Counted from the first letter of the whole stretch, positions 1 through 63,691 are shown. The stretch: 63,691 nucleotides of DNA, filler included, from an uncultured bacterium (GCA_964372275.1; 3 parts of 3 records of this genome joined end to end with filler, not necessarily neighbours in it), one strand, 5' to 3'. The notes: a model not told the origin generated them from the sequence alone. A program made the numbers and translations.

Positions 1-732
1 GCCGGTGAAGGCACCGCGCTCGTGCCCGAACAGCTCGCTCTCGATCAGCGTGTCGGGGATCGCCGCGCAGTTCACCTTCACGAAGGCCCGCGACGCACGC
101 GGCGAGCCCGAATGCAGCGCCGCCGCGATCAGGTCCTTCCCGGTTCCACTCTCGCCTTCGATCATCACCGCCGCCGACGACGGAGCCGCCTGCTGCACCA
201 CGTCCATCACAGCGCGGAAGGCGTCGCTCCGCCCGACCAGCCCTGCCCCGTCGCCGTTTCCGAGCTCCGCCAGGCGGGCGCGAAGGCGGCGGTTCTCGTC
301 CGCCAACTCGAAGCGGTCGACGGCGTTCTTCAACGTCTTTACCACCTGGTGCCGCTTGAACGGCTTGGTGACGAAGTCGTAGGCGCCGATCTTCATCGCC
401 TCGACCGCCGTCTCCACCGTGCCGTAGGCGGTCATCACCACCACCTCGGTCGACGGAGAGACCTCTTTCGTCGCCTGGAGGAGACGCACCCCGTCCATCC
501 CCGGCATCTTCAGGTCGGTGAGGACCACCGCCGGCCGCTCGCGCCGCACCAGGTCGAGCCCCTCTTCGCCGGAGCCCGCCTGCAGCACGCGGTAGCCCTC
601 CTTGCCCAGGATCCTCTCGAGGCTGCCGCGGTTCCCCTCGTCGTCGTCGACGACCAGGAGAACCGCTCCAGGAGGGGAAGCGGGGGCCCGATCGGCCGGC
701 GCGTTCGAGGGGGGGAGGATGTCGTTCGTCAT
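1..732 (-). CDS. Sigma-54-dependent response regulator (REC + AAA+), 3' truncated by window edge
   Basis: Manual translation MTNDILPP...[12 protein letters not shown]...[11 protein letters not shown]...[25 protein letters not shown]...[11 protein letters not shown]...NCAAIP...[14 protein letters not shown]; absent from ORF track because it has no stop in the window. Confidence 0.95.
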
Positions 733-745
733 GCGTCGGGCCGTC

Positions 746-2611
746 TCATGCCGCCGGGAGCCGGATGGTGAAGGTCGTTCCGCGTCCCGGTTCGCTGGCG
801 CACGCGATCGTCCCGCCGTGTTCGACGATGATCTGTTGCGTCAGCGGCAGGCCGAGCCCGGTGCCGGAGGCCTTGGTCGAATAGAACGGGTCGAAGATCC
901 GCGCAAGGTCCTTCGGCTGGATCCCCGGGCCGTCGTCGGAGAGCGTGACCTCGACCCCGGTCTCGGCCGGGCGGGTCGCGATCCGGAGCAATCCGCCGCC
1001 CCCCTTCTCGCGCAACGCGTCGAGCGCGTTCCGAACGATGTTGAGCAACGCCTGGCGCAGCTGGTTCTCGTCGGCGAGGACCGACGGAACGCCGTCGATC
1101 AGTTCGGTCCGGATCGAGACGCCGGACGACTCCGCCTCCTCGCGGACGAACTGCACCAGCTCCTGCACGACGGCGTTCACCTGCTCCGGCTCGAGCTTGG
1201 GGCGGGGGAGACGCGCGAAGGTGAGGTAGCCCTCGGTGATCTCCGTCAGACGCTCGATCTCGCGGGCGATGGCGCGGAGCAGGCCCTTCGCCCCTTCCTC
1301 CCTCCCGTCGATCTCCTCCTCCAGCAGCTCGACGTTCAAGGAGAGCGAGTTGAGCGGATTGCGCACCTCGTGGGTGATCTGGCTCGACATCCGCCCGATC
1401 GCCGCCAGCCGCTCGGCCGCGAGCAGCTGTCGTTCGACCCGAACGCGCTCGGAGACGTCTTCGGCGACGACCACCACGCCGTTGGCCCGGCCGTCCTCCA
1501 TGAACGGGACCGCGGAGACCTCGACCGACCTTCCGCTGGCGAGCGCCGTCGCGCCGATGCGCACGGCCGGTCCGCCCGCGCGGACCTGCTCGATCCTCTC
1601 GGCGAACGCGGCGGCGTCGCCGAAGGCGCCGATGGGCCGCCCGACGAGCTCTCCCCGGGTGATCCCCCAGATCTCCTCGGCGGCGCGGTTCATCCCGGTC
1701 ACCAGACCCGATCCGTCGGCGACCAGGATCCCGACGCGCACCGATTCGAGCACGTTCTCGTTGTAGGCCGACAGGCGGCTGACCCGTTCGTCCCGGGATC
1801 GCAGCGAGGCCGCCATCTGATTGAATTCGTTCGCCAGGATCCCGATCTCGTCCCCGGTGGCGACCGTGACGCGCTGGCCGAACTCCCCCGCCGAGATCCG
1901 CTTCACGAAGGCGGTCAGATCGCCGATCGGCTGGAGCGCCCGTCCGACGATCGCGATCGCCACCAGGCCGAAGGCGGTGGCGATCGCGGTGAGCAGGCCC
2001 AGCGCCACCAGCGAGCTCTGCGCGCGGTCCTCCGCCGACGACGCGTCGGCGCCGAGCCCCTCTTCGATCGCCCGCGCGGCGACGCCCAGCACCTCCTGCG
2101 TCCGGCGGTCGGCGGCGATGAAGCCGGCGCGGCGCGCCTCGACGACCGACGCGTCGTCGCCGTCGAGCGCGCGCAGCAGCTCTTCGAGCTGCGCCTGGGC
2201 GTCGATCGCCGGCTGCGACACCTGCCCCAGCGCTCCGACCGCGAGGCGGATCCGCTCCTGCGACGCCGGATCGCTCGCCCGCGGGATCGCCGCCGTGGCG
2301 CGCCGCTGCGCCTCGGCCAACTCACCCGAGAAGTAGTGACGCCGGACACGGACGCTCGCCGCGAGGCTCCTTCGCGTGCGGGGGTTCTGCCGGATCAGCT
2401 CGTCGGGATCGACCTCCGGATAGCGGTAGCGGAGCGCGGTGACGCTCTCGGAGAGTGGGATCCAGACCTCGCGGACGCGCCCGAGCTCGGCGCCGATCCC
2501 CCGCACCTTCACCAGGCCGTATCCGAGCGCGGAGGCGTTCGCCACCAGCGCCACCAGGAATGCGGCGAGGATCCGAACCCGAAGTGTCGGTCGCCAACGC
2601 CCCGGTGGCAT
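746..2611 (-). CDS. Membrane sensor histidine kinase (TM-HAMP-PAS-HisKA-HATPase)
   Basis: [18 protein letters not shown]-box [12 protein letters not shown]-box NIVRNA, G-boxes DDGPGI / GTGLGL; directly upstream of the response regulator. Confidence 0.95.
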
Positions 2612-2690
2612 CGCGGCGAAACGTAGCAGAAAACGACCCCGGTCCGCGCCGGTTTGGAGATCGGCCGCGCGCGGGGCTATCCTGCCGGTC

Positions 2691-2942
2691 GTGAAGAACT
2701 TTCTGGAGACCCGCCGCGGTGCCCGGATGCTGCTGATCGTCGAGCTGGGTCCGAACCGCGCCCCGGTCCACTTCTACCAGGGTTCGGTCACGGCGATCGG
2801 CGACGGATTCGTCGTGCTCAAGGACGATCAGATGGGGGAGCTGGCGATCGCCACCGACAAGGTGGTCGCGGCGAAGGTCCTGGCCGAGGCCCCGCCGGGC
2901 CCCGACACCTCCGGAACGGTGCTGGAGGGCTTCGAGCGCTGA
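2691..2942 (+). CDS. Small hypothetical protein (83 aa), possible Sm/LSm-like beta fold
   Basis: GTG 2691; VHFYQGSVTAIGDGFVVLKDDQMGELAIATDKVVAAKV; coding-like codon use; first gene of a coupled operon. Confidence 0.65.
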   Translation: MKNFLETRRGARMLLIVELGPNRAPVHFYQGSVTAIGDGFVVLKDDQMGELAIATDKVVAAKVLAEAPPGPDTSGTVLEGFER

Positions 2943-4960
2943 TCGCCTCGCTCGCCCTGGCCGCCTGGATCTCCCTCGCGGAGGCCGCCGCCGAAGCGCC
3001 CCGGCTCTCTCCCGACCTCGACGTCGCGCGGGCGTTCGCGGAGGACGGCGACCACCGGGCCGCGCGCGCGATTGCCGAGGAGGTACTCCGCCGGAGTCCG
3101 TGCGATCCGACGGCGCACGGAATCGTCTCCACGGCGGCACGCGAGGAGGAGCGGTCCTGGGACGAGCCCGGCCCCGGCGTCTCGGCGTCGCGGCACGACC
3201 TGCTCGCCTATGCGTCGACCTTCGCCGACGCCAACCAGGCCGAGCTCCTCCGGCTCGCGTGGTGGAGCGCCGACTTCCTGCGCCGGGTCGGGAACCAGGC
3301 ACCGGACGACGCGCTGGTGGCGGAACGGGCGCTGCTCCTCGCGGCCTTCGACCGGTTCGTCCCGCTCGACGCCGAAGAGGCCGTCCGGTCGGCGATGCTC
3401 CGCATCACGACGTTCCGTACCGACGAATCGGCGAGCCCCGCGGAGACGGCGCCGATCGCCGCGTCGCTTTCGACGTCCCGCGATCCGACGGTGCTGTCCG
3501 TCGCCGCCCACGCGCTGCTGATCGCCGACTACGACGTCGAACGGCGCGACGCCGTCGACGCGCTGGTCCTGTCCGATCCCCGATCGCCGCGCTACGGCGG
3601 CTTTCTCGTGTTGGAGGCTCTCCTGCGGTACCCGGAGGAGGCGGTGCGCGCCGCCGTGTCGGAACTGGCGATCGCCGGTCTGCCCGACGACCGCTGGAAC
3701 GACGATCTCGCCCTGGCGCGCGCGACGGTCCACCCCACGGCGCGCCTTCCGGACGAACTTCGCGCCGACCTGGAGCGATCGCTGCTCTCCGACCGGAGGC
3801 GAAACACCACCGAGCACCTGACGAGGCGGTTGGCGAGGGACGACGAGGCGCGGGGGCGCGCGGGCGACGCGCTCGCCCGATACGACCGGTTCGCCGACCG
3901 GTACGGACCGGAGGCGGCCGACTTCGGGCCTGCGCGCGCGCTGCTGCTCGAGGCCCGTGGGCGCGCCGACCTCGCGCTCGACGCGCTGGTCGAGTCGTTG
4001 CGCCGCCACGGAGGGGACCCGCGCCGCTACGAACAGGCCGGACGACTGGCCCACCGACTCGGCGCCGACCGTGAGGCCGCGACCTTCTACAAGTTCTTCC
4101 TGGCGAGGATCGACGCACGGGCGAGGGGCGAGTGGCCGTTCGGACCGGAGCTCGACCTCCAGCAGCGTCTCTCCGCGCACGCGACCGTCTGGAGCGCGTT
4201 CGCCGCCATGCGTCCGTCGTTCTTCGCCCGCTCGGCGTTGCGGCACGTGCTGGAGCTGCTCGGCGATCCGGCGGCGGCGCTGCTGGCGCTCGCCCGAGTC
4301 GGCCGCGCGCGCCGGTACCTCCTCCCGTCCCTTCTCGCGGCGGAAATCGCCTTTTTCGGCGGCCTCCTCGCGATCCGGTCGATCGGACCCGCCACGCTGC
4401 TGTCGACCGCCTGGCTGTTCGCGTCGACGGCGCAAACGTTCGTGTTGGTCGCCGCCGGCCTCTACCTTTCCGGCGCGGCCGGATTCCCGCGCCGGCGTCC
4501 TCGCCCGGCTCGGCTGGCGGCCCTTTCGGTCGCCGTGGCGGCGGTCGTCGGGGCGTACCTCGGAACCGACGCCGGCCCGGTCTTCCTTCCCGACGGCCTC
4601 CCGTTCTACGTGCGGACCGCCGAACTGGGGATCGGTCCCCGCTCCTGGATCGAGGCGCCCGGCGTCCTCGCCGCCGTGCTGCGCGACGAGGCCTGTGCAC
4701 GGCTGGTCTGGCCGGCGCTGGTGGCGATGGCGCTGGCGCCGGTGCAGGCCGGCACCCGGTCCACGACTCGGACGGCCGCGGTGATCGCGGTGGCGTCTCT
4801 CCTTTCCTCCGTCGGTGGCCTCGTATCCTTCCCGCTCGCCTTCGCCGGATCGGTCGGACTCCACCTGCTCCGTTTCCGGGCCGGCGTCGCCGCGAGCTTC
4901 GCGGCCCACGCGGCGTTCTCGATCGGAACGGTGGCGGGCTCCCTCGGGGTGTCGCCGTGA
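2939..4960 (+). CDS. Exported TPR-like protein with C-terminal multi-TM domain (degenerate CPBP/Abi-like)
   Basis: Signal-like LIASLALAAWISLAEAAA, helical TPR-like repeats, hydrophobic C-terminal third; probable CTG start overlapping the upstream TGA, with GGAGGG at 2924-2929. Confidence 0.7.
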   Translation: MIASLALAAWISLAEAAAEAPRLSPDLDVARAFAEDGDHRAARAIAEEVLRRSPCDPTAHGIVSTAAREEERSWDEPGPGVSASRHDLLAYASTFADANQAELLRLAWWSADFLRRVGNQAPDDALVAERALLLAAFDRFVPLDAEEAVRSAMLRITTFRTDESASPAETAPIAASLSTSRDPTVLSVAAHALLIADYDVERRDAVDALVLSDPRSPRYGGFLVLEALLRYPEEAVRAAVSELAIAGLPDDRWNDDLALARATVHPTARLPDELRADLERSLLSDRRRNTTEHLTRRLARDDEARGRAGDALARYDRFADRYGPEAADFGPARALLLEARGRADLALDALVESLRRHGGDPRRYEQAGRLAHRLGADREAATFYKFFLARIDARARGEWPFGPELDLQQRLSAHATVWSAFAAMRPSFFARSALRHVLELLGDPAAALLALARVGRARRYLLPSLLAAEIAFFGGLLAIRSIGPATLLSTAWLFASTAQTFVLVAAGLYLSGAAGFPRRRPRPARLAALSVAVAAVVGAYLGTDAGPVFLPDGLPFYVRTAELGIGPRSWIEAPGVLAAVLRDEACARLVWPALVAMALAPVQAGTRSTTRTAAVIAVASLLSSVGGLVSFPLAFAGSVGLHLLRFRAGVAASFAAHAAFSIGTVAGSLGVSP

Positions 4961-5751
4961 TCGAGGCGCGGGGACTCGGCCGTCGTTTCGGCCGCGTCGT
5001 TGCCGTCGACCGTCTCGACCTGGTCGTCCCGCGGGGCACCTGGTTCCTGTTCGTCGGTCACAACGGGGCGGGCAAGACGACGACGATCCGGATGCTCGCC
5101 GGCCTGCTCGCCCCCACCAGCGGCCGCGTTCTCCTGGACGGCGTCGATCCGGCGTCCGATCCGATCGGCTGCCGCCGCGCGATCGGCTACCTCCCGGAGC
5201 GATTCGAGCCGTACGACCACCTGACGCCCGTGGAGTACCTCGACTTCGTCGCCGACGTGCACCGGTTGGATCGCCCCCTCGCGGACGCGCGGATCGACGC
5301 GCTGCTGCGGCTGTTCGAGCTCGATGCGCACCGTTCGAAGCTGCTGCGCGGGTATTCGCAGGGGATGCGGAAGAAGGTGGGGCTCGCCGCGGCGCTGTTG
5401 CACGATCCGAAAATCCTCTTTCTCGACGAGCCGACCGCGACCCTCGACCCGCCGACCTCCCACCTCATCCGCCGCGTCCTCCGGCGGTTCTGCGCCGAGG
5501 GGAAGACGGTCTTCATGTCGACGCACATCCTGGGGCTCGCCGAGCGCGAGTGCGACCGCATCGGCGTGCTCCACGGCGGGCGTATCTCGCTCCTCGCGAC
5601 GCCCGAAGAGTTGGCGGCCCGCTACCCCGGCCGCTCCCTCGAGGAGGTCGTCCTCCAGCTGACCGGGGGCGACCGGGACGACCGGATCGAGCAGTTCTTC
5701 CGCGAATTCCCCCGAACGACGCCGGGCCGAGAGACGGAGACCGGCGGTTGA
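4957..5751 (+). CDS. ABC transporter ATP-binding protein
   Basis: Walker A GHNGAGKTT, signature YSQGMRKK, Walker B LFLDEP, H-loop STH; GTGA overlap with upstream gene. Confidence 0.95.
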   Translation: MIEARGLGRRFGRVVAVDRLDLVVPRGTWFLFVGHNGAGKTTTIRMLAGLLAPTSGRVLLDGVDPASDPIGCRRAIGYLPERFEPYDHLTPVEYLDFVADVHRLDRPLADARIDALLRLFELDAHRSKLLRGYSQGMRKKVGLAAALLHDPKILFLDEPTATLDPPTSHLIRRVLRRFCAEGKTVFMSTHILGLAERECDRIGVLHGGRISLLATPEELAARYPGRSLEEVVLQLTGGDRDDRIEQFFREFPRTTPGRETETGG

Positions 5752-7370
5752 TCCGCATCCCGCTTCGCTATGCGCGGCTTCGGGGACGGATCGCCTGGAA
5801 CGCGGTGCTCCGGTCGGGACTCCCGCGCTCGCTGGCGGGCGGTGGAGCGCTCCTGGCGATCGCCTCCTCGGTGCAGTTCGGCAGCCTGCTCGGCGCCGGA
5901 CTCGCGCGCTCGCGTGCCCAGGACCCGGCGCGATTCGCCTCCGAGCTTTCGATCCTGGTGGTGATGGTGCAGCTCGTCTTCGGCTTCGTGGCGATCGGAT
6001 CGATCTCGATCCGACTGTTCGATCCCCGCCGCGATCCCACCGCCGACCTCCTCGTCGCCCTGCCGATCTCCCGGCTCGACCGGTTCCTCATCCGACTCGG
6101 AGACGTCTCCGCCGTCCCGGCGTTTATCGTGGCGGGCGTGATCCTGCCGGCCCTCCTCGCCTCGGGGCTCCCTCCGGCGGCCGCCGCGCTCGCCGGCCTG
6201 CTCTCGTTCGCCGTCTGCCTCCAGCCCGTGCCGGCCTTGCTCGCGCTCTACTCCCTCGCCCTCCGCGTCGTTCCCCCCCGCTGGCTCCGAAACCGCTGGC
6301 TCGCGATGGCGGCGCTGACCGCGCTTTTCGCACCCGGCGTCCCGGTCCTGGCGTCGATCCTCCGCGCGTGGCACGCCGGCCGGATTGCGCCGGACTGGCT
6401 TCCGGGGGCATGGTTTGCCCACGCCGTCGGCTCGGCGGTGGAAGGCCGCCTCGCCGGTGCCGCCCTCCCGTCCCTCGCGACGGTCCTGCTGCTGGTCGCC
6501 TGGATCGCCGCCGCCTACGTCGCGTTCGACCCGGCGGCGATCGAGCGTTTCGACGGCGCGCTCGCCGGCCTCGACGAGGGGGGCCGACGGCCGCAGCGCG
6601 GATCGACGCGCCGCGCCGCCGCGCCGGTCGGTTCCGCCCTGACGAGGATCGAGCTACTCGGACTGCGCCGCGAACCCGCCTTGCAGATCACCTTCGCGGC
6701 GCTGTTCGCGTCGGGGGCGGCCGTTCTGCTCTTCGCCGAGCGGTCGCTCCTCCTGATGGCGGGCGGGGCCGTCGGCTTCCTCTCCGTCTACCTCGCCGCC
6801 TGCCTCGGCCTGGCCTCGTTCTCCGCCGAAGGGCGTGACCTGCCCGTCCTCCACCCCCTGCCGGTCACGGCCAGCGAGGTGCTGCGCGCCAAGTTCCGGG
6901 TGAACGCCTGGCTCCTCGCCGCCGCCGGCGCGATTGCCGGTGGTGCCATCGCGGTGAGCGCGTCCCCCGCCACTTCGGCACCGTGGCGGGTTCTCCCGGC
7001 GGCGGCCGCCGGCGCCGCTGCCGTCGTCCCCTTGAGCGCGCTCGTCACCGCCATGGCGGCGATCTTCCCCCGGCGCCTCGAAGCCGCCGGGCGGCGCGAG
7101 GTCAGCGTCCCCGCGATCGGCTTCTTCTCTGCGCTGGCCGGGCTCGCGCTCCTCTCGGCATTCGTCGCCGCCGCCGGTCCGGCGATCCTGGGGCCGTTCT
7201 ATCTATGGATCCCAGCGCTGCTACTCCTCGCCTGGACGACCGTCGCGCGCTCGCTCGTCCGTACGGCGACGCGGAACTTCTACCGACCCCGCGAAAGGCG
7301 CGCCGCCTCGGAGACCGCGGGGAGCGCGAGCGGATCGCGGTCGAACTCGAACCGGAGCCAACCGCGGTAG
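5748..7370 (+). CDS. ABC transporter permease (multi-TM)
   Basis: TTGA overlap with the ATPase; about 540 aa with many hydrophobic segments. Confidence 0.8.
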   Translation: MIRIPLRYARLRGRIAWNAVLRSGLPRSLAGGGALLAIASSVQFGSLLGAGLARSRAQDPARFASELSILVVMVQLVFGFVAIGSISIRLFDPRRDPTADLLVALPISRLDRFLIRLGDVSAVPAFIVAGVILPALLASGLPPAAAALAGLLSFAVCLQPVPALLALYSLALRVVPPRWLRNRWLAMAALTALFAPGVPVLASILRAWHAGRIAPDWLPGAWFAHAVGSAVEGRLAGAALPSLATVLLLVAWIAAAYVAFDPAAIERFDGALAGLDEGGRRPQRGSTRRAAAPVGSALTRIELLGLRREPALQITFAALFASGAAVLLFAERSLLLMAGGAVGFLSVYLAACLGLASFSAEGRDLPVLHPLPVTASEVLRAKFRVNAWLLAAAGAIAGGAIAVSASPATSAPWRVLPAAAAGAAAVVPLSALVTAMAAIFPRRLEAAGRREVSVPAIGFFSALAGLALLSAFVAAAGPAILGPFYLWIPALLLLAWTTVARSLVRTATRNFYRPRERRAASETAGSASGSRSNSNRSQPR

Positions 7371-8347
7371 TGCTCCCGCCACCACTGCCGTAACGGTACC
7401 GGCGCCCGCCGCTCCAGGAGCGGACGGTAGAGCTCGTCGCCAATCGCGATCCCGGTCCGCCAATCGCGGCATTCGAAGCGGTGGCCGTCCCAGCGCACGT
7501 AGGTTGTCAAATCGCGGGTCCAGGTGCCGGTGTTGACGTAGGTCTTTTCGCCGACGCGCACCACCCCCGGCTGGTGGGTATGCCCGCAGACGAGCGTCTG
7601 GTACTGCAGTTCCGGAAGCCTCCGTGAGACCTCCCGGAAGATCCCCTGCATGTCCCCCTGCTCGCAGCGGTTCCAGAAGTCGACGAACCGCCGCCACTCG
7701 CGCGCCGGACGCGTGAACCCCATCCGCCGCAAGAGGGAGGACCAGAGTTCCGCGGCGAGGAGCAGGTGGTATCCGACCCAATGCGCGGCGCGGTTGGCGC
7801 GGTTGTCGTAGGTGGCCAGCGGCGCCCGCAGCTGCGAGCCGACCAGCCGCTCCAACCCCACGTGCATCTCGGAGAGGAACCGTCCCCAGGCGTTCGCCTC
7901 TTCGTCCTTGAAGTAGCGGTCGTACTCGTGGCCGTGGAGGACCAGCACGTCGGGGGGCAACACCAGCCGCTCGACGACGGTGAAGTTGAGGAGGTCTTCA
8001 AAGACGACGATGTCCTCGTCGTGGTTGCCGTGGACGTAGAGGACCTCCTTGGCATCCGCGAGCTCCTTCAATCGGCGCAGGACCCGCTTGTGCGCGGTCA
8101 GCACCTTCTCGAAACCGCGCGCCACGTAGAAGTCGATCGCGTCCCCGAGGATCACCAGCTTGTCGCCGACCTCCGCCACGTGGTCGAGGAATTCGATGAA
8201 GGCCTCGTCCTTCCCGCGGAAGAGATCGGACGGACCGCCGTCCGCCAGGTGCAGGTCGCTGACGAAGAAGATGCGCTCGGAGCGCGAGAGCCGGCGCGTC
8301 AAGCCGACCTTGATCTCCGCCGCCCACTGTCTCCACTGCGTGGTCAT
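7280..8347 (-). CDS. Metallophosphoesterase, LpxH/UDP-2,3-diacylglucosamine hydrolase-like
   Basis: Calcineurin-like motifs SDLHL, LGDAID, GNHD, LHGH, GHTH, NTGTW. Confidence 0.85.
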   Translation of the reverse strand: MTTQWRQWAAEIKVGLTRRLSRSERIFFVSDLHLADGGPSDLFRGKDEAFIEFLDHVAEVGDKLVILGDAIDFYVARGFEKVLTAHKRVLRRLKELADAKEVLYVHGNHDEDIVVFEDLLNFTVVERLVLPPDVLVLHGHEYDRYFKDEEANAWGRFLSEMHVGLERLVGSQLRAPLATYDNRANRAAHWVGYHLLLAAELWSSLLRRMGFTRPAREWRRFVDFWNRCEQGDMQGIFREVSRRLPELQYQTLVCGHTHQPGVVRVGEKTYVNTGTWTRDLTTYVRWDGHRFECRDWRTGIAIGDELYRPLLERRAPVPLRQWWREHYRGWLRFEFDRDPLALPAVSEAARLSRGR

Positions 8348-9279
8348 CGGGACCACCAACGTAGCCGTTTCAGGAAATCACGGTAGTCCTTCTCGACGCG
8401 GAGCCGGGACCGGCGCATCCGGAAATCGAGGATCCGGGTGACGGTGAAGCGAAGCGCGGACGCGCGCAACCAGTGGGAGAGCGCCCCGGCGTCGGTCCGG
8501 GCCGGCCCGGCCCCCCGCCGGTAGCCGTCGAGAAAGGCGTCGACGCGGCTCGGACGGAAGCGATCCGGATCGCGGGGCAACCAGCACAGGGCGTTGACCC
8601 CGGTCGCCACGTCGAACGTGAGGTCGTCGACGGCCGCCGCCTCGAAGTCGAGCACGCCGACGATCCCGCCCCGCTCGAAGAGGAGGTTGTCGGCGAACCA
8701 ATCGCCGTGGACCACCCCTCGGGGTCCGACCGGTGGAATCTCGCGCGCCAGGAGCGCCAGCGCGGCGTCGATCTCGGCGCGATCGCTCCGCGGAATGCGC
8801 GCGACGCCGCGGATCCGCGCCCACCGCGCGCGCGTGGCGATCACGCCGAACCGGTTGGGCAGCGGCTCCGGGTAGCCGCGCGAGACCCGATGCAGCCGCG
8901 CGAGCATCGCTCCCGCGGCGCGGAGGTCGGGGAGACGGTACCGATGCGCCTCCTTGTCGGTTCCCCGGAGGAACGGGAAGACGGCCGCCGGGCGGCGGCG
9001 AAGCGTCACGACGCGCGCCCCGCGCACATCCGCCAGCGGGCGAGGCGTGGGGAAGCCGCGTACGGCGAGGAAGTCGACCAGTCGCGTCTCGGCCGAGACA
9101 TCGCGCCGTGCGCGCGTTTCATCGAGCCGGAGGAAGTAGGTCCCCCGGCCGGTGACCAACCGGTAGTTGGTGTTCACCGAGCCCTTGGCGATCCCCTCGA
9201 GCGCACGGACCTCGCCCAGCGCGAACCGCTTCGCGATCCGCGCCGCGTCCCCGCCCGTCAGTGGCGTGTAGACGGCCAT
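8344..9279 (-). CDS. thrB: Homoserine kinase type II (APH-like)
   Basis: MAVYT N-terminus, GIAKGSVNTNY, HGDWFADN, LDFE, C-terminal LRFTVTR...KDYRDF. Confidence 0.85.
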   Translation of the reverse strand: MAVYTPLTGGDAARIAKRFALGEVRALEGIAKGSVNTNYRLVTGRGTYFLRLDETRARRDVSAETRLVDFLAVRGFPTPRPLADVRGARVVTLRRRPAAVFPFLRGTDKEAHRYRLPDLRAAGAMLARLHRVSRGYPEPLPNRFGVIATRARWARIRGVARIPRSDRAEIDAALALLAREIPPVGPRGVVHGDWFADNLLFERGGIVGVLDFEAAAVDDLTFDVATGVNALCWLPRDPDRFRPSRVDAFLDGYRRGAGPARTDAGALSHWLRASALRFTVTRILDFRMRRSRLRVEKDYRDFLKRLRWWSR

Positions 9280-9280
9280 C

Positions 9281-10915
9281 TCACTTCGCGCGCGGACGGA
9301 CCGCCGCGAAGAGCGTCCAGAGCAGGAGCGGCACGGCGCCGAGGAGAAGCGTCACGCCGCTGACGGGATAGTCACCGACCAGCAGCGCCCCCGCGAGGGC
9401 GAAGCCACCGGAACCGATGCCGAGCGCCGTACGCGCCGCCGCGCGCTCGCGCGCCCGGCCGGCGCGTCGGGCGTCCGCTTCCTCGACGCGGATCACGAGC
9501 CGTCCCTGCTCCAGGTCCCCCAGCAGGCGGTCGAGCCGCCGCGGCAACGCGCGGAGCAGTCCGTGGGACGACTGGATCAGGTCGGCCATGTCGCCGGAGA
9601 GCCGCTCGGGGCTGTAGCGTTCGAGGAGAAGCCGCTTCACGAACGGCCGTGCCTCCTCCAGGACGTCGAGCTCCGGATAGACCTCCTTCGCGACCCCCTC
9701 CATCGTCACCACCGCCTTGAACATCAACGTCAAGTCCGTCGGGAGCGCCATCTTGTGCCGGTCGGAGATGCGGAGCAGCGCGGTGAAGATCCGGCCCAGT
9801 CGCACATCGCGGATCGACTTGCCGCGCAGTTCGTCCTCGTAGAGCTCGAGGACCCCCTTCCGGAAGGCGCTGAAGTCGACCGGTCCCTTCGGGTCGCCGA
9901 ACGCGAAGACCGCCTCCGCGATCCGGTCCGGATCATCGCGCACCAGGGCCGCCAGCAGGGTCACCACCTTGTCTCGGAGATGGCGGTCGAGCCGCCCGGC
10001 GAGCCCCATGTCGAGGATCCCGATCCGGTCGTGGCTCAGCGCCAGGACGTTGCCCGGATGCGGGTCGGCATGGAAGAAGCCGTCTTCGAACACCATCTTG
10101 AAGACCGCCGCCACGGCGCGCGCGGCGATCCGCTCCCGGTCGGCCCCCACCTTCGCGTACTCGTTGAACGGGACCCCTTCGAGGTACTCCATCGTCAACA
10201 CCGTCCGAGCGCAGAGCTCCTCCACGGGCGCCGGCACCAGCACGTGGTCGTCGCCACGGAAGTTCTCCTGGAAGCGGCGGATGTTCGACAGCTCGTGCGT
10301 GAGGTCGAGCTCCTTGATCATCGCCCGGTCGAACTCGCGCACCACGGCGCGCGGCTGCAGCAGCCGCAGATCGGGGATCCGTTCGGCCAAGCCCGCGAGG
10401 AGGTAGAGGATGTCGACGTCGTTCTCCACCACTTCGCGGATCCCGGGCCGAAGGACCTTCACCACCACGGCGCGGCCGTCCTTCAGCGTCGCCCGGTGGA
10501 CCTGCGCCATCGACGCCGCAGCCAGCGGTTTCTCCGAGAACTCCTGGAACAACGCGTCCAGCTCGTCACCCAACGCCGACTCGACGGATGTGCGGATCGC
10601 CTCGAATCGCTCCGGGCGAACGTTGGTCTGGAGCTTGCGCAGCTCCTGGGTCAGGTCTTCGGGCATCAGGTCGGGCCGCGTGGAGAGGATCTGCCCGAGC
10701 TTGACGAACGTCGGCCCGAGTTCCTCCAACGTTTCGCCGATGCGCCGCCAGACGGTCTTTTCCTCCTTGCGCGGCTTGATCATGTTGCGGATCACCGCGC
10801 GCTCCTCGAGATCGAGCTGATCGACCAACTGGTCGAAGCCGTGCGCCGCGAGCACCGACATGATGTCCCGGAACCGCGCGATGTTCCGGACCCGTTTCTG
10901 AAGCGACAGGGCCAT
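9281..10915 (-). CDS. AarF/UbiB/ABC1 family atypical kinase
   Basis: LGPTFVKLGQILSTRPDL, AAASMAQVH, VVKVLRP, FFHADPHPGN, LDMG, two C-terminal TM segments. Confidence 0.93.
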   Translation of the reverse strand: MALSLQKRVRNIARFRDIMSVLAAHGFDQLVDQLDLEERAVIRNMIKPRKEEKTVWRRIGETLEELGPTFVKLGQILSTRPDLMPEDLTQELRKLQTNVRPERFEAIRTSVESALGDELDALFQEFSEKPLAAASMAQVHRATLKDGRAVVVKVLRPGIREVVENDVDILYLLAGLAERIPDLRLLQPRAVVREFDRAMIKELDLTHELSNIRRFQENFRGDDHVLVPAPVEELCARTVLTMEYLEGVPFNEYAKVGADRERIAARAVAAVFKMVFEDGFFHADPHPGNVLALSHDRIGILDMGLAGRLDRHLRDKVVTLLAALVRDDPDRIAEAVFAFGDPKGPVDFSAFRKGVLELYEDELRGKSIRDVRLGRIFTALLRISDRHKMALPTDLTLMFKAVVTMEGVAKEVYPELDVLEEARPFVKRLLLERYSPERLSGDMADLIQSSHGLLRALPRRLDRLLGDLEQGRLVIRVEEADARRAGRARERAAARTALGIGSGGFALAGALLVGDYPVSGVTLLLGAVPLLLWTLFAAVRPRAK

Positions 10916-10917
10916 CG

Positions 10918-12285
10918 TCAGGCCTCCGTCCCGTATCTCGCCGCGCGGGCCTTCTCCAGCTCGAAACGGGCGATGTCCTCGCGCATCGCGGAGATCGCCT
11001 CCGTCAGGCGCGCGATCTCCCCTTTGAGCTCGGCGATCAGCTCGCGATCGCGCGCTTCGCGCAACTCGGTCCCCTCCAACGCGCCCAGGGCGCGCTTGAG
11101 CTCGCCTTCGCGCACCGCGACCATCTCCTCGGCGGCGGCGGCCCGCGTCCGCGCGTCGGCCGCCTCCGACTCCGCCCGCGCGGTCTTCGCGTCGGCCGCC
11201 GCGGCCCGATCGGTCGCCTCGCGCAGCGCCGTCTCCCGCTGGTGGACCAGGCTCCGGAGCCCCTCCACGGCGTCGTCGGACAGGCCGGAACTCAGCGAGG
11301 TGATCTCGGTGCGGATCGTGACCTCGCCGGAAGCGGTCACCTCCCGCCGTTCGCTCCGTCCGCTGCCCTCCTCGACCCGTCGCTCGGCGACCAACGCCCG
11401 GGCCAGGGCGCTCTCGGCCTTCTCACGCGCCGACGCGAGCTCCGTTCGCAGGTCGCGCACCAGGCGATCGGACTCCTCCGCTTTGGCGCGGTCGTCCCGG
11501 TGGCGTTCCGCCTCCGCGAGCGCCTCCTCGACCAGCCGCCGCTGCTCCTTCTCCGCCGCTTCCGCCCGCGCGATCGCGCCGGAGACGGTCCGTTCCATCG
11601 CCGCGACGTCCTCGCGGGTGGTGGCGTTCCGGGCGAGCGCTTCCGCGGCCTCCAGAGCCTTCTCCAAGTCGGCGACACGTCGCTCCGCGGCCGCCAGGCG
11701 CGCCGCGATCTCGGCCCGGGCGGCGGCGTCGTCGGCCCGGCGCTTCGCCTCGGAGGCGTCGCGCGCCGCCGACTCGGCCTCGATCGCGTGCAGCCGGCCG
11801 GAAAGTTCCTTTCCCTCCTCGCGGGCGCGCTTCAGGTCGGCGCGCGTCTGGGCCAGTTCGGACTCGGACGAGCCCGCGTTCTTCCGTGCGACGTCGCGCT
11901 CGCGCCGCAACGCCGAGAGCTCCCCTTCCAGCCCCTTCAGTCGGCCGGCCAGGAGCTCCTTCTCCCGCTCGAGCGCCGCGGCCGTCTCCCGCGCCCGCGC
12001 GGCTTCGCCGGCCGCCCGATCGGCCTCCGACCGCGCGGCGTCCCGTTCCCGGGTCCGCTGCTCGACCTCGGCGGCGATCGGCGCGGCGGGCGCTTTCGGC
12101 CCGCTCTGGATCCGGCCTCGTTGCCTGGCGATCTCGGCTTCGAGCAGCGCAATGCGCTCGGCCGCGGCGCGCTTCTCCCCCCGCGCGCGGTCCGCCTCCT
12201 CGACGGCCAGCCGCGCGCGCTCGCGCAATCCTTCCAGCTCGGCCAAGAGACGCTCGATCTCGCGGTCGCGATCCACCGTCGGCAC
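10918..12285 (-). CDS. Long coiled-coil hypothetical protein (about 455 aa)
   Basis: GTG overlapping the upstream TAG (TAGTG); heptad-rich E/R/A/L sequence; the longer track ORF upstream is a shadow of the SH3 gene. Confidence 0.75.
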   Translation of the reverse strand: MPTVDRDREIERLLAELEGLRERARLAVEEADRARGEKRAAAERIALLEAEIARQRGRIQSGPKAPAAPIAAEVEQRTRERDAARSEADRAAGEAARARETAAALEREKELLAGRLKGLEGELSALRRERDVARKNAGSSESELAQTRADLKRAREEGKELSGRLHAIEAESAARDASEAKRRADDAAARAEIAARLAAAERRVADLEKALEAAEALARNATTREDVAAMERTVSGAIARAEAAEKEQRRLVEEALAEAERHRDDRAKAEESDRLVRDLRTELASAREKAESALARALVAERRVEEGSGRSERREVTASGEVTIRTEITSLSSGLSDDAVEGLRSLVHQRETALREATDRAAAADAKTARAESEAADARTRAAAAEEMVAVREGELKRALGALEGTELREARDRELIAELKGEIARLTEAISAMREDIARFELEKARAARYGTEA

Positions 12286-13469
12286 TAGAAGCGATACGTG
12301 CCGTTCACCACGTAGAGCAGATAGGTGTCGGTCGTCTTGGCGTTCGAGATGGCGTTGTTGAAGCGACGCCCGTCCCCTTCGAAGGTGGCGTTGAACGACT
12401 GGTACTCGATCCCCACGTCGATCCCCATCGCGTCCGACAGTTTGTAGTAGCCGCCGGCGGCGACGCCGATCCCGGAGACGCCGGCCGGGGTCCCCGTGGC
12501 GTTCGGATCTCCCTCCTTCACCGACGTCGCGACCCAGAAGTCGAATCCGGCCCGTACCCCCATCGAGCCGAAGGGGACGTCGGCGCCGAGCCCGATCACC
12601 GGGCCGCTGTAGGAGCTGTTGAGAAGGAAGAGGTTCTCCTCCCCGAGAACGACGGGATCGATCCGCATCTCGTGGATGTGGTACCCGGCCCGGAGGCTCG
12701 CACTCGGCGCGACCTCCCCCGATCCGAAGAAGTACCGGCCGGCGACATCGACCTCGATCTGGTTGATGTTCGTCGGAATGCCGTCGACCCGCTTCGAGAT
12801 CGGCGCCGAGAATTCGGCGATCATCGACGCGAAGACCGACGCGAACCGCAGGTGCGCGCCGGCCATCGGATGGAACCAGTAGTCGACGTCGGCGTTGATG
12901 CCGCTGTAGGTCGTCTTGGCACCGACGCTCCGGTTGAATCCACCGTCGGCCTTGACCGTGTAGGCGTTCGTCGCCAGCTTCAGACCCGCCTTCGCCGAGA
13001 GTCCGACGCGCCCGGAGGGATCGGACGAGCCTTCGTCNNNNNNNNNNNNNNNNNNNNNNNNNNNNNNNNNNNNNNNNNNTTCTTCCTCCTCCTCGTCCTC
13101 CTCTTCTTCCTCCTCCTCCTCGGCGCTGGGCTTCGCCCGTCCGGGTCGGACCTGCGACTTCATGACGAAACCGACCTGGCCCTTCTGGGTGCGAACCCGG
13201 ACCCACATGCCGCGGATCCCGCCGACCTGGAGAACGGTCCCCTTGGGAAGCTGCGTGATGACGCGCGACTTCTCGTTCGGCTCGGCGAACAGCCGGGCCC
13301 GTTCGGCGGTGACGGTCGCCCACGACGGGCCGGCGTTCTGCGCCACGATCGTGGGAACGGGGGGCGGCTCGAGCTCGTTCGTTCCCGGAAGACCCTGGGC
13401 GCCGGACGTACCGGATAGTCCGAGGAGCAGGATCGTTCCTGCCAAGGCAGCACGGCGTCGGAAGCCCAT
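12285..13469 (-). CDS. SH3b domain + acidic linker + outer-membrane beta-barrel protein
   Basis: Signal peptide; SH3b ARLFAEPNEKSRVITQLPKGTVLQV...WVRV...GFV; poly-E tract spanning N gap 13038-13079; amphipathic beta strands ending NGTYRF. Confidence 0.8.
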   Translation of the reverse strand: MGFRRRAALAGTILLLGLSGTSGAQGLPGTNELEPPPVPTIVAQNAGPSWATVTAERARLFAEPNEKSRVITQLPKGTVLQVGGIRGMWVRVRTQKGQVGFVMKSQVRPGRAKPSAEEEEEEEEDEEEEEXXXXXXXXXXXXXXDEGSSDPSGRVGLSAKAGLKLATNAYTVKADGGFNRSVGAKTTYSGINADVDYWFHPMAGAHLRFASVFASMIAEFSAPISKRVDGIPTNINQIEVDVAGRYFFGSGEVAPSASLRAGYHIHEMRIDPVVLGEENLFLLNSSYSGPVIGLGADVPFGSMGVRAGFDFWVATSVKEGDPNATGTPAGVSGIGVAAGGYYKLSDAMGIDVGIEYQSFNATFEGDGRRFNNAISNAKTTDTYLLYVVNGTYRF

Positions 13470-13506
13470 CGCCCTCTCCCGGCCTACGAAGTCCTACGAC
13501 GGAAGC

Positions 13507-14360
13507 CTACCAGCCGTCGTCCCCGCCGCCGCCGTCATCGCCGCCACCACCGCCGGAGTCGCCGCCGCCGGAGCCCCAGTCATCGCCCCCGCCGCCGGCA
13601 TCCCCGCCGCCNNNNNNNNNNNNNNNNNNNNNNNNNNNNNNNNNNNNNNNNNNNNNNNNNNNNNNNNNNNNNNNNNNNNNNNNNNNNNNNNNNNNNNNNN
13701 NNNNNNNNNNNCCCCGCCGCCGGCATCCCCGCCGCCCGCATCTCCGCCGCCCCAGTCGTCACCGCCCGCGGCGGCACCGGCATCTCCGGAGCCTGCGGCC
13801 GCCCCCGCGTCTCCACCCCCGGCCCAATCATCGCCGCCGGATGCCGCCGCGTCGCCGCCGCCTCCTCCAGAGGCTCCGTCGGACCAACCGTCGCCGCCGC
13901 CGGCCGCGGTCGCCGTCCCGGAGTCTCCGCCGCCTCCGCCGGCGTCGCCGCCGCTCCAATCGTCCGTCGCCGCCGCCGCGGTACCGGTGTCACCGCCGCC
14001 ACCGCCGCCACCGCCGCCTGCTGCACCCTTCTGCTCCCAGGAGAAGCCGTAGCGGCTGCGGGCCCGGACGAACTTCTTCTGCAGCCACCCTTCGAACGAC
14101 ACCGACTCTTCCCCACGGGCGATCTCGGCCTTCAGCTTCACCCATTGCCCGTCGGGGGTGTGGTCGATCACGTCGATGGCGGTACCGACCTGCAGCTTGA
14201 TCTTCGACTTCGCCTTGTCCTTCGGCTCCGCCCGAAGATCGACGTTCACCGCGTTGACGATCCCCTTCTCGGCAGACGCGGTGAACGGCAGGAGGTTCGC
14301 CCCCGCGCACGCCGCGGCGATCGCCAACGTCTTCCATCGGTCGAACCACGAGAACCGCAT
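13507..14360 (-). CDS. Secreted SH3b protein with Gly/Asp/Trp-rich low-complexity tail
   Basis: Signal peptide, SH3b VDLRAEP...WVKL...EGWL; past the N gap (13612-13711) the matching frame reads GGGDAGGGGDDWGSGGGDSGGGGGDDGGGGDDGW with TAG at 13507-13509. Confidence 0.78.
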
Positions 14361-14388
14361 CGCTGCCTCCGTCGCAGTGGGTTCGGGT

Positions 14389-14769
14389 CTACTCGGCGTA
14401 GTCTCCGTGCGAGATCAGCACGTCCTTTACGAAATCCGCATCGTACGGGATATCGCGGCCCAGCTTCTCGTTGTGGCACTTCTGGCAGGTGAACTTGATG
14501 ACACCCTCCTCTTGCGGATGCGGGAAGAGGTCCTGGTGAGCCACGTCCTTGTCCTTGGCGTACGGCTTGCCGCCGTGACAGGTGTCACAGCGGTAGTTGT
14601 GGTTGCGCGCAATCGGGAGCCGGTAGGCGTGGCACGGGAGGCAGACGCGCTCGGAACCCCAGAGGCGCTCCGACTCGAGGCGCGCCTTGTTGACGCACGC
14701 GGCGGAAAAAACGGTCAGCGCCGCTGCCAGCGCCAGCGAACCGATGACCATGCCCCGCGTCGATCCCAT
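14389..14769 (-). CDS. Triheme c-type cytochrome lipoprotein (copy 1)
   Basis: Lipobox SAAC; CLPCH, CDTCH, CQKCH; GGAGGG upstream of ATG. Confidence 0.88.
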   Translation of the reverse strand: MGSTRGMVIGSLALAAALTVFSAACVNKARLESERLWGSERVCLPCHAYRLPIARNHNYRCDTCHGGKPYAKDKDVAHQDLFPHPQEEGVIKFTCQKCHNEKLGRDIPYDADFVKDVLISHGDYAE

Positions 14770-14812
14770 CAAACCCTCCGGTTCCCCACATTTTCCCCGA
14801 ACCGGTCGGCTC

Positions 14813-14833
14813 GCGTCAACGCCCCCTTGACGC
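14813..14833. promoter_or_regulatory. Inverted repeat GCGTCAA-N7-TTGACGC overlapping a candidate -35 (TTGACG) of cytochrome copy 1
   Basis: Perfect 7-bp arms in intergenic DNA; on the minus strand TTGACG-N18-GAAAAT. Confidence 0.35.
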
Positions 14834-14988
14834 AATAGCCTCCGGATTTCAGGGATCTATGCAACGGCCGAACGGGCACGCGAATGCCCTTCGCCCGCGC
14901 CGTCGAGACCGTCGTGCCACAATCTAGTTTGAAATCGAACGCCTCCCAACGTCGTTCACGACCTGGGGAGACGGCCGCCGTCCGGTGG

Positions 14989-15378
14989 CTATTCGGCGTA
15001 GTCGCCGTGTGAAACGAGCAGGTCCTTCACGAACTCGGCGTCGTAGGGCACGTCTTTGCCCAACTTCTCGTTGTGGCACTTCTGGCAGGTGAACTTGATG
15101 ACCGTGTCGTCCTGCGGCCGGGGGAAAAGGTCTTTGTGCGCAATCTCTTTGGCCTTGGCGTTCGGCTTCCCGCCGTGGCAGGTGTCGCAGGGATAGTTGT
15201 GGTTTCGCGCGATCGGAAGGCGGTAGGCGTGGCACGGGAGACATCCACGTTTCGCGCCCCACAACTCGTTCGACTTGTTGATCACGTCCTTGTTCGCGTT
15301 GGAACAGGCGCCGGCGCTTAGGCCCAGGGTGCCCACGGCGCCCCAGACGATCAGCATTCCGCGAACCGACGAGCTCAT
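14989..15378 (-). CDS. Triheme c-type cytochrome lipoprotein (copy 2)
   Basis: Lipobox AGAC; same three CXXCH motifs; near-identical core to copy 1; G-rich RBS. Confidence 0.88.
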   Translation of the reverse strand: MSSSVRGMLIVWGAVGTLGLSAGACSNANKDVINKSNELWGAKRGCLPCHAYRLPIARNHNYPCDTCHGGKPNAKAKEIAHKDLFPRPQDDTVIKFTCQKCHNEKLGKDVPYDAEFVKDLLVSHGDYAE

Positions 15379-15519
15379 CGACGTCCCCCCCCTTGGGAAT
15401 GACCGCGGCCGGAAGACGGCCCGCATTCCTCGGTACTCTACCTCCAAACCCCGTTCGATCGCCAACTTCGTCGGCCTCCCGCCTTGACCCCTCGATCGGG
15501 CGACACGTACACTTTTCGC

Positions 15520-16193
15520 GTGTTTTTCCCGCCGAAGCGATCGGCCGCGTTCCTGGTCTCCGCCGGGATCGCGCTCGTCGCGCGGGCGACCTTGGCGCTG
15601 GAAGACGACCCGCCGACCCTGCACGCGCTGGTCGCCTCCGCCGACCTGATCGTCGTCGGAAAGATCGTCCGGACGACCCACGTCGAGCGGGACAACGAGA
15701 TGTACGACATCAGCTTCAACAAGAACCGCCGCTACACGGCTGTGATCGCGACGCTCGACGTGCAGGAGACGCTCAAGGGGAGCGCCGGATCTTCGTCGGT
15801 GAAGTTCGTCTTCCCCAAGATCCCGCGCGTGAAGGGGGAGCCGGTCTACGACCTGAACCGGGACGGAGTCTGGCTGCTCCGTCGCTCGTCGCGACGCGAC
15901 GAATACCTCGCCGACGAACCGGGCCGGTATCTCCCGCGCGAGCAGAAGGCGAAGATCCAGGGCCTGATCGAAGAACGTGTGCGGTCTTTCAACCTGTTCA
16001 TGGATAAGATTGAACGACAGCGTCTCCTGGTCGGCGACGAAATCGATACTCTCGTCTCTCGAACGGCGAGCCAGGACCTGAGCAAGCATGTTGCCGTCNN
16101 NNNNNNNNCGACCCGGCGGCTGCGCCTTCCTCCGCCGGCGCCGCGCCCTCTTCGCCGGATGCTCCTCTCGAGGAAGAAGCGGCATCGCCGTGA
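15520..16193 (+). CDS. Exported hypothetical protein (spans 10-N gap)
   Basis: Signal-like N-terminus, LVASADLIVVGKIV...VQETLKG; after gap 16099-16108 a frame reads DPAAAP...EEEAASP* with GTGA coupling to the next gene. Confidence 0.65.
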
Positions 16194-17002
16194 GCGACGC
16201 GTCGACGCTCCCGGCGTCGGCGGCGGGCGCGGGCGACGAGTCCGGAGTCGGCCTCCCGCCGGGCCCCCCGGAATCGTCGGAGGGTACGTTCGACCCGAAC
16301 CGAAACCTGGTCTACGACGTCCTGTTCGACATCGCCGACCTGGAGCTCGTCGGCCGGCTGAAGTGGGACGTCTTCTCCACGGAACGCCGTCTGGAACAGG
16401 CGATTCGCGACGACGCGCGCCTGGCGAGGGAGGCGCCCGACCTGCGCGAGGCGCTGGCCTCGGCGCTCGACCGCCTTCGTTCGGACGCCGACCTTCGCGA
16501 CTACAAGGAGCGTTTCGTCCGCAGCGAAGAGCGCCTGAAGCTCAAGGAACTGGTCCGGTTCCTGGAACTCGCCGTGCGGGTCCGCGAGCCGCTGCACGCC
16601 GCCTGGACCCGCTATCTCGAGCACGACCACGACCGGCTCCGCCGGGAGCTGGATCGGATCGACGTCGACGGGATCGTCCGCCCGCCGGCCGGCTCGCGCG
16701 TCTCGGCCCCGCGGGAGACCGAACCGCGGCGCTGCATGGCGGTCCTGGTGCATACCGAACGCTCGGCGCGCCAGGTGTTCAAGGAGCTGCCGTTCCTCGA
16801 CTACGCCCGGCAGATCGCCTGGTTCGAAGAGCGGAACGCCGTGCTCGCCGACCGGATTTGCGACGCGCGCGCGCTCTATCTGCATGCCGAGCTCGCGCGC
16901 CGGACCGCCTCGGTCGCCGTCCACCTGCGCTGGTTGGCGGCCGGAACCGCCGTCTGCGCCGCGGTCGCCGCCGCCGCCGTTCTCGCCGAAGTTTTTCGGT
17001 GA
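16190..17002 (+). CDS. Hypothetical protein with C-terminal TM segment
   Basis: GTG overlapping upstream TGA; charged helical body, hydrophobic tail WLAAGTAVCAAVAAAAVL. Confidence 0.7.
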   Translation: MSDASTLPASAAGAGDESGVGLPPGPPESSEGTFDPNRNLVYDVLFDIADLELVGRLKWDVFSTERRLEQAIRDDARLAREAPDLREALASALDRLRSDADLRDYKERFVRSEERLKLKELVRFLELAVRVREPLHAAWTRYLEHDHDRLRRELDRIDVDGIVRPPAGSRVSAPRETEPRRCMAVLVHTERSARQVFKELPFLDYARQIAWFEERNAVLADRICDARALYLHAELARRTASVAVHLRWLAAGTAVCAAVAAAAVLAEVFR

Positions 17003-17054
17003 CCCGTTTTCGCTTGCGATCGAACCCGGCACGGCGATAGCTTCGCCGGCTTCC

Positions 17055-18098
17055 GTGAGCTCGCCGACGACCCAGCCGAACGATCACGCCGACGTCGTCG
17101 GACGGATCCTTTCTCTCCTCCGCGCCGGACGGAGCTTCCTGATCACCAGCCAGCTCGATCCCGACGGCGACTCCGTCGGCAGCCAGCTCGCTCTCCGGCG
17201 AGTGATCCTCGCCGAGATCGGAGACGGCGCCGAAGCGGGCGAACCGGCGCGGCGGATCGCGGTCGTCAACCAGGTCCCCTGCCCCAAGCGCTACGCCTTC
17301 CTCCCCGACGCGGAGGCGATCGTCACCCCCGCCGACGTCGAAGGCCGTTCGTTCGACGTCGGCTTCGTGCTGGACGGCGGCGTCGATCGCACGGGGACGG
17401 CACGGCCGCTGTTCCAGGCCTGCCGGCAGAAGGTGATCGTCGATCACCACAAGACGACGCAGGCGGCCGGGTACGACATCGCCTTCATCGAGCCGGAGAT
17501 CTCGTCGACGGCGGAGATGGTCTTCCGGCTGATCGAGGATCCCCGCTCCCGCGCCACCCTCGATCCGGCGACTGCCGCGCAGATCTACCTGGGGATGATC
17601 TACGACACCGGGTCGTTCCAATACGCGCTCACCACGTCGCGCACACACCGCATCGCGGCGCAGTTGCTCGAGCAGGGGATCCGCCATTCGGAGATTGCGG
17701 AACGGGTGATGCTGGAGTCGCCGCTCAACGCCAAGATCCTCCTCGGCCGCACCCTCAACGAGATGCGCGTGATCCGGGGGGGGCGCGTGGCGTGGACCAC
17801 CGTCCCGCAGACGCTGGCCCGCGAGACCAACACCACCGACGAAGACGTCCGCGGGATCATCACCCAGATGATCTTCATCGAAGGGGTCCGGGTCGCGCTC
17901 CTGTTCTACGAGCGGGAGAACGGACGCGTGAAACTCTCCTTGCGGAGTCGAGAAGGTTTCGACGTGGCGAACTTCGCGCGAACGCTCGACCCGGGCGGCG
18001 GCGGACATGCGCGCGCGGCGGGGTGCACCGTCGACGGTCCGCTCGAAGAGGCGGTCCGACGGGTGATCGACGCGCTCGAGCGCCGTCTGGACGCGTAG
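17055..18098 (+). CDS. nrnA: DHH/DHHA1 phosphoesterase (NanoRNase/pAp phosphatase)
   Basis: PDGDSVGS, IVDHH, SSTAE, YDTGSF, SLRS, GGGHARAAG. Confidence 0.92.
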   Translation: MSSPTTQPNDHADVVGRILSLLRAGRSFLITSQLDPDGDSVGSQLALRRVILAEIGDGAEAGEPARRIAVVNQVPCPKRYAFLPDAEAIVTPADVEGRSFDVGFVLDGGVDRTGTARPLFQACRQKVIVDHHKTTQAAGYDIAFIEPEISSTAEMVFRLIEDPRSRATLDPATAAQIYLGMIYDTGSFQYALTTSRTHRIAAQLLEQGIRHSEIAERVMLESPLNAKILLGRTLNEMRVIRGGRVAWTTVPQTLARETNTTDEDVRGIITQMIFIEGVRVALLFYERENGRVKLSLRSREGFDVANFARTLDPGGGGHARAAGCTVDGPLEEAVRRVIDALERRLDA

Positions 18099-18164
18099 AG
18101 CCGACTTCGGCACGCCGCACCCAACCCGACGGGAGAGGTCTCGACGTCCGCTCGACCCCGGACG

Positions 18165-18196
18165 AACGAAAGCCCCGGGACCGGCAGTCCCAGGGC
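18165..18196 (-). terminator. Intrinsic terminator after the Lys-rich microprotein gene
   Basis: Minus strand GCCCTGGGAC-TGCCG-GTCCCGGGGC followed by TTTCGTT. Confidence 0.75.
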
Positions 18197-18222
18197 CTTC
18201 GAAACGCGCCGCTCGAGAGCGG

Positions 18223-18291
18223 CTACTTCTTCTTCGACCGCTTCGTCGCCTTCTTCGCGGCCTTCTTCTTGGTCTTCTTCTTCGCTGCCAT
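18223..18291 (-). CDS. 22-aa Lys-rich microprotein MAAKKKTKKKAAKKATKRSKKK
   Basis: GGAGG RBS 10 nt upstream of ATG, all Lys codons AAG, TAG stop, own promoter and terminator; below the ORF-track length cutoff. Confidence 0.75.
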   Translation of the reverse strand: MAAKKKTKKKAAKKATKRSKKK

Positions 18292-18332
18292 GGCGTCTCG
18301 ACCTCCTCTGGGGTTACGGGACCACGGACGGA

Positions 18333-18362
18333 ACACTAGGTCGCGGCGCGCGCCTCTGTCAA
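18333..18362 (-). promoter_or_regulatory. Sigma-70 promoter TTGACA-N18-TAGTGT for the microprotein gene
   Basis: Perfect -35 consensus, which is rare at this GC content. Confidence 0.65.
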
Positions 18363-18820
18363 CGCTTCGTCGGTGGATCTCCGCCCCATCCGACCCAGGT
18401 CGATCCGTCGGCGAAGCGCTCCTTCTTCCAGATCGGCACGATCTCCTTCAATCGTTCGATCGCGTGGGCCACGCAGGCGATCGCTTCGCGCCTCCGCTCG
18501 GCTCCGACCGCGATCACCACCGACGCATCGCCGACGACCAACTCCCCCACCCGATGCACGATCGAGATCTTCTTCCTCCCGGCGGCATCGGAACGCGCCA
18601 TCGCTTCCCGCCCGACCTCGGCCATCTTGGCCTCCGCCATCTCCACGAACGCCTCGTAGAGGATCCCGACCACCCCGTGGCGGTCTCCGGCGTGATCGCG
18701 CACCACGCCCACGAACGTGGCGATGGCGCCGTGTCCCGGATCGGCCACGCGAGCGACCTCGCGCTCGACCGAGAGCGGCCGATCGGTGATTTCGTAGTGG
18801 CCGGAACCGTCCGAGATCAT
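18359..18820 (-). CDS. moaE: Molybdopterin synthase catalytic subunit
   Basis: GAIATFVGVVRD, YEAF, HRVGELVVGDASV, LKEIVPIWKKE. Confidence 0.93.
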   Translation of the reverse strand: MISDGSGHYEITDRPLSVEREVARVADPGHGAIATFVGVVRDHAGDRHGVVGILYEAFVEMAEAKMAEVGREAMARSDAAGRKKISIVHRVGELVVGDASVVIAVGAERRREAIACVAHAIERLKEIVPIWKKERFADGSTWVGWGGDPPTKR

Positions 18821-18827
18821 CGACGCA

Positions 18828-19100
18828 CTAGCGGCATCGCGGCGCACCCGTGCGCGCCCCGCCGGCGACCGGCGGAAGAAGGGCCAGCTCGTCGCCGTCG
18901 CGCAGCGGCCGATCGGCCGCCACGTATTCGCGCTCGACGGCGAACATCGTCGACCGCAGGAGCCGGGGCAGGTCGGACCGTCCCCGGAACAGCCGCTCGA
19001 ACGCGGTCCGTGGCGTCGCCCCGTCCGGCAGCTCGAGCTCGACCGATTCGGCCCCCAGGAGCTCGCGATAGACGGCGAAGGCGCGGACGCGGATCGTCAC
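18828..19100 (-). CDS. moaD: Molybdopterin synthase sulfur carrier with 9-aa extension after GG
   Basis: VRAFAVYRELLG...LRDGDELALLPPVAGG-ARTGAPRCR*; GTG overlaps the upstream stop. Confidence 0.88.
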   Translation of the reverse strand: MTIRVRAFAVYRELLGAESVELELPDGATPRTAFERLFRGRSDLPRLLRSTMFAVEREYVAADRPLRDGDELALLPPVAGGARTGAPRCR

Positions 19101-22100
19101 TGGACCGAGGTGGTCTTTCGCGGCGTCGCCGCCGCTGCCTCGCCCGCCTTCGGCCGGCGGATGGAGAAAGAGGCCATCGACTGCAGGTCCCCCTTGTCGC
19201 GCGCAATCACGGTGATCCGGTTCTGCCCGTCCTTGAGCGGAAGGTCGGCGGCGAACGGCACCGGCTCGCGGACCGGCAGATTGCCGGGGAAGGTACGGTA
19301 GTAGACCTTCTTGTCGTTCACCATGACCCACAGGTCCTTGATCCCGTGGTCGTCGGTGGCCGTCCCTTGCAGCGTCGTCCGTTCGTCGGTCGCCACGAGC
19401 TGATCGCTTCGCGGGGCGACCGCGATCCTCGGCGGCGCCATGCGGACCACCTCGACACCCGCGGCCGAGGCGGCACGGCCCGTCGGCGTGGCGAACGAGG
19501 CCGGAATCCAGCCGGCGCGGCCGTCGGGAAGCTGGACCTGGATCCATTCCACCCCCAACTTGGCCTTCGCCGAGAGCGTGCTCCCGGCCCCCGCCCGGGC
19601 GAGTACCACCGACTTTTCCGACGCGCCGGCGTGGATCGGAGTGCCCGCTTGGGAAACCTGCACGCGCCCACCGGCGGATGCGAGCGAGCCTCCGCGCGGA
19701 CCGCTGGGAAGCTCGAGCTTCTCGGTCACGTACTCCCCGAGGACCGAATCGGCAACCGTCAGCCGCAGTTCGAACCGGTCCTTCGAGAACCCTTCGCGAA
19801 CCTGGAAACGGAATCGTCCGTCCGCGGACTTCCCCGGCGCGAGCCGATCGAACTTGATGCGCCCGCGATCGATGAAGATCCCCTCCCCCTCGAGGTTCTT
19901 CAGCATCGCCACCGGCTCGGGCGATTCGCCCGGTCCCTGGTTCACGACCGTGACCGCGACCTCGACCGTCTCCCCGGTCTGCGCGATCCCGTCGCCGTTG
20001 CCGACGACCGCCTCCTCCGCCGCCCCTTTCAGCCCTTTGGGGAGTGGCGCGGCCGCGCCGCCGTCGAGGACCTGCCAGCTGTAGGCGAAGGACGGACGCG
20101 GGAGGGGCTTCACCGTCAGCCGCCCCGGGACCTTCTGGATCGGCGCGTCGTCCCCCCGCTGGAGGGCGATCGTCGTCTCCACCACGCTGGCCGGCCACGA
20201 CTTCGGGAGCTTCATCGGGACCGACCAGGAGCGCGTCTGTCCAGGTTTCAGGCGCCCGAACGCCAGCTCGATGTCGTCGAAGAGCGGCTCGTCGCTCTCG
20301 GAAATCCCGCGCAGCCGCGAGACTTCGCCGGTGCCCACGTTGGTGACGTGGACCGTGAGCTTGACCTCGTCCCCCGCGGCGACTCCATCCGCGGGCGCTC
20401 CGAAGTCGATCACCGCCGAGAGCTTCGGCGTCCCGGCATCCCGGCCCGACGACCAGTCGATCCCCAGCTTGCGGAACTCCTCGGCGATCTTCTGGTCCTG
20501 GTCCGACGCGGCCTTGGCGATCACCGCATTCGCGCCCCCGAGCATCTTCCGGCGCGAGTAGTGGCCGGCCTGCTTGAGCAGGGAGACCGCCAGCTGCACC
20601 TCGAAGTCCTTGGCGAGATCGGCGGTCTTGCGGTACTCCGGATCGAGCTCCTCCTCCTCCTCCGGTTCGCCGCCCGGAGTGCCGGAGGCCCCGTCCTCCT
20701 TCTTCTTCTCGCGGCCCTCGTCCTTCGGCAGCATCGGCGCGAAGCGGCTGACCGGACCCTTGGAGGACCCGTCGAGGAACCGAAGCGCCAGGACCGGCTT
20801 CTCGCGCCGCCCCGCCCCTTCGCCGTCAAAATGGCGATCGAGGTCCGACTCACGGAACTTCCGGCTCTCGCCGGTGAGGTCGATCTGCTCGGTCGAGATC
20901 TTGACCGGCACCGTCTCGATGTCCGGCGTCACCCCCACCGACTGGATCGAGACGTCGCCGGGGGTGAGGTACTTCGCGATCGTCAGCTTGAGCGCGCTCC
21001 CATCGCGGAGGTCGAACAGGTTCTGCACCGATCCCTTTCCGAACGTCTGCTCGCCGAGCACGAGCGCGCGATCGCGGTTCTTGAGCGCCCCCGCGACGAT
21101 CTCCGAGGCCGAGGCCGAGCCGCCGTTGGTCAGGACGATGACCGGCGTCTCCTTGTCGGTGTCCGGCCACTTCGCGTTCTTCTCCTCGCGGAGGCGGCTG
21201 CCGGGGGCGCCGACCGTCGTCACGATCGGACCGGTCTCGAGGAACAGGTCGGTCAGCTTGATCGCCTCGTCGAGCAACCCCCCGGGGTTGTTGCGCAGAT
21301 CGAGCACCACCCCCTTGAGCGTCCCGCCCGGCGCCTGGGCCCGCATCCGATCGATCTGGGCCTTCACGTCGTGCCCGGTCTCCTCCTGGAACCCCTTCAC
21401 CCGGACGTACCCGACGTTCTCGGAGAGGAGCTGCCCCTCGACGTTGACGATCCGGATGGTGTCGCGGATCAGTGTGTACTCCCGCGGCTCCGGCATCCCG
21501 CGACGCTGCACGCCGATCGTGACCGCCGTCCCCTTGGGTCCGCGCAGCTTCTTCACCGCTTCGTCGAGGGCCATGTTGACCGTCGACTCCTCGCCGATCT
21601 TGGTGATCCGATCCCCGGCCTTGATCCCGGCGCGGGAGGCGGGCGTGTCGTCCAGCGGGCTGATGACCGTGAGCTGGCTGTCGCGGATCGCAATCACGAT
21701 CCCCAAGCCGCCGAACTCGCCGGTCGTCGACAGCTTCATCTCGTCGTAGACCTCGGGCGGGAGAAGGACCGAGTGCGGATCGAGGGTGGAGAGCATCCCC
21801 CCGATCGCCGCGTACTCGAGCTGCTCCGGGTTGCTCTGGGGCGGAAGCTCCTTGCGGAGAAACGAGAAGACCTCCTTCAGACGGACGACCATCTCGTCGA
21901 GGTCCCGGACCTTTCCGTTGAAGGTGCGCTCGGCCGAGCCGACATGGACGCGCATCAACGCGCCTCCGTCGAGCGACGCCTTTCCGCCGTCGCTGTCGGT
22001 GTACTCGACCTGGATCTCGGCCACCTCGCGCTGGAGCGTGTCCATCGCCGCCTGCAGCATCTTCGTCGGATCGACGCGCGCCTGGTCGACGTAGTCCTCG

Positions 22101-22330
22101 CCGATGTAGTACGAGACCTTGCTCAGGATCTTGAGCTGGAACGGATCGGTCGCTTCGGATCTCCCGCCGACGTCGAACGGATGCATCGGGCCCGCGGCGA
22201 CTTCGATCGGGCCTTCGGCGGCGGTGACGTAGGCAGGCTTGGCGGCCGAGGTGAAACCGGCGAGACGGGGAGCGACCGACGCGGCCGCGCCGATCAGGGC
22301 GGCGGCCCCGAGGATCTTCAAGATCCGCAT
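19097..22330 (-). CDS. Long S41 carboxy-terminal protease (Prc/CtpA, MXAN_5808-like)
   Basis: LDPHS, PDZ GGLGIVI, DLRNNPGGLL, SASASEIVAGAL, TFGKGSVQ; long C-terminal beta-sandwich/SH3-like extension. Confidence 0.93.
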   Translation of the reverse strand: MRILKILGAAALIGAAASVAPRLAGFTSAAKPAYVTAAEGPIEVAAGPMHPFDVGGRSEATDPFQLKILSKVSYYIGEDYVDQARVDPTKMLQAAMDTLQREVAEIQVEYTDSDGGKASLDGGALMRVHVGSAERTFNGKVRDLDEMVVRLKEVFSFLRKELPPQSNPEQLEYAAIGGMLSTLDPHSVLLPPEVYDEMKLSTTGEFGGLGIVIAIRDSQLTVISPLDDTPASRAGIKAGDRITKIGEESTVNMALDEAVKKLRGPKGTAVTIGVQRRGMPEPREYTLIRDTIRIVNVEGQLLSENVGYVRVKGFQEETGHDVKAQIDRMRAQAPGGTLKGVVLDLRNNPGGLLDEAIKLTDLFLETGPIVTTVGAPGSRLREEKNAKWPDTDKETPVIVLTNGGSASASEIVAGALKNRDRALVLGEQTFGKGSVQNLFDLRDGSALKLTIAKYLTPGDVSIQSVGVTPDIETVPVKISTEQIDLTGESRKFRESDLDRHFDGEGAGRREKPVLALRFLDGSSKGPVSRFAPMLPKDEGREKKKEDGASGTPGGEPEEEEELDPEYRKTADLAKDFEVQLAVSLLKQAGHYSRRKMLGGANAVIAKAASDQDQKIAEEFRKLGIDWSSGRDAGTPKLSAVIDFGAPADGVAAGDEVKLTVHVTNVGTGEVSRLRGISESDEPLFDDIELAFGRLKPGQTRSWSVPMKLPKSWPASVVETTIALQRGDDAPIQKVPGRLTVKPLPRPSFAYSWQVLDGGAAAPLPKGLKGAAEEAVVGNGDGIAQTGETVEVAVTVVNQGPGESPEPVAMLKNLEGEGIFIDRGRIKFDRLAPGKSADGRFRFQVREGFSKDRFELRLTVADSVLGEYVTEKLELPSGPRGGSLASAGGRVQVSQAGTPIHAGASEKSVVLARAGAGSTLSAKAKLGVEWIQVQLPDGRAGWIPASFATPTGRAASAAGVEVVRMAPPRIAVAPRSDQLVATDERTTLQGTATDDHGIKDLWVMVNDKKVYYRTFPGNLPVREPVPFAADLPLKDGQNRITVIARDKGDLQSMASFSIRRPKAGEAAAATPRKTTSVQ

Positions 22331-22522
22331 CGTCCGCTGATCTTATCGTCCGGTCCGGGGGGAGGCAATCGAGCTCGAAGGCCGGCACGGATCGGTCGGC
22401 CATCGAAAAAGGGTCGTTTCGGCGGTAGGATGCGGCTGACGTGACCGCGACCGGACGAGGTCCGAATCGTTTGCGTGCGCGTGCGCTCCGAGCGGCGATG
22501 GCGATCGCCGCCCTCCTGCCGC

Positions 22523-22622
22523 NNNNNNNNNNNNNNNNNNNNNNNNNNNNNNNNNNNNNNNNNNNNTTAATTAATTAANNNNNNNNNNNNNNNNNNNNNN
22601 NNNNNNNNNNNNNNNNNNNNNN
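22523..22622. other. Artificial contig spacer
   Basis: 44 N + TTAATTAATTAA (stops in all six frames) + 44 N. Confidence 0.97.
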
Positions 22623-22874
22623 ACGTCGGTCGAGGACCCGGAGATCGTCGAGGCGATGGGGCAGCTCGCGCGGATCGAGGGGATCTGGAGCGGACCGACC
22701 GGGGCGGTGACGATCGCCGCCGCCGAGAAGCTCGCCCGCGAGAAGCGGCTCGACCCGGACGCCAAGGTCGTCTGCGTCGTCAGCGAGACGGGACTGAAAG
22801 GGGACTTTCCGCCGTTCCCGGCGGACGCGATCGCCCTGGATCCGGAGCGGATCGAGCGGATCCTGTCCGGATGA
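22623..22874 (+). CDS. Threonine synthase-like PLP enzyme, C-terminal fragment
   Basis: VEDPEIVEAMGQLARIEGIW...AVTIAAAEKL...VVCVVSETGLK; 5' truncated at contig edge. Confidence 0.75.
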   Translation, partial: TSVEDPEIVEAMGQLARIEGIWSGPTGAVTIAAAEKLAREKRLDPDAKVVCVVSETGLKGDFPPFPADAIALDPERIERILSG

Positions 22875-22909
22875 CTTGGGCGGACCCTTGTGCTAACACC
22901 TCGTCCGTC

Positions 22910-23386
22910 ATGACCGAGCTGTCCGAACGGGCGGTGAAGGAGCTCGCCGCCAACCGCGCCTTCTCGATGCTCACCGAATCGCAGATCCGCGAGATCGCCG
23001 CCGCCTGCGAGCGGACGGAGGTGGCGTCGCTCACCAACGGCGGGCGGTGGCTCGTACCGTCGCTGCGCAAGGAGCTGATCCGCCTCCTGCGGCCGGAGCT
23101 CGCCACCTCGATCTCCGAGACCGACGCGTGGATGGTCGCGCGCCGCTACCGGGACCTGAAGCGCTACTACCTCGACCAGGAAGCCAAGGCCGAGCAGGCG
23201 CGCAAGGAGGAGGAGGCGAAGGCCAAGGCGGCCGCGGAGAAGGCGGCCAAAGCGGCGGCCGCCAAGGCGGCCAAAGCCGCCGCCGACGCCTCCGCCGGCA
23301 AGGAGGCCGCCGGCGCCTCCGCTTCCGGAGGCGAGACGGCCGGCGGGACCCAGTCGCCGCCACCGGCCGCGGTCGCCAAGAGCTGA
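22910..23386 (+). CDS. Hypothetical protein with Ala/Lys-rich tail
   Basis: Coding-like codon use; EAKAKAAAEKAAKAAAAKAAK. Confidence 0.7.
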   Translation: MTELSERAVKELAANRAFSMLTESQIREIAAACERTEVASLTNGGRWLVPSLRKELIRLLRPELATSISETDAWMVARRYRDLKRYYLDQEAKAEQARKEEEAKAKAAAEKAAKAAAAKAAKAAADASAGKEAAGASASGGETAGGTQSPPPAAVAKS

Positions 23387-23391
23387 CGCGC

Positions 23392-24471
23392 GTGGACCGG
23401 ACCGGTCTCGTCGAGGTCGATCGACCCGAACAGGGCGGTGCCGGCGCGTCCGTGCGCCTGCCTCGCGGGTGGCGGTTCGCCGGGCTCGTGGGAGTCCTCG
23501 CCGGATCCGCCGCCGGCCTCTCGGAGCCTGCGGCCGATCCCCGGACGGCGGTGCCGGCTCCGGCGCCGCTGTTCGAAGTCGCCGTCGGCGCTGCGGCCCC
23601 GATCGGCGGTGCCGAGCAGAACCGGGCGTTGCTTCCGTGCGGCGGCGGGCCGCCCTCGCTGCAGGTCGCGGCGGACGGAACGTGGTGGATTCTCGACGCG
23701 ATCGGCTCGAAGCTGGTCGGCCTGTCGCGTGAGGGGGCGGTGCTTCGCACGCTCGACCTCCCGTCCGATCCGACCGGCCCGGCCGGGGTTCCGCCGTACC
23801 GGAGCGATTTCGTGCTGGACGGCGAGGGGGGTGTGTTCGTGCTCAACGCCACCGCCCGGCGTGTCGAGCACTACGCGCTCGACGGCAGTCGATCGCGCTC
23901 GTTCGGCAACGAGCGGATCTCGGCCGGTCGGGCGCGGCTGGAACTCCCGGAGCGGATCGGCTTTGCCGCGGGGGACGTCTTCGTCGCCGACGGGGGCTCG
24001 GAGCTGCTGCTGCGCTTCTCCCCGATCGGCGAGTTCCGGGGAAGCGCCCGGGCGGCCGCCGCCGAGCCGGCGGTCGACGGTGGAACGATCGGCATTTCGG
24101 GGGACGATCCGACCGACACCTGGATCGAGTCGGCGCCGCCGGGCGGACACCCGCGCCCGGTCGCGCGCGTCAAGGCGGCGGTGGGCCGGGTCCTCCACGA
24201 CGTCGTCCGGATCGGGGGACTCGCCGGCGGCGAGTCGGTGCTGGCCCTCCATGAAGGGGACGGCGAGGCGGTCGAGCGGGTGCACCTCGTTCGGCTCGAT
24301 CGGAACGGACGGACGATGGCGGAGGCGTTCATTCCTCCGCTCGACGACGGGGTGAAGCCGACGCGGCGGTTCCGGCTCGCTCCCGACGGGACGATCGCAT
24401 GGTTCCGGGTGGAGGACGGCCGGCTTCAGGCGTTTGAAACGGCCCTCGGCCCGCGGATCAAGCGACGGTAG
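23392..24471 (+). CDS. Exported beta-propeller (NHL-like) protein; start uncertain
   Basis: Repeats such as DGTWWILD, EGGVFVLN, PERIGFAAGDVFVAD; hydrophobic signal-like segment. Confidence 0.65.
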   Translation: MDRTGLVEVDRPEQGGAGASVRLPRGWRFAGLVGVLAGSAAGLSEPAADPRTAVPAPAPLFEVAVGAAAPIGGAEQNRALLPCGGGPPSLQVAADGTWWILDAIGSKLVGLSREGAVLRTLDLPSDPTGPAGVPPYRSDFVLDGEGGVFVLNATARRVEHYALDGSRSRSFGNERISAGRARLELPERIGFAAGDVFVADGGSELLLRFSPIGEFRGSARAAAAEPAVDGGTIGISGDDPTDTWIESAPPGGHPRPVARVKAAVGRVLHDVVRIGGLAGGESVLALHEGDGEAVERVHLVRLDRNGRTMAEAFIPPLDDGVKPTRRFRLAPDGTIAWFRVEDGRLQAFETALGPRIKRR

Positions 24472-24475
24472 CCGC

Positions 24476-26575
<2,100 letters not shown>

Positions 26576-26631
26576 CGGTCCCCCGCCGCCGCGACGACGA
26601 TGATACCACCCGGGGACGGGCCGACCCGTCG

Positions 26632-28083
26632 CTACTTCGGTACGAGGATCGCCGGCCCCATCGGCAGCGCCGCCGCCTCCGGCCACGCCGGGAGGAGCGC
26701 CAGGAGCCGGTGGCGCTCCGCCTCGAACGCCGCGCGTTCCCCCTTGGGGACGGGGTCGGCGGCGGGGAATCGCTTGCTCAGCGGATCGACGTAGCGGCCA
26801 CGTTCGTAGAACGCGAAGTGGAGGTGCGGACCGGACGAGAGCCCCGTCGAGCCGACGTAGCCGATCACCTGGCCCTGCCGCACCCGCCGCCCGCGCCGGA
26901 TCCCGGGGCCGTACCCCTGGAGGTGCGAATAGGAGGTCTCGTAGACGCCGCTGTGGCGGATCTTGACGAAGTTGCCGGAACCGCCGTTCCAGTTCGCGGC
27001 GGTGAGGACGCCGTCGCCGACCGCGCGCACCGGCGTTCCGCGGTCCGCAGCGTAGTCGACGCCATGGTGCGGGCGCCGCGTCTTGAGGACCGGATGGAAC
27101 CGGGAGCGCGTGAATCGCGACGAGATGCGTCGATACCGGAGCGGACTGCGCAGGAACATGCGCCGCAGCGAGTTTCCGTTGGCGGCGAAGTACTCGGCGT
27201 CCCCCGACGCGAGCCGGAAGAGGATGGCGGAGCGGCTCTCCCCGCGGTTGACGTATTCGGCGGCGAGGATCCTCCCGAAACCGGCGGGCCGGCCGTCGAG
27301 CGTCTTGCGCTCCACCACCAGGCGGAAACGATCCCCTCGGCGGACCTCGGTGTTGAAGTCGAGGTCGAAGGCGAAGATGTCGGCCAGGTCGGCGACGAGG
27401 TTCGGATCGATGCCGGCCTCGACCGCCGCCTCCCAGAGCGTGGTGTCGACCGATCCCTGGTAGCCGGCGATCGTCGTCTCGTAGGGGATCTCGCGGACCT
27501 CGACCTCGAACGACTCGCCGCGCGGCCGCGCGATCAGGGTGCGGTTCGGCGCGAGCGACATCTGGAACGACGCGAGTCGCGATCCCGCGCCGTCGGCGCG
27601 ACGCCAGACGGCGAAGGTGTTCCCGGGACGGACGCGGGCGAGGTTGGCGTGCGGGCGCGCCGCCGAGACGAGCGCGGTCGCCTGCACGGGCTCGAATCCC
27701 GCCGCCTCCATCGCTTCGGAGAAGGTCTGCCCGCGCTGGATCGTGGCGTGCTCCACTTCGATCGACGGGAGCGGCGCCTCGGGGACGACCTCGGTGTCGA
27801 CCCGCCCGATCGCGGCCGTGACCGCCGGATCCGGATCGGGGCGGAGCCAACCGGGCGGCGTCACGACGATCCGGACCGCGACGCCGCCGAGGAGGCCGCC
27901 GGCCAGAGCGGCGGCGGCAAGTCGGACGACCCGGCGCAGGTGGACACGGCGCCGGCCGCCGCCGGGATCGCCGTGCCGGCCGGAGGTCGCCCGGGGGCCT
28001 TTCCCCCGGCGAGGGCCGCCGCGGGGTGGAGGGGTACCCGACGGATAGAGTCGGGAACGCCGGTCGAAGTCGGAATCGCGCAA
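26632..28083 (-). CDS. M23 peptidoglycan DD-metalloendopeptidase (MepM-like); start uncertain
   Basis: RFHPVLK...HHGVDYAA, YSHL, GSTGLSSGPHLHF; TTG at 28083 with GGAG upstream. Confidence 0.9.
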   Translation of the reverse strand: MRDSDFDRRSRLYPSGTPPPRGGPRRGKGPRATSGRHGDPGGGRRRVHLRRVVRLAAAALAGGLLGGVAVRIVVTPPGWLRPDPDPAVTAAIGRVDTEVVPEAPLPSIEVEHATIQRGQTFSEAMEAAGFEPVQATALVSAARPHANLARVRPGNTFAVWRRADGAGSRLASFQMSLAPNRTLIARPRGESFEVEVREIPYETTIAGYQGSVDTTLWEAAVEAGIDPNLVADLADIFAFDLDFNTEVRRGDRFRLVVERKTLDGRPAGFGRILAAEYVNRGESRSAILFRLASGDAEYFAANGNSLRRMFLRSPLRYRRISSRFTRSRFHPVLKTRRPHHGVDYAADRGTPVRAVGDGVLTAANWNGGSGNFVKIRHSGVYETSYSHLQGYGPGIRRGRRVRQGQVIGYVGSTGLSSGPHLHFAFYERGRYVDPLSKRFPAADPVPKGERAAFEAERHRLLALLPAWPEAAALPMGPAILVPK

Positions 28084-28196
28084 GCTTGAGCTCCACCCTA
28101 TCGCAGCTTCCCGAGAGGCGTCAATCGCCCGGTCGGTGTCGATCGGCGCCTCGAAGGGGCCGCCGGCACGCGTCCGGCGTGATATGAACCCGCGAC

Positions 28197-29810
28197 GTGA
28201 GTCCGTCCATCCGGCTTCCGGCGACGCGCGTCGCCTCCGTCGATCGGCTGGTGCGCGAGGCCTGCGCACGGGGTGGGGACCGGCCGTTCCTCGTCTCGGC
28301 GGAGGAGGACCGGACGGTCTGGTCGTTCCGCGAGCTCGACGGGCGGATCTCGCGCGCGGCCAACGTCTACCGGACCTTGGCGATCGGGCGGGGCGACGGC
28401 GTCAGTCTCTTCTTGCGGAACTCCCCCGCCTTCTTCCCGGCGTGGCTGGGGGCGGTGCGCGCCGGCGGCGTCGTCAATCCGATCAACCTCGGCCTGGAGC
28501 GAAACGTCGACCGCGTCGTCTACATGTTGCGGAAGTCGCGCGCACGCCTGTTCGTCGTGGAGCGCGCCTTCGCCGGAACAGCGGAGGCGGTGTCGAAGGC
28601 GGCCCCCGAGATCCCGATCGTCTCGGTCGACGGTGGGATCGACGGGGTCCGGACGGCCGTCGAATGGGAGGGGGCGATGGCGGCGGCCGCCGCCGCGGCG
28701 CCGGAGGTGGAGGTGCGCCCGGCCGATCCGTTCCAGATGATCTTCACCAGCGGGACCACCGGGCTGCCGAAGGCGGTGGTGCAGCGCCACGAGATGGTGA
28801 TGGACGCCTTCAGCCTCGCCGAACACTTCCGGCTCGGCGGGGACGACGTCTGCGTCTGCGTGCTGCCGTTCTTCCACGTCAACGCGCAGTACACCTCCTT
28901 CTTCCCGATGCTCGAGCGGGGCGGGAGGCTCGTCCTGTTCGAGAAGTTTTCGGCCTCGCGCTTCTGGCCGGCGGTGGAGGCGAACGGCGCGACCTACGTC
29001 TCCGTCGTACCCAGCCTCCTGACTCGTCTTCTCGCGGCGGGACTCCCCGACCGCGGCGCGTGGCGCACGCTCCGGTACGTCGTCTGCGGCGCGGCGCCGC
29101 TTTCGGCGCAGCTCCACGCGGAGTTCATGGAGCGGACCGGGATCCCGGTCGCCAACGGGTGGGGGATGACCGAGACCGGCTGCTGGGGATGCCAGACGAC
29201 CCCCGACCACGTGACCCCGGGGGCGATGGGGTTCGCGCTGCCGATCAACGAGATGCGCGTCGCCGATCCCGCCGACGGCCGCGAGCGGCCGCGCGGCGAG
29301 ACGGGCAGCCTCCTGATCCGCGGCCCGAACGTTTTTGCCGAATACTTCGACCAGCCCGACGCCACGGCGAAGGCCTTCCGGTTCGGCGACGGATGGTTCG
29401 ACACCGGCGACGACGCGCGCCAGGACGAGACGGGACAGTACTGGTTCGTCGGGCGCGGGAGCGTCGACACCGGCAAGGTCGACGGCGAGTTCGTCAACTA
29501 CCTCACGATCGACGAGCGCCTCTGGAACCACCCGGCCGTGCGCGAAGTCTGCTGCGTCGGCGTTCCCGACCCGATCCGCGGAAACGTCGTGGCGGCGTGC
29601 GTGGTGAAGAACGATGGGCCGGCGGTGACCGAAGCGGAGATCGTTGCGCACGCGAAAGCGGCGGGGCTTGCGCCGTACGAGGTCCCGCGGCACGTGCTGT
29701 TCGTCGAGGAGATCCCGAAGGGGGACACCGGCAAGATCCAGCGGCGGGTGATGGCGGAGCGCGCGGCGGAGATGGTGGCGGGGAGGGTGGGGCCGACGCC
29801 GCCGGGGTGA
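28197..29810 (+). CDS. AMP-binding acyl-CoA synthetase (CaiC-like)
   Basis: FTSGTTGLPKAV, LPFFHVNA, WGMTET, WFDTGD, PKGDTGKIQR. Confidence 0.92.
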   Translation: MSPSIRLPATRVASVDRLVREACARGGDRPFLVSAEEDRTVWSFRELDGRISRAANVYRTLAIGRGDGVSLFLRNSPAFFPAWLGAVRAGGVVNPINLGLERNVDRVVYMLRKSRARLFVVERAFAGTAEAVSKAAPEIPIVSVDGGIDGVRTAVEWEGAMAAAAAAAPEVEVRPADPFQMIFTSGTTGLPKAVVQRHEMVMDAFSLAEHFRLGGDDVCVCVLPFFHVNAQYTSFFPMLERGGRLVLFEKFSASRFWPAVEANGATYVSVVPSLLTRLLAAGLPDRGAWRTLRYVVCGAAPLSAQLHAEFMERTGIPVANGWGMTETGCWGCQTTPDHVTPGAMGFALPINEMRVADPADGRERPRGETGSLLIRGPNVFAEYFDQPDATAKAFRFGDGWFDTGDDARQDETGQYWFVGRGSVDTGKVDGEFVNYLTIDERLWNHPAVREVCCVGVPDPIRGNVVAACVVKNDGPAVTEAEIVAHAKAAGLAPYEVPRHVLFVEEIPKGDTGKIQRRVMAERAAEMVAGRVGPTPPG

Positions 29811-30054
29811 CCGAGGCCGATGTCCGAGCGGGGACCGGAACGGCAACCGTATCCGCAGCGCACCCGCCACGACTGATCGGCCGACGCGACTCCGGCGAGT
29901 ATCCGCATCCACGTCCACTTCCCCGAATCGATGACCCCGATGTCATGGCGATGGGCGCGCGCGGTCCCAGGTGGGTTTGGCGTCCCCTGTGAGTTCTCGT
30001 GTAGCCGATTCGCGATTCCTTTTTCGTCGCCAGAAGTTGACGCGTAGCGGCAGG

Positions 30055-30070
30055 TGGCACATCGGCTGCA
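30055..30070 (+). promoter_or_regulatory. Sigma-54 (-24/-12) promoter
   Basis: TGGCAC-ATCGG-CTGCA (GG-N10-GC), 28 nt before an AGGAG-preceded ATG. Confidence 0.65.
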
Positions 30071-30098
30071 AATCGACCGTGGCGAGGAGAACCAAGCC

Positions 30099-30821
30099 AT
30101 GGGTCCAGGAAATCGAACCGTCGCGATCGCCACTCTCGTTTCGTTCCTCTGCGCGCCGACGCTCGCGCGCGCGGAGTTCTGTCCGGCCGGGCGCGTCGAG
30201 CGTTCGACGACGGTTCAAGCGTCGGGAGGAGCCGTCGACGTGCGTTGGTGCGTCGCGCTCGTGGGGTCGACCGAGGTGGTCGATGGTCCCTACGAATCTC
30301 GCCATGCGAATGGCGCACGTTTCGCCAAGGGATCGTTCTCCAATGGCGTGCCGACGGAGACATGGACCTTCCGTGAGGCCGATGGCAGAAACCGCGAGGG
30401 ATTCCTCGACGCCAAGGGGCGCATGACCGGCCAGTGGGTCACGACGGCGCCGGATGGAAGGGTGATCGACTTTGTCCAATACCTGACGATTCGAGATCGC
30501 ATCGGGGGAGCGTTCGTCGGCGGCATCGGCGTACTTGCCGGCGCCCTGGTGGGGAGCGTTGCCGTGATCGGTGGCGGCGGAGCGAGCATGACGACCGGCT
30601 TCGGACTTCTGACTGCCGCCCTTGCGACCGGCGGAGTTCTCGGTGCGCTCGTTGTCGTGGTGGGGAGCGCCAGCGTACTCTTCGTGGCGATCCGGGGTGT
30701 CTCCCGCGGCCCCTACGGATCCTGGCCCTCCATCGGATCCAACCTGTCGCGCCTCACCGACACCCGCGAGCTTCCGCACAATCCGGCGGCCAAAGGCGGT
30801 GGCGCGGGAACACGGCGATAG
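30099..30821 (+). CDS. Exported MORN-variant repeat protein with C-terminal TM hairpin
   Basis: Signal peptide; DGPYESRHANG...KGSFSNG...GQWVTTAPDG; Gly-rich TM segments. Confidence 0.7.
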   Translation: MGPGNRTVAIATLVSFLCAPTLARAEFCPAGRVERSTTVQASGGAVDVRWCVALVGSTEVVDGPYESRHANGARFAKGSFSNGVPTETWTFREADGRNREGFLDAKGRMTGQWVTTAPDGRVIDFVQYLTIRDRIGGAFVGGIGVLAGALVGSVAVIGGGGASMTTGFGLLTAALATGGVLGALVVVVGSASVLFVAIRGVSRGPYGSWPSIGSNLSRLTDTRELPHNPAAKGGGAGTRR

Positions 30822-31034
30822 CGCCGCTCCCCGCGGCACTCTCGCATCGCTCGAAACGGACGGAGGTCGGTTCGAGGAAGGTCACCGGACGCCTACGCGA
30901 GTGCTCGCTCGGGCGCGCGAACCTGCCCTCCGGCCACGATCTCGTTTCCGTCCTGCAAACGGGTCGATGTCGGCTGCAGCCTGCCTCCATAAAAAGGGGA
31001 CTGCCGAGCGAGGGAAAGCTATCGTTCCGAGCCG

Positions 31035-31640
31035 ATGGAGAATGGCCGGACGACGGTGCGAACGCGCGAGGAGGGCCTGCCTTTCCGCCAGGCGGTCGTC
31101 CGCTACGACCTCCTTCCGTGCGTCGGATGGATTCTCGGAGTCGGGTTCGCGGCGTCCGTGGCGATTCTCCTCCATGGCCCGTTCGATCGCGACGGCCTCG
31201 ACGGCACGCTGCCACCCCGGCTGGCGTTCGATGCCGAGACGGCGCGGGCGAAGGTGATGGCGCTCGAGCTCCGTTGGGTCGAGCCGCCGGACCTCGGCCC
31301 CGAGATGAAAATGGATCTGATTCGCCTCGGCGTTCCGGTTCGCGCCGCATCGATCGTCCATGGCAACGGCGGCGACGTCACCTTTCCGTTCGTCGCGCGA
31401 GTCGATCACGTCATCGCCGACGGGTCGTCCGACACCACCCTCGATCAGCAGCGCTGGATGATCGTGGTGATGGTCGGCCGACGGATCGCGTCGCAGAACC
31501 TGCACGTTTCGACCTTCCATCTCGCGAGTTGGCGCGGCGAATCGAAAGTCGCGGAGGTCGTCCTTTCGGAGGAGCTCGCGCGCCGGGCGGCCGTGGAAGG
31601 CGGGGGGGCGGAAGAGGTCACGGCGCTTTTTCATCGCTGA
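31035..31640 (+). CDS. Hypothetical single-TM protein
   Basis: 201-aa ORF with TM segment WILGVGFAASVAILL; start uncertain. Confidence 0.55.
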   Translation: MENGRTTVRTREEGLPFRQAVVRYDLLPCVGWILGVGFAASVAILLHGPFDRDGLDGTLPPRLAFDAETARAKVMALELRWVEPPDLGPEMKMDLIRLGVPVRAASIVHGNGGDVTFPFVARVDHVIADGSSDTTLDQQRWMIVVMVGRRIASQNLHVSTFHLASWRGESKVAEVVLSEELARRAAVEGGGAEEVTALFHR

Positions 31641-31747
31641 GACTTTCCGTCGAATCGGTGCAGTCGGCCTCCGACGCCGCCGTCTACGATCGACACGCCT
31701 GATTCAAGCGGTCTACCCGAACGGTCGAAGTTCCTCGACCGTCGCAG

Positions 31748-33526
31748 TCACTTCGGGGGCGTCTGGATCGAAACGGCCTTCTCCATACAGAACTCACCCG
31801 CGTCGCCGTAGTCGGCGCAGGCCTGGTACCAGAACGTCCCGTCGCAGTCGCGGGAGTTGCCGCCGAGCTTGACCTGGGTCTCCTGTTGCCACCGCCGGGT
31901 CGACTTCCAACGGGTCTTGCCGTCGGACTCCGTCGGGTCGGAGGGCTGGACGTAGTTGATCTTCACGTCGCGCGCCTTCGTGACCGATGCCGGATCCCAG
32001 CGGACAACCACGGAGCACTGCCCGTACTCGTTCTGAGCCGCGGCCTGGACGTTCCGCGGAGGGCCGAACTCCGAGGTCCGAACCGCTGGCTCCGGGCAGT
32101 TCGATCCGACGAAGATCTCCTTGAGCTGTTTGATCTTCGCCGTGTAGTCGGGGGCGTTCGGATTCTTGTTCAAGGCCTCCACACCACGCGTCCAGAGGCT
32201 GCAGTAGTAGTTCTCGGTCTTGTCGAAGTAGGCGAAGATCTCGGCGACCTTGGAGGCGGGAACCGCTCCGACGTCCGGGCTCCCGAGATCGTTCCTCGCG
32301 TGGGCGAGCTCCTGCGCGTAGCTCCAGCCCCACTTGCTGTTGGCCGCGCTGCTCCGGTCGCGTCGGTCCTTCTGGCGTAGCGTGATCGCTTCGTGATTGC
32401 TGCCGAACTTTTGTCCGCCTTTTACCTTGCTCCCGCCGCCCGTCAGAAGCAGAACGCTCGGCGCCAGCTTGGAGGAGTAGAGCTCGTTGCCGTCGACGTC
32501 GACCAGCTTCGCGAATCGGCTCTTCGCCCACTCGTCCTGAACGACGTGGTGCGCCTGGAAGAAGCTGTTGGTGTTGTAGGAGTCACGCTCCCCGTACGGG
32601 ATCGGCCACTGGTATTCCCGTACGGGGCCGCGGCCGTTCATGCAGTGGATCCAGGTCGATTCGCGAGTGAGCGCGACGAACTCCTTCGCCCCCACGTCGC
32701 GGACGAACAGGTTCGCCCGTTCGCCGCCCGTCGTCGAATAAGGATCGAGGCGATTGTTCACGAACCAGTGGTTCGTTCCCGTCAGCGTCTTCTTCCACTT
32801 CTTGTTTCCGTCGATCGCCTCGATCTCCGATTCGTCGAAGTCGAAGGCGACCCCTTCCGCGCACTCCCGGCAGGACGGACATTCGGCCACGAGGTCGATC
32901 CGCGGATAGCGTGCGACGACCTCCTCCGGGCCCTTCGGAGGCTTCCGTTCGGCCGCGGTGGAGGCCGAGGCCGCCGCTTCGGCCGCCGCCGCCGCGGCCG
33001 AAGCGGGCGCGGCGGCGGTCGCCGCCGTGCTCCCCGCGGGCTTTTGCTGGAGGTTCGCCAGTTCCGCCCTCGCGCGCGCCGTTGCCTGCACCGCCTGCTG
33101 GTGCGCACGTCCCGCGGTCCCCAATGCCTGCTTCTTCGACTTGAGCTTTTCTCCGGCGCGCTTCAGCTCGTCCTCGTGCGCCAGGAGTGTCACCCGGATC
33201 TTCGCCTGCGCCAGCGCGTTCGCCTTCTTCAGGCTCGCCTTCTCCGTCTCGATCTTCCGCTTCAGCGCGTCGTGCTCCTTCTGTCTGGCCACGACCTCCG
33301 TCTGCAGTTCGGCCACGGACTTCGCCTTGGCCTTCTCGTCGGACTCCGCCTCCTTCACCCTTCTCTCCGCGGCCTGGACCGCGCCTTGATTCTGCGCCAT
33401 CGCGCCGGAAACGCCTCCCAGCGCTCCGGCCAGCGCGACGAGGAAGTGGAATCGAGTCACGCCCGCCTTCGTCCGACGCGCGGTTCGACGCAACATCGAC
33501 CGAAGGACTTCTGATCTCTCGTTCAA
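31748..33526 (-). CDS. Secreted protein: coiled coil + Tox-SHH-like HNH nuclease domain + FN3-like C-terminus
   Basis: TTG after GGGAGGG (alternative ATG 33496); signal FLVALAGALGGVSGAMA; QAHHVVQDEWA...YSSKLAPSVLL...NHEAITLRQ...KW...QEL; PPRNVQAAA...VVVRWDP. Confidence 0.72.
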   Translation of the reverse strand: MNERSEVLRSMLRRTARRTKAGVTRFHFLVALAGALGGVSGAMAQNQGAVQAAERRVKEAESDEKAKAKSVAELQTEVVARQKEHDALKRKIETEKASLKKANALAQAKIRVTLLAHEDELKRAGEKLKSKKQALGTAGRAHQQAVQATARARAELANLQQKPAGSTAATAAAPASAAAAAAEAAASASTAAERKPPKGPEEVVARYPRIDLVAECPSCRECAEGVAFDFDESEIEAIDGNKKWKKTLTGTNHWFVNNRLDPYSTTGGERANLFVRDVGAKEFVALTRESTWIHCMNGRGPVREYQWPIPYGERDSYNTNSFFQAHHVVQDEWAKSRFAKLVDVDGNELYSSKLAPSVLLLTGGGSKVKGGQKFGSNHEAITLRQKDRRDRSSAANSKWGWSYAQELAHARNDLGSPDVGAVPASKVAEIFAYFDKTENYYCSLWTRGVEALNKNPNAPDYTAKIKQLKEIFVGSNCPEPAVRTSEFGPPRNVQAAAQNEYGQCSVVVRWDPASVTKARDVKINYVQPSDPTESDGKTRWKSTRRWQQETQVKLGGNSRDCDGTFWYQACADYGDAGEFCMEKAVSIQTPPK

Positions 33527-33938
33527 TCCACCCTCCCGGTGCCGCCTTGGCGTTGATCGGTGGGAGAGTGTACGCGAGCGGCGAATCGAGTCTCGACACT
33601 CAATCGTCGTTACGCAGAGATTGCGCGGCGACCGTTCGCAGCGACTCCCGCTCGACTGCCGAGGGTGGCTACCTGGAGATGTCGTCAACGCATCCCGCCC
33701 GAAGGGAGCTGCCGGAGCGTCTGAATGTTCCACCGACCGTCCGTTCTGCTTTCGTGAAGACGTCGCAACGCGTCGATGTCGCCGCCGCCGCAGCCGGAGC
33801 AGCCGCCGACCCCGCCCGACGCGGCGGCCGCTCGAGCAGTCGCCGGTTTTCTCTTCAATTCCAGGCGGATCACACGTCGAATAGCGGGCGGAACGCGCCC
33901 GTCGAACGGTTCGTCCTGCCGGGCACGGGGAGGCGCGC

Positions 33939-34370
33939 ATGCACACGACGTCGACGTCGAGCAGGAGTTCGGAGAGATCGCGGCGAAGTCCCGTCGGCAG
34001 ACCGGTCGCGCTCCGGGTCGGCGCGGTACTGTCGGTCGTCGCGATGCTGCTTTTCTCGGCGTGCGTTCCGGTGCACCACCACGGTCACGGGCATCACCAG
34101 GGCCCGCCCCCGGACGGACTCGAGACGTGCATGTTGGCCACCTGTTTCGGAGCGACGTTGCTCGGGGCGAGCCCGCGGGAGGCGGCGGTCGCGGCGGCGG
34201 CGGCGGGACTGATCTACCTCGAGACGCACGACGACCACTGGCACGACCCGTACTGCGGTTGCCCGAGCCGCTGGTACGACGGCTACCGCGTCTATTGGTA
34301 CTCCGGTCGCTGGGAGTTCCACGACGGCCAGCACTGGTGCGAGGTGCGCCCCCGTGGTCCCGGCTGGTAG
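33939..34370 (+). CDS. His/Cys/Trp-rich small lipoprotein
   Basis: GGGAGG RBS; lipobox FSAC followed by VPVHHHGHGHH; HDDHWHDPYCGC. Confidence 0.7.
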   Translation: MHTTSTSSRSSERSRRSPVGRPVALRVGAVLSVVAMLLFSACVPVHHHGHGHHQGPPPDGLETCMLATCFGATLLGASPREAAVAAAAAGLIYLETHDDHWHDPYCGCPSRWYDGYRVYWYSGRWEFHDGQHWCEVRPRGPGW

Positions 34371-34461
34371 ACGGCGACGGAGCCGATCGACGCTCCGAGC
34401 CGGGGACCGTCGCGTCCCTTGACGGCCCCGCGGTCGGGTGGTACCCAATCGCGGCCCTTTC

Positions 34462-34537
34462 GGTCGCTTAGCTCAGTCGGTAGAGCATCGCCCTCACATG
34501 GCGGGGGTCGTAGGTTCGAGTCCTACAGCGACCACCA
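34462..34537 (+). tRNA. tRNA-Val(CAC)
   Basis: Acceptor GGTCGCT/AGCGACC, D arm GCTC/GAGC, anticodon loop CT-CAC-AT, T loop TTCGAGT, encoded CCA; upstream TTGACG-N17-TACCCA. Confidence 0.97.
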
Positions 34538-34542
34538 CGAAA

Positions 34543-34570
34543 CCCCGCGGTCGACCGCGGGGGACTCTTT
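34543..34570 (+). terminator. Hairpin/terminator after tRNA-Val
   Basis: CCCCGCGG-TCGA-CCGCGGGG followed by GACTCTTT. Confidence 0.6.
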
Positions 34571-34622
34571 GCTCCGGGAGTGCTCGAGCGATGTCCGCGC
34601 GCCGGCCCCGCCAAGGCGACCA

Positions 34623-35090
34623 ATGAACGCGGGCGCGGCCCCCGCCTTCGCCGCCGGCGCCGCCGGCTCGCTCCTGGTGGCGCTGGCCGTCGACGCCGGT
34701 CTGCGGGGCTTGAACGCCGGCGGATTGCCGCCGCTCCAATGGGCACCCGATGCGCTGCACCTTTCGTCCGTGGCGACGCCGGCCTACCTCGTCGGCGCCG
34801 CGCTCGCCCTGCGGCAAGCCGCCACGGCCGGGACCGGGACGTCCCCCCCGGCGGCGGGCGAAGGGGGCTCCGGCGAGAGAGGTCCGCGCCGACCGGGACC
34901 GGTTCCGCGCGCCTTCTGGACCCTCACCTGCGGCGTCGGCCTGCGCGCGATCTTCGGCCTGATCGAGGGGCGAGCACCGTTCTACGCCGCCGCCTCGCTC
35001 GCCGGCACCTTCCTGGAGCTCGCCGCCATCGCGATGCTCGTCGTGCCGCCGTCGCCGCCGAAGGCGCCCGCCGGTTCCTCCGCCGCGTGA
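34623..35090 (+). CDS. Hypothetical 4-TM membrane protein between two tRNAs
   Basis: ATG 34623; four hydrophobic segments; stop abuts the tRNA-Arg 3' end. Confidence 0.6.
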   Translation: MNAGAAPAFAAGAAGSLLVALAVDAGLRGLNAGGLPPLQWAPDALHLSSVATPAYLVGAALALRQAATAGTGTSPPAAGEGGSGERGPRRPGPVPRAFWTLTCGVGLRAIFGLIEGRAPFYAAASLAGTFLELAAIAMLVVPPSPPKAPAGSSAA

Positions 35091-35165
35091 TGGTGGGCTC
35101 GGCAGGAATTGAACCTGCTACTCAACCTTCGGAGGGTTGCGTGATGTCCGGTTCACTACGAGCCC
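35091..35165 (-). tRNA. tRNA-Arg(CCG)
   Basis: Acceptor GGGCTCG/CGAGCCC, D stem GTGA/TCAC, anticodon arm CAACC-CT-CCG-AA-GGTTG, T arm GCAGG-TTCAATT-CCTGC, CCA. Confidence 0.92.
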
Positions 35166-35271
35166 GTTGAAGCCGTTGGACCTGTAGCACCTCGGGCGCG
35201 GGACGGTCAACGGCCGCCGCGGCCGGCGCCGCCGCGGTCCGGGCAGCCCCGGTCCGGCGCCACGGGCTAGA

Positions 35272-36447
35272 ATGGGACCTGCCGTGGCGTCACTCTCCTT
35301 TCCCGCCGGACGCGTGATCGGGATCCCGATCCGGGTGCACGCCAGCTGGTTCGTGGTGCTGGTCGTCGTGACCCTTTCCGTCTCCGGGCAGCTGGTTCCG
35401 GGGAAGACCGACCCGTTCGCGTTGTTCGTCGGTCTGACCGGGGCGCTGCTCCTGTTCGGCTCGGTCCTGCTGCACGAGCTCGGACACTGCGTCGTCGCCC
35501 GGTACTTCGGGATCCACGTGCGGCAGATCCAGCTCTTCCTCTTCGGCGGCGTGGCCGAGATCGTCGGCGAACCGACGCGCACGCGCGACGAACTGCTGAT
35601 CGCCGCGGCCGGTCCGTTCGTCTCCTTCGCGCTCGCCTTCCTCTTCCTGTTCCCGGCGGTGCTGCCGTTGCCGCCGATGCCCCGGCTGCTCTCGCAGTTC
35701 GTCTTCTCCAGCAATCTGCTGCTCGGGATGTTCAATCTCGTGCCGGCCTTCCCGATGGACGGCGGCCGGATCCTGCGGGCGGTGCTGTGGGCGCTGTTCA
35801 ACGACCACCGCCGCGCGACGGCGTGGGCGGCCGGGCTCGGGCTTGCATTCGCCGGCGGATTGGTTCTGGTCGGCGTGACCGTCTTCGTCACCGCGCAATC
35901 GGCCGAGGCCGGGGACCTGCTCGGACCCCGGTTCGGCGGCGTCTGGATCGCGTTGATGGGGTTGTTCCTCGCCCGGTCGGCGACGCAGGCCAACACGCAA
36001 GCGCGGATCGGCGCGCTCCTCCGGGAAGGACGGGTCGCCGAGCTCGCGACGCGCGTCGGTCCCGCCGTCCCCGCGGACCGGACGCTGTTGGAGCTGATGA
36101 CCCAGATCGGCGGTCCCTCGGCCGCGGAGCTGCTCCTGGGGTTCGCGGTCGGCGACGAACGGGGCGTCGTCGGCTTCGTCGAGCCGGCGCGGCTCTATCA
36201 ACTCCCGCGCGAGCGGTGGGGCCGCGTGCGGGTCGCCGAGGTGATGACGCCGATCGAGCTCGTTCCGTCGATCGAGGCCGATCGCCCGCTGGACGAGCTG
36301 GTGCGGCGGATCTCCGAGACCGGATGCCCGGGGTTGGTGGTGCGCCGCGGCTCCGGGATCCACGGCTACGTCAGTCGACTCGACCTGGCGCGATGGCTGG
36401 TGCGAGCCGATCCGAGACGTCCCCGACGGCCGGACGACGACCCGTAG
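35272..36447 (+). CDS. Site-2 protease (M50) with CBS domains
   Basis: LLHELGH, AAAGP, FNLVPAFPMDGGR; C-terminal CBS pair. Confidence 0.93.
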   Translation: MGPAVASLSFPAGRVIGIPIRVHASWFVVLVVVTLSVSGQLVPGKTDPFALFVGLTGALLLFGSVLLHELGHCVVARYFGIHVRQIQLFLFGGVAEIVGEPTRTRDELLIAAAGPFVSFALAFLFLFPAVLPLPPMPRLLSQFVFSSNLLLGMFNLVPAFPMDGGRILRAVLWALFNDHRRATAWAAGLGLAFAGGLVLVGVTVFVTAQSAEAGDLLGPRFGGVWIALMGLFLARSATQANTQARIGALLREGRVAELATRVGPAVPADRTLLELMTQIGGPSAAELLLGFAVGDERGVVGFVEPARLYQLPRERWGRVRVAEVMTPIELVPSIEADRPLDELVRRISETGCPGLVVRRGSGIHGYVSRLDLARWLVRADPRRPRRPDDDP

Positions 36448-36558
36448 TCGCGCTGGCGCGGATTTTTCGCCGCGTCTCGGGCGACCCCCACGCCCTGAAC
36501 CGCCGTTCGATTAGGAATGGACAGCCGCCGGCGAGCGCATTACATCCTCGGGTTCCCG

Positions 36559-37827
36559 GTGGCCGACCTGTTCGAAAAGTGTTTCCTCTGGGAGGACGCG
36601 AACCACGCCCGCGAAGCGGGGCTCTATCCCTATTTCCAGGCGATCGAGGAGACGAGCGGCACCGAGGTGGTGGTCGGCGGACGGCGCCTGATCATGATCG
36701 GCTCCAACAACTACCTGGGGTTGACGACCGATCCCCGGGTGCGCGAGGCGGCGATCGATGCCGTGCGGCGCTACGGCTCGTCCTGCTCCGGGTCCCGATT
36801 CCTGAACGGAACGCTGCGGCTCCACGAGGAGCTGGAGGAGCGGCTCGCCGACTTCTTCGGCAAGGAGTCGGCGATCGTCTATTCGACCGGCTTCCAGACC
36901 AACCAGGGGGCGATCGCGCCGTTGCTCGGCCGCGACGACCTGGTCTTCGTCGACCGCGGCGACCATGCCTCGATCCTGGACGGCGTCGAGCTCTCGGCGG
37001 GGCAGCGGAAGCGGTTCCGGCACAACGACATGGCCGATCTGGAGCGGCTCCTGGCGGCGGCGAACGCCTCCCAGCCGGGGGCCGGGAAGCTGATCGTTGT
37101 CGACGGCGTCTTCTCGATGGAAGGGGACCTCTCGCCCCTGCCGGAGGTGGTGCGGCTCGCGCGCGCGCACGGGGCGCGGGTGATGGTCGACGACGCGCAC
37201 GGCGTCGGCGTCCTGGGGCGAAACGGCCGAGGCACCGCCGAGCATCTTGGATGCGAGAAGGAGGTCGATCTGCTGATGACGACCTTTTCCAAGTCGTTCG
37301 CGAGTCTGGGGGGCGTGATCGCCGGACCGGCCAAGGTCCTCGACTGGATCAAGCACAAGAGCCGGGCACTGATCTTCTCGGCGGCGATGACCCCGGCGGC
37401 GGCCGGCGCCTGCCTGAAGAGCCTGGAGATCCTGCAGGCGGAGCCCGAGCGGCGCGAACGGCTCTGGGCGATCACCCGCCGCATGCAGTCGGAGTTCCGC
37501 CGGATGGGTTTCGATACCGGGCGCTCGGAGACGCCGATCGTGCCGCTGGTGATCGGCGACGACACGCGGACGTTCGTCTTCTGGCGCGCGCTGCTCGACG
37601 CGGGACTGTTCGCCAATCCGGTGATCGCCCCCGCGGTCGCCCCCGGCAATCAGCTGATCCGCACCTCCTACATGGCGACCCACACCGACGGTCAGCTCGA
37701 CCGGGTGCTGGAGATCGTCGAGCGCGTCGGACGGGAGGTCGGGATCCTGGGTCGCCCTTCGACCGGATCGGCGACGGAACCCGAGCCTGCCGCCGAACCG
37801 TCCGGGTCGGCCGAGACGCCGGCGTAG
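36559..37827 (+). CDS. spt: Alpha-oxoamine synthase, probable serine palmitoyltransferase
   Basis: GLYPYFQAIE, GSNNYLGL, GSRFLNGT, DHASI, VDGVFSMEGD, DDAHG, TFSKSFASLGG; supported by gene context. Confidence 0.8.
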   Translation: MADLFEKCFLWEDANHAREAGLYPYFQAIEETSGTEVVVGGRRLIMIGSNNYLGLTTDPRVREAAIDAVRRYGSSCSGSRFLNGTLRLHEELEERLADFFGKESAIVYSTGFQTNQGAIAPLLGRDDLVFVDRGDHASILDGVELSAGQRKRFRHNDMADLERLLAAANASQPGAGKLIVVDGVFSMEGDLSPLPEVVRLARAHGARVMVDDAHGVGVLGRNGRGTAEHLGCEKEVDLLMTTFSKSFASLGGVIAGPAKVLDWIKHKSRALIFSAAMTPAAAGACLKSLEILQAEPERRERLWAITRRMQSEFRRMGFDTGRSETPIVPLVIGDDTRTFVFWRALLDAGLFANPVIAPAVAPGNQLIRTSYMATHTDGQLDRVLEIVERVGREVGILGRPSTGSATEPEPAAEPSGSAETPA

Positions 37828-37841
37828 GAAGGCCGTTCGCG

Positions 37842-38984
37842 ATGAGCGCCGCCATCCAGCCGATGTCCGAAGTCGTGGTCCGACGCGTGGAGACGCGATC
37901 CGAGCGGGAGGCGTTCATCGCCTTCCAGTGGGAGGTCTACCGGGGCGATCCACATTGGGTGGCGCCGCTCCGGATGGAACGGCGCGATTTCCTCAATTCG
38001 TCGAAGAATCCGTTCTTCCGGCACGCCGAGGTCGAGCTGTACCTGGCGTGGCGGGGAGGGCGGATCGTGGGGCGGATCGCCGCCGTCGACGATCGCAACT
38101 TCAACGCCTTCCAGGGGACCCGCACCGCGTACTGGGGGCTGTTCGAAGCGCTGGACGATCCCGAAGCGGCCGTCGCGCTGTTCGACGCCGTCCGCGGATG
38201 GGCGCGCGCGCGCGGGCTGACCGAGCTCCTCGGACCGATGAACCTCTCCACCAACTACGACTGTGGCCTGCTCGTCGACGGTTTCGACGCCGCCCCCTAC
38301 GTCCTGATGACCTACAACCCCCGCTACTACGTCGGGCTCGTCGAAGGGGCGTGCGGCCAGAAGAAGGCAAAGGACCTGCTCGCCTGGACGCTCGACGTGC
38401 GGCAGCCGATCCCGGAGCGCGTCGCACGGCTGGCGGAGAAGTTTCGCACGCGCGAAGAACTGGTCGTCCGGCCGATCGACGTGCGGAATCTCGACGCCGA
38501 GGTGGAGCGTCTCCAGTCGATCTACAACGACGCCTGGGAGAAGAACTGGGGCTTCGTGCCGATGACCGACGCCGAGTTCCGGCACATGGCGAAGGAGATG
38601 AAGTCGATCGTGGTGCCCGAGCTGGCGCTGATCGCTGAGGTGGACCGCGAGCCGGTCGCCTTCGCCCTGACCCTTCCCGACGTCAACCGCGCGCTCGCCA
38701 AGATCGACGGGAGGCTGTTCCCCACCGGGATCTTCAAGCTGCTGTGGCACCTCCGGCGGATCAAGGCGTGCCGATTGACCGGACTGGGGATCCGCAAGGG
38801 ATACCGCAAGCGCGGGATCGACGCGGTGCTGTACCACGACACGCAGCGGAACGCGCAGCGTCTGGGGTACGTCGACGGCGAGGTATCCTGGACGCTGGAG
38901 GACAATGATTTGATCAATCGGGCGATCGAGATGATGGGAGCCAAACGGTACAAGACCTATCGCTTGTACGAGGGGCCGGTCTGA
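37842..38984 (+). CDS. GNAT-family N-acyltransferase, probable bacterial ceramide synthase (bCerS-like)
   Basis: 380 aa; YRGDPHWVAPL, NPFF, GRIAA, GPMNLSTN, MTYNPRYY, YNDAWEKNWGFVP, LPDVN, SWTLEDN; directly after spt. Confidence 0.8.
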   Translation: MSAAIQPMSEVVVRRVETRSEREAFIAFQWEVYRGDPHWVAPLRMERRDFLNSSKNPFFRHAEVELYLAWRGGRIVGRIAAVDDRNFNAFQGTRTAYWGLFEALDDPEAAVALFDAVRGWARARGLTELLGPMNLSTNYDCGLLVDGFDAAPYVLMTYNPRYYVGLVEGACGQKKAKDLLAWTLDVRQPIPERVARLAEKFRTREELVVRPIDVRNLDAEVERLQSIYNDAWEKNWGFVPMTDAEFRHMAKEMKSIVVPELALIAEVDREPVAFALTLPDVNRALAKIDGRLFPTGIFKLLWHLRRIKACRLTGLGIRKGYRKRGIDAVLYHDTQRNAQRLGYVDGEVSWTLEDNDLINRAIEMMGAKRYKTYRLYEGPV

Positions 38985-38992
38985 GGCGAACA

Positions 38993-39096
38993 GAAAATGG
39001 AAAATGGAAAATGGACAACCGGCAAATGGAAAACGGACGGGAGTAGGCGTACTCGTTGGCCGGTTTTGAATTTTCGAGTTTCCATTTTCCATTTTC
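38993..39096. repeat. AT-rich heptamer tandem inverted repeat (GAAAATG)n...(CATTTTC)n
   Basis: 7-bp-period left arm and reverse-complement right arm in the intergenic space. Confidence 0.85.
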
Positions 39097-39106
39097 GGGT
39101 CGCGGA

Positions 39107-40195
39107 ATGACGACACTCGCGATCCTGACCTCCGGCGGGGACTCCCCCGGCATGAACGCCGCCATCCGCGCCGTGGTGCGCGTCGCCGCGTCGCGCGGGG
39201 TCCGGGTGCTCGGGGTCGACCACGGCTACGACGGATTGATCGAGGGCCGGTTTCGCGACCTGACGGTCGCCCACGACGACGGCCTGCTCTTCCCCGCACC
39301 CGAGGTCGACCTGGTCGGCAACCTCGGCGGGACGCTCCTGGGCTCGGTGCGGTCGTCGCGCTTCCTGACGGGGGAGGGGCGGCGTGAGGCGTTGGAGCAG
39401 ATGCGCGCGGCCGGCGTGCACGGGCTGGTCGTCGTCGGAGGGAACGGATCGTTGACCGGCGCCCACCGGCTCGCCCGTGAGGGGGACGTGGCGGTGGTCG
39501 GGATGCCGGCGTCGATCGACAACGACATCGGCGCGACGTCGCTGGCGATCGGCGTCGACACCGCGCTGAACACGATCGTCGAGGCCTGCGACCGGATCTC
39601 CGACACCGCCCGCGCGCACCGGCGCGCGTTCGTGGTGGAGGTGATGGGTCGCCAGTGCGGCTACCTGGCGATGGCCTCCGCCGTCGCGGTCGCCGCCGAC
39701 GGCGTCCTGTTCCGGGAGCAGGGGCGGAGCGAATCGGAGATCGTCGACGCCGCCGAGCGCGTGTTGCGCGCCGGATTCGAACCGCGTCGGGGGAAGCGGC
39801 GAGTCCTGATCGTGAAGAGCGAAGGGGTCGAGCTTCCCACCCCGCGCCTCACGGCGATGCTGCAGGAACGCCTGCACGATCTTCCCGGCGTCGAGGTCCG
39901 CGGCACCGTCCTCGGCCACCTGGTGCGAGGCGGCAATCCCTCGCACCTCGATCGCCTGATCGCCGGCCGGCTCGGACTGGCGGCCGTCCTTGCGCTGCTC
40001 GAGAAGAAGACCGACGAGATGGTCGCCTGGCAGCCGCACGTCCGCGGCGGGACGCCGACCGGGGACCCCCAGGTCTTCCGATTCCCCCTGGAGCGGGTGC
40101 TCGAGGAGACGACGGGGCTGCTCGACGGGACGAGCGAGGTGATGCGGCGGCGGGTGGCGATGATGGAGAGTCATCAGGGAGTGCTTTCGCTCTGA
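39107..40195 (+). CDS. pfkA: 6-phosphofructokinase
   Basis: LTSGGDSPGMNAAIR, GGNGS, PASIDNDI, VEVMGR, LGHLVRGG. Confidence 0.93.
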   Translation: MTTLAILTSGGDSPGMNAAIRAVVRVAASRGVRVLGVDHGYDGLIEGRFRDLTVAHDDGLLFPAPEVDLVGNLGGTLLGSVRSSRFLTGEGRREALEQMRAAGVHGLVVVGGNGSLTGAHRLAREGDVAVVGMPASIDNDIGATSLAIGVDTALNTIVEACDRISDTARAHRRAFVVEVMGRQCGYLAMASAVAVAADGVLFREQGRSESEIVDAAERVLRAGFEPRRGKRRVLIVKSEGVELPTPRLTAMLQERLHDLPGVEVRGTVLGHLVRGGNPSHLDRLIAGRLGLAAVLALLEKKTDEMVAWQPHVRGGTPTGDPQVFRFPLERVLEETTGLLDGTSEVMRRRVAMMESHQGVLSL

Positions 40196-40229
40196 TGGAC
40201 CGGCGATCGGCCGCCGCCCCGGTTCCCGC

Positions 40230-41222
40230 ATGAGGGCCCTCGTCACCGGCGCCAGCGGATTCGTCGGCTCGCATCTCTGCGAGGCCCTCGTCGCCGCCGG
40301 CGACTCGGTCCGAGCCTTCCTCCGCCGGCCGCTGGAGGCGCCCTGGCTCGCGGGGGTCGCGACCGTCCGCGGCGATCTCGACGATCCGGCATCCCTCGCC
40401 GCGGCGATGACCGGCGTCGACGTCGTCTACCACGTGGCGGGGGTGACCAAGGCCCTCGACGAGGCGGCGTTCCGACGGACCAACGAACGAGGCGTCGCGA
40501 ACGTCGTCGAGGCGGCGGCGCGTTTCGCGACGCCGCCGGTCGTCGTACTGGTCTCCAGTTTGGCGGCGGCGGGTCCGTCACCGGACGCGCGGCGGCCACG
40601 GGATGAAACGGTTCCGCCGTCGCCACGGTCCGCCTACGGGCGCTCGAAACTCGCGGGCGAAGAGGTGGCGCGCCGCCGCGCCGCCGACCTCCCCTTGTCC
40701 ATCGTGCGGCCACCGATCGTCTACGGCCCGCGCGACAAGGACGTGCTCGAGCTGTTCCGCCTGGCGCGGCGGGGCATCGTCCCGCAGGTCGGCTTCTCCG
40801 AGAAACGGTTCAGCGCGGTCCACGTCGCCGATCTGGCCCGCGCCCTTCGACTCGCCGGCCGATCCGGCGAGCGGGTCGAAGGGGACACCCCTGGACGCGG
40901 CGTCTACTTCGTCAGCGACCTGTCGACCTGGAGCTGGCGTGACCTGGCCCACGCCGCCGGCGCGGGGCAGGGGCGCCGTCCATGGGTGCTCCCGCTGCCC
41001 GCGTCGCTCTCCTTCGCCGCCGGAGTCGTCGGCGAGATCGTCGGCCGAGCGACCGGCCGCCCGTGGATCGTCAACCTCGACAAGGCGCGGGAGGGACGCG
41101 CCGCCCACTGGACCTGCGACGCCGGCAAGGCCGCCGCCCAACTCGGATTCACTCCGCACTTCCGGGTGCCGGAGGGTTTTGCCGACACGGCGAACGTCTA
41201 CCGCGCCAGCGGCTGGCTCTGA
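40230..41222 (+). CDS. NAD-dependent epimerase/dehydratase (extended SDR), candidate ceramide reductase CerR
   Basis: TGASGFVG, HVAGVTKA, VSSLAAAGP, YGRSK, RPPIVYGPRD. Confidence 0.85.
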   Translation: MRALVTGASGFVGSHLCEALVAAGDSVRAFLRRPLEAPWLAGVATVRGDLDDPASLAAAMTGVDVVYHVAGVTKALDEAAFRRTNERGVANVVEAAARFATPPVVVLVSSLAAAGPSPDARRPRDETVPPSPRSAYGRSKLAGEEVARRRAADLPLSIVRPPIVYGPRDKDVLELFRLARRGIVPQVGFSEKRFSAVHVADLARALRLAGRSGERVEGDTPGRGVYFVSDLSTWSWRDLAHAAGAGQGRRPWVLPLPASLSFAAGVVGEIVGRATGRPWIVNLDKAREGRAAHWTCDAGKAAAQLGFTPHFRVPEGFADTANVYRASGWL

Positions 41223-41275
41223 CCGGCGACGGCCGTCTCCTTTCCGTCCCCGGCAGCCGGCGGTAGAACGGACGC

Positions 41276-42520
41276 GTGCGGGAGTTCGACTTCGTCATCG
41301 TCGGCGGCGGCGTCACGGGGGTCGCGCTGGCGCGGGCGCTGGCCGGCCGGGGGAAGCGGCGCATTGCCGTGCTCGAAAAGGAGCCGCGGGTCGCGGCGCA
41401 CGCCAGCGGACGCAACAGCGGCGTGCTCCATGCCGGGTACAATCCGCGTCCGGGCACGTTGAAGGCGCGGCTGTGTGTCGAGGGGAACCGGCTCGCCAAG
41501 GAGTTCTGCCACGGACGCGGCGTGGCGGTGGTCGAAGGGGGGATCCTGATCGTCGCGCTCGACGACGCCGAGGCCCGGCGACTCGAGGAGCTGCACGCGC
41601 GCGGGACGGCGAACGGGGTTCCGGGCTTGGAACTACTGGATGGATCCGGACTGCGCGCGGTCGAGCCCAACGCGGCGGGGATCGCCGCGCTGCGCGCTCC
41701 GAGCGGCGCGTCGGTCGACGCAGTCGGATACGTCGAATCGCTGGCGGGCGATGCGCGCGACCGCGGCGTGGAGATCGTGACGGGACACCGCGTCGTCCGG
41801 ATCGAGCGAGGCGGCGGCGGTTTCGAGATCGCGGCGCAGCGTGTGGCCGGGCCTCGATCCGGCGCGGGGGGCGCGCCCGCGGAGGAGCGGGTTCGCGCGG
41901 CGGTGCTGGTGAACTGCGCCGGTCTGTTCGCCGATCGTCTGGCGCACGCGCTCGACGCCGGTCGGGACTACTCCCTGGTTCCGATCCGCGGCGAATATCG
42001 CCGGGCGGCCGCGGCACGCGCCGACCTGGTGCGTTCGATGGTCTACCCCGTCCCCGACCTCGAGTTCCCGTTCCTCGGCGTGCACTGGACCCGGACGTTC
42101 CGCGGCGAGTTGCTCGTCGGTCCGAACGCCGTGCCGGCGCTCGGACGCGAGGCCTATCGATGGCGCGAGTCGTCGATCGCCGGTGCGCTGGAGACGGCCT
42201 CCCACCCCCAGAGCTGGCGGCTGCTGCGCGATGCGCGAGTGCGGCGTCTGTTCGCCGACCAGGTCGCCGTCTCCCTGCGGCCCTCGCTCTTCGCGCGACG
42301 CGCGGCGGCGCTCGTTCCGTCGATCGGTCCGGCCGACCTGCTCCCCGGCCCGTCCGGAATCCGCGCGCAGCTGGTCGACCGCCAGGGGCGGATGGTGGAG
42401 GACCTCCTGGTCGAGAGCCGCGACGGGGCGCACCACGTCCTGAACGTCGTCTCGCCGGGACTCACCTGCTCCCTCCCATTCGCCGACCTGCTGGCGGAGA
42501 GGGTCGCGCTAGAATCGTAG
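41276..42520 (+). CDS. lhgO: L-2-hydroxyglutarate oxidase family FAD enzyme
   Basis: GGGVTG, HASGRNSGVLHAG, YPVPD..FPFLGVH, GIRAQ, SPGLT. Confidence 0.88.
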   Translation: MREFDFVIVGGGVTGVALARALAGRGKRRIAVLEKEPRVAAHASGRNSGVLHAGYNPRPGTLKARLCVEGNRLAKEFCHGRGVAVVEGGILIVALDDAEARRLEELHARGTANGVPGLELLDGSGLRAVEPNAAGIAALRAPSGASVDAVGYVESLAGDARDRGVEIVTGHRVVRIERGGGGFEIAAQRVAGPRSGAGGAPAEERVRAAVLVNCAGLFADRLAHALDAGRDYSLVPIRGEYRRAAAARADLVRSMVYPVPDLEFPFLGVHWTRTFRGELLVGPNAVPALGREAYRWRESSIAGALETASHPQSWRLLRDARVRRLFADQVAVSLRPSLFARRAAALVPSIGPADLLPGPSGIRAQLVDRQGRMVEDLLVESRDGAHHVLNVVSPGLTCSLPFADLLAERVALES

Positions 42521-42522
42521 AC

Positions 42523-43875
42523 GTGGCGGGGGACCTGATCACGCCGGCGGACGTCCCGAAGGCCGTCCCGCTCGGCAACCTGCAAGGGGTCGACGTGTCG
42601 GCGGAAGAGGGCTACCTCCTCTCGCGCATCGACGGTCGCACCGACGTCGGCACGCTGGTCGCGCTGGTGGGATGGGGGCGTGAGAAGACGCTCGTCCTCC
42701 TCGAGGCCCTTCTCCGGAAACACCTGGTCAACTTCGATCGGCCGGAGATCTCGGAGGCGGTGCTGGGGCGGGCGAAGCCGAGGGTCCTGGTGGCGCCGGC
42801 GCCGGCGCCCGCGGGAAGGGCGGACGACCCGGCCGGCGGATCGTCCGGCGCCGCGGCGGCACCGCCGCCGGCGGTTGGCCCGACGTTGGCGGTGATCGGA
42901 CCTTCGATCGATCCATCGACGATCGAGAAGGTTCCGGAGCTGGAACCGGAGCGTTGTCTCGAGGTGCTCTACTGGCAGCGACAGGTGACGCAGGCGAAGA
43001 GCCGCTACGGGATCCTCGGCATCCCCGACGGCGCCGACGTCAAGGCGGTGAAGCGCGAGTACCGCCTTCTCGCGCTCAAGTTCCACCCCGACAAGTACTT
43101 CCGCAAGGAGATCGGCGGCTACCGGACGATCATCGAGCAGGGCTGGCAAAAGGTGCAGGAGGCCTACGAGTTCTTGAGCGACCCGGAGGACAAGGCCGCC
43201 TACGACGCCGAGCTCCTGGGCCGCGGCACGGAACTGATCCTGGAGCCGGCCGGGTCTGCCGCCGGCTCGGGGACCGCCGCGGGCGGCGACGCCTCCACCG
43301 GGCGGCGCGTCGAATCGCCGATGGAGCGGAAGCTCAAGGCCGAGGTCGAAGCGCGGATCCAGCGCGCGAGGGCGCTGCTCGAGCAGGCGCAGGCCGACTT
43401 CCGCGAACGGCGCTTCGGCGCCGTCGACGCCAACCTGCGCATGGCACGGCAGTTCGATCCGCGAAACGAGCAGATCGCCGCCTACTACGCCGAGGTGCGG
43501 GACGTGCTCGAGGCGAACCTGGTGGGGGCCGCGCTGAAGAAGGCCGAGGCGCTCTCGCAGGGGCTCGATCCGATGGCGGCGTTGCCGGAGTTCGAGCGCG
43601 CGCTGGCGCTCTTCCCGGACAACCTGGACGCCAACCGATCGCTGGGCTTCTTCCTGCTCGGCAACGGGGGGGACTACAAGCGCGCCCGGGACTGCCTCCA
43701 GAAGGTCGTCTCCCGCCGGCCGCGGGACGTCCGCGCATTCGTGGGGATGGCGCGCTGTTCGCGCCTCCTCGGACAGAAGGCCGCCGCCGAGCGACTCCTG
43801 GACCAGGCCAAGGCGGTCGATCCAAAGGACGCCGGGATCGCGGAGGAGTTGAAGGAGCTGCAAAAACTCGCGTAG
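42523..43875 (+). CDS. J-domain protein with N-terminal winged-helix-like module and C-terminal TPRs
   Basis: EGYLLSRIDG; J domain YGILG...LKFHPDKY...AYEFLSDP; TPR helices. Confidence 0.88.
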   Translation: MAGDLITPADVPKAVPLGNLQGVDVSAEEGYLLSRIDGRTDVGTLVALVGWGREKTLVLLEALLRKHLVNFDRPEISEAVLGRAKPRVLVAPAPAPAGRADDPAGGSSGAAAAPPPAVGPTLAVIGPSIDPSTIEKVPELEPERCLEVLYWQRQVTQAKSRYGILGIPDGADVKAVKREYRLLALKFHPDKYFRKEIGGYRTIIEQGWQKVQEAYEFLSDPEDKAAYDAELLGRGTELILEPAGSAAGSGTAAGGDASTGRRVESPMERKLKAEVEARIQRARALLEQAQADFRERRFGAVDANLRMARQFDPRNEQIAAYYAEVRDVLEANLVGAALKKAEALSQGLDPMAALPEFERALALFPDNLDANRSLGFFLLGNGGDYKRARDCLQKVVSRRPRDVRAFVGMARCSRLLGQKAAAERLLDQAKAVDPKDAGIAEELKELQKLA

Positions 43876-43890
43876 CCTTGGGGTCGCTCC

Positions 43891-44410
43891 ATGGAACGGG
43901 TCATCGGGATCGACCTCGGGACGACCTACTCCTGCGTCTCCGTGATGGAGCGCGGGCAGCCGGTCGTCATCCCCAACAAAGGGGGCTACAAGACGACGCC
44001 GTCGATCGTCGCCGTGACCGAGACCGGCAAGCGCCTGGTCGGGCACATCGCCCGCCGGCAGATGATCACCAACGCCAAGAACACGATCGTCGCGGCGAAG
44101 CGGCTGATCGGGCGGAAGTTCGACTCCGCGGAGGTGCGGCACACGATGGTGTCGTGCGCCTACGAGGTGGTGCAGGGCCCCCACGGCGACGTCCGCGTGA
44201 AGCTCGGCGAAAGGATGCTGTCGTTGCCGGAGGTGTCGGCCATCGTCCTCCAGGAGATGAAGCGGATCGCCTGCGACTATCTGGGACAGGAAGTCACCAA
44301 GGCGGTGGTGACCGTACCGGCGTACTTCAACGACAGCCAGCGCCAGGCGACGAAGGACGCGGGCAAGATCGCGGGGCTCGACATCCTGCGCATCATCAAC
44401 GAGCCGACCG
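43891..44410 (+). CDS. dnaK: Hsp70/DnaK paralog, 3' truncated
   Basis: [39 protein letters not shown]. Confidence 0.93.
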
Positions 44411-44510
44411 NNNNNNNNNNNNNNNNNNNNNNNNNNNNNNNNNNNNNNNNNNNNTTAATTAATTAANNNNNNNNNNNNNNNNNNNNNNNNNNNNNNNNNN
44501 NNNNNNNNNN
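44411..44510. other. Artificial contig spacer
   Basis: 44 N + TTAATTAATTAA + 44 N. Confidence 0.97.
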
Positions 44511-44539
44511 TGGCGTAGAATGGAGGGCCGGGGGGTCCC

Positions 44540-46459
44540 ATGGCGCGCGCCGCGGTCGTGGTCTTGCTCGGGATCGTGCTGGGCGGATGCTCGGGCCAAG
44601 CCAATCCACCCAACGACGCCACCCCTCCGAACGACTTCTCCGTCTCGGGAAACGTGCAGAAGGGTCCGTACGTGCGCGACACGACGGTCTCGATCCAGGA
44701 GCTGCGCGACGACCTCTCCCCCAACGGGCGCTACTACGAGCTGCAGATCGAGGACGACCTCGGGTCGTTTCCGCTCCTTACCGGACTTCAGAGTCCCTAC
44801 GTCGAGATCCACGCCGACGGGTACTACTACGACGAGGTCGGCGGAGCGCTCGCCAGCGGAACGCTGAACCTGCGCGCGATCGCCGATCTCTCGGACGGGG
44901 GGACGGTCGGGAACTTGAACGTGCTGACGACTCTGGAGAAGCACCGGGTGGTGAACCTGGTCGCCGGCGGGGCGACGGTCGCCGAGGCGAAGGTCCAGGC
45001 GCAGTCCGAGATCCTCGCGGTGTTCGGGATCGACGGCACCGGCATGCCCGCGTCGGAGGAGCTGAACATCGCCCAGGCCGGGGACGCCAACGCCGCGCTC
45101 CTCGCCATTTCGGCCGTGCTCCTCGAAGCGGCCTGGCAGGCATCGATCAATGGCGCGCAGGTGACCGCCAACCTCTCGGCGCTGATCGGCAGCGTGAGCA
45201 ACGACCTGGACGAGGACGGTACGCTCGACGATCCCGACGTGGAGCTCCAGCTCCTGCGCGCCGCGAGCTACGTCGACCTGGAGCAGGTTCGGGAGAACCT
45301 CGAGACCCGGTACGCGGAGCTGGGTGCCGAGGTGACGATTCCGTCGTTCGAGGCCTACGTCGACAGCGACGGCGACGGGATTCCGAACGGGGAGGACGAT
45401 CCGGTTCCCTCCTCGGTCCCCGCCGGGACGATCCTCATGGGCCGTTACGATACCTCCGCGGTGCTGCTCGGAAACGGCCTGGTCCTGATCGCCGGAGGCT
45501 CCGTTCCCGGCGCAGACTACGCCAATCGTACGCGGGCCGAGCTGTTCAATCCGGTGACCGAGACGTCGCAGAACACCACCGGAAACATGGCGCACTTCCG
45601 CGGTTACCCGTCGCATGCCCGGGTACTGGCCAACGGAAAGGTGCTGATCGTCGGAGGATCGACCGACAGCAACGGGCAGGCGGAGCTTTTCGATCCCGCG
45701 ACCGGGACGTTCTCCGGGCTCACCGGTTTCAACGACTACAACCAGTACGTCCAGCCCTTCACCGCAACCGCGCTCCTGGACGGCCGAGTGCTGATCGTCC
45801 GGTCGAACTACTACGGATACGGCTCGGAGATCTTCGACGGCAGCGACAACTCCTACACGCCGACGACGGGCAGCCTTCCGAGCACCCACGGCAACCTGTT
45901 CAAGGACCACGCGGCCGTCCGGTTACTGGACGGCCGCGTCCTGATCGCCGGCGGCGCCGACGTGGCCGGCGGCGTGCCGGCCCGGCACGCGGCCCTGTTC
46001 AATCCGGCCGACCAGCAGTGGACGGTTCTCGACAACGCGCTCGCCGTCGCTCGATCGAAACACACGATGACGGTGCTTGCGGACGGCCGCGTCCTGCTCG
46101 CGGGAGGATTCACCACCGCCAGTCAGACGACACCGAAGCTGGAGCTGTTCGTTCCGCTGACGAACTCCTTCGCGCTCGTCGATGATGAACTCGCGTATCC
46201 GCGCTACTACCACACCTCCACCCGACTTCCGAACGGGCACGTGCTGATCGCCGGCGGCATGAACGGATCGGATCCCGACGTGTCGGCCGTGTCGGAGGTG
46301 TTCGATCCTCTGCTCGGGCGCGTCTACCGGCTCTCCAACCGGCTTCTCTCGCCGCGCAACCGGCACGCGGCGGTGGCCGCTCCCGACGGATCGGTGCTCT
46401 TGTTCGGCGGGTCGGGGACGGGGATCGGATTCCCCTTGGGGGTCGAGCGCGTCAAGTAG
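44540..46459 (+). CDS. Lipoprotein with C-terminal Kelch/galactose-oxidase-type propeller
   Basis: Lipobox LGGC; N-terminal VQKGPY domain; repeated L.DGRVLIAGG...AELFDP blades. Confidence 0.88.
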   Translation: MARAAVVVLLGIVLGGCSGQANPPNDATPPNDFSVSGNVQKGPYVRDTTVSIQELRDDLSPNGRYYELQIEDDLGSFPLLTGLQSPYVEIHADGYYYDEVGGALASGTLNLRAIADLSDGGTVGNLNVLTTLEKHRVVNLVAGGATVAEAKVQAQSEILAVFGIDGTGMPASEELNIAQAGDANAALLAISAVLLEAAWQASINGAQVTANLSALIGSVSNDLDEDGTLDDPDVELQLLRAASYVDLEQVRENLETRYAELGAEVTIPSFEAYVDSDGDGIPNGEDDPVPSSVPAGTILMGRYDTSAVLLGNGLVLIAGGSVPGADYANRTRAELFNPVTETSQNTTGNMAHFRGYPSHARVLANGKVLIVGGSTDSNGQAELFDPATGTFSGLTGFNDYNQYVQPFTATALLDGRVLIVRSNYYGYGSEIFDGSDNSYTPTTGSLPSTHGNLFKDHAAVRLLDGRVLIAGGADVAGGVPARHAALFNPADQQWTVLDNALAVARSKHTMTVLADGRVLLAGGFTTASQTTPKLELFVPLTNSFALVDDELAYPRYYHTSTRLPNGHVLIAGGMNGSDPDVSAVSEVFDPLLGRVYRLSNRLLSPRNRHAAVAAPDGSVLLFGGSGTGIGFPLGVERVK

Positions 46460-46533
46460 CGCGTTGCCACCCCCGCCCGAGCGCCCGGGGCGGCCGCCTC
46501 GACCGCGGGCGCTCCGGCTCTATCGGCGGCACC

Positions 46534-47862
46534 GTGGCCGAAGATCCGCACGTCGTGATCGTCGGCGGGGGATTCGGCGGGCTCGCCGTCGCGCGCCGGC
46601 TGAAGCGCCAGCCCGTGCGCGTGACGATCGTCGATCGCCGAAACCACCACCTGTTCCAGCCGCTCCTCTACCAAGTCGCCGCGGGGGCGCTGAGCCCGGG
46701 CGAAATCGCGATGCCGATCCGCCGGATCGTCCGCCGCCAGCGGAACGCCGAGGTGGTCCTCGGAACGGCGGTGGCGGTCGACGTTCCGCGCCGGGTGCTG
46801 GTCCTCGAGGACGGCGAGATCGGCTACGACCTGCTGGTCCTCGCCGTCGGCGCCACGCACGCCTACTTCGGACACGACGACTGGGCGCGCGTCGCGCCGG
46901 GGCTCAAGACCCTCGAGGATGCCCTGGCCCTGCGCAACCGGATCCTGACCGCCTTCGAAGCCGCGGAGCGCGAGGCCGATGCCGGCCGGCGCCGGGCGTG
47001 GCTCACCTTCGTGGTGATCGGCGGGGGGCCGACGGGGGTGGAGATGGCGGGGGCCCTGGCCGAGATCTCGCGTCGCGTGCTGCGGGCGGACTTTCGGCGG
47101 ATCGATCCGGCCGAATCGCGAATCGTCCTGGTCGAGGCCGGGCCCCGGATCCTCGCGACCTACGCGGAACGATCGTCCGCCCGGGCGGCAACCGCGCTGC
47201 GTGTCCGCGGAGTGGAGGTCGCGACGGACCGCCCGGTGACCGACGTCGACGACCTCGGCGTCTCCATCGGACCGCGCCGGGTCGACTGCCGCACCGTGAT
47301 CTGGGCGGCCGGCGTCGCCGCCTCGCCGATCGCCCGGAGCCTCGGGTGCCCGCTCGATCGGGTCGGTCGGGTGTGGGTCGAGCCCGACCTGACGGTGCCC
47401 GGCCATCCGGAGATCTTCGTGATCGGCGATCTCGCCGCCGTTCCGCGCGGTCCCGCGTCGGGCGCGCGTCCCCCCGTGCTCGTGCCGGGAGTCGCGCCGG
47501 CGGCGATCCAGATGGGACGGTGGACCGCCGCCAACGTCGTTCGGAGGCTGGAGGGGCGTCCGCCCCGGCCGTTCCGCTATCGAGACAAGGGGGCGCTCGC
47601 CACGGTCGGACGCGCGGCGGCTGTGGCGGAGATCGGAGGGGCGCGGTTCGACGGACTCCCCGCGTGGATCGCGTGGCTCCTCGTCCACATCGTCTTCCTG
47701 ATCGGGTTCCGAAACCGCTTTCTGGTGCTGCTGCAGTGGGCCTGGATCTACTTCCGGTGGGAGAGCGGCGCGCGGCTGATCCTCGGTGAGCCGAGACGAC
47801 CGCGGTCGCATGCGCCGCCGGATCCGCCGTGGCGCGAGGAGCGGCCCTCGCCTACGCCGTGA
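46534..47862 (+). CDS. ndh: Type II NADH dehydrogenase
   Basis: GGGFGG, HLFQPLLYQVA, GGGPTGVEMAG, WAAGV, IGD, AIQMG, KGALATVGR. Confidence 0.93.
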   Translation: MAEDPHVVIVGGGFGGLAVARRLKRQPVRVTIVDRRNHHLFQPLLYQVAAGALSPGEIAMPIRRIVRRQRNAEVVLGTAVAVDVPRRVLVLEDGEIGYDLLVLAVGATHAYFGHDDWARVAPGLKTLEDALALRNRILTAFEAAEREADAGRRRAWLTFVVIGGGPTGVEMAGALAEISRRVLRADFRRIDPAESRIVLVEAGPRILATYAERSSARAATALRVRGVEVATDRPVTDVDDLGVSIGPRRVDCRTVIWAAGVAASPIARSLGCPLDRVGRVWVEPDLTVPGHPEIFVIGDLAAVPRGPASGARPPVLVPGVAPAAIQMGRWTAANVVRRLEGRPPRPFRYRDKGALATVGRAAAVAEIGGARFDGLPAWIAWLLVHIVFLIGFRNRFLVLLQWAWIYFRWESGARLILGEPRRPRSHAPPDPPWREERPSPTP

Positions 47863-48229
47863 AGGAGGACCCGCAGCCGCAGGTCTTGACGGCGTTCGGG
47901 TTGGTGAACTTGAAGCCGGCCCCCTGGAACCCGACGACGTAGTCGATCATCGTCCCCTTGAGGTACGGCGCCGACATCGGGTCGCAGTAGACCTTCACCC
48001 CTTCGATCTCCAGCACCAGGTCGCCGTCGCGGGCCTCGTTCTCGAAGTCGAGGCCGTACTGGTACCCCGAACACCCTCCGCCCACCACCGACACCCGGAT
48101 CCCGTGCTCGGGCAGGTTCTCCCGCACACGCGCCTCCTTGAACGCCTCGACCGCCTTGTTGGTGAGGGTCAGGATCTGCGGCACGGGGGCCGGCGCGGCG
48201 TCGGGGGTCTGGGTCTGGGTGTCGGCCAT
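47852..48229 (-). CDS. erpA: A-type Fe-S carrier (ErpA/IscA/HesB)
   Basis: GGGCSGYQY, FKFTNPNAVKTCGCGSSF. Confidence 0.93.
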   Translation of the reverse strand: MADTQTQTPDAAPAPVPQILTLTNKAVEAFKEARVRENLPEHGIRVSVVGGGCSGYQYGLDFENEARDGDLVLEIEGVKVYCDPMSAPYLKGTMIDYVVGFQGAGFKFTNPNAVKTCGCGSSFTA

Positions 48230-48312
48230 GTTGGCGCCTCGCAGAAGAAATAGTTCCTCACTACCAGTAGCGGACGGACCCCCAAAAGTCAACGGAGGGA
48301 TCCCGCCAGGCG

Positions 48313-48418
48313 AGTCGGACCGGATCGGATCGGATCGGTTCGGTTCGCTTCGGCTCGGCTCGGATCGGATCGGAACCCGTTACCGATCCGGATCGGATCC
48401 GATCCGGACGGATCCGGC
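48313..48418. repeat. CGGAT pentamer tandem/inverted repeat element (intergenic copy)
   Basis: CGGAT/CGGTT/CGGCT array, GTTACC core, then ATCCG units. Confidence 0.85.
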
Positions 48419-48433
48419 TATACTGCCCCGCTC

Positions 48434-49510
48434 ATGGCCTCCCGGGCGCTCCCGATCATCGACGGCATTCACGCGACCGCGCCGTCGCCGCCAGCCTCCG
48501 GCGCCCCCGAGGTCCGGCCCGGCGGACCCCTCGTCGATCCGTTCGGGCGCCGGATCGACTACCTGCGGGTCTCGGTCACCGACCGGTGCAACTTGCGCTG
48601 CCTCTACTGCATGCCGGCGGAGGGGATGACCTGGATCCCGCGCGAGGAGATCCTCACCTTCGAGGAGGTGTCGCGCGTCGTCCGGGTGATGGCCGAGTCC
48701 GGCGTGCGGCGGGTGCGGCTGACCGGCGGCGAACCGACGGTGCGGCGGGACCTGGTCGACCTGGTGCGCGCGCTCCGGCCGATCCCGGGCATCGAGGACC
48801 TCGCGCTCACCACCAACGGTCTCCTGCTCCGGTCGCTGGCCCGGCCGTTGGTCGAGGCGGGGATCACCCGCTTCAACGTCTCGCTCGACACGCTCGATCC
48901 GGATCGTTTCGCGCGGATCACCCGTGGCGGCGACCTGATGGCCGTCCTCGACGGGATCGATGCGGTGCTGGAGCTCGATCTCCGCCGCCCGACCAAGGTG
49001 AACTGCGTGGTGGTCGGCGGCGAGAACGAGGACGAGGCCCCGGCGCTGGTGCGGCGGTTCGCCGACCGCGACGTCGTCGTCCGCTTCATCGAGTTCATGC
49101 CGTTCGCCGACCACGACGGCTGGGCGGGGGGGCGCTACGTGCCGCTCTCGACGGTTCGCGAGCGGCTCGTCGAGTCGCTGGGGATCGTCCCCGGCGCCTC
49201 GGTCGTGGGCTCCGGCCCCGCCGAGTACTGGACCGTCCCCGGCGCACGGGCGAGGGTGGGATTCATCCACCCGGTCTCCGACCACTTCTGTGCGGCGTGC
49301 AACCGCGTGCGGCTGACCGCCACCGGAGAACTGCGCCCGTGCCTGGGGCACGTCGGCAGCACGCCGCTGGCGCCGCTGCTCCGCGGCGGCGGCGACGACG
49401 ACGCCCTTCGCCGGGCGATCGCGGCGGCCCTCGCCGCCAAGCCGGAGAAACACGACTTCGTCGAGAACCCGCGCGAGGAAAAGGGCGGCATGTCCGCCAT
49501 CGGCGGGTAG
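48434..49510 (+). CDS. moaA: GTP 3',8-cyclase
   Basis: YLRVSVTDRCNLRCLYCMP, LTGGEP, FCAACNRVR...PCL, C-terminal MSAIGG. Confidence 0.96.
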   Translation: MASRALPIIDGIHATAPSPPASGAPEVRPGGPLVDPFGRRIDYLRVSVTDRCNLRCLYCMPAEGMTWIPREEILTFEEVSRVVRVMAESGVRRVRLTGGEPTVRRDLVDLVRALRPIPGIEDLALTTNGLLLRSLARPLVEAGITRFNVSLDTLDPDRFARITRGGDLMAVLDGIDAVLELDLRRPTKVNCVVVGGENEDEAPALVRRFADRDVVVRFIEFMPFADHDGWAGGRYVPLSTVRERLVESLGIVPGASVVGSGPAEYWTVPGARARVGFIHPVSDHFCAACNRVRLTATGELRPCLGHVGSTPLAPLLRGGGDDDALRRAIAAALAAKPEKHDFVENPREEKGGMSAIGG

Positions 49511-49545
49511 GCGGGGGCAATCGCAGCGACATGGAGGTAATTCCG

Positions 49546-50685
49546 ATGCATGTGGCGAGTCGCCGATACGCCGCGATCGTTGCGGTGCGCGTCAGTCGAG
49601 GTCGACACGCCGCGCTCCTCGCCGTGGGAATGAGCCTGCTGGCCGCCTGCCAGCCGGCCGGAGGATCGGCCCGGCTCCGCGCAGAGGTCGGCGTCACGGA
49701 GTCGGTCGAATCGGGCCGTGCGGATCCGCGAGTCGGGTTCGCGGCCGAGGCCGCGACGACCGAGGGCGGCGGTGGGCCGACCCTCGAAGGGAGTGACATC
49801 GTCTCGTTCACGCCGGACTCGATCCGGGTGCGTCTCCGCGGACTCTATTTCTGCGCCACCCTCGTCGACGTCCAGGGCAACCGCACCTGCGGGCCGGACC
49901 AGGAACAGATCTCGGTCCTGGAGGACCAGGAGATCGAGCTCGTCGACCAGGATCCGTTCGAGTCGCTCGCCGAGTTCGGCGCCGACGTCGGGAGCGGGAA
50001 GACCGGGGAGTTCGGCGGCGCGGTCCTGCTCTACGCCGTCGACGACACGAACACGTCGACCGTCCGGATCAACGGAACGGTTACGCTCTCCAGCGGATCG
50101 ACCTTCACCTTCACCGACCTCGACGTGCCGCTGGGGCTCACGGGGATCGGCGTCGATCTCGTGCCACCTCTCGTGGTCGAAGAGGGGAAGACGGCGGTGA
50201 TCCGCGGACTCTTCGACCCGGAGCATCTTCTCCATCTCCGGGAGACGGCGCCGACTCCCAACTGCGCGGCCTCCGGAGTCACGAACATCGGCGTCTGCTC
50301 CGAATCGTTTCCTCTCCTCCCGGTGGCGGGGGAGAACTCGCCGACGGTGGAGCGGTACGAAGTGGTGCTGGAGTCGGACGCGCTGGGGACCCAGGGGAAA
50401 TATCACCTGAAGATCTCGCTCGCCTTCGACTCCGCAGACAGCCTTCTTTCCGCGGACTGGCATCCGATCTACGCCGAGGGGTATCGGTTCCAGGGGGGCG
50501 GGTTTCATCCCTGCCGGCTCCACCTTCCGGACGTCGTCCAAACCGGAACGACCTACCGGCTGAAATCGGAAGACGTGTGCCCCAGCAGCACGCTCGTCTT
50601 TCCCGCATTCGAGCGCGATTCCCATTCCGGGACGCTCGTGTATGGGGGGACGGAGATCCCCTACGCCGCGACGAAGCGGCCGTAG
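49546..50685 (+). CDS. Hypothetical lipoprotein
   Basis: GGAGGT RBS; lipobox LAAC; beta-rich with paired Cys. Confidence 0.7.
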   Translation: MHVASRRYAAIVAVRVSRGRHAALLAVGMSLLAACQPAGGSARLRAEVGVTESVESGRADPRVGFAAEAATTEGGGGPTLEGSDIVSFTPDSIRVRLRGLYFCATLVDVQGNRTCGPDQEQISVLEDQEIELVDQDPFESLAEFGADVGSGKTGEFGGAVLLYAVDDTNTSTVRINGTVTLSSGSTFTFTDLDVPLGLTGIGVDLVPPLVVEEGKTAVIRGLFDPEHLLHLRETAPTPNCAASGVTNIGVCSESFPLLPVAGENSPTVERYEVVLESDALGTQGKYHLKISLAFDSADSLLSADWHPIYAEGYRFQGGGFHPCRLHLPDVVQTGTTYRLKSEDVCPSSTLVFPAFERDSHSGTLVYGGTEIPYAATKRP

Positions 50686-50755
50686 ACTCGAACGCCATTC
50701 GAACGTCGGGGAAGGAGGCGCCTGCCAGTCCGCTCGCGACGGTAATACTATTGGT

Positions 50756-50992
50756 ATGAAAACGGCGATCTCGCTGCCGGACGACCTCTTCGAGAGGGCG
50801 GAGCGTCTGGCGCGGCGATTGAATCGGTCTCGTAGCGAGCTGTACCGGGAAGCGGTCGCGGAGTACATCGCGCGCCGAAGCCCTGACGCCATCACCGACG
50901 CCTACGACCGGATCGCCGAACGGGTCGACCTGCGCGCGGATCCGTTCGTTTCTACGGCCGCCCGCCGTGCGCTTGAACGCACGGAATGGTGA
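50756..50992 (+). CDS. Ribbon-helix-helix antitoxin (MazE/ChpI-type)
   Basis: MKTAISLPDDLFERAERLARRLNRSRSELY...TEW; overlaps the toxin start. Confidence 0.9.
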   Translation: MKTAISLPDDLFERAERLARRLNRSRSELYREAVAEYIARRSPDAITDAYDRIAERVDLRADPFVSTAARRALERTEW

Positions 50993-51330
50993 TCGCGCAG
51001 GGTGACGTGTGCTGGGCGGACCTGCCGGACCCGGTCGGGTCGGGACCCGGCTCTCGCCGACCCGTCGTCGTCGTTCAGGGAGATGCGCTGAACAGAAGAC
51101 GGATCGCGACCGCGTTGTGCGTTCCGCTCACGAGCAACGTGGCGTGGGCGGCCGCGCCCGGAAATCTGCTGCTGACGGCGCGCGCCACCGGCCTCCCGAA
51201 AGACTCGGTGGCGAACGTCTCGCAGATCGTCGCCATCGAACGGTCCGTTCTGAGCGAGCGCACGGGCCGTCTCTCGCGCAACCAGATGCGCCTTCTCCTT
51301 GCGGGAATCGACGTCGTCCTGGGCCGATAG
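50986..51330 (+). CDS. mazF: PemK/MazF family endoribonuclease toxin
   Basis: QGDVCWADLPDPVGSGPGSRRPVVVVQ...PLTSN...GLPKDSVANVSQI. Confidence 0.92.
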   Translation: MVIAQGDVCWADLPDPVGSGPGSRRPVVVVQGDALNRRRIATALCVPLTSNVAWAAAPGNLLLTARATGLPKDSVANVSQIVAIERSVLSERTGRLSRNQMRLLLAGIDVVLGR

Positions 51331-51378
51331 ACGTGTAACCCTCCGCATCGCCCATCGCCGCCGGCGGGCGTCGTCCCC

Positions 51379-52365
51379 CTACTCGAAGATCACGTCGATG
51401 TCGTATCCGGACGAGAAGTTTACGAGTACCGGTCCGGTCGCCCCCGGCGCCTCGAAGGTGTGGATCCGGTACTTCAGGATCTGCATCGTGTCGACGATCT
51501 GGTAGGCGGTCGGCTCGAGGTACTGCATCGCCGAGGCCGGGATCGTCGCCTCGCCGTCGTCCTCGAACTTGCACAGGTAGACGAACGGCGTGCCGTCCTG
51601 GACCTCGTACTGCATCAGGAAGACGAACAGCGGAAGCCCGTCCTTCTCCGACTCCCACGCGAGCGGGATGTCCTGCGAGCGGTCGATCGTTCGCGGGCCG
51701 GTCCCGGCGGTCAGGTTCGCCGGCTCGGTGACCAGGATGTCGGGGGGACCGGGAAAGGTGGTGGAGAAGGCGCCCACCTGCGCGCCGGTACCGGCGAGAG
51801 TGTAGTCGGCGCCGCCGCCGACGAAGACGCCGGGCATCGCCTGCGCCAGGTAGAGCTGCAGGCCGCCGAGCGGAAGGAAGAAGAACGATCCCGTGCCGGA
51901 CGGGGAGGCGATCGAGACATCGCCCGCGGCCAGGGTGATCTGCCCGCTTCCGGAGATCGCGATCGACGCCCCGTAGCCGCCGCCGCAGGTATCGAGCTCC
52001 ATGTCGGGATAACCGCCGAACAGCGCCTCCCACGGCTCCATGAAGATCAGCGGCACCGGCTGCGCGTAGAACGATCCGCTCCCTCCGATCCCGCCCGGCG
52101 GGTCGTTCCCCTGGACCCGGATGTTGCCGAGAGAGAACCACCCGCCGAGCGTCTCGGGCGGCGCGCCGCCGCCGGGGGTGTCGTCATCGGGGGTCGGGTC
52201 GTCGCCGGTCGTGCCACCGTCGTCGTTCCCGCCGTCGTCGTCATCGTCCGCGGCGGGCGGTTCCGGGTCGGTCGTGATCCCTCCACCGACCACGTTGCCG
52301 CAACCGGCGGCGAGCGAGAGCAGGGACGCGAAGCCGAGAACGATCCAACGAGGATGGGCGCGCAT
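51379..52365 (-). CDS. Hypothetical lipoprotein with acidic linker
   Basis: GGAGG RBS, lipobox AAGC, D/G/P-rich linker, beta-rich body. Confidence 0.8.
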   Translation of the reverse strand: MRAHPRWIVLGFASLLSLAAGCGNVVGGGITTDPEPPAADDDDDGGNDDGGTTGDDPTPDDDTPGGGAPPETLGGWFSLGNIRVQGNDPPGGIGGSGSFYAQPVPLIFMEPWEALFGGYPDMELDTCGGGYGASIAISGSGQITLAAGDVSIASPSGTGSFFFLPLGGLQLYLAQAMPGVFVGGGADYTLAGTGAQVGAFSTTFPGPPDILVTEPANLTAGTGPRTIDRSQDIPLAWESEKDGLPLFVFLMQYEVQDGTPFVYLCKFEDDGEATIPASAMQYLEPTAYQIVDTMQILKYRIHTFEAPGATGPVLVNFSSGYDIDVIFE

Positions 52366-52403
52366 CGAACCTCCAAAAAGTCGGGCGTCCGAATGAACAG
52401 AGC

Positions 52404-52445
52404 GAATGAATATTCATTCTGAGGACGGCGAATGAATACTCATTC
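52404..52445. promoter_or_regulatory. Two palindromic operators GAATGA-N4-TCATTC (TetR-family-like)
   Basis: GAATGAATATTCATTC (52404-52419, perfect palindrome), GAATGAATACTCATTC (52430-52445), plus half site GAATGAA at 52391. Confidence 0.8.
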
Positions 52446-52473
52446 CGTTCTTGCCTGGGAAGAGGGATTCGCG

Positions 52474-53901
52474 TCAGCGCAGCCCGACGACCTGCGTGAG
52501 GAGTGCGTCACGCAGGTCACGGATCGCCGCCGCGGGATCGGAGGCGCTCGCGTCGAGCGCCAGACGGAGCACCGTTCCCCCTCGGCGCGTGATCGACGCA
52601 TCGGGGAGCGCCACGCCGCCCAGAGGGACGACGTACGACCGCCGGCGGGGATCGACCAGCGCCGACGGCTCGAGCTCGGCGACGAGGGAGACCGAGGCGA
52701 CGCCTCGGCGAATCGGGTCGGCCAGGAGCCTCTCCATCAGCCGGTGCTCCTCCCGGTCGGCGCGGTCGGCCTCCGGGGAGAGGAGATGGACCGTGACGCG
52801 GGCGCCGTCCCCGCCGAACAGATCGAGGAGGTCCTCCGCCACGCGCGCCGCGAACGCGTAGGCCAGGACGGACGCGCTCACCACGTGGCCCGCCTTCTTG
52901 AGGCGCAGCGGCGCCGGTTCGAGCACGACGGCGAGCGCGCGCCGTTTCCGATGGAGGACCCCCGAGTCGCGCACGTAGTAGAGGAGATCCCCTTCGGCCC
53001 ATCGCAACGCGAACAGGTCGACGTGCGGATCGGCGTCGCGCCACACGAGCTCCGACCGAACCAGGTTCTCGATCGATCCGCCGGTGGAGACCTCCTCCAG
53101 GCCGCCGGTCGGGTAGCTTCCCGCGTCGTGGAGCGCCGTCGAACTCTCCGGGCTCTCGACGCGCAGCCGCGTCCGCGCGAGGTCGACCGGGCCGGCCTCG
53201 GCGGCGAGCCGCCGCACCCGGCGCGCGATCAACCGCAGGTGCGGGTGGTCGAGCGCCTCCCAATGCGCGAGCTCGAACAGGTCTTCCTCGCGGAAGACGC
53301 CCGCGATCTCGATTCGCGACGCCTGGCGCCGCAGGAACGACGACAGGATGCGCAGGGCGCCGGGGGACGGCGTGTCGACCGTCGGCGGCGCGGTCTCGCC
53401 GAATCCGGCGAGGTCCCGCAGGTGGACGGGGTTGATCGAAGGCGACGCCTCGCAAGCCTCCCCCCGCGCGGGATCGAACAGGATCTCCAGCACCCGTTGG
53501 ATCCGCGCGTCGTGGAGCGCCGCCGGTCCCTCGACGATCGTCGCCGACGCGCGGCGAAAGCCGGCATCGCAACGCAGGGCGTTCAGGAACCGGTTCTCGT
53601 AGGCCAGTCGGATCGGTCGCTCCTCCTCCGACCATCGGTCGAGGCGCGAGACGGCGGCGAACGGGAACCGGTCGGCCAGGAGCAGCAGGTGTCCGACGTC
53701 GTGCACGGCGAAGAACGGGATTGCCGCCAGCCCGAACCCCTGGAGATGGCGGAACCAGGCCAGGGCCCGGTCGGCGGCGGCGATCCGATCCTCGAACGCC
53801 GCGCCCGAGACGGAGAGGAGTCCGAGCAACGCCTCGGGCAGCGAGTCCGGCGGAATCTCAGCGGAGGCGGGATCGGATCCGGAGTCGGTGTCGGTCGGCA
53901 T
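52474..53901 (-). CDS. Degenerate vWA-related partner of the MoxR ATPase (FtsH ternary system-like)
   Basis: IPFFAVHDVGHLL; DAGSYPTGGLEEVSTGGSIENLVRSEL...DLFALRWAEGDLLYYVRD; no intact DxSxS MIDAS seen; follows MoxR. Confidence 0.7.
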   Translation of the reverse strand: MPTDTDSGSDPASAEIPPDSLPEALLGLLSVSGAAFEDRIAAADRALAWFRHLQGFGLAAIPFFAVHDVGHLLLLADRFPFAAVSRLDRWSEEERPIRLAYENRFLNALRCDAGFRRASATIVEGPAALHDARIQRVLEILFDPARGEACEASPSINPVHLRDLAGFGETAPPTVDTPSPGALRILSSFLRRQASRIEIAGVFREEDLFELAHWEALDHPHLRLIARRVRRLAAEAGPVDLARTRLRVESPESSTALHDAGSYPTGGLEEVSTGGSIENLVRSELVWRDADPHVDLFALRWAEGDLLYYVRDSGVLHRKRRALAVVLEPAPLRLKKAGHVVSASVLAYAFAARVAEDLLDLFGGDGARVTVHLLSPEADRADREEHRLMERLLADPIRRGVASVSLVAELEPSALVDPRRRSYVVPLGGVALPDASITRRGGTVLRLALDASASDPAAAIRDLRDALLTQVVGLR

Positions 53902-53915
53902 GCGCGTGGCGCGGG

Positions 53916-54896
53916 TCAGCGCTCGAGCTTGAGGATGGCGTCGACCTTCGTCCGCACCGCCGCGAAGTCGGCGTCCCGGTCGCCGACGTGCCGCAGCAGC
54001 GTCAGGTCCTCGCGGCGCACCGCGCCGCCGTGAAGCAGGAAGGCCCGGGCGCGGAGCAGCCGGTAGAGCTTGATCACCTTCCGGTCGGAGACCTGGACCC
54101 GGTCCTCCTTCTCCAGGGTGCGGAGGATCGCCTTGAACACCTCGAAGACCTCCTCGGGGAACCAGCGCTTCCGGTCCTCGGGATCGACCATCTGGTGGTC
54201 GAGCCAGGCTTTGAGCTTGAGGAAGTCCTCGAGCGAGGCGAGTCCGGCCCACGGCCTCCGCCTGAACGTACGCATTCCTTCGTTGGCGAGGCCCTTGGCC
54301 ACCAGCTCGTCGAAGTGGCGGTCTTTCACCGGGTGGCTCTCGACCTTGAGCGGGAACCGATCGCGCAGCGCGGCCAGCTCGTCGAAATCGGGAACGCCGT
54401 TGGTCGCGGCGAACATCATCTTCATCCGCACCGGCACGGGGCGGCCGTCCTGGTAGTACTTCCGCTCGTTGATGAGGGTCAGCAGCGTGTTCAGGATCGC
54501 GGAGTTCGACTTGAAGATCTCGTCGAGGAAGACGACCTCGGCGGTCGGCATCTTCCCCTCCACCCGGCGCACGTACCGTCCGTCCTTCAGCTCGTTCAGG
54601 TCGATCGGACCGATGATCTCCGACGGCTCCGTGAACTTGGTCAGCATGTACTCGAAGTAGTCGGACTCCCCCAGACCCAGCGCCTCGCACCACCGGACCA
54701 CCAGGTCGCTCTTGGCGGTCCCGGGCCTTCCGACCAGCAGCAACGGCTCCTGCGCCAGCGTCGTGACCGCCATCAGCTCCAGGATCTCCGCCTTCTCGAC
54801 GTAGTAGGCGGCGAGCAGGGTCCGCGCGCGGTTGACGCGCTCGCGCAGCGACTCCACCTGTCCCTTGAGCTCCTCCGGTTTCCAGCTTCCGCTCAT
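53916..54896 (-). CDS. MoxR/RavA-family AAA+ ATPase
   Basis: GRPGTAKS, LTKFTEPSEIIGPID, FLDEIFKSNSAILNTLL, AATN, ALRDRF, SDRK. Confidence 0.93.
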   Translation of the reverse strand: MSGSWKPEELKGQVESLRERVNRARTLLAAYYVEKAEILELMAVTTLAQEPLLLVGRPGTAKSDLVVRWCEALGLGESDYFEYMLTKFTEPSEIIGPIDLNELKDGRYVRRVEGKMPTAEVVFLDEIFKSNSAILNTLLTLINERKYYQDGRPVPVRMKMMFAATNGVPDFDELAALRDRFPLKVESHPVKDRHFDELVAKGLANEGMRTFRRRPWAGLASLEDFLKLKAWLDHQMVDPEDRKRWFPEEVFEVFKAILRTLEKEDRVQVSDRKVIKLYRLLRARAFLLHGGAVRREDLTLLRHVGDRDADFAAVRTKVDAILKLER

Positions 54897-57800
54897 CTAC
54901 ACCACCTTTTCGTTGGCGATCCGCTCGCGCAGGACCCGCTCCTCCGCCCCCAGGTAGCGCGCGTACTCCGCCCGCACCCGAGACGCGGGGGAGACCACCT
55001 CGTCGAGGACCAGTCCCAGCAGTTCCGAACCGGAATCGCCGACGCTCAACGAGCGCTCGGCGAGGAACAGGTCGAGCACGCGGTCGACGAGGTGGAGCCG
55101 GCGGGGGCCGCCGACCTCGGAGAGGCTGTGCACGATCTCCCGCAGGAGGTCGTACCGGTCGCGCCCCGGCGTCTTTCCGGTCGCTTCGAGGACGCGCTCG
55201 AGCGACTCCAGGCCCGCCTCCTCGCCGCCGACGCGGATCCACCCGCGGGCGCACTTGGCAAGCGCCTGGTAGCGGTAGAAGGGGGTCCAGTAGCGGGAGG
55301 CGGAATCGCCGGCGGCACCCGAGGCCAGCGCCTCCACCCGGCGCAGGATCGCCTTGGCCTCCTCGCCGCCGCCGTGGGCCACGGCGTGGTCGACGCACAG
55401 TCCCAGCACCTCGAAGAGGAAGGTGACGTCGCCGGTCGAGGCGAGCGAGGTCGTCTCCACCAGGTCGACGACGGTCCCCATCACCGCGATCGCCGCCGCG
55501 CGGTCGCCGAGGCGCGCCGCGGCGTCGACACACGCCGTCAGCACCTCGCTCCGGAAGTACGGACCGATTCCGGGCCGTCCCGCCCGGTCGACGATCTGCT
55601 GCACGAGCGCGAGGCCAGGGCCGACGCGTCCGAACTGCGGGACGATCGAGGTCAGACGGCGCACCGCGCGGCGGCGATCGTCGTCGCTCTGGAGCGCCCA
55701 TGCGCGGTCGACGGCCAGGGCGAGGTCCTCCATCCCGGCGTCGGCGGCACGCGCGGCGGCGAGCCCCCGGATGGCGGCCGCCCAGGCGAGCAACTCGGGG
55801 AAGCGGGGATCGGCGGCGCGCATCCGCTCGGCGAGCTGCAGAGCGAACGCCTCGCCGCCGATCGCCACCGCCCCTTCGACCAAGCGCGCGTCGGTGTCGC
55901 GAAGATCGCGGAGGTGGGGGCGGACGGCCGCCAGGAGCCGCTCGGTCGTTTCGCGCGGCAGCTCGCGTGGGCCCACGAACGCCGACAACGCCGCCATCGC
56001 GGCGCCGAAGTAGTGCGCGTCGGCCTGCACGGCCGGCGAGGAGGCGATCGCCAGCGCCATTTCGCGCGCGCGCGGGGCGGCCCCGATCCGCTGGAGCGCC
56101 GGCGCGCAGCGGGCGAGGGAGAGCGCGCCCCTGCGCGGATCGGCCGCCTCGATCGAGGCAAGTGCGTCGGCAAGGACCGTCGCGTCGGCCGGGACGTCGC
56201 TCGCCGCGATCAGGTCGAGGATCGCCGCCAGGGTGCGCGCCCGCTCGTCGTCGTTGGCAAGCCCCGTCACCGCCTCGAAGGCGCGGCGAATCGGCGCGTC
56301 GGCGACCGGATCGCGGAGCCTAAGCAGCGCCGCGCCAGCCGCGGCCAGCACCCGCGCCGCGGAGGCGCTTCGGCCCTGCCCGACGCCGGCGATCGCCTCG
56401 GCGGACAGGCGGCGGGCGCGGTCGACGTCGTCGATCTCCGCCCAGCGGCGCGCCAGTAGCGCGAGGCCCGAGAACCGGACCCGCACGTCGTCGAGCGCCG
56501 AGATCCTCCCGGTGAGCGCGTCCATCGTGCGCCGGAGGTCCCCCCCCTCGGTCGTCCCCGACCCGTGAGCCGTCCTTTCCGCCAGTCGCGCGCGCACGAA
56601 CTCCGCGCGGTCGAGGGGCTTTAGTCCATGCTGGTTCAGGTCGGCGAGCAGCTCCTCGCGCTGCCGCTCGAGCTCGATCTCGTCGCCGGAGCGGGCCAGC
56701 ACGGCGCTCCACACCAACCAGCGGCTCTTCTTGCGGAGACGCTCCGCGCGTCCGGCCGCGCGCGCGGCGGCGTGGAGCGACGCGAGCTCGGCGGGATCGA
56801 TCGGTGCCCCCTCTTCGAGACGGAGCGCGCGGAGGCGCAGCGAGCGCAGGTCGCCGCCGGAGGAGGGGTCGGGGCGTGGCGCGCGCGCGGTCGCCGCCTC
56901 GAGCAGCTCGATCGAACGCCGGCGGGCGTCGGCGTCGAGGGAGCGATCGAGCCAGCGGGCGTTTTCGTAGCCGTCGACGGCGCCGTCGACATCGCCGCGA
57001 AGGGCGCGAAGGTCGGCGAGAGAGAGCCAGTCGGTCGGGGAGCCGGGGGGAGAGAGGGAGATGCGGGATTCGAGGAGGGATTCGGGGGATGGGGCGGGGG
57101 CGGGTTCGGGTCGGGACGGATCGGGCGGAACCGGATCGGGTCGGCCCGGATCGGTTCGGTCCGGATCCGTTCGGATCCGATCGGTGTCGGTAACCGTTGC
57201 CGATTCCGATCCGATCCGATCGGTACCGGTTACCGGTGCGGATCCGATCCGATCGGTCTCGGTCGTGGGATTCGGAGTGGGAGAGGGGACCGAAGGAGAA
57301 GGAGAGGAAAGGGGTCGCTCGGCGAGGCCGGCGATTGGGCCGGGGTCGAAGATCGTGGAGGCGATCAGGGGGGGGAGGGTGGGGGACTGGGTCGTGACGA
57401 TGTAGTCGACGTAGGTGGTGAGGGGGCGGAACGACGATTCGGGCAGGCGGAGGGCGCGCACGCCGTCGGCGGCGGGTTCGACGATGACGAGCTCGCCGGG
57501 GGAAAGGGAGAATGCCTCGGCGATGCGGTCCCGTCGGAGGGGGGGCTCGAGTGCGCGGTCGATCGGGAGGAAAAGTCCGGGGAGGCCGCCGTGGCTCCGG
57601 AAGCCGCGGCGGGTGAAGTCGATCCAGCCGCGGCCGCGTCCGGTGATCACCTCGCGCAGCGCGGCCACGGGACGCGTCCCGCCGTCGGGGGGCGCGGGGG
57701 CGAAGAAGGCGACGCCCAAGTGTTTGAGGTCGGGCTCGGGGACCATCGCCAGCAGCCGCTCGACGGCGGGAAGGTCGTGCTCCTCGAGGAGCCACAGCTC

Positions 57801-58649
57801 CGGCTCGACGCGGTCGGGGGCGGAAGCCAGGCGGAGCTTGACGGTGAACCGCGGCGCCGGCTCGGCGGGGGACCAGCGGACGGCGCTGAGGTCCTCGGGG
57901 GAGACGGCGACGGCATCGTAGACGTCCCGCCAGTCGGGACCGGGAACGCGCTGGAGCGAGCCGTCCTCGTCGAAGAGCGCGACCTCCCCGCCGGCGACGC
58001 GCAGCCGCGCGGCGAGCGGATGCGACCATCCGAGGCGGACATAGACGTTCGGGGCGGCCGCGGCGAAGATCGGCAGCGCGTCGGATTCGCGCGTCCAGCG
58101 CTCGACGAGGTACCACGGCGGCGCGTCGATGCGCACCAGCACCGCGCCGGCGCCGCGCGCCCCGAGCGGCGCCCAACGGAGGCGGTCGGCGCCGAGCGCG
58201 AAACAGTCGCGCACCAGACGCGCGAACGAGCCGCCGTCGCCGCACCAGGCGAGGAGGTGGCCCCCGGGGAGGGGATCGGGCGCCTCGGCCCGACGCGTCG
58301 GACGCACGGCGTCGAGGAGTCGCTCGACGCGGGTCGACGCCTCGATCGTGAAGAGAAGCTCCGTCCCGCGCTCGGCGATCGCGCGCCGGCCGCCCCCCTC
58401 GAGGCGGACCCGTACCCGCCTTGCCCCGGCGAGCGAGGCGGGGGGCGCACCCGAGAGCTCCAGCAACAGGGGGCGATCTCCGCGAGGGTCCACCGCCTCG
58501 TGCACCGCCGCGGCCGAGCTCCACGGCGAGGCCGTCTCGCCGTCGACGCGCCCGCCGTCGGCGTCGATCCCGGGAAGGAGGCTCGCCGCGAGGTCTTCGA
58601 CGCCGTCGAAGACGAACAGGTCGACGGTGGCGACGCGCGCGCCGGTCAC
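54897..58649 (-). CDS. 1250-aa protein: conserved N-terminal region, Pro-rich linker, TPR/alpha-solenoid C-terminus
   Basis: PPWYLVERW, VYVRLGWSHPL, EPELWLL, LFLP...LEPPLRRD, FRPLTTYVDY; GTGA-coupled upstream and abuts the MoxR start. Confidence 0.8.
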   Translation of the reverse strand: MTGARVATVDLFVFDGVEDLAASLLPGIDADGGRVDGETASPWSSAAAVHEAVDPRGDRPLLLELSGAPPASLAGARRVRVRLEGGGRRAIAERGTELLFTIEASTRVERLLDAVRPTRRAEAPDPLPGGHLLAWCGDGGSFARLVRDCFALGADRLRWAPLGARGAGAVLVRIDAPPWYLVERWTRESDALPIFAAAAPNVYVRLGWSHPLAARLRVAGGEVALFDEDGSLQRVPGPDWRDVYDAVAVSPEDLSAVRWSPAEPAPRFTVKLRLASAPDRVEPELWLLEEHDLPAVERLLAMVPEPDLKHLGVAFFAPAPPDGGTRPVAALREVITGRGRGWIDFTRRGFRSHGGLPGLFLPIDRALEPPLRRDRIAEAFSLSPGELVIVEPAADGVRALRLPESSFRPLTTYVDYIVTTQSPTLPPLIASTIFDPGPIAGLAERPLSSPSPSVPSPTPNPTTETDRIGSAPVTGTDRIGSESATVTDTDRIRTDPDRTDPGRPDPVPPDPSRPEPAPAPSPESLLESRISLSPPGSPTDWLSLADLRALRGDVDGAVDGYENARWLDRSLDADARRRSIELLEAATARAPRPDPSSGGDLRSLRLRALRLEEGAPIDPAELASLHAAARAAGRAERLRKKSRWLVWSAVLARSGDEIELERQREELLADLNQHGLKPLDRAEFVRARLAERTAHGSGTTEGGDLRRTMDALTGRISALDDVRVRFSGLALLARRWAEIDDVDRARRLSAEAIAGVGQGRSASAARVLAAAGAALLRLRDPVADAPIRRAFEAVTGLANDDERARTLAAILDLIAASDVPADATVLADALASIEAADPRRGALSLARCAPALQRIGAAPRAREMALAIASSPAVQADAHYFGAAMAALSAFVGPRELPRETTERLLAAVRPHLRDLRDTDARLVEGAVAIGGEAFALQLAERMRAADPRFPELLAWAAAIRGLAAARAADAGMEDLALAVDRAWALQSDDDRRRAVRRLTSIVPQFGRVGPGLALVQQIVDRAGRPGIGPYFRSEVLTACVDAAARLGDRAAAIAVMGTVVDLVETTSLASTGDVTFLFEVLGLCVDHAVAHGGGEEAKAILRRVEALASGAAGDSASRYWTPFYRYQALAKCARGWIRVGGEEAGLESLERVLEATGKTPGRDRYDLLREIVHSLSEVGGPRRLHLVDRVLDLFLAERSLSVGDSGSELLGLVLDEVVSPASRVRAEYARYLGAEERVLRERIANEKVV
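57106..57262. repeat. CGGAT pentamer repeat element embedded in frame in the 1250-aa CDS
   Basis: Minus strand CGGATCGGATCGGAA...GTTACCGA...GATCGGATCCGA..CGGATCCGG matches 48361-48417; encodes TDRIGS/TDRIRTDP repeats. Confidence 0.8.
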
Positions 58650-58912
58650 GTCTTCACCGGCTCCTTCTCCCCCGCCCCGGCCGCCGTCCCGCCGGCGGGC
58701 GGGGCCTTCTTCCCGGTCCGCACCCGCTCCACCTTCACCCCGGCGGCCTCCTCCGCGGTGAGCGTGCCGGCGCCGACCAGCCGCTCGACGATCTCGCGAT
58801 GCCGCCGCTCGTGTTCCACCGGGAGGCGGTCGTCCTCCCCTTCGTACTCGACGACGATCTCCTTCTCTCCGGTGGTGGTGTCGAAGCGGAATCGGACGGT
58901 GATGTCGGGCAT
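58646..58912 (-). CDS. Small 88-aa conserved-looking protein of the FtsH/MoxR operon
   Basis: MPDITVRFRFDTTTGEKEIVVEYEGEDDRLPVEHERRHREIVERLVG; GAGG RBS. Confidence 0.8.
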   Translation of the reverse strand: MPDITVRFRFDTTTGEKEIVVEYEGEDDRLPVEHERRHREIVERLVGAGTLTAEEAAGVKVERVRTGKKAPPAGGTAAGAGEKEPVKT

Positions 58913-58926
58913 GGCCGTCGACGCCT

Positions 58927-61074
58927 CTACGTCCCGACGCCGGCCGCCTTGCGCGGCGTCCGCGACGCGAGGATCGCCAGCGCCTCGTCGCGGGTGAGCG
59001 ACTTCTTCTCCAGCAGGCGCGCCGCCATCTCGTCCAGCAGGGCGCCGTTCTCCTCGAGCAGGCGCTGCACCCGCGAGTTCTGCTCGCGCAACAGCTGGTC
59101 GATCGCCTCGTCGATGCGCCGAGCGCGTTCGGGGGAGGGGGGGCGCGGAGCCCCTTCGCGGGCGGGGGCGAAGGAGCGCAGGTCGACGCCGTCCCCCATC
59201 CCCAGCTCCTCGATCATCAGCCGCGCGATCTCGGAGGCGCGGCGCAGGTCGTCCCAGGCTCCGATCGAGACGTCGGCGCAACGCAGCCGTTCGGCGATCC
59301 GCCCGCCGAGGCAGACGGCGAGGTCGTCGAGCAGGTCGGCGCGGGTGGTGACGTAGCGGTTCTTCCGCACCTCCTGCAGCACGTAGCCGAGGCGGTCCTC
59401 CTCCTCGGTCTCGATCGTCACCTTCTCGAAGGGGGAGGCGTTGGGCAGGAGCAGGGCGCAGAGCGCGTGCCCGGTCTCGTGGATGGCGATCGTCCGCTCC
59501 TCCTCCGGGGTAAGCGTCCGTTTCGCGCCGCGGGTCTTCATCGCCTTGTCGATCTCGGCCGCGTCGATCACGAACTTCTCCCGGCCGCCGCGACGGATCT
59601 CCTCCCGCTTCAGCGCGCGGAACAGCGCCTGCAGGTGGTCGCCGGTCCAGCGCCCGCCGAGTTCCGGGTCGACCGCGCCGCCGGTCCGCCGCACCAGGTG
59701 CTCCAGGCCCAAGTCGTCGATGTTGAGCCGGAACCGGTCGCGGTAGATGCGGGCGATCTCCCGCCGGTCGTCCTCGACCGGCCAGGGGATGTCGATCACG
59801 AACTCGAATCGCCCCGGCCGGAGCAGCGCCGGATCGAGCGACTCGACGAAGTTGGTCGTCCCCACCACGAACACCAGCTCCTCGCGGCGGAAGCCGTCCA
59901 TCTCGGTCAGGAGTTGGTTGACGATCGAGTGGTCGACGCCGTTGCCTCCTTGGTAGAGACCCCGTGAGCTGGCGATCGAGTCGAGCTCGTCGAAGACGAT
60001 CACCGCCGGCGCCGCGCGGCGCGCCCGCGCGAAGATGCGCCGAAGGTTCTCCTCGCTTTCGCCGTACCACTTCGATTTGAGCTCCGGACCGCTGACGACG
60101 ATGCAGGTGGCGTCGATCGCCGTGGCGAGCGCCTTGGCGAAGAAGGTCTTGCCGGTCCCCGGCGGCCCGGAGAAGACGATCCCGCGGGGGAGGAGCCCCT
60201 CGATCGCCTTGACCTCCTCCTCTCCGAGCCCGGCGTCCTTGCGGCGGAGCAGGGAGAGGATCTCGCTCTCCAGCTTCTCCTTCACCGCGGCATAGCCGCC
60301 GATGTCGGCGCGGAGGTCGACCCGCGGCACCTCCATGTCGCCGGTCAGCGTCATCTCGCGGATCTCGCGCAGGAGCTCCACCCGCGAAGAGGGGTGCGCC
60401 GGGTCGAAGTCGAGCCGGTTCTCGAGCTGCGCCAGGATCCGCCGCAGCTTGATCACGTTCACCCCGGACACGAACTTGTAGAGCGAATAGGGATCGAACT
60501 CGTCGACCCCCAGCTTGCGGGCCTCCTGCCGGCGCACCAGCTTCGGCAGCGACTCGCGCGGGATCCCGATCAGGAGCCGCCGGGCGGTGAAGAGGTCCTC
60601 GACCACCTTCGGGATCTCGAACGACGGGTCCTTGAATCCGAGGACGACCGCGTCCGGATTCTCGTAGAAGCGGGCGATCGCCTCGCGCGCCTCCATCGAC
60701 AGCCCGGACTTGGTGGTGGTGGTGAGGATGTCGAGGTGCGGGACGACGACGACCGTCCCCCGCTCGGCGGTGAGGACGGCGTCGCCCAGCTCCAGCAGGA
60801 CATTGGAGAGGACCGATCCGCCGCGCTCCCCCTCCTTCGGGCGGCCGGCCAGGAGTTTCACCGTCTTGGGCTCGCCGCGCGCGGCGTCCTTCAGCCGATC
60901 GCGGAGCTTCCGGTAGAGGAACTGGACGATCTGTTTGTCGCACTCGACCAGGACCGAAAGCCCGCGCCGCAGCTTGGCTTCGACCCAGTCGAGCGAGTCG
61001 CCGTAGGCGATCTCGACGGCGTCGTCGGGTTCGAGCTCCTCCGGAAGGGAGGCGAGGCGAACGCTGCCCGGCAT
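58927..61074 (-). CDS. Soluble FtsH-like protease (degenerate AAA-like + active AAA+ + M41 Zn-peptidase)
   Basis: GPPGTGKT, VIVFDELD, TTNF...LDPALLRPGRFE, HETGH, GGRIAE, GAWDD; no TM segments; ATG 61074 after GGAG (alternative 61134). Confidence 0.9.
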   Translation of the reverse strand: MPGSVRLASLPEELEPDDAVEIAYGDSLDWVEAKLRRGLSVLVECDKQIVQFLYRKLRDRLKDAARGEPKTVKLLAGRPKEGERGGSVLSNVLLELGDAVLTAERGTVVVVPHLDILTTTTKSGLSMEAREAIARFYENPDAVVLGFKDPSFEIPKVVEDLFTARRLLIGIPRESLPKLVRRQEARKLGVDEFDPYSLYKFVSGVNVIKLRRILAQLENRLDFDPAHPSSRVELLREIREMTLTGDMEVPRVDLRADIGGYAAVKEKLESEILSLLRRKDAGLGEEEVKAIEGLLPRGIVFSGPPGTGKTFFAKALATAIDATCIVVSGPELKSKWYGESEENLRRIFARARRAAPAVIVFDELDSIASSRGLYQGGNGVDHSIVNQLLTEMDGFRREELVFVVGTTNFVESLDPALLRPGRFEFVIDIPWPVEDDRREIARIYRDRFRLNIDDLGLEHLVRRTGGAVDPELGGRWTGDHLQALFRALKREEIRRGGREKFVIDAAEIDKAMKTRGAKRTLTPEEERTIAIHETGHALCALLLPNASPFEKVTIETEEEDRLGYVLQEVRKNRYVTTRADLLDDLAVCLGGRIAERLRCADVSIGAWDDLRRASEIARLMIEELGMGDGVDLRSFAPAREGAPRPPSPERARRIDEAIDQLLREQNSRVQRLLEENGALLDEMAARLLEKKSLTRDEALAILASRTPRKAAGVGT

Positions 61075-61250
61075 TTTTCTCCGCCCGTTGGGCTTGGGTA
61101 GGGGGACCTTCCCGAACCCCTCGGACTCTACCATGGCGTTGCGGGCCGGGCGCGCCCGCCCCACGGGACGCGCAGTCACCAGCCACCGTTCCGTATCACG
61201 GCATGCGAGCTGTGGTTCGGGATGGTGCGAAACTTGTAGGGCCGCGCGCC

Positions 61251-61454
61251 ATGACGGCGGGTACCTTCTGGCGCTCGAGGCCGCCCCGAGGCCAAGCCTC
61301 GGTCGAGTACGTCCTCGTCCTCGGCGCGGTCGTGGTGGCGGTGACCGCCGCGGCCCTGATCTTCGTGCCCGCGTTCCGTCACGGAGTGGAGCGGATGCAG
61401 GCCCGGGGGTGGATCAACTGGAACCTCCCCATGGACTGGATGCCATCCTCCTAG
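61251..61454 (+). CDS. Flp/Tad-like pilin with class III signal peptide
   Basis: RG/QASVEYVLVLGAVVVAV prepilin motif (E at +5, Y at +6). Confidence 0.7.
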   Translation: MTAGTFWRSRPPRGQASVEYVLVLGAVVVAVTAAALIFVPAFRHGVERMQARGWINWNLPMDWMPSS

Positions 61455-61569
61455 CGGAGAAGTCGAACCTCGCCCGGGCCGGACGCGGCCATCGGGGACT
61501 CCAAGCCCTTTGTTTCCACGGGCGAATCGCGCTAGTGTCGGCCTCTTGCGGCTGTCTCTCGGAGGGTCG

Positions 61570-63426
61570 ATGTCCGCCAGCGCATCCAGCGTCCCCACAC
61601 GGAATCGGGAAGAGCTCGAGGCCGTCGTCATCCGTTTCGCCGGCGACTCCGGCGACGGAATGCAACTAACGGGTTCGGAGTTTACCAAGACCGCGGCGCT
61701 CGTCGGCAACGACCTGGCCACCTTCCCCGACTTCCCGGCCGAGATCCGCGCGCCGGTCGGCACCACCTTCGGCGTCTCCGGGTTCCAGATCCACTTCTCC
61801 TCCCACGAGATCTTCACCCCGGGCGACCGGCCGGACGTGCTGGTGGCGATGAACCCGGCGGCGCTCACGACCAATCTGGCCGACCTGAAGCGGGGAGGGC
61901 TCCTGGTGGTGAACACCGGCGCCTTCACTGACGGCAACCTCACCAAGGCAGGATACAAGGCGAATCCACTCGAGGACGGCTCGCTCGACGCCTACCGGTT
62001 GCTGAAGATCGACATCTCGAAGCTCACGGCCGAAGCGACGGCCCCCTCGGCCGCCTCGGCGCGGGAGAAGGCGCGCTGCAAGAACTTCTGGACCCTGGGA
62101 TTGATGTACTGGATGTACGGCCGCCCGATCGAGCCGACCGAGAAGTGGATCGACGTGAAGTTCGCAAAGGTCCCCGAGGTCGCCGACGCCGACAAGCGGG
62201 CGCTCCGCGCCGGGTTCAACTACGGCGAGACGGCGGAGGTCGCGCCGTTCTACTACAGCGTTCCCAAGGCGAAGCTTCCGGCCGGGAAGTACCGGAACAT
62301 CACCGGCAACCAGGCGACGAGCTGGGGGATCGTGGCGGCGGCGCAGCTGTCGGGACTGAAGGTCCTGCTCGGCAGCTACCCGATCACGCCGGCCTCGGAC
62401 ATCCTCCACGAACTGTCGGCCCTCAAGCGCTTCGGGGTGCTGACCTTCCAGGCGGAGGACGAGATCGCGGCGATCGGCTCGGCGATCGGCGCCTCCTACG
62501 CCGGTGGCCTGGGCTTCACCACCTCCTCCGGTCCGGGGATCGCGCTCAAGACGGAAATGATCGGCTACGCGATCGTCACCGAGTTGCCGCTGGTGATCAT
62601 CGACGTGCAGCGCGGCGGGCCGTCGACGGGCCTTCCGACCAAGACCGAGCAGAGCGACCTGCTGCAGGCGGTCTACGGCCGCAACGGCGATTCGCCGTTG
62701 CCGGTGCTGGCGGCGGCGACGAGCGCCGAGTGCTTCCACATGGTGATCGAAGCGGCCCGCATCGCGGTGACGTACATGACGCCGGTGATCCTGCTGACCG
62801 ACGGTTACCTGGCGAACGGTTCCGAGCCGTGGCGGATCCCCGACATCGCATCGCTCCCCAAGATCGACGTCACGTTCCGGACCGAGACGGACGGATTCCA
62901 CCCCTTCCTGCGCGATCCCAAGACGCTGTCGCGGGTCTGGGCGGTCCCGGGGACGCCGGGGCTGATGCACCGGATCGGCGGCATCGAGAAGGACTACGAC
63001 ACCGGAAACATCAGCTACGCCCCGGCGAACCACGAGAAGATGACCAAGACCCGGGCGCAGAAGACGGCGAACGTGGCCGACGACGTCCCCCTGGCGGCGC
63101 TCGAGGTCGGCGAGGAGAGCGGCGACCTGCTGGTGGTCGGATGGGGCTCGACCCTCGGTGCCGTCTCTACCGCCGTGCGCAACTGCCGCGCGAGCGGCAT
63201 GAAGATCTCTCACCTGCACCTGCGCTACATGAACCCGCTGCAGAAGAACGTCGGGCAGATCGTCTCGCGGTTCAAGCGCGTGCTCGTCCCGGAGATGAAC
63301 AATGGCCACCTGGTGAAGATCCTCCGCAGCGAGTTCCTCTGCCCGGCGATCGGCTACAACAAGATCCAGGGAAAACCGTTCATGGTCTCCGAGGTGGAGT
63401 CGAGGATCCGCGAGGTGATGGGGTGA
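61570..63426 (+). CDS. korA: 2-oxoacid:ferredoxin oxidoreductase alpha subunit
   Basis: RFAGDSGDGMQLTG, SYPITPAS, QAEDEIAA, QRGGPSTGLPTKTEQSD, GWGST. Confidence 0.95.
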   Translation: MSASASSVPTRNREELEAVVIRFAGDSGDGMQLTGSEFTKTAALVGNDLATFPDFPAEIRAPVGTTFGVSGFQIHFSSHEIFTPGDRPDVLVAMNPAALTTNLADLKRGGLLVVNTGAFTDGNLTKAGYKANPLEDGSLDAYRLLKIDISKLTAEATAPSAASAREKARCKNFWTLGLMYWMYGRPIEPTEKWIDVKFAKVPEVADADKRALRAGFNYGETAEVAPFYYSVPKAKLPAGKYRNITGNQATSWGIVAAAQLSGLKVLLGSYPITPASDILHELSALKRFGVLTFQAEDEIAAIGSAIGASYAGGLGFTTSSGPGIALKTEMIGYAIVTELPLVIIDVQRGGPSTGLPTKTEQSDLLQAVYGRNGDSPLPVLAAATSAECFHMVIEAARIAVTYMTPVILLTDGYLANGSEPWRIPDIASLPKIDVTFRTETDGFHPFLRDPKTLSRVWAVPGTPGLMHRIGGIEKDYDTGNISYAPANHEKMTKTRAQKTANVADDVPLAALEVGEESGDLLVVGWGSTLGAVSTAVRNCRASGMKISHLHLRYMNPLQKNVGQIVSRFKRVLVPEMNNGHLVKILRSEFLCPAIGYNKIQGKPFMVSEVESRIREVMG

Positions 63427-63433
63427 AAAGACC

Positions 63434-63691
<258 letters not shown>

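Follow-up and report, generated by a model that had tools for sequence, protein, structure and literature searches.

The 63.7-kb window considered here, meaning the whole stretch of DNA that was analysed, carries on its minus strand five genes spanning 61074..52474, at the positions given by the initial annotation. In order, Pfam matches identify them as encoding a soluble FtsH-like AAA+/M41 protease (61074..58927, 715 residues), an fvmX3-analog protein (58912..58646, 88 residues), a protein combining an fvmX7 module with a solenoid (58649..54897, 1250 residues, GTG start), a MoxR-class AAA+ ATPase (54896..53916, 326 residues) and an ivWA protein (53901..52474, 475 residues). The tight, co-oriented layout claimed for these genes was recovered exactly when the junctions were read from the sequence: TAG, 14 nt and ATG between the protease and 88-residue genes, a GTGA overlap between the latter and the 1250-residue gene, an ATG immediately after the TAG of the 1250-residue gene, and TGA, 14 nt and ATG between the MoxR and vWA-like genes. 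The MoxR, 1250-residue and FtsH-like frames have a third-position GC of 0.86-0.94, as expected of coding sequence, while the vWA-like and 88-residue genes were not settled by the stop-to-stop coding filter and rest on their Pfam matches. The GTG at 58649 lies about five residues before the starts of homologues, so that the true start of the 1250-residue protein could be a few codons downstream, but even with this later start the five genes stay tightly packed.

Profile searches placed all five proteins above cut-off in the Pfam families that make up 'FtsH ternary' MoxR-vWA systems (AAA with Peptidase_M41, fvmX3-analog, fvmX7, bpMoxR, and ivWA with ivWA-helical_N), and a comparison of gene neighbourhoods found the five genes together and identically ordered in other Myxococcota and Planctomycetota genomes, bearing out the classification first proposed on both counts. 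The FtsH type is one of four classes of MoxR-vWA conflict systems predicted in 2020 for multicellular bacteria (Kaur et al., eLife 9:e52696), and from the Pfam matches and the recurring gene order it is very probable that the operon is a further member of the predicted kind; we regard it as a genuine chromosomal copy of such a system in a minimal, five-gene form, its host being probably an uncultured myxobacterium. It resembles the simple subtype, as far as this is described in the main text of that paper, in its five core families and their order, in the GxxxTAKS P-loop of its MoxR protein, in a MIDAS-less vWA protein with a helical N-terminus, and in the lineages involved (Myxococcota and Planctomycetota); the terms 'M41' and 'fvmX' do not occur in that main text. 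The type had been described as experimentally uncharacterised and, in agreement, a literature search found no experimental paper on FtsH-type MoxR-vWA ternary systems.

Among the best 80 MoxR-relative loci from species-representative genomes, fvmX7 adjoins MoxR in 43 of the 60 loci with at least 3.6 kb of upstream sequence, and fvmX7 and the FtsH-like gene are both present in 25 of the 53 with at least 7 kb, none of which has the FtsH-like gene without fvmX7. All five genes occur in 12 of 47 fully flanked loci in this sample, colinear in every one. An FtsH-like gene is absent within 7-10 kb in 13 of 38 fvmX7 loci, and the protease is thus perhaps not an obligatory part. The metagenome contig L081 carries a close counterpart of the operon, with all five genes in unchanged order and at 52-80% protein identity. 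The fvmX7 family numbers 551 members at E<=1e-3 in a library of 1.84 billion representatives, and 23 of the 201 Myxococcota genomes sampled have it versus none of 14 control genomes; this accessory, patchy distribution counts in favour of a conflict role.

The FtsH-like protein consists of a family-specific N-terminal domain (residues 1-255, 60310..61074, minus strand), an AAA module (residues 299-430, Pfam AAA 1.7e-39) and a Peptidase_M41 domain (residues 520-698, Pfam 3.9e-37). Within the latter, the zinc-binding and catalytic motif HETGH (residues 532-536, 59467..59481, minus strand) aligns residue by residue with HEAGH of solved FtsH chains, and the downstream Asp609 (in WDDL), which we take to be the third zinc ligand, aligns with the Asp of their ND(I/F) motif. 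Walker A, the Walker B D-E pair, the pore-loop Trp and the SRH Arg are kept in 29 of 29 family members, and HExxH and the third-ligand Asp in 28 of 29, which argues that the active sites are under selection. Taken alone, the AAA module finds its best match in the D2 domain of p97/Cdc48 (155.8 bits), and it carries a Cdc48-like pore loop, KWYGESE. No segment of membrane-helix strength was found along the protein, the highest 19-residue Kyte-Doolittle mean (1.49) falling inside the AAA core, and the reading of a protease with no transmembrane segment stands. What the sequence shows is an AAA+ unfoldase of the cytosolic, hexameric type joined to an M41 zinc protease, its ATPase, pore-loop and zinc residues all intact. 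It shares with housekeeping FtsH the succession of a classical-clade AAA module and M41 and the aligned HExxH and third-ligand Asp, but replaces the transmembrane/periplasmic N-terminus with a cytosolic domain of about 255 residues, and a score of 264.4 bits against the 600-bit cut-off of NCBIfam FtsH_fam (TIGR01241), with no membrane anchor, ruled out assignment to that equivalog. This N-terminal domain is conserved within the family, with 35 invariant columns in a 25-sequence alignment and the motifs LVECDK, LPHLDLLTT and LGFKDPSF, and had no sequence match in the PDB. Kaur et al. (eLife 9:e52696) describe the N-terminal domain of the FtsH component, in the main text, as a second, catalytically inactive AAA+ copy, a feature by which they define that component; hhalign of the domain here against the AAA module of the same protein returned a probability of 0.2%.

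The MoxR protein (Pfam bpMoxR 3.8e-57, with AAA_5 and AAA_lid_8) has the P-loop GRPGTAKS at residues 56-63 and the Walker B pair DE at 125-126, with G56, P58-S63, D125 and E126 invariant in 25 sequences, and the putative ATPase can be said to have intact Walker motifs. The GxxxTAKS variant is the one named for FtsH and beta-propeller systems in the main text of Kaur et al. (eLife 9:e52696). A RavA equivalog was ruled out (NCBIfam NF010054, 141.4 bits against a cut-off of 681, and 326 residues against a 498-position model). In the ivWA protein (Pfam ivWA 2.2e-23, 83.2 bits against a cut-off of 35; ivWA-helical_N 1e-8), a helical N-terminal region (residues 41-130) is followed by a vWA-type domain (residues 264-399), and a strongly conserved block (YPxGG...RGxxENLxxSELxY...DLFDxRF..ELLxYxRD) lies just before the first vWA strand. 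The annotated lack of a MIDAS was upheld, no DxSxS motif being present in 36 aligned ivWA members, and the predicted vWA-type adaptor appears to have lost its metal site; the protein had no PDB sequence match. The pair resembles RavA-ViaA, CbbQ-CbbO and NorQ-NorD in having a MoxR AAA+ gene directly followed by a vWA-type gene and in its AAA_5/AAA_lid_8 architecture, and differs in that MoxR lacks the C-terminal domains of RavA, the vWA protein is MIDAS-less, and both belong to a set of five genes that includes a protease. To our knowledge, all MoxR-vWA pairs of known function (RavA-ViaA, CbbQ-CbbO, NorQ-NorD, CoxD-CoxE) are maturation or activase chaperones, and this counts against a conflict role. 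It favours instead a chaperone-protease machine for the maturation or quality control of one cellular client, in which the solenoid would hold the client while MoxR and vWA remodel or load it, and the protease would clear away intermediates that have failed or that inhibit. We consider such a machine unlikely, though a substantial competitor: the MIDAS site missing here is that by which known adaptors grip their clients.

In the 1250-residue protein, an alpha/beta module (about residues 1-440; Pfam fvmX7, PF20005, 2.9e-27 over residues 114-418) is joined by a repeat-rich P/T/D linker (about residues 445-520, with imperfect tandem repeats in the gene at 57106-57257) to a TPR/HEAT-like alpha-solenoid (about residues 520-1230, 54960..57089), all on the minus strand. 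The fvmX7 module (residues 1-450) was modelled with confidence (m3dab676cd786, pLDDT 83.6) and had no clear match among solved structures, making it of interest as a confident fold with no clear relative. The blocks of the solenoid model (m62aad4f9df8e) mostly reach pLDDT 70-90, and Foldseek returned generic solenoids alone (Ctr9, Ski3, UNC-45, importin-beta; TM 0.1-0.2). The protein is thus a family-specific alpha/beta module with a long TPR/HEAT-like solenoid. It had been annotated as having a variable alpha-solenoid half; model and Foldseek agree with the solenoid, but strong divergence is limited to its middle, at about residues 700-1000. Compared with 41 distant family members, the protein is 8-11% identical over residues 701-1000 versus 26% over 111-440, while W644, D656 and G675 are kept in 43 of 43 sequences and the solenoid is homologous across the whole family. 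Among close homologues the solenoid half is well conserved, and conservation along the protein is even, with no hypervariable patch, a pattern that also suits the maturation machine.

The 88-residue protein (Pfam PF20002, 2.6e-19, and PF19999, 8e-7) comprises a conserved N-terminal part of about 65 residues and a variable, low-complexity tail. PF20002 is matched by 32 of 32 family members, and the atlas neighbours of the protein are PF20002 clusters from Myxococcota and Planctomycetota. An EHExxH motif (E33-H34-E35-x-x-H38, 58799..58816, minus strand, codons read) is invariant in all 32 sequences, which are 27-57% identical, as are D28, L30, L45 and R63. No invariant acidic or His residue lies downstream of HExxH in the family, the invariant D28 and E33 being upstream, and no zincin Pfam family was matched at E<=1 by any of the 32 members; the best PDB sequence matches, engineered and ankyrin repeat proteins at E 0.16-0.79, were taken as chance. 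In relatives, the gene is always the next one after the protease gene or the one just ahead of fvmX7. This fixed position, the pairing of a conserved N-terminal part with a variable, disordered tail, and the occurrence of Gly among the last three residues of 26 of the 32 members would fit a small-protein tagging or peptide-maturation system, in which the fvmX3-analog is processed, modified or conjugated and its tail feeds targets to the protease, by analogy with Pup and the proteasomal ATPase. We think this improbable: the C-terminal ends here (...PVKT) and in L081 (...GSKS) have no terminal Gly, and neither a ligase nor a deamidase domain could be recognised.

In most relatives, radical-SAM, fvmX6 and fvmX5 genes precede the protease gene. 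Of 20 protease loci whose upstream sequence is long enough to judge, 17 have fvmX5 and 12 a small radical-SAM gene. Under the tagging scheme these would act on the fvmX3-analog, in keeping with the radical-SAM-modified peptide effector proposed for the simple subtype in the main text of Kaur et al. (eLife 9:e52696). The effectors named there for this subtype are NEFF1 or a radical-SAM/peptide pair, and the copy here differs in having neither the radical-SAM, fvmX6 and fvmX5 genes nor any other recognisable effector gene; no standalone effector was recognised beside the five genes, and tblastn (E<=1e-3) found no homologue of the relatives' three genes in the whole 63.7-kb window. The module is lacking in L081 too; a form of five genes must therefore manage with no such modification, contrary to the tagging scheme. 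The same absence could suggest a decaying, non-functional remnant of an eight-gene system that has lost its effector module, but this is very hard to reconcile with five intact reading frames (with high third-position GC in the three that the filter resolved), with the retention of all catalytic residues, with the same form in L081, and with absence of the module at two further loci (L016 and L047), which together argue that purifying selection maintains the minimal form. Conserved at 52-80% identity in a second organism, the five genes are likely the smallest unit to function, and hence the most practical construct for heterologous tests.

The neighbouring genes encode phosphofructokinase, NDH-2, an IscA-like protein, MoaA and a 2-oxoacid:ferredoxin oxidoreductase. 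MoaA, with Mob_synth_C, is the one radical-SAM protein encoded nearby, and a downstream gene encodes a lipoprotein of 328 residues without any Pfam match. The sole conflict-related neighbour is a pair of RHH antitoxin and PemK/MazF genes (50642..51330, plus strand), separated by 1.14 kb from the last gene of the operon and thus where a MazEF pair had been placed, about 1.1 kb away. The window is therefore a housekeeping neighbourhood, not a defence island, and this too was counted against a conflict role. Its richness in Fe-S and molybdenum-cofactor genes (IscA-like, MoaA, 2-oxoacid:ferredoxin oxidoreductase) favours the maturation machine, as does the position beside MoaA, which is common to the window and L081 and fits stable vertical inheritance. 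Among relatives, however, flanking genes differ from locus to locus, so that no constant client gene is seen, and the patchy distribution likewise speaks against a machine serving one client.

The remark that no nuclease or other effector domain is recognisable proved correct: in none of the five proteins did searches of Pfam, PADLOC and NCBIfam detect a toxin or nuclease domain, an outcome counted both for the explanation favoured below and for a maturation machine. The components did not match a catalogued anti-phage system in PADLOC-DB v2, in which the 88-residue, 1250-residue, MoxR and ivWA proteins had no matches and the protease AAA core alone resembled IetA and TRIP13 (6.4e-24 and weaker), a generic AAA similarity; this counts against the favoured explanation. 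The explanation that we favour, with a probability of roughly 0.55, is that the operon is a ternary-system copy acting as a conflict switch built on a gated soluble protease. The 1250-residue protein would be sensor and scaffold, the divergent middle of its solenoid binding a trigger or client; MoxR and its vWA adaptor would remodel it at the expense of ATP, as an on/off gate; and the 88-residue protein, always placed between the large protein and the protease, would probably couple the one to the other. The latter, as the lone destructive enzyme in a form without radical-SAM genes, is the likely executor, and may degrade proteins of the cell or an invader, or a component that holds the system off; it is to the AAA/M41 protease itself that the minimal form points. 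A conflict or defence role, taken on its own, falls a little short of even odds, and the particular order of events is decidedly tentative. In favour of such a role we count Esr, a related MoxR-vWA-beta-propeller pathway of Actinomycetota that, according to the preprint's text (bioRxiv 10.64898/2026.09.08.750141), is required for defence against epibionts, and which its authors place there among the Aravind ternary systems. Both join a MoxR-vWA pair to a large divergent sensor protein, but in Esr surface beta-propeller sensors, a kinase/phosphatase pair and FHA proteins drive Esx secretion, and no such genes occur here; the word 'FtsH' does not occur in the preprint text. Should the conflict switch prove to act in immunity, regulated cytosolic proteolysis by an FtsH/Cdc48-like machine would be added to known defence mechanisms, and should the maturation machine prove right, the published prediction would be corrected.

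A bolder version of the favoured reading, to which we give little credence, makes the five-gene form a self-contained immune switch with the protease as effector and the 88-residue EHExxH protein as its miniature zinc-binding partner. The latter would be a mini-zincin, or a metal-dependent plug or adaptor coupling the fvmX7 sensor-scaffold to the Cdc48-like/M41 protease, MoxR and vWA would license assembly, and toxin, nuclease and second messenger would be unneeded. The invariant HExxH in so small a partner, previously unremarked, offers a candidate target for mutation.

The cassette comprises five minus-strand genes between positions 61074 and 52474, encoding an FtsH-like protein of 715 aa (61074..58927; Pfam AAA, 1.7e-39, and Peptidase_M41, 3.9e-37), the 88-aa protein X3 (58912..58646; fvmX3-analog, 2.6e-19), a 1250-aa protein with a GTG start (58649..54897; fvmX7, 2.9e-27, residues 114–418), a MoxR ATPase of 326 aa (54896..53916; bpMoxR, 3.8e-57, with AAA_5 and AAA_lid_8) and a vWA-like protein of 475 aa, ivWA (53901..52474; ivWA, 2.2e-23, and ivWA-helical_N, 1e-8). 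The initial annotation described these genes as co-oriented and tightly joined, and reading the sequence confirmed all four junctions: TAG, 14 nt and ATG between the FtsH-like and X3 genes, a GTGA stop/start overlap between X3 and the 1250-aa gene, a TAG of the latter immediately abutting the MoxR ATG, and TGA, 14 nt and ATG between MoxR and ivWA. In a window of approximately 70% G+C, third-position G+C reaches 0.86–0.94 in the MoxR, 1250-aa and FtsH-like frames; the same filter does not resolve the ivWA and X3 genes, whose calls are based on their Pfam matches. Because homologues of the 1250-aa protein start roughly five residues after the GTG, translation may in fact initiate a few codons later; the operon would be tightly coupled in either case. 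Scans for promoters and terminators at the two ends of the operon gave no signal above shuffled sequences, and Rfam returned no matches within 50000–63691.

All five proteins match Pfam families deposited for 'FtsH ternary systems', and the earlier assignment to this class was thus right; we place the probability that the cassette belongs to the predicted FtsH-type MoxR-vWA kind at roughly 90%. The FtsH-like protein scores 264 bits against the NCBIfam housekeeping FtsH model (cut-off 600) and the MoxR 141 bits against the RavA model (cut-off 681), indicating that the former is not a housekeeping FtsH and the latter not RavA, while PADLOC recognized only the generic AAA core of the FtsH-like protein and none of the other four proteins. 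As defined by Kaur, Burroughs, Iyer and Aravind (2020, PMC7159879), the class combines a MoxR, often with a GxxxTAKS P-loop, with an FtsH-type component and a very divergent vWA whose metal-binding aspartates may be missing. This kind of system is known from computational prediction and is experimentally untouched, and full-text literature searches found no further paper on FtsH-type ternary systems beyond that of 2020. Experiments on Esr, a beta-propeller-type MoxR-vWA pathway of Actinomycetota, are described in a 2026 preprint (10.64898/2026.09.08.750141), which does not mention FtsH. To the predicted class the present analysis adds a minimal five-gene form, a protease that appears to be active family-wide, an invariant EHExxH motif in X3, and a confident fvmX7 model without a clear relative among solved structures.

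Relatives were gathered by scanning species-representative genomes with a MoxR alignment, which yielded at least 575 confirmed loci among the 600 pattern matches listed. The best 80 of these, picked by likeness to the window's MoxR and not at random, were used for the following counts of gene content, with companion genes called by tblastn, blastp clustering and home-made HMMs; they belong to Myxococcota (Nannocystis, Enhygromyxa, Archangium, Polyangia) and Planctomycetota (Gemmataceae, Pirellulaceae). Within this set, 60 loci extend 3.6 kb or more upstream, and fvmX7 adjoins MoxR in 43 of them. Where at least 7 kb is available (53 loci), fvmX7 occurs in 38 and is accompanied by an FtsH-like gene in 25, the FtsH-like gene never appears without fvmX7 (0/53), and the 15 loci devoid of fvmX7 represent other MoxR systems. 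The remaining 13 of the 38 pair fvmX7 with MoxR and have no FtsH-like gene within 7–10 kb upstream (L014, L033, L037, L040, L042, L043, L044, L057, L062, L066, L074, L075 and L080), ivWA being found in seven of them. All five genes are present in 12 of the 47 fully flanked loci, every time in the window's order, and it is these 12, counted among the 47, that form the complete sets among the 25 loci with both fvmX7 and FtsH-like genes. Detection of ivWA is probably incomplete. Specifically, in seven loci (L016, L021, L028, L038, L041, L047 and L060) the FtsH-like, X3, fvmX7 and MoxR genes follow in order and the HMM finds no ivWA; such loci are of the Planctomycetota/Gemmataceae type, and in L028 and L038 the gene after MoxR lies on the opposite strand. 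Here the partner is either too divergent, encoded elsewhere, or dispensable.

The usual arrangement among relatives comprises eight genes, in which a small radical SAM protein (Fer4_12), fvmX6 and fvmX5 precede the FtsH-like, X3, fvmX7, MoxR and ivWA genes. Radical SAM and fvmX5 were confirmed by Pfam in all three loci tested; fvmX6 was clear in one (6.3e-67), marginal in a second (26.7 bits, cut-off 27), and not confirmed by Pfam in the third or for the positionally equivalent gene of L010, so that position is part of the basis for the fvmX6 calls. Twenty protease loci have 2.8 kb or more of upstream sequence; 17 of them carry fvmX5, 18 carry fvmX5 or a gene in the fvmX6 position, and 12 carry the radical SAM gene, with L016 and L047 having none of the three. 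No homologue of these three genes was found anywhere in the window. A metagenome scan added three loci: L081 (17.7 kb), with all five genes in the window's order at 52–80% identity and no radical-SAM, fvmX6 or fvmX5 genes within 2 kb upstream; the fragment L082; and L083, a more distant locus of the eight-gene type. The set found in L081 thus shows the five-gene form to be maintained in the subfamily to which the window belongs. Intervening genes were also observed in the metagenome loci. The X3 and fvmX7 genes, which overlap in the window, are split in L081, the closest relative with context, by an opposite-strand gene (4523-5764, minus strand) for a 413-aa protein with copper type II monooxygenase domains (Cu2_monooxygen, 3.9e-9; Cu2_monoox_C, 1e-9), and in L083 a NadA-like gene (4139-5593, plus strand; quinolinate synthetase family, 4.3e-30) lies between the FtsH-like and X3 genes.

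The FtsH-like protein contains no segment of membrane-helix hydrophobicity. Taken alone, its AAA module finds its closest solved structure in the p97/Cdc48 D2 domain (155.8 bits), and FtsH chains match across AAA plus M41 (~211 bits), aligning HETGH with the FtsH HEAGH; the Asp of a WDDL motif aligns with the Asp that serves FtsH as third zinc ligand. The ATPase features (Walker A, Walker B with its DE pair, the pore-loop tryptophan and the arginines of the second region of homology) are present in every one of 29 aligned family members, and HExxH and the WDDL-aligned Asp in 28, indicating that both unfoldase and zinc-protease activity are retained in the family. The first ~255 residues form a conserved, family-specific domain with no PDB match by sequence or profile search, and an hhalign comparison with the protein's own AAA module gave a probability of 0.2%. 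Kaur et al. (2020, PMC7159879) call the N-terminal domain of the FtsH component an inactive AAA+ copy, and their main text does not take up the conserved protease, the term 'M41' being absent from it.

MoxR shows the strongest conservation of the five proteins (3837 relatives at E<=1e-3 out of 8000 candidates scored), and its GRPGTAKS and DE Walker B motifs are invariant in 25 relatives. The DxSxS motif is missing from all 36 aligned ivWA members, in which a strongly conserved block (YPxGG...RGxxENLxxSELxY...DLFDxRF..ELLxYxRD) precedes the first vWA strand. The ivWA domain is a vWA as predicted from its Pfam family; a profile search gave no meaningful PDB match.

The X3 family (32 members of 85–102 residues from two phyla, 27–57% identical to the window's protein) shares a conserved N-terminal part of ~65 residues followed by a variable polar tail. 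Its invariant columns (D28, L30, E33, H34, E35, H38, L45 and R63) include an EHExxH motif, a strong functional signal for which metal binding, catalysis or mimicry are candidate roles. None of the 32 members matched zincin families at E<=1, and the best PDB matches in a profile search (E 0.16–0.79), engineered or ankyrin repeat proteins, were put down to chance. PF19999 (fvmX3) had no match in the Nannocystis genome G001 or in 14 controls, and being silent everywhere is uninformative. Comparison of X3 with the FtsH-like protein by hhalign was not significant (probability 7%), and a complex of X3 with residues 1–260 of the FtsH-like protein and 1–450 of fvmX7, predicted without controls, scored 0.00, which is uninformative. 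By our count, 26 of the 32 members carry a glycine among their last three residues; those of the window (...PVKT) and of L081 (...GSKS) do not. In split clusters (L058, L069, L070, L079) X3 remains with the protease gene, and in L037, L040 and L080, which have no protease gene nearby, it remains with fvmX7, an association that fits a candidate go-between.

For the 1250-aa protein, a word-based search of 5.8 billion clusters returned only eight full-length homologues (50–54% identity) and one fragment. An exhaustive search with residues 1–450 gave 551 representatives at E<=1e-3, 392 of them also at E<=1e-10; almost all measure 1000–1300 residues, with fvmX7 N-terminal. The window's own subfamily is a single representative at 56% identity, the next-nearest standing at 38%. 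When contigs of species representatives were scanned with the 1250-aa alignment using two patterns, none of 52 matches was confirmed, and the subfamily was not found among these genomes by those patterns. Residues 1–450, modelled from a 52-row alignment, form several small alpha/beta domains (mean pLDDT 83.6, pTM 0.75), for which Foldseek found no solved structure at E<=1e-3 and the ESM Atlas no usable match. A wide VIA-align search reached at best Z 4.9, with ferredoxin-like/ACT-type domains for residues 125–217, whereas residues 9–119 aligned over 80 positions with the MecA C-domain in 3pxi_a (Z 4.8, rmsd 3.4) and over 77 with YpbH in 3jto_A (Z 4.7). Since these Z values fall under the level that separates kin from a common arrangement, a link to ClpC adaptors is treated as a lead only. 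Residues ~520–1230 are a well-predicted alpha-solenoid whose model matches only generic TPR/HEAT/ARM scaffolds (Foldseek TM 0.1–0.2). Conservation of the solenoid is good among close homologues, and it is homologous throughout in 41 distant members (a home-made HMM covers positions 6–1084), although identity there falls to 8–11% at residues 701–1000 versus 26% for fvmX7; W644, D656 and G675 are conserved in all 43 sequences. The linker (~445–520), encoded by imperfect 15-, 33- and 39-nt tandem repeats (57106-57257), is a TDRIGS/PDP-rich stretch, the least conserved among close homologues. GC skew is strong across 56500–58000.

In sum of its parts the cassette retains intact motors and protease site, has a vWA adaptor that has lost its MIDAS, and includes a giant protein of scaffold type with a divergent middle. 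The solenoid protein would serve as sensor and scaffold and also as client of the abutting MoxR with its vWA adaptor; ATP-driven remodelling would gate its coupling, through X3, to the soluble protease, which in this effector-less five-gene form may be the only candidate executor. A conflict or defence role is a tentative reading, somewhat short of an even chance, and the particular order of events proposed here is itself unlikely to hold as drawn. The main rival, a dedicated maturation or quality-control machine, draws on the housekeeping context of the cassette and is in line with characterised MoxR-vWA pairs, all of which, to our knowledge, have functions favouring such a reading. It sits less well with the patchy, accessory distribution of the cassette (of 201 Myxococcota genomes sampled, 23 carry fvmX7, against none of 14 control genomes) and with flanks that change between loci. 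The genes of the cassette are strictly co-inherited, and fvmX7 had no tblastn match in plasmid and phage collections.

The window is ordinary chromosome, with genes for a histidine kinase, an ABC1 kinase, S41/M50/M23 peptidases, an acyl-CoA-type ligase, an aminotransferase, phosphofructokinase, an epimerase, FAD oxidoreductases, NDH-2, an IscA-like protein, MoaA and a 2-oxoacid:ferredoxin oxidoreductase. All eight organism-named matches among the best 120 for the phosphofructokinase are Myxococcota or 'Deltaproteobacteria' MAGs (63–67% identity), which makes the source organism probably an uncultured myxobacterium. The only conflict-related genes near the cassette, 1.14 kb away, are an overlapping pair on the plus strand (50642-51330) encoding a ribbon-helix-helix antitoxin (6.3e-8) and a PemK/MazF-type toxin (1.8e-21). 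MoaA was considered as the system's radical-SAM enzyme and rejected, as it carries Mob_synth_C and is also present, on the opposite strand, in L081; its occurrence downstream of the cassette there too indicates an inherited position. Similarly, a 328-aa gene (51379-52365, minus strand), whose product carries an LAAGC lipobox as lipoprotein signal and a linker that is acidic and rich in glycine, matched no Pfam family and had no tblastn relative in any of the best 80 loci; being a lipoprotein gene with its own operator-like palindromes and no such relative, it is apparently no operon member and was rejected as one. The two palindromes, each of 16 bp (GAATGAATATTCATTC, perfect, and GAATGAGTATTCATTC), lie at 52404-52445 in the minus-strand intergenic stretch that separates the ivWA stop from the 328-aa gene, just upstream of the latter, with 10 bp between them (26 bp from start to start). 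The window has no other such site (0.01 expected from shuffled sequence), and the pair resembles a tandem operator bound by a dimeric repressor; the sites may also resemble Fur-family boxes. At the other end, divergent from the protease gene, a small plus-strand ORF of 83 aa (61203-61454) encodes a product containing GQASVEYVLVLGAVVVAV, which may resemble Flp-type pilins in having a G/xxxxEY processing site and a hydrophobic stem.
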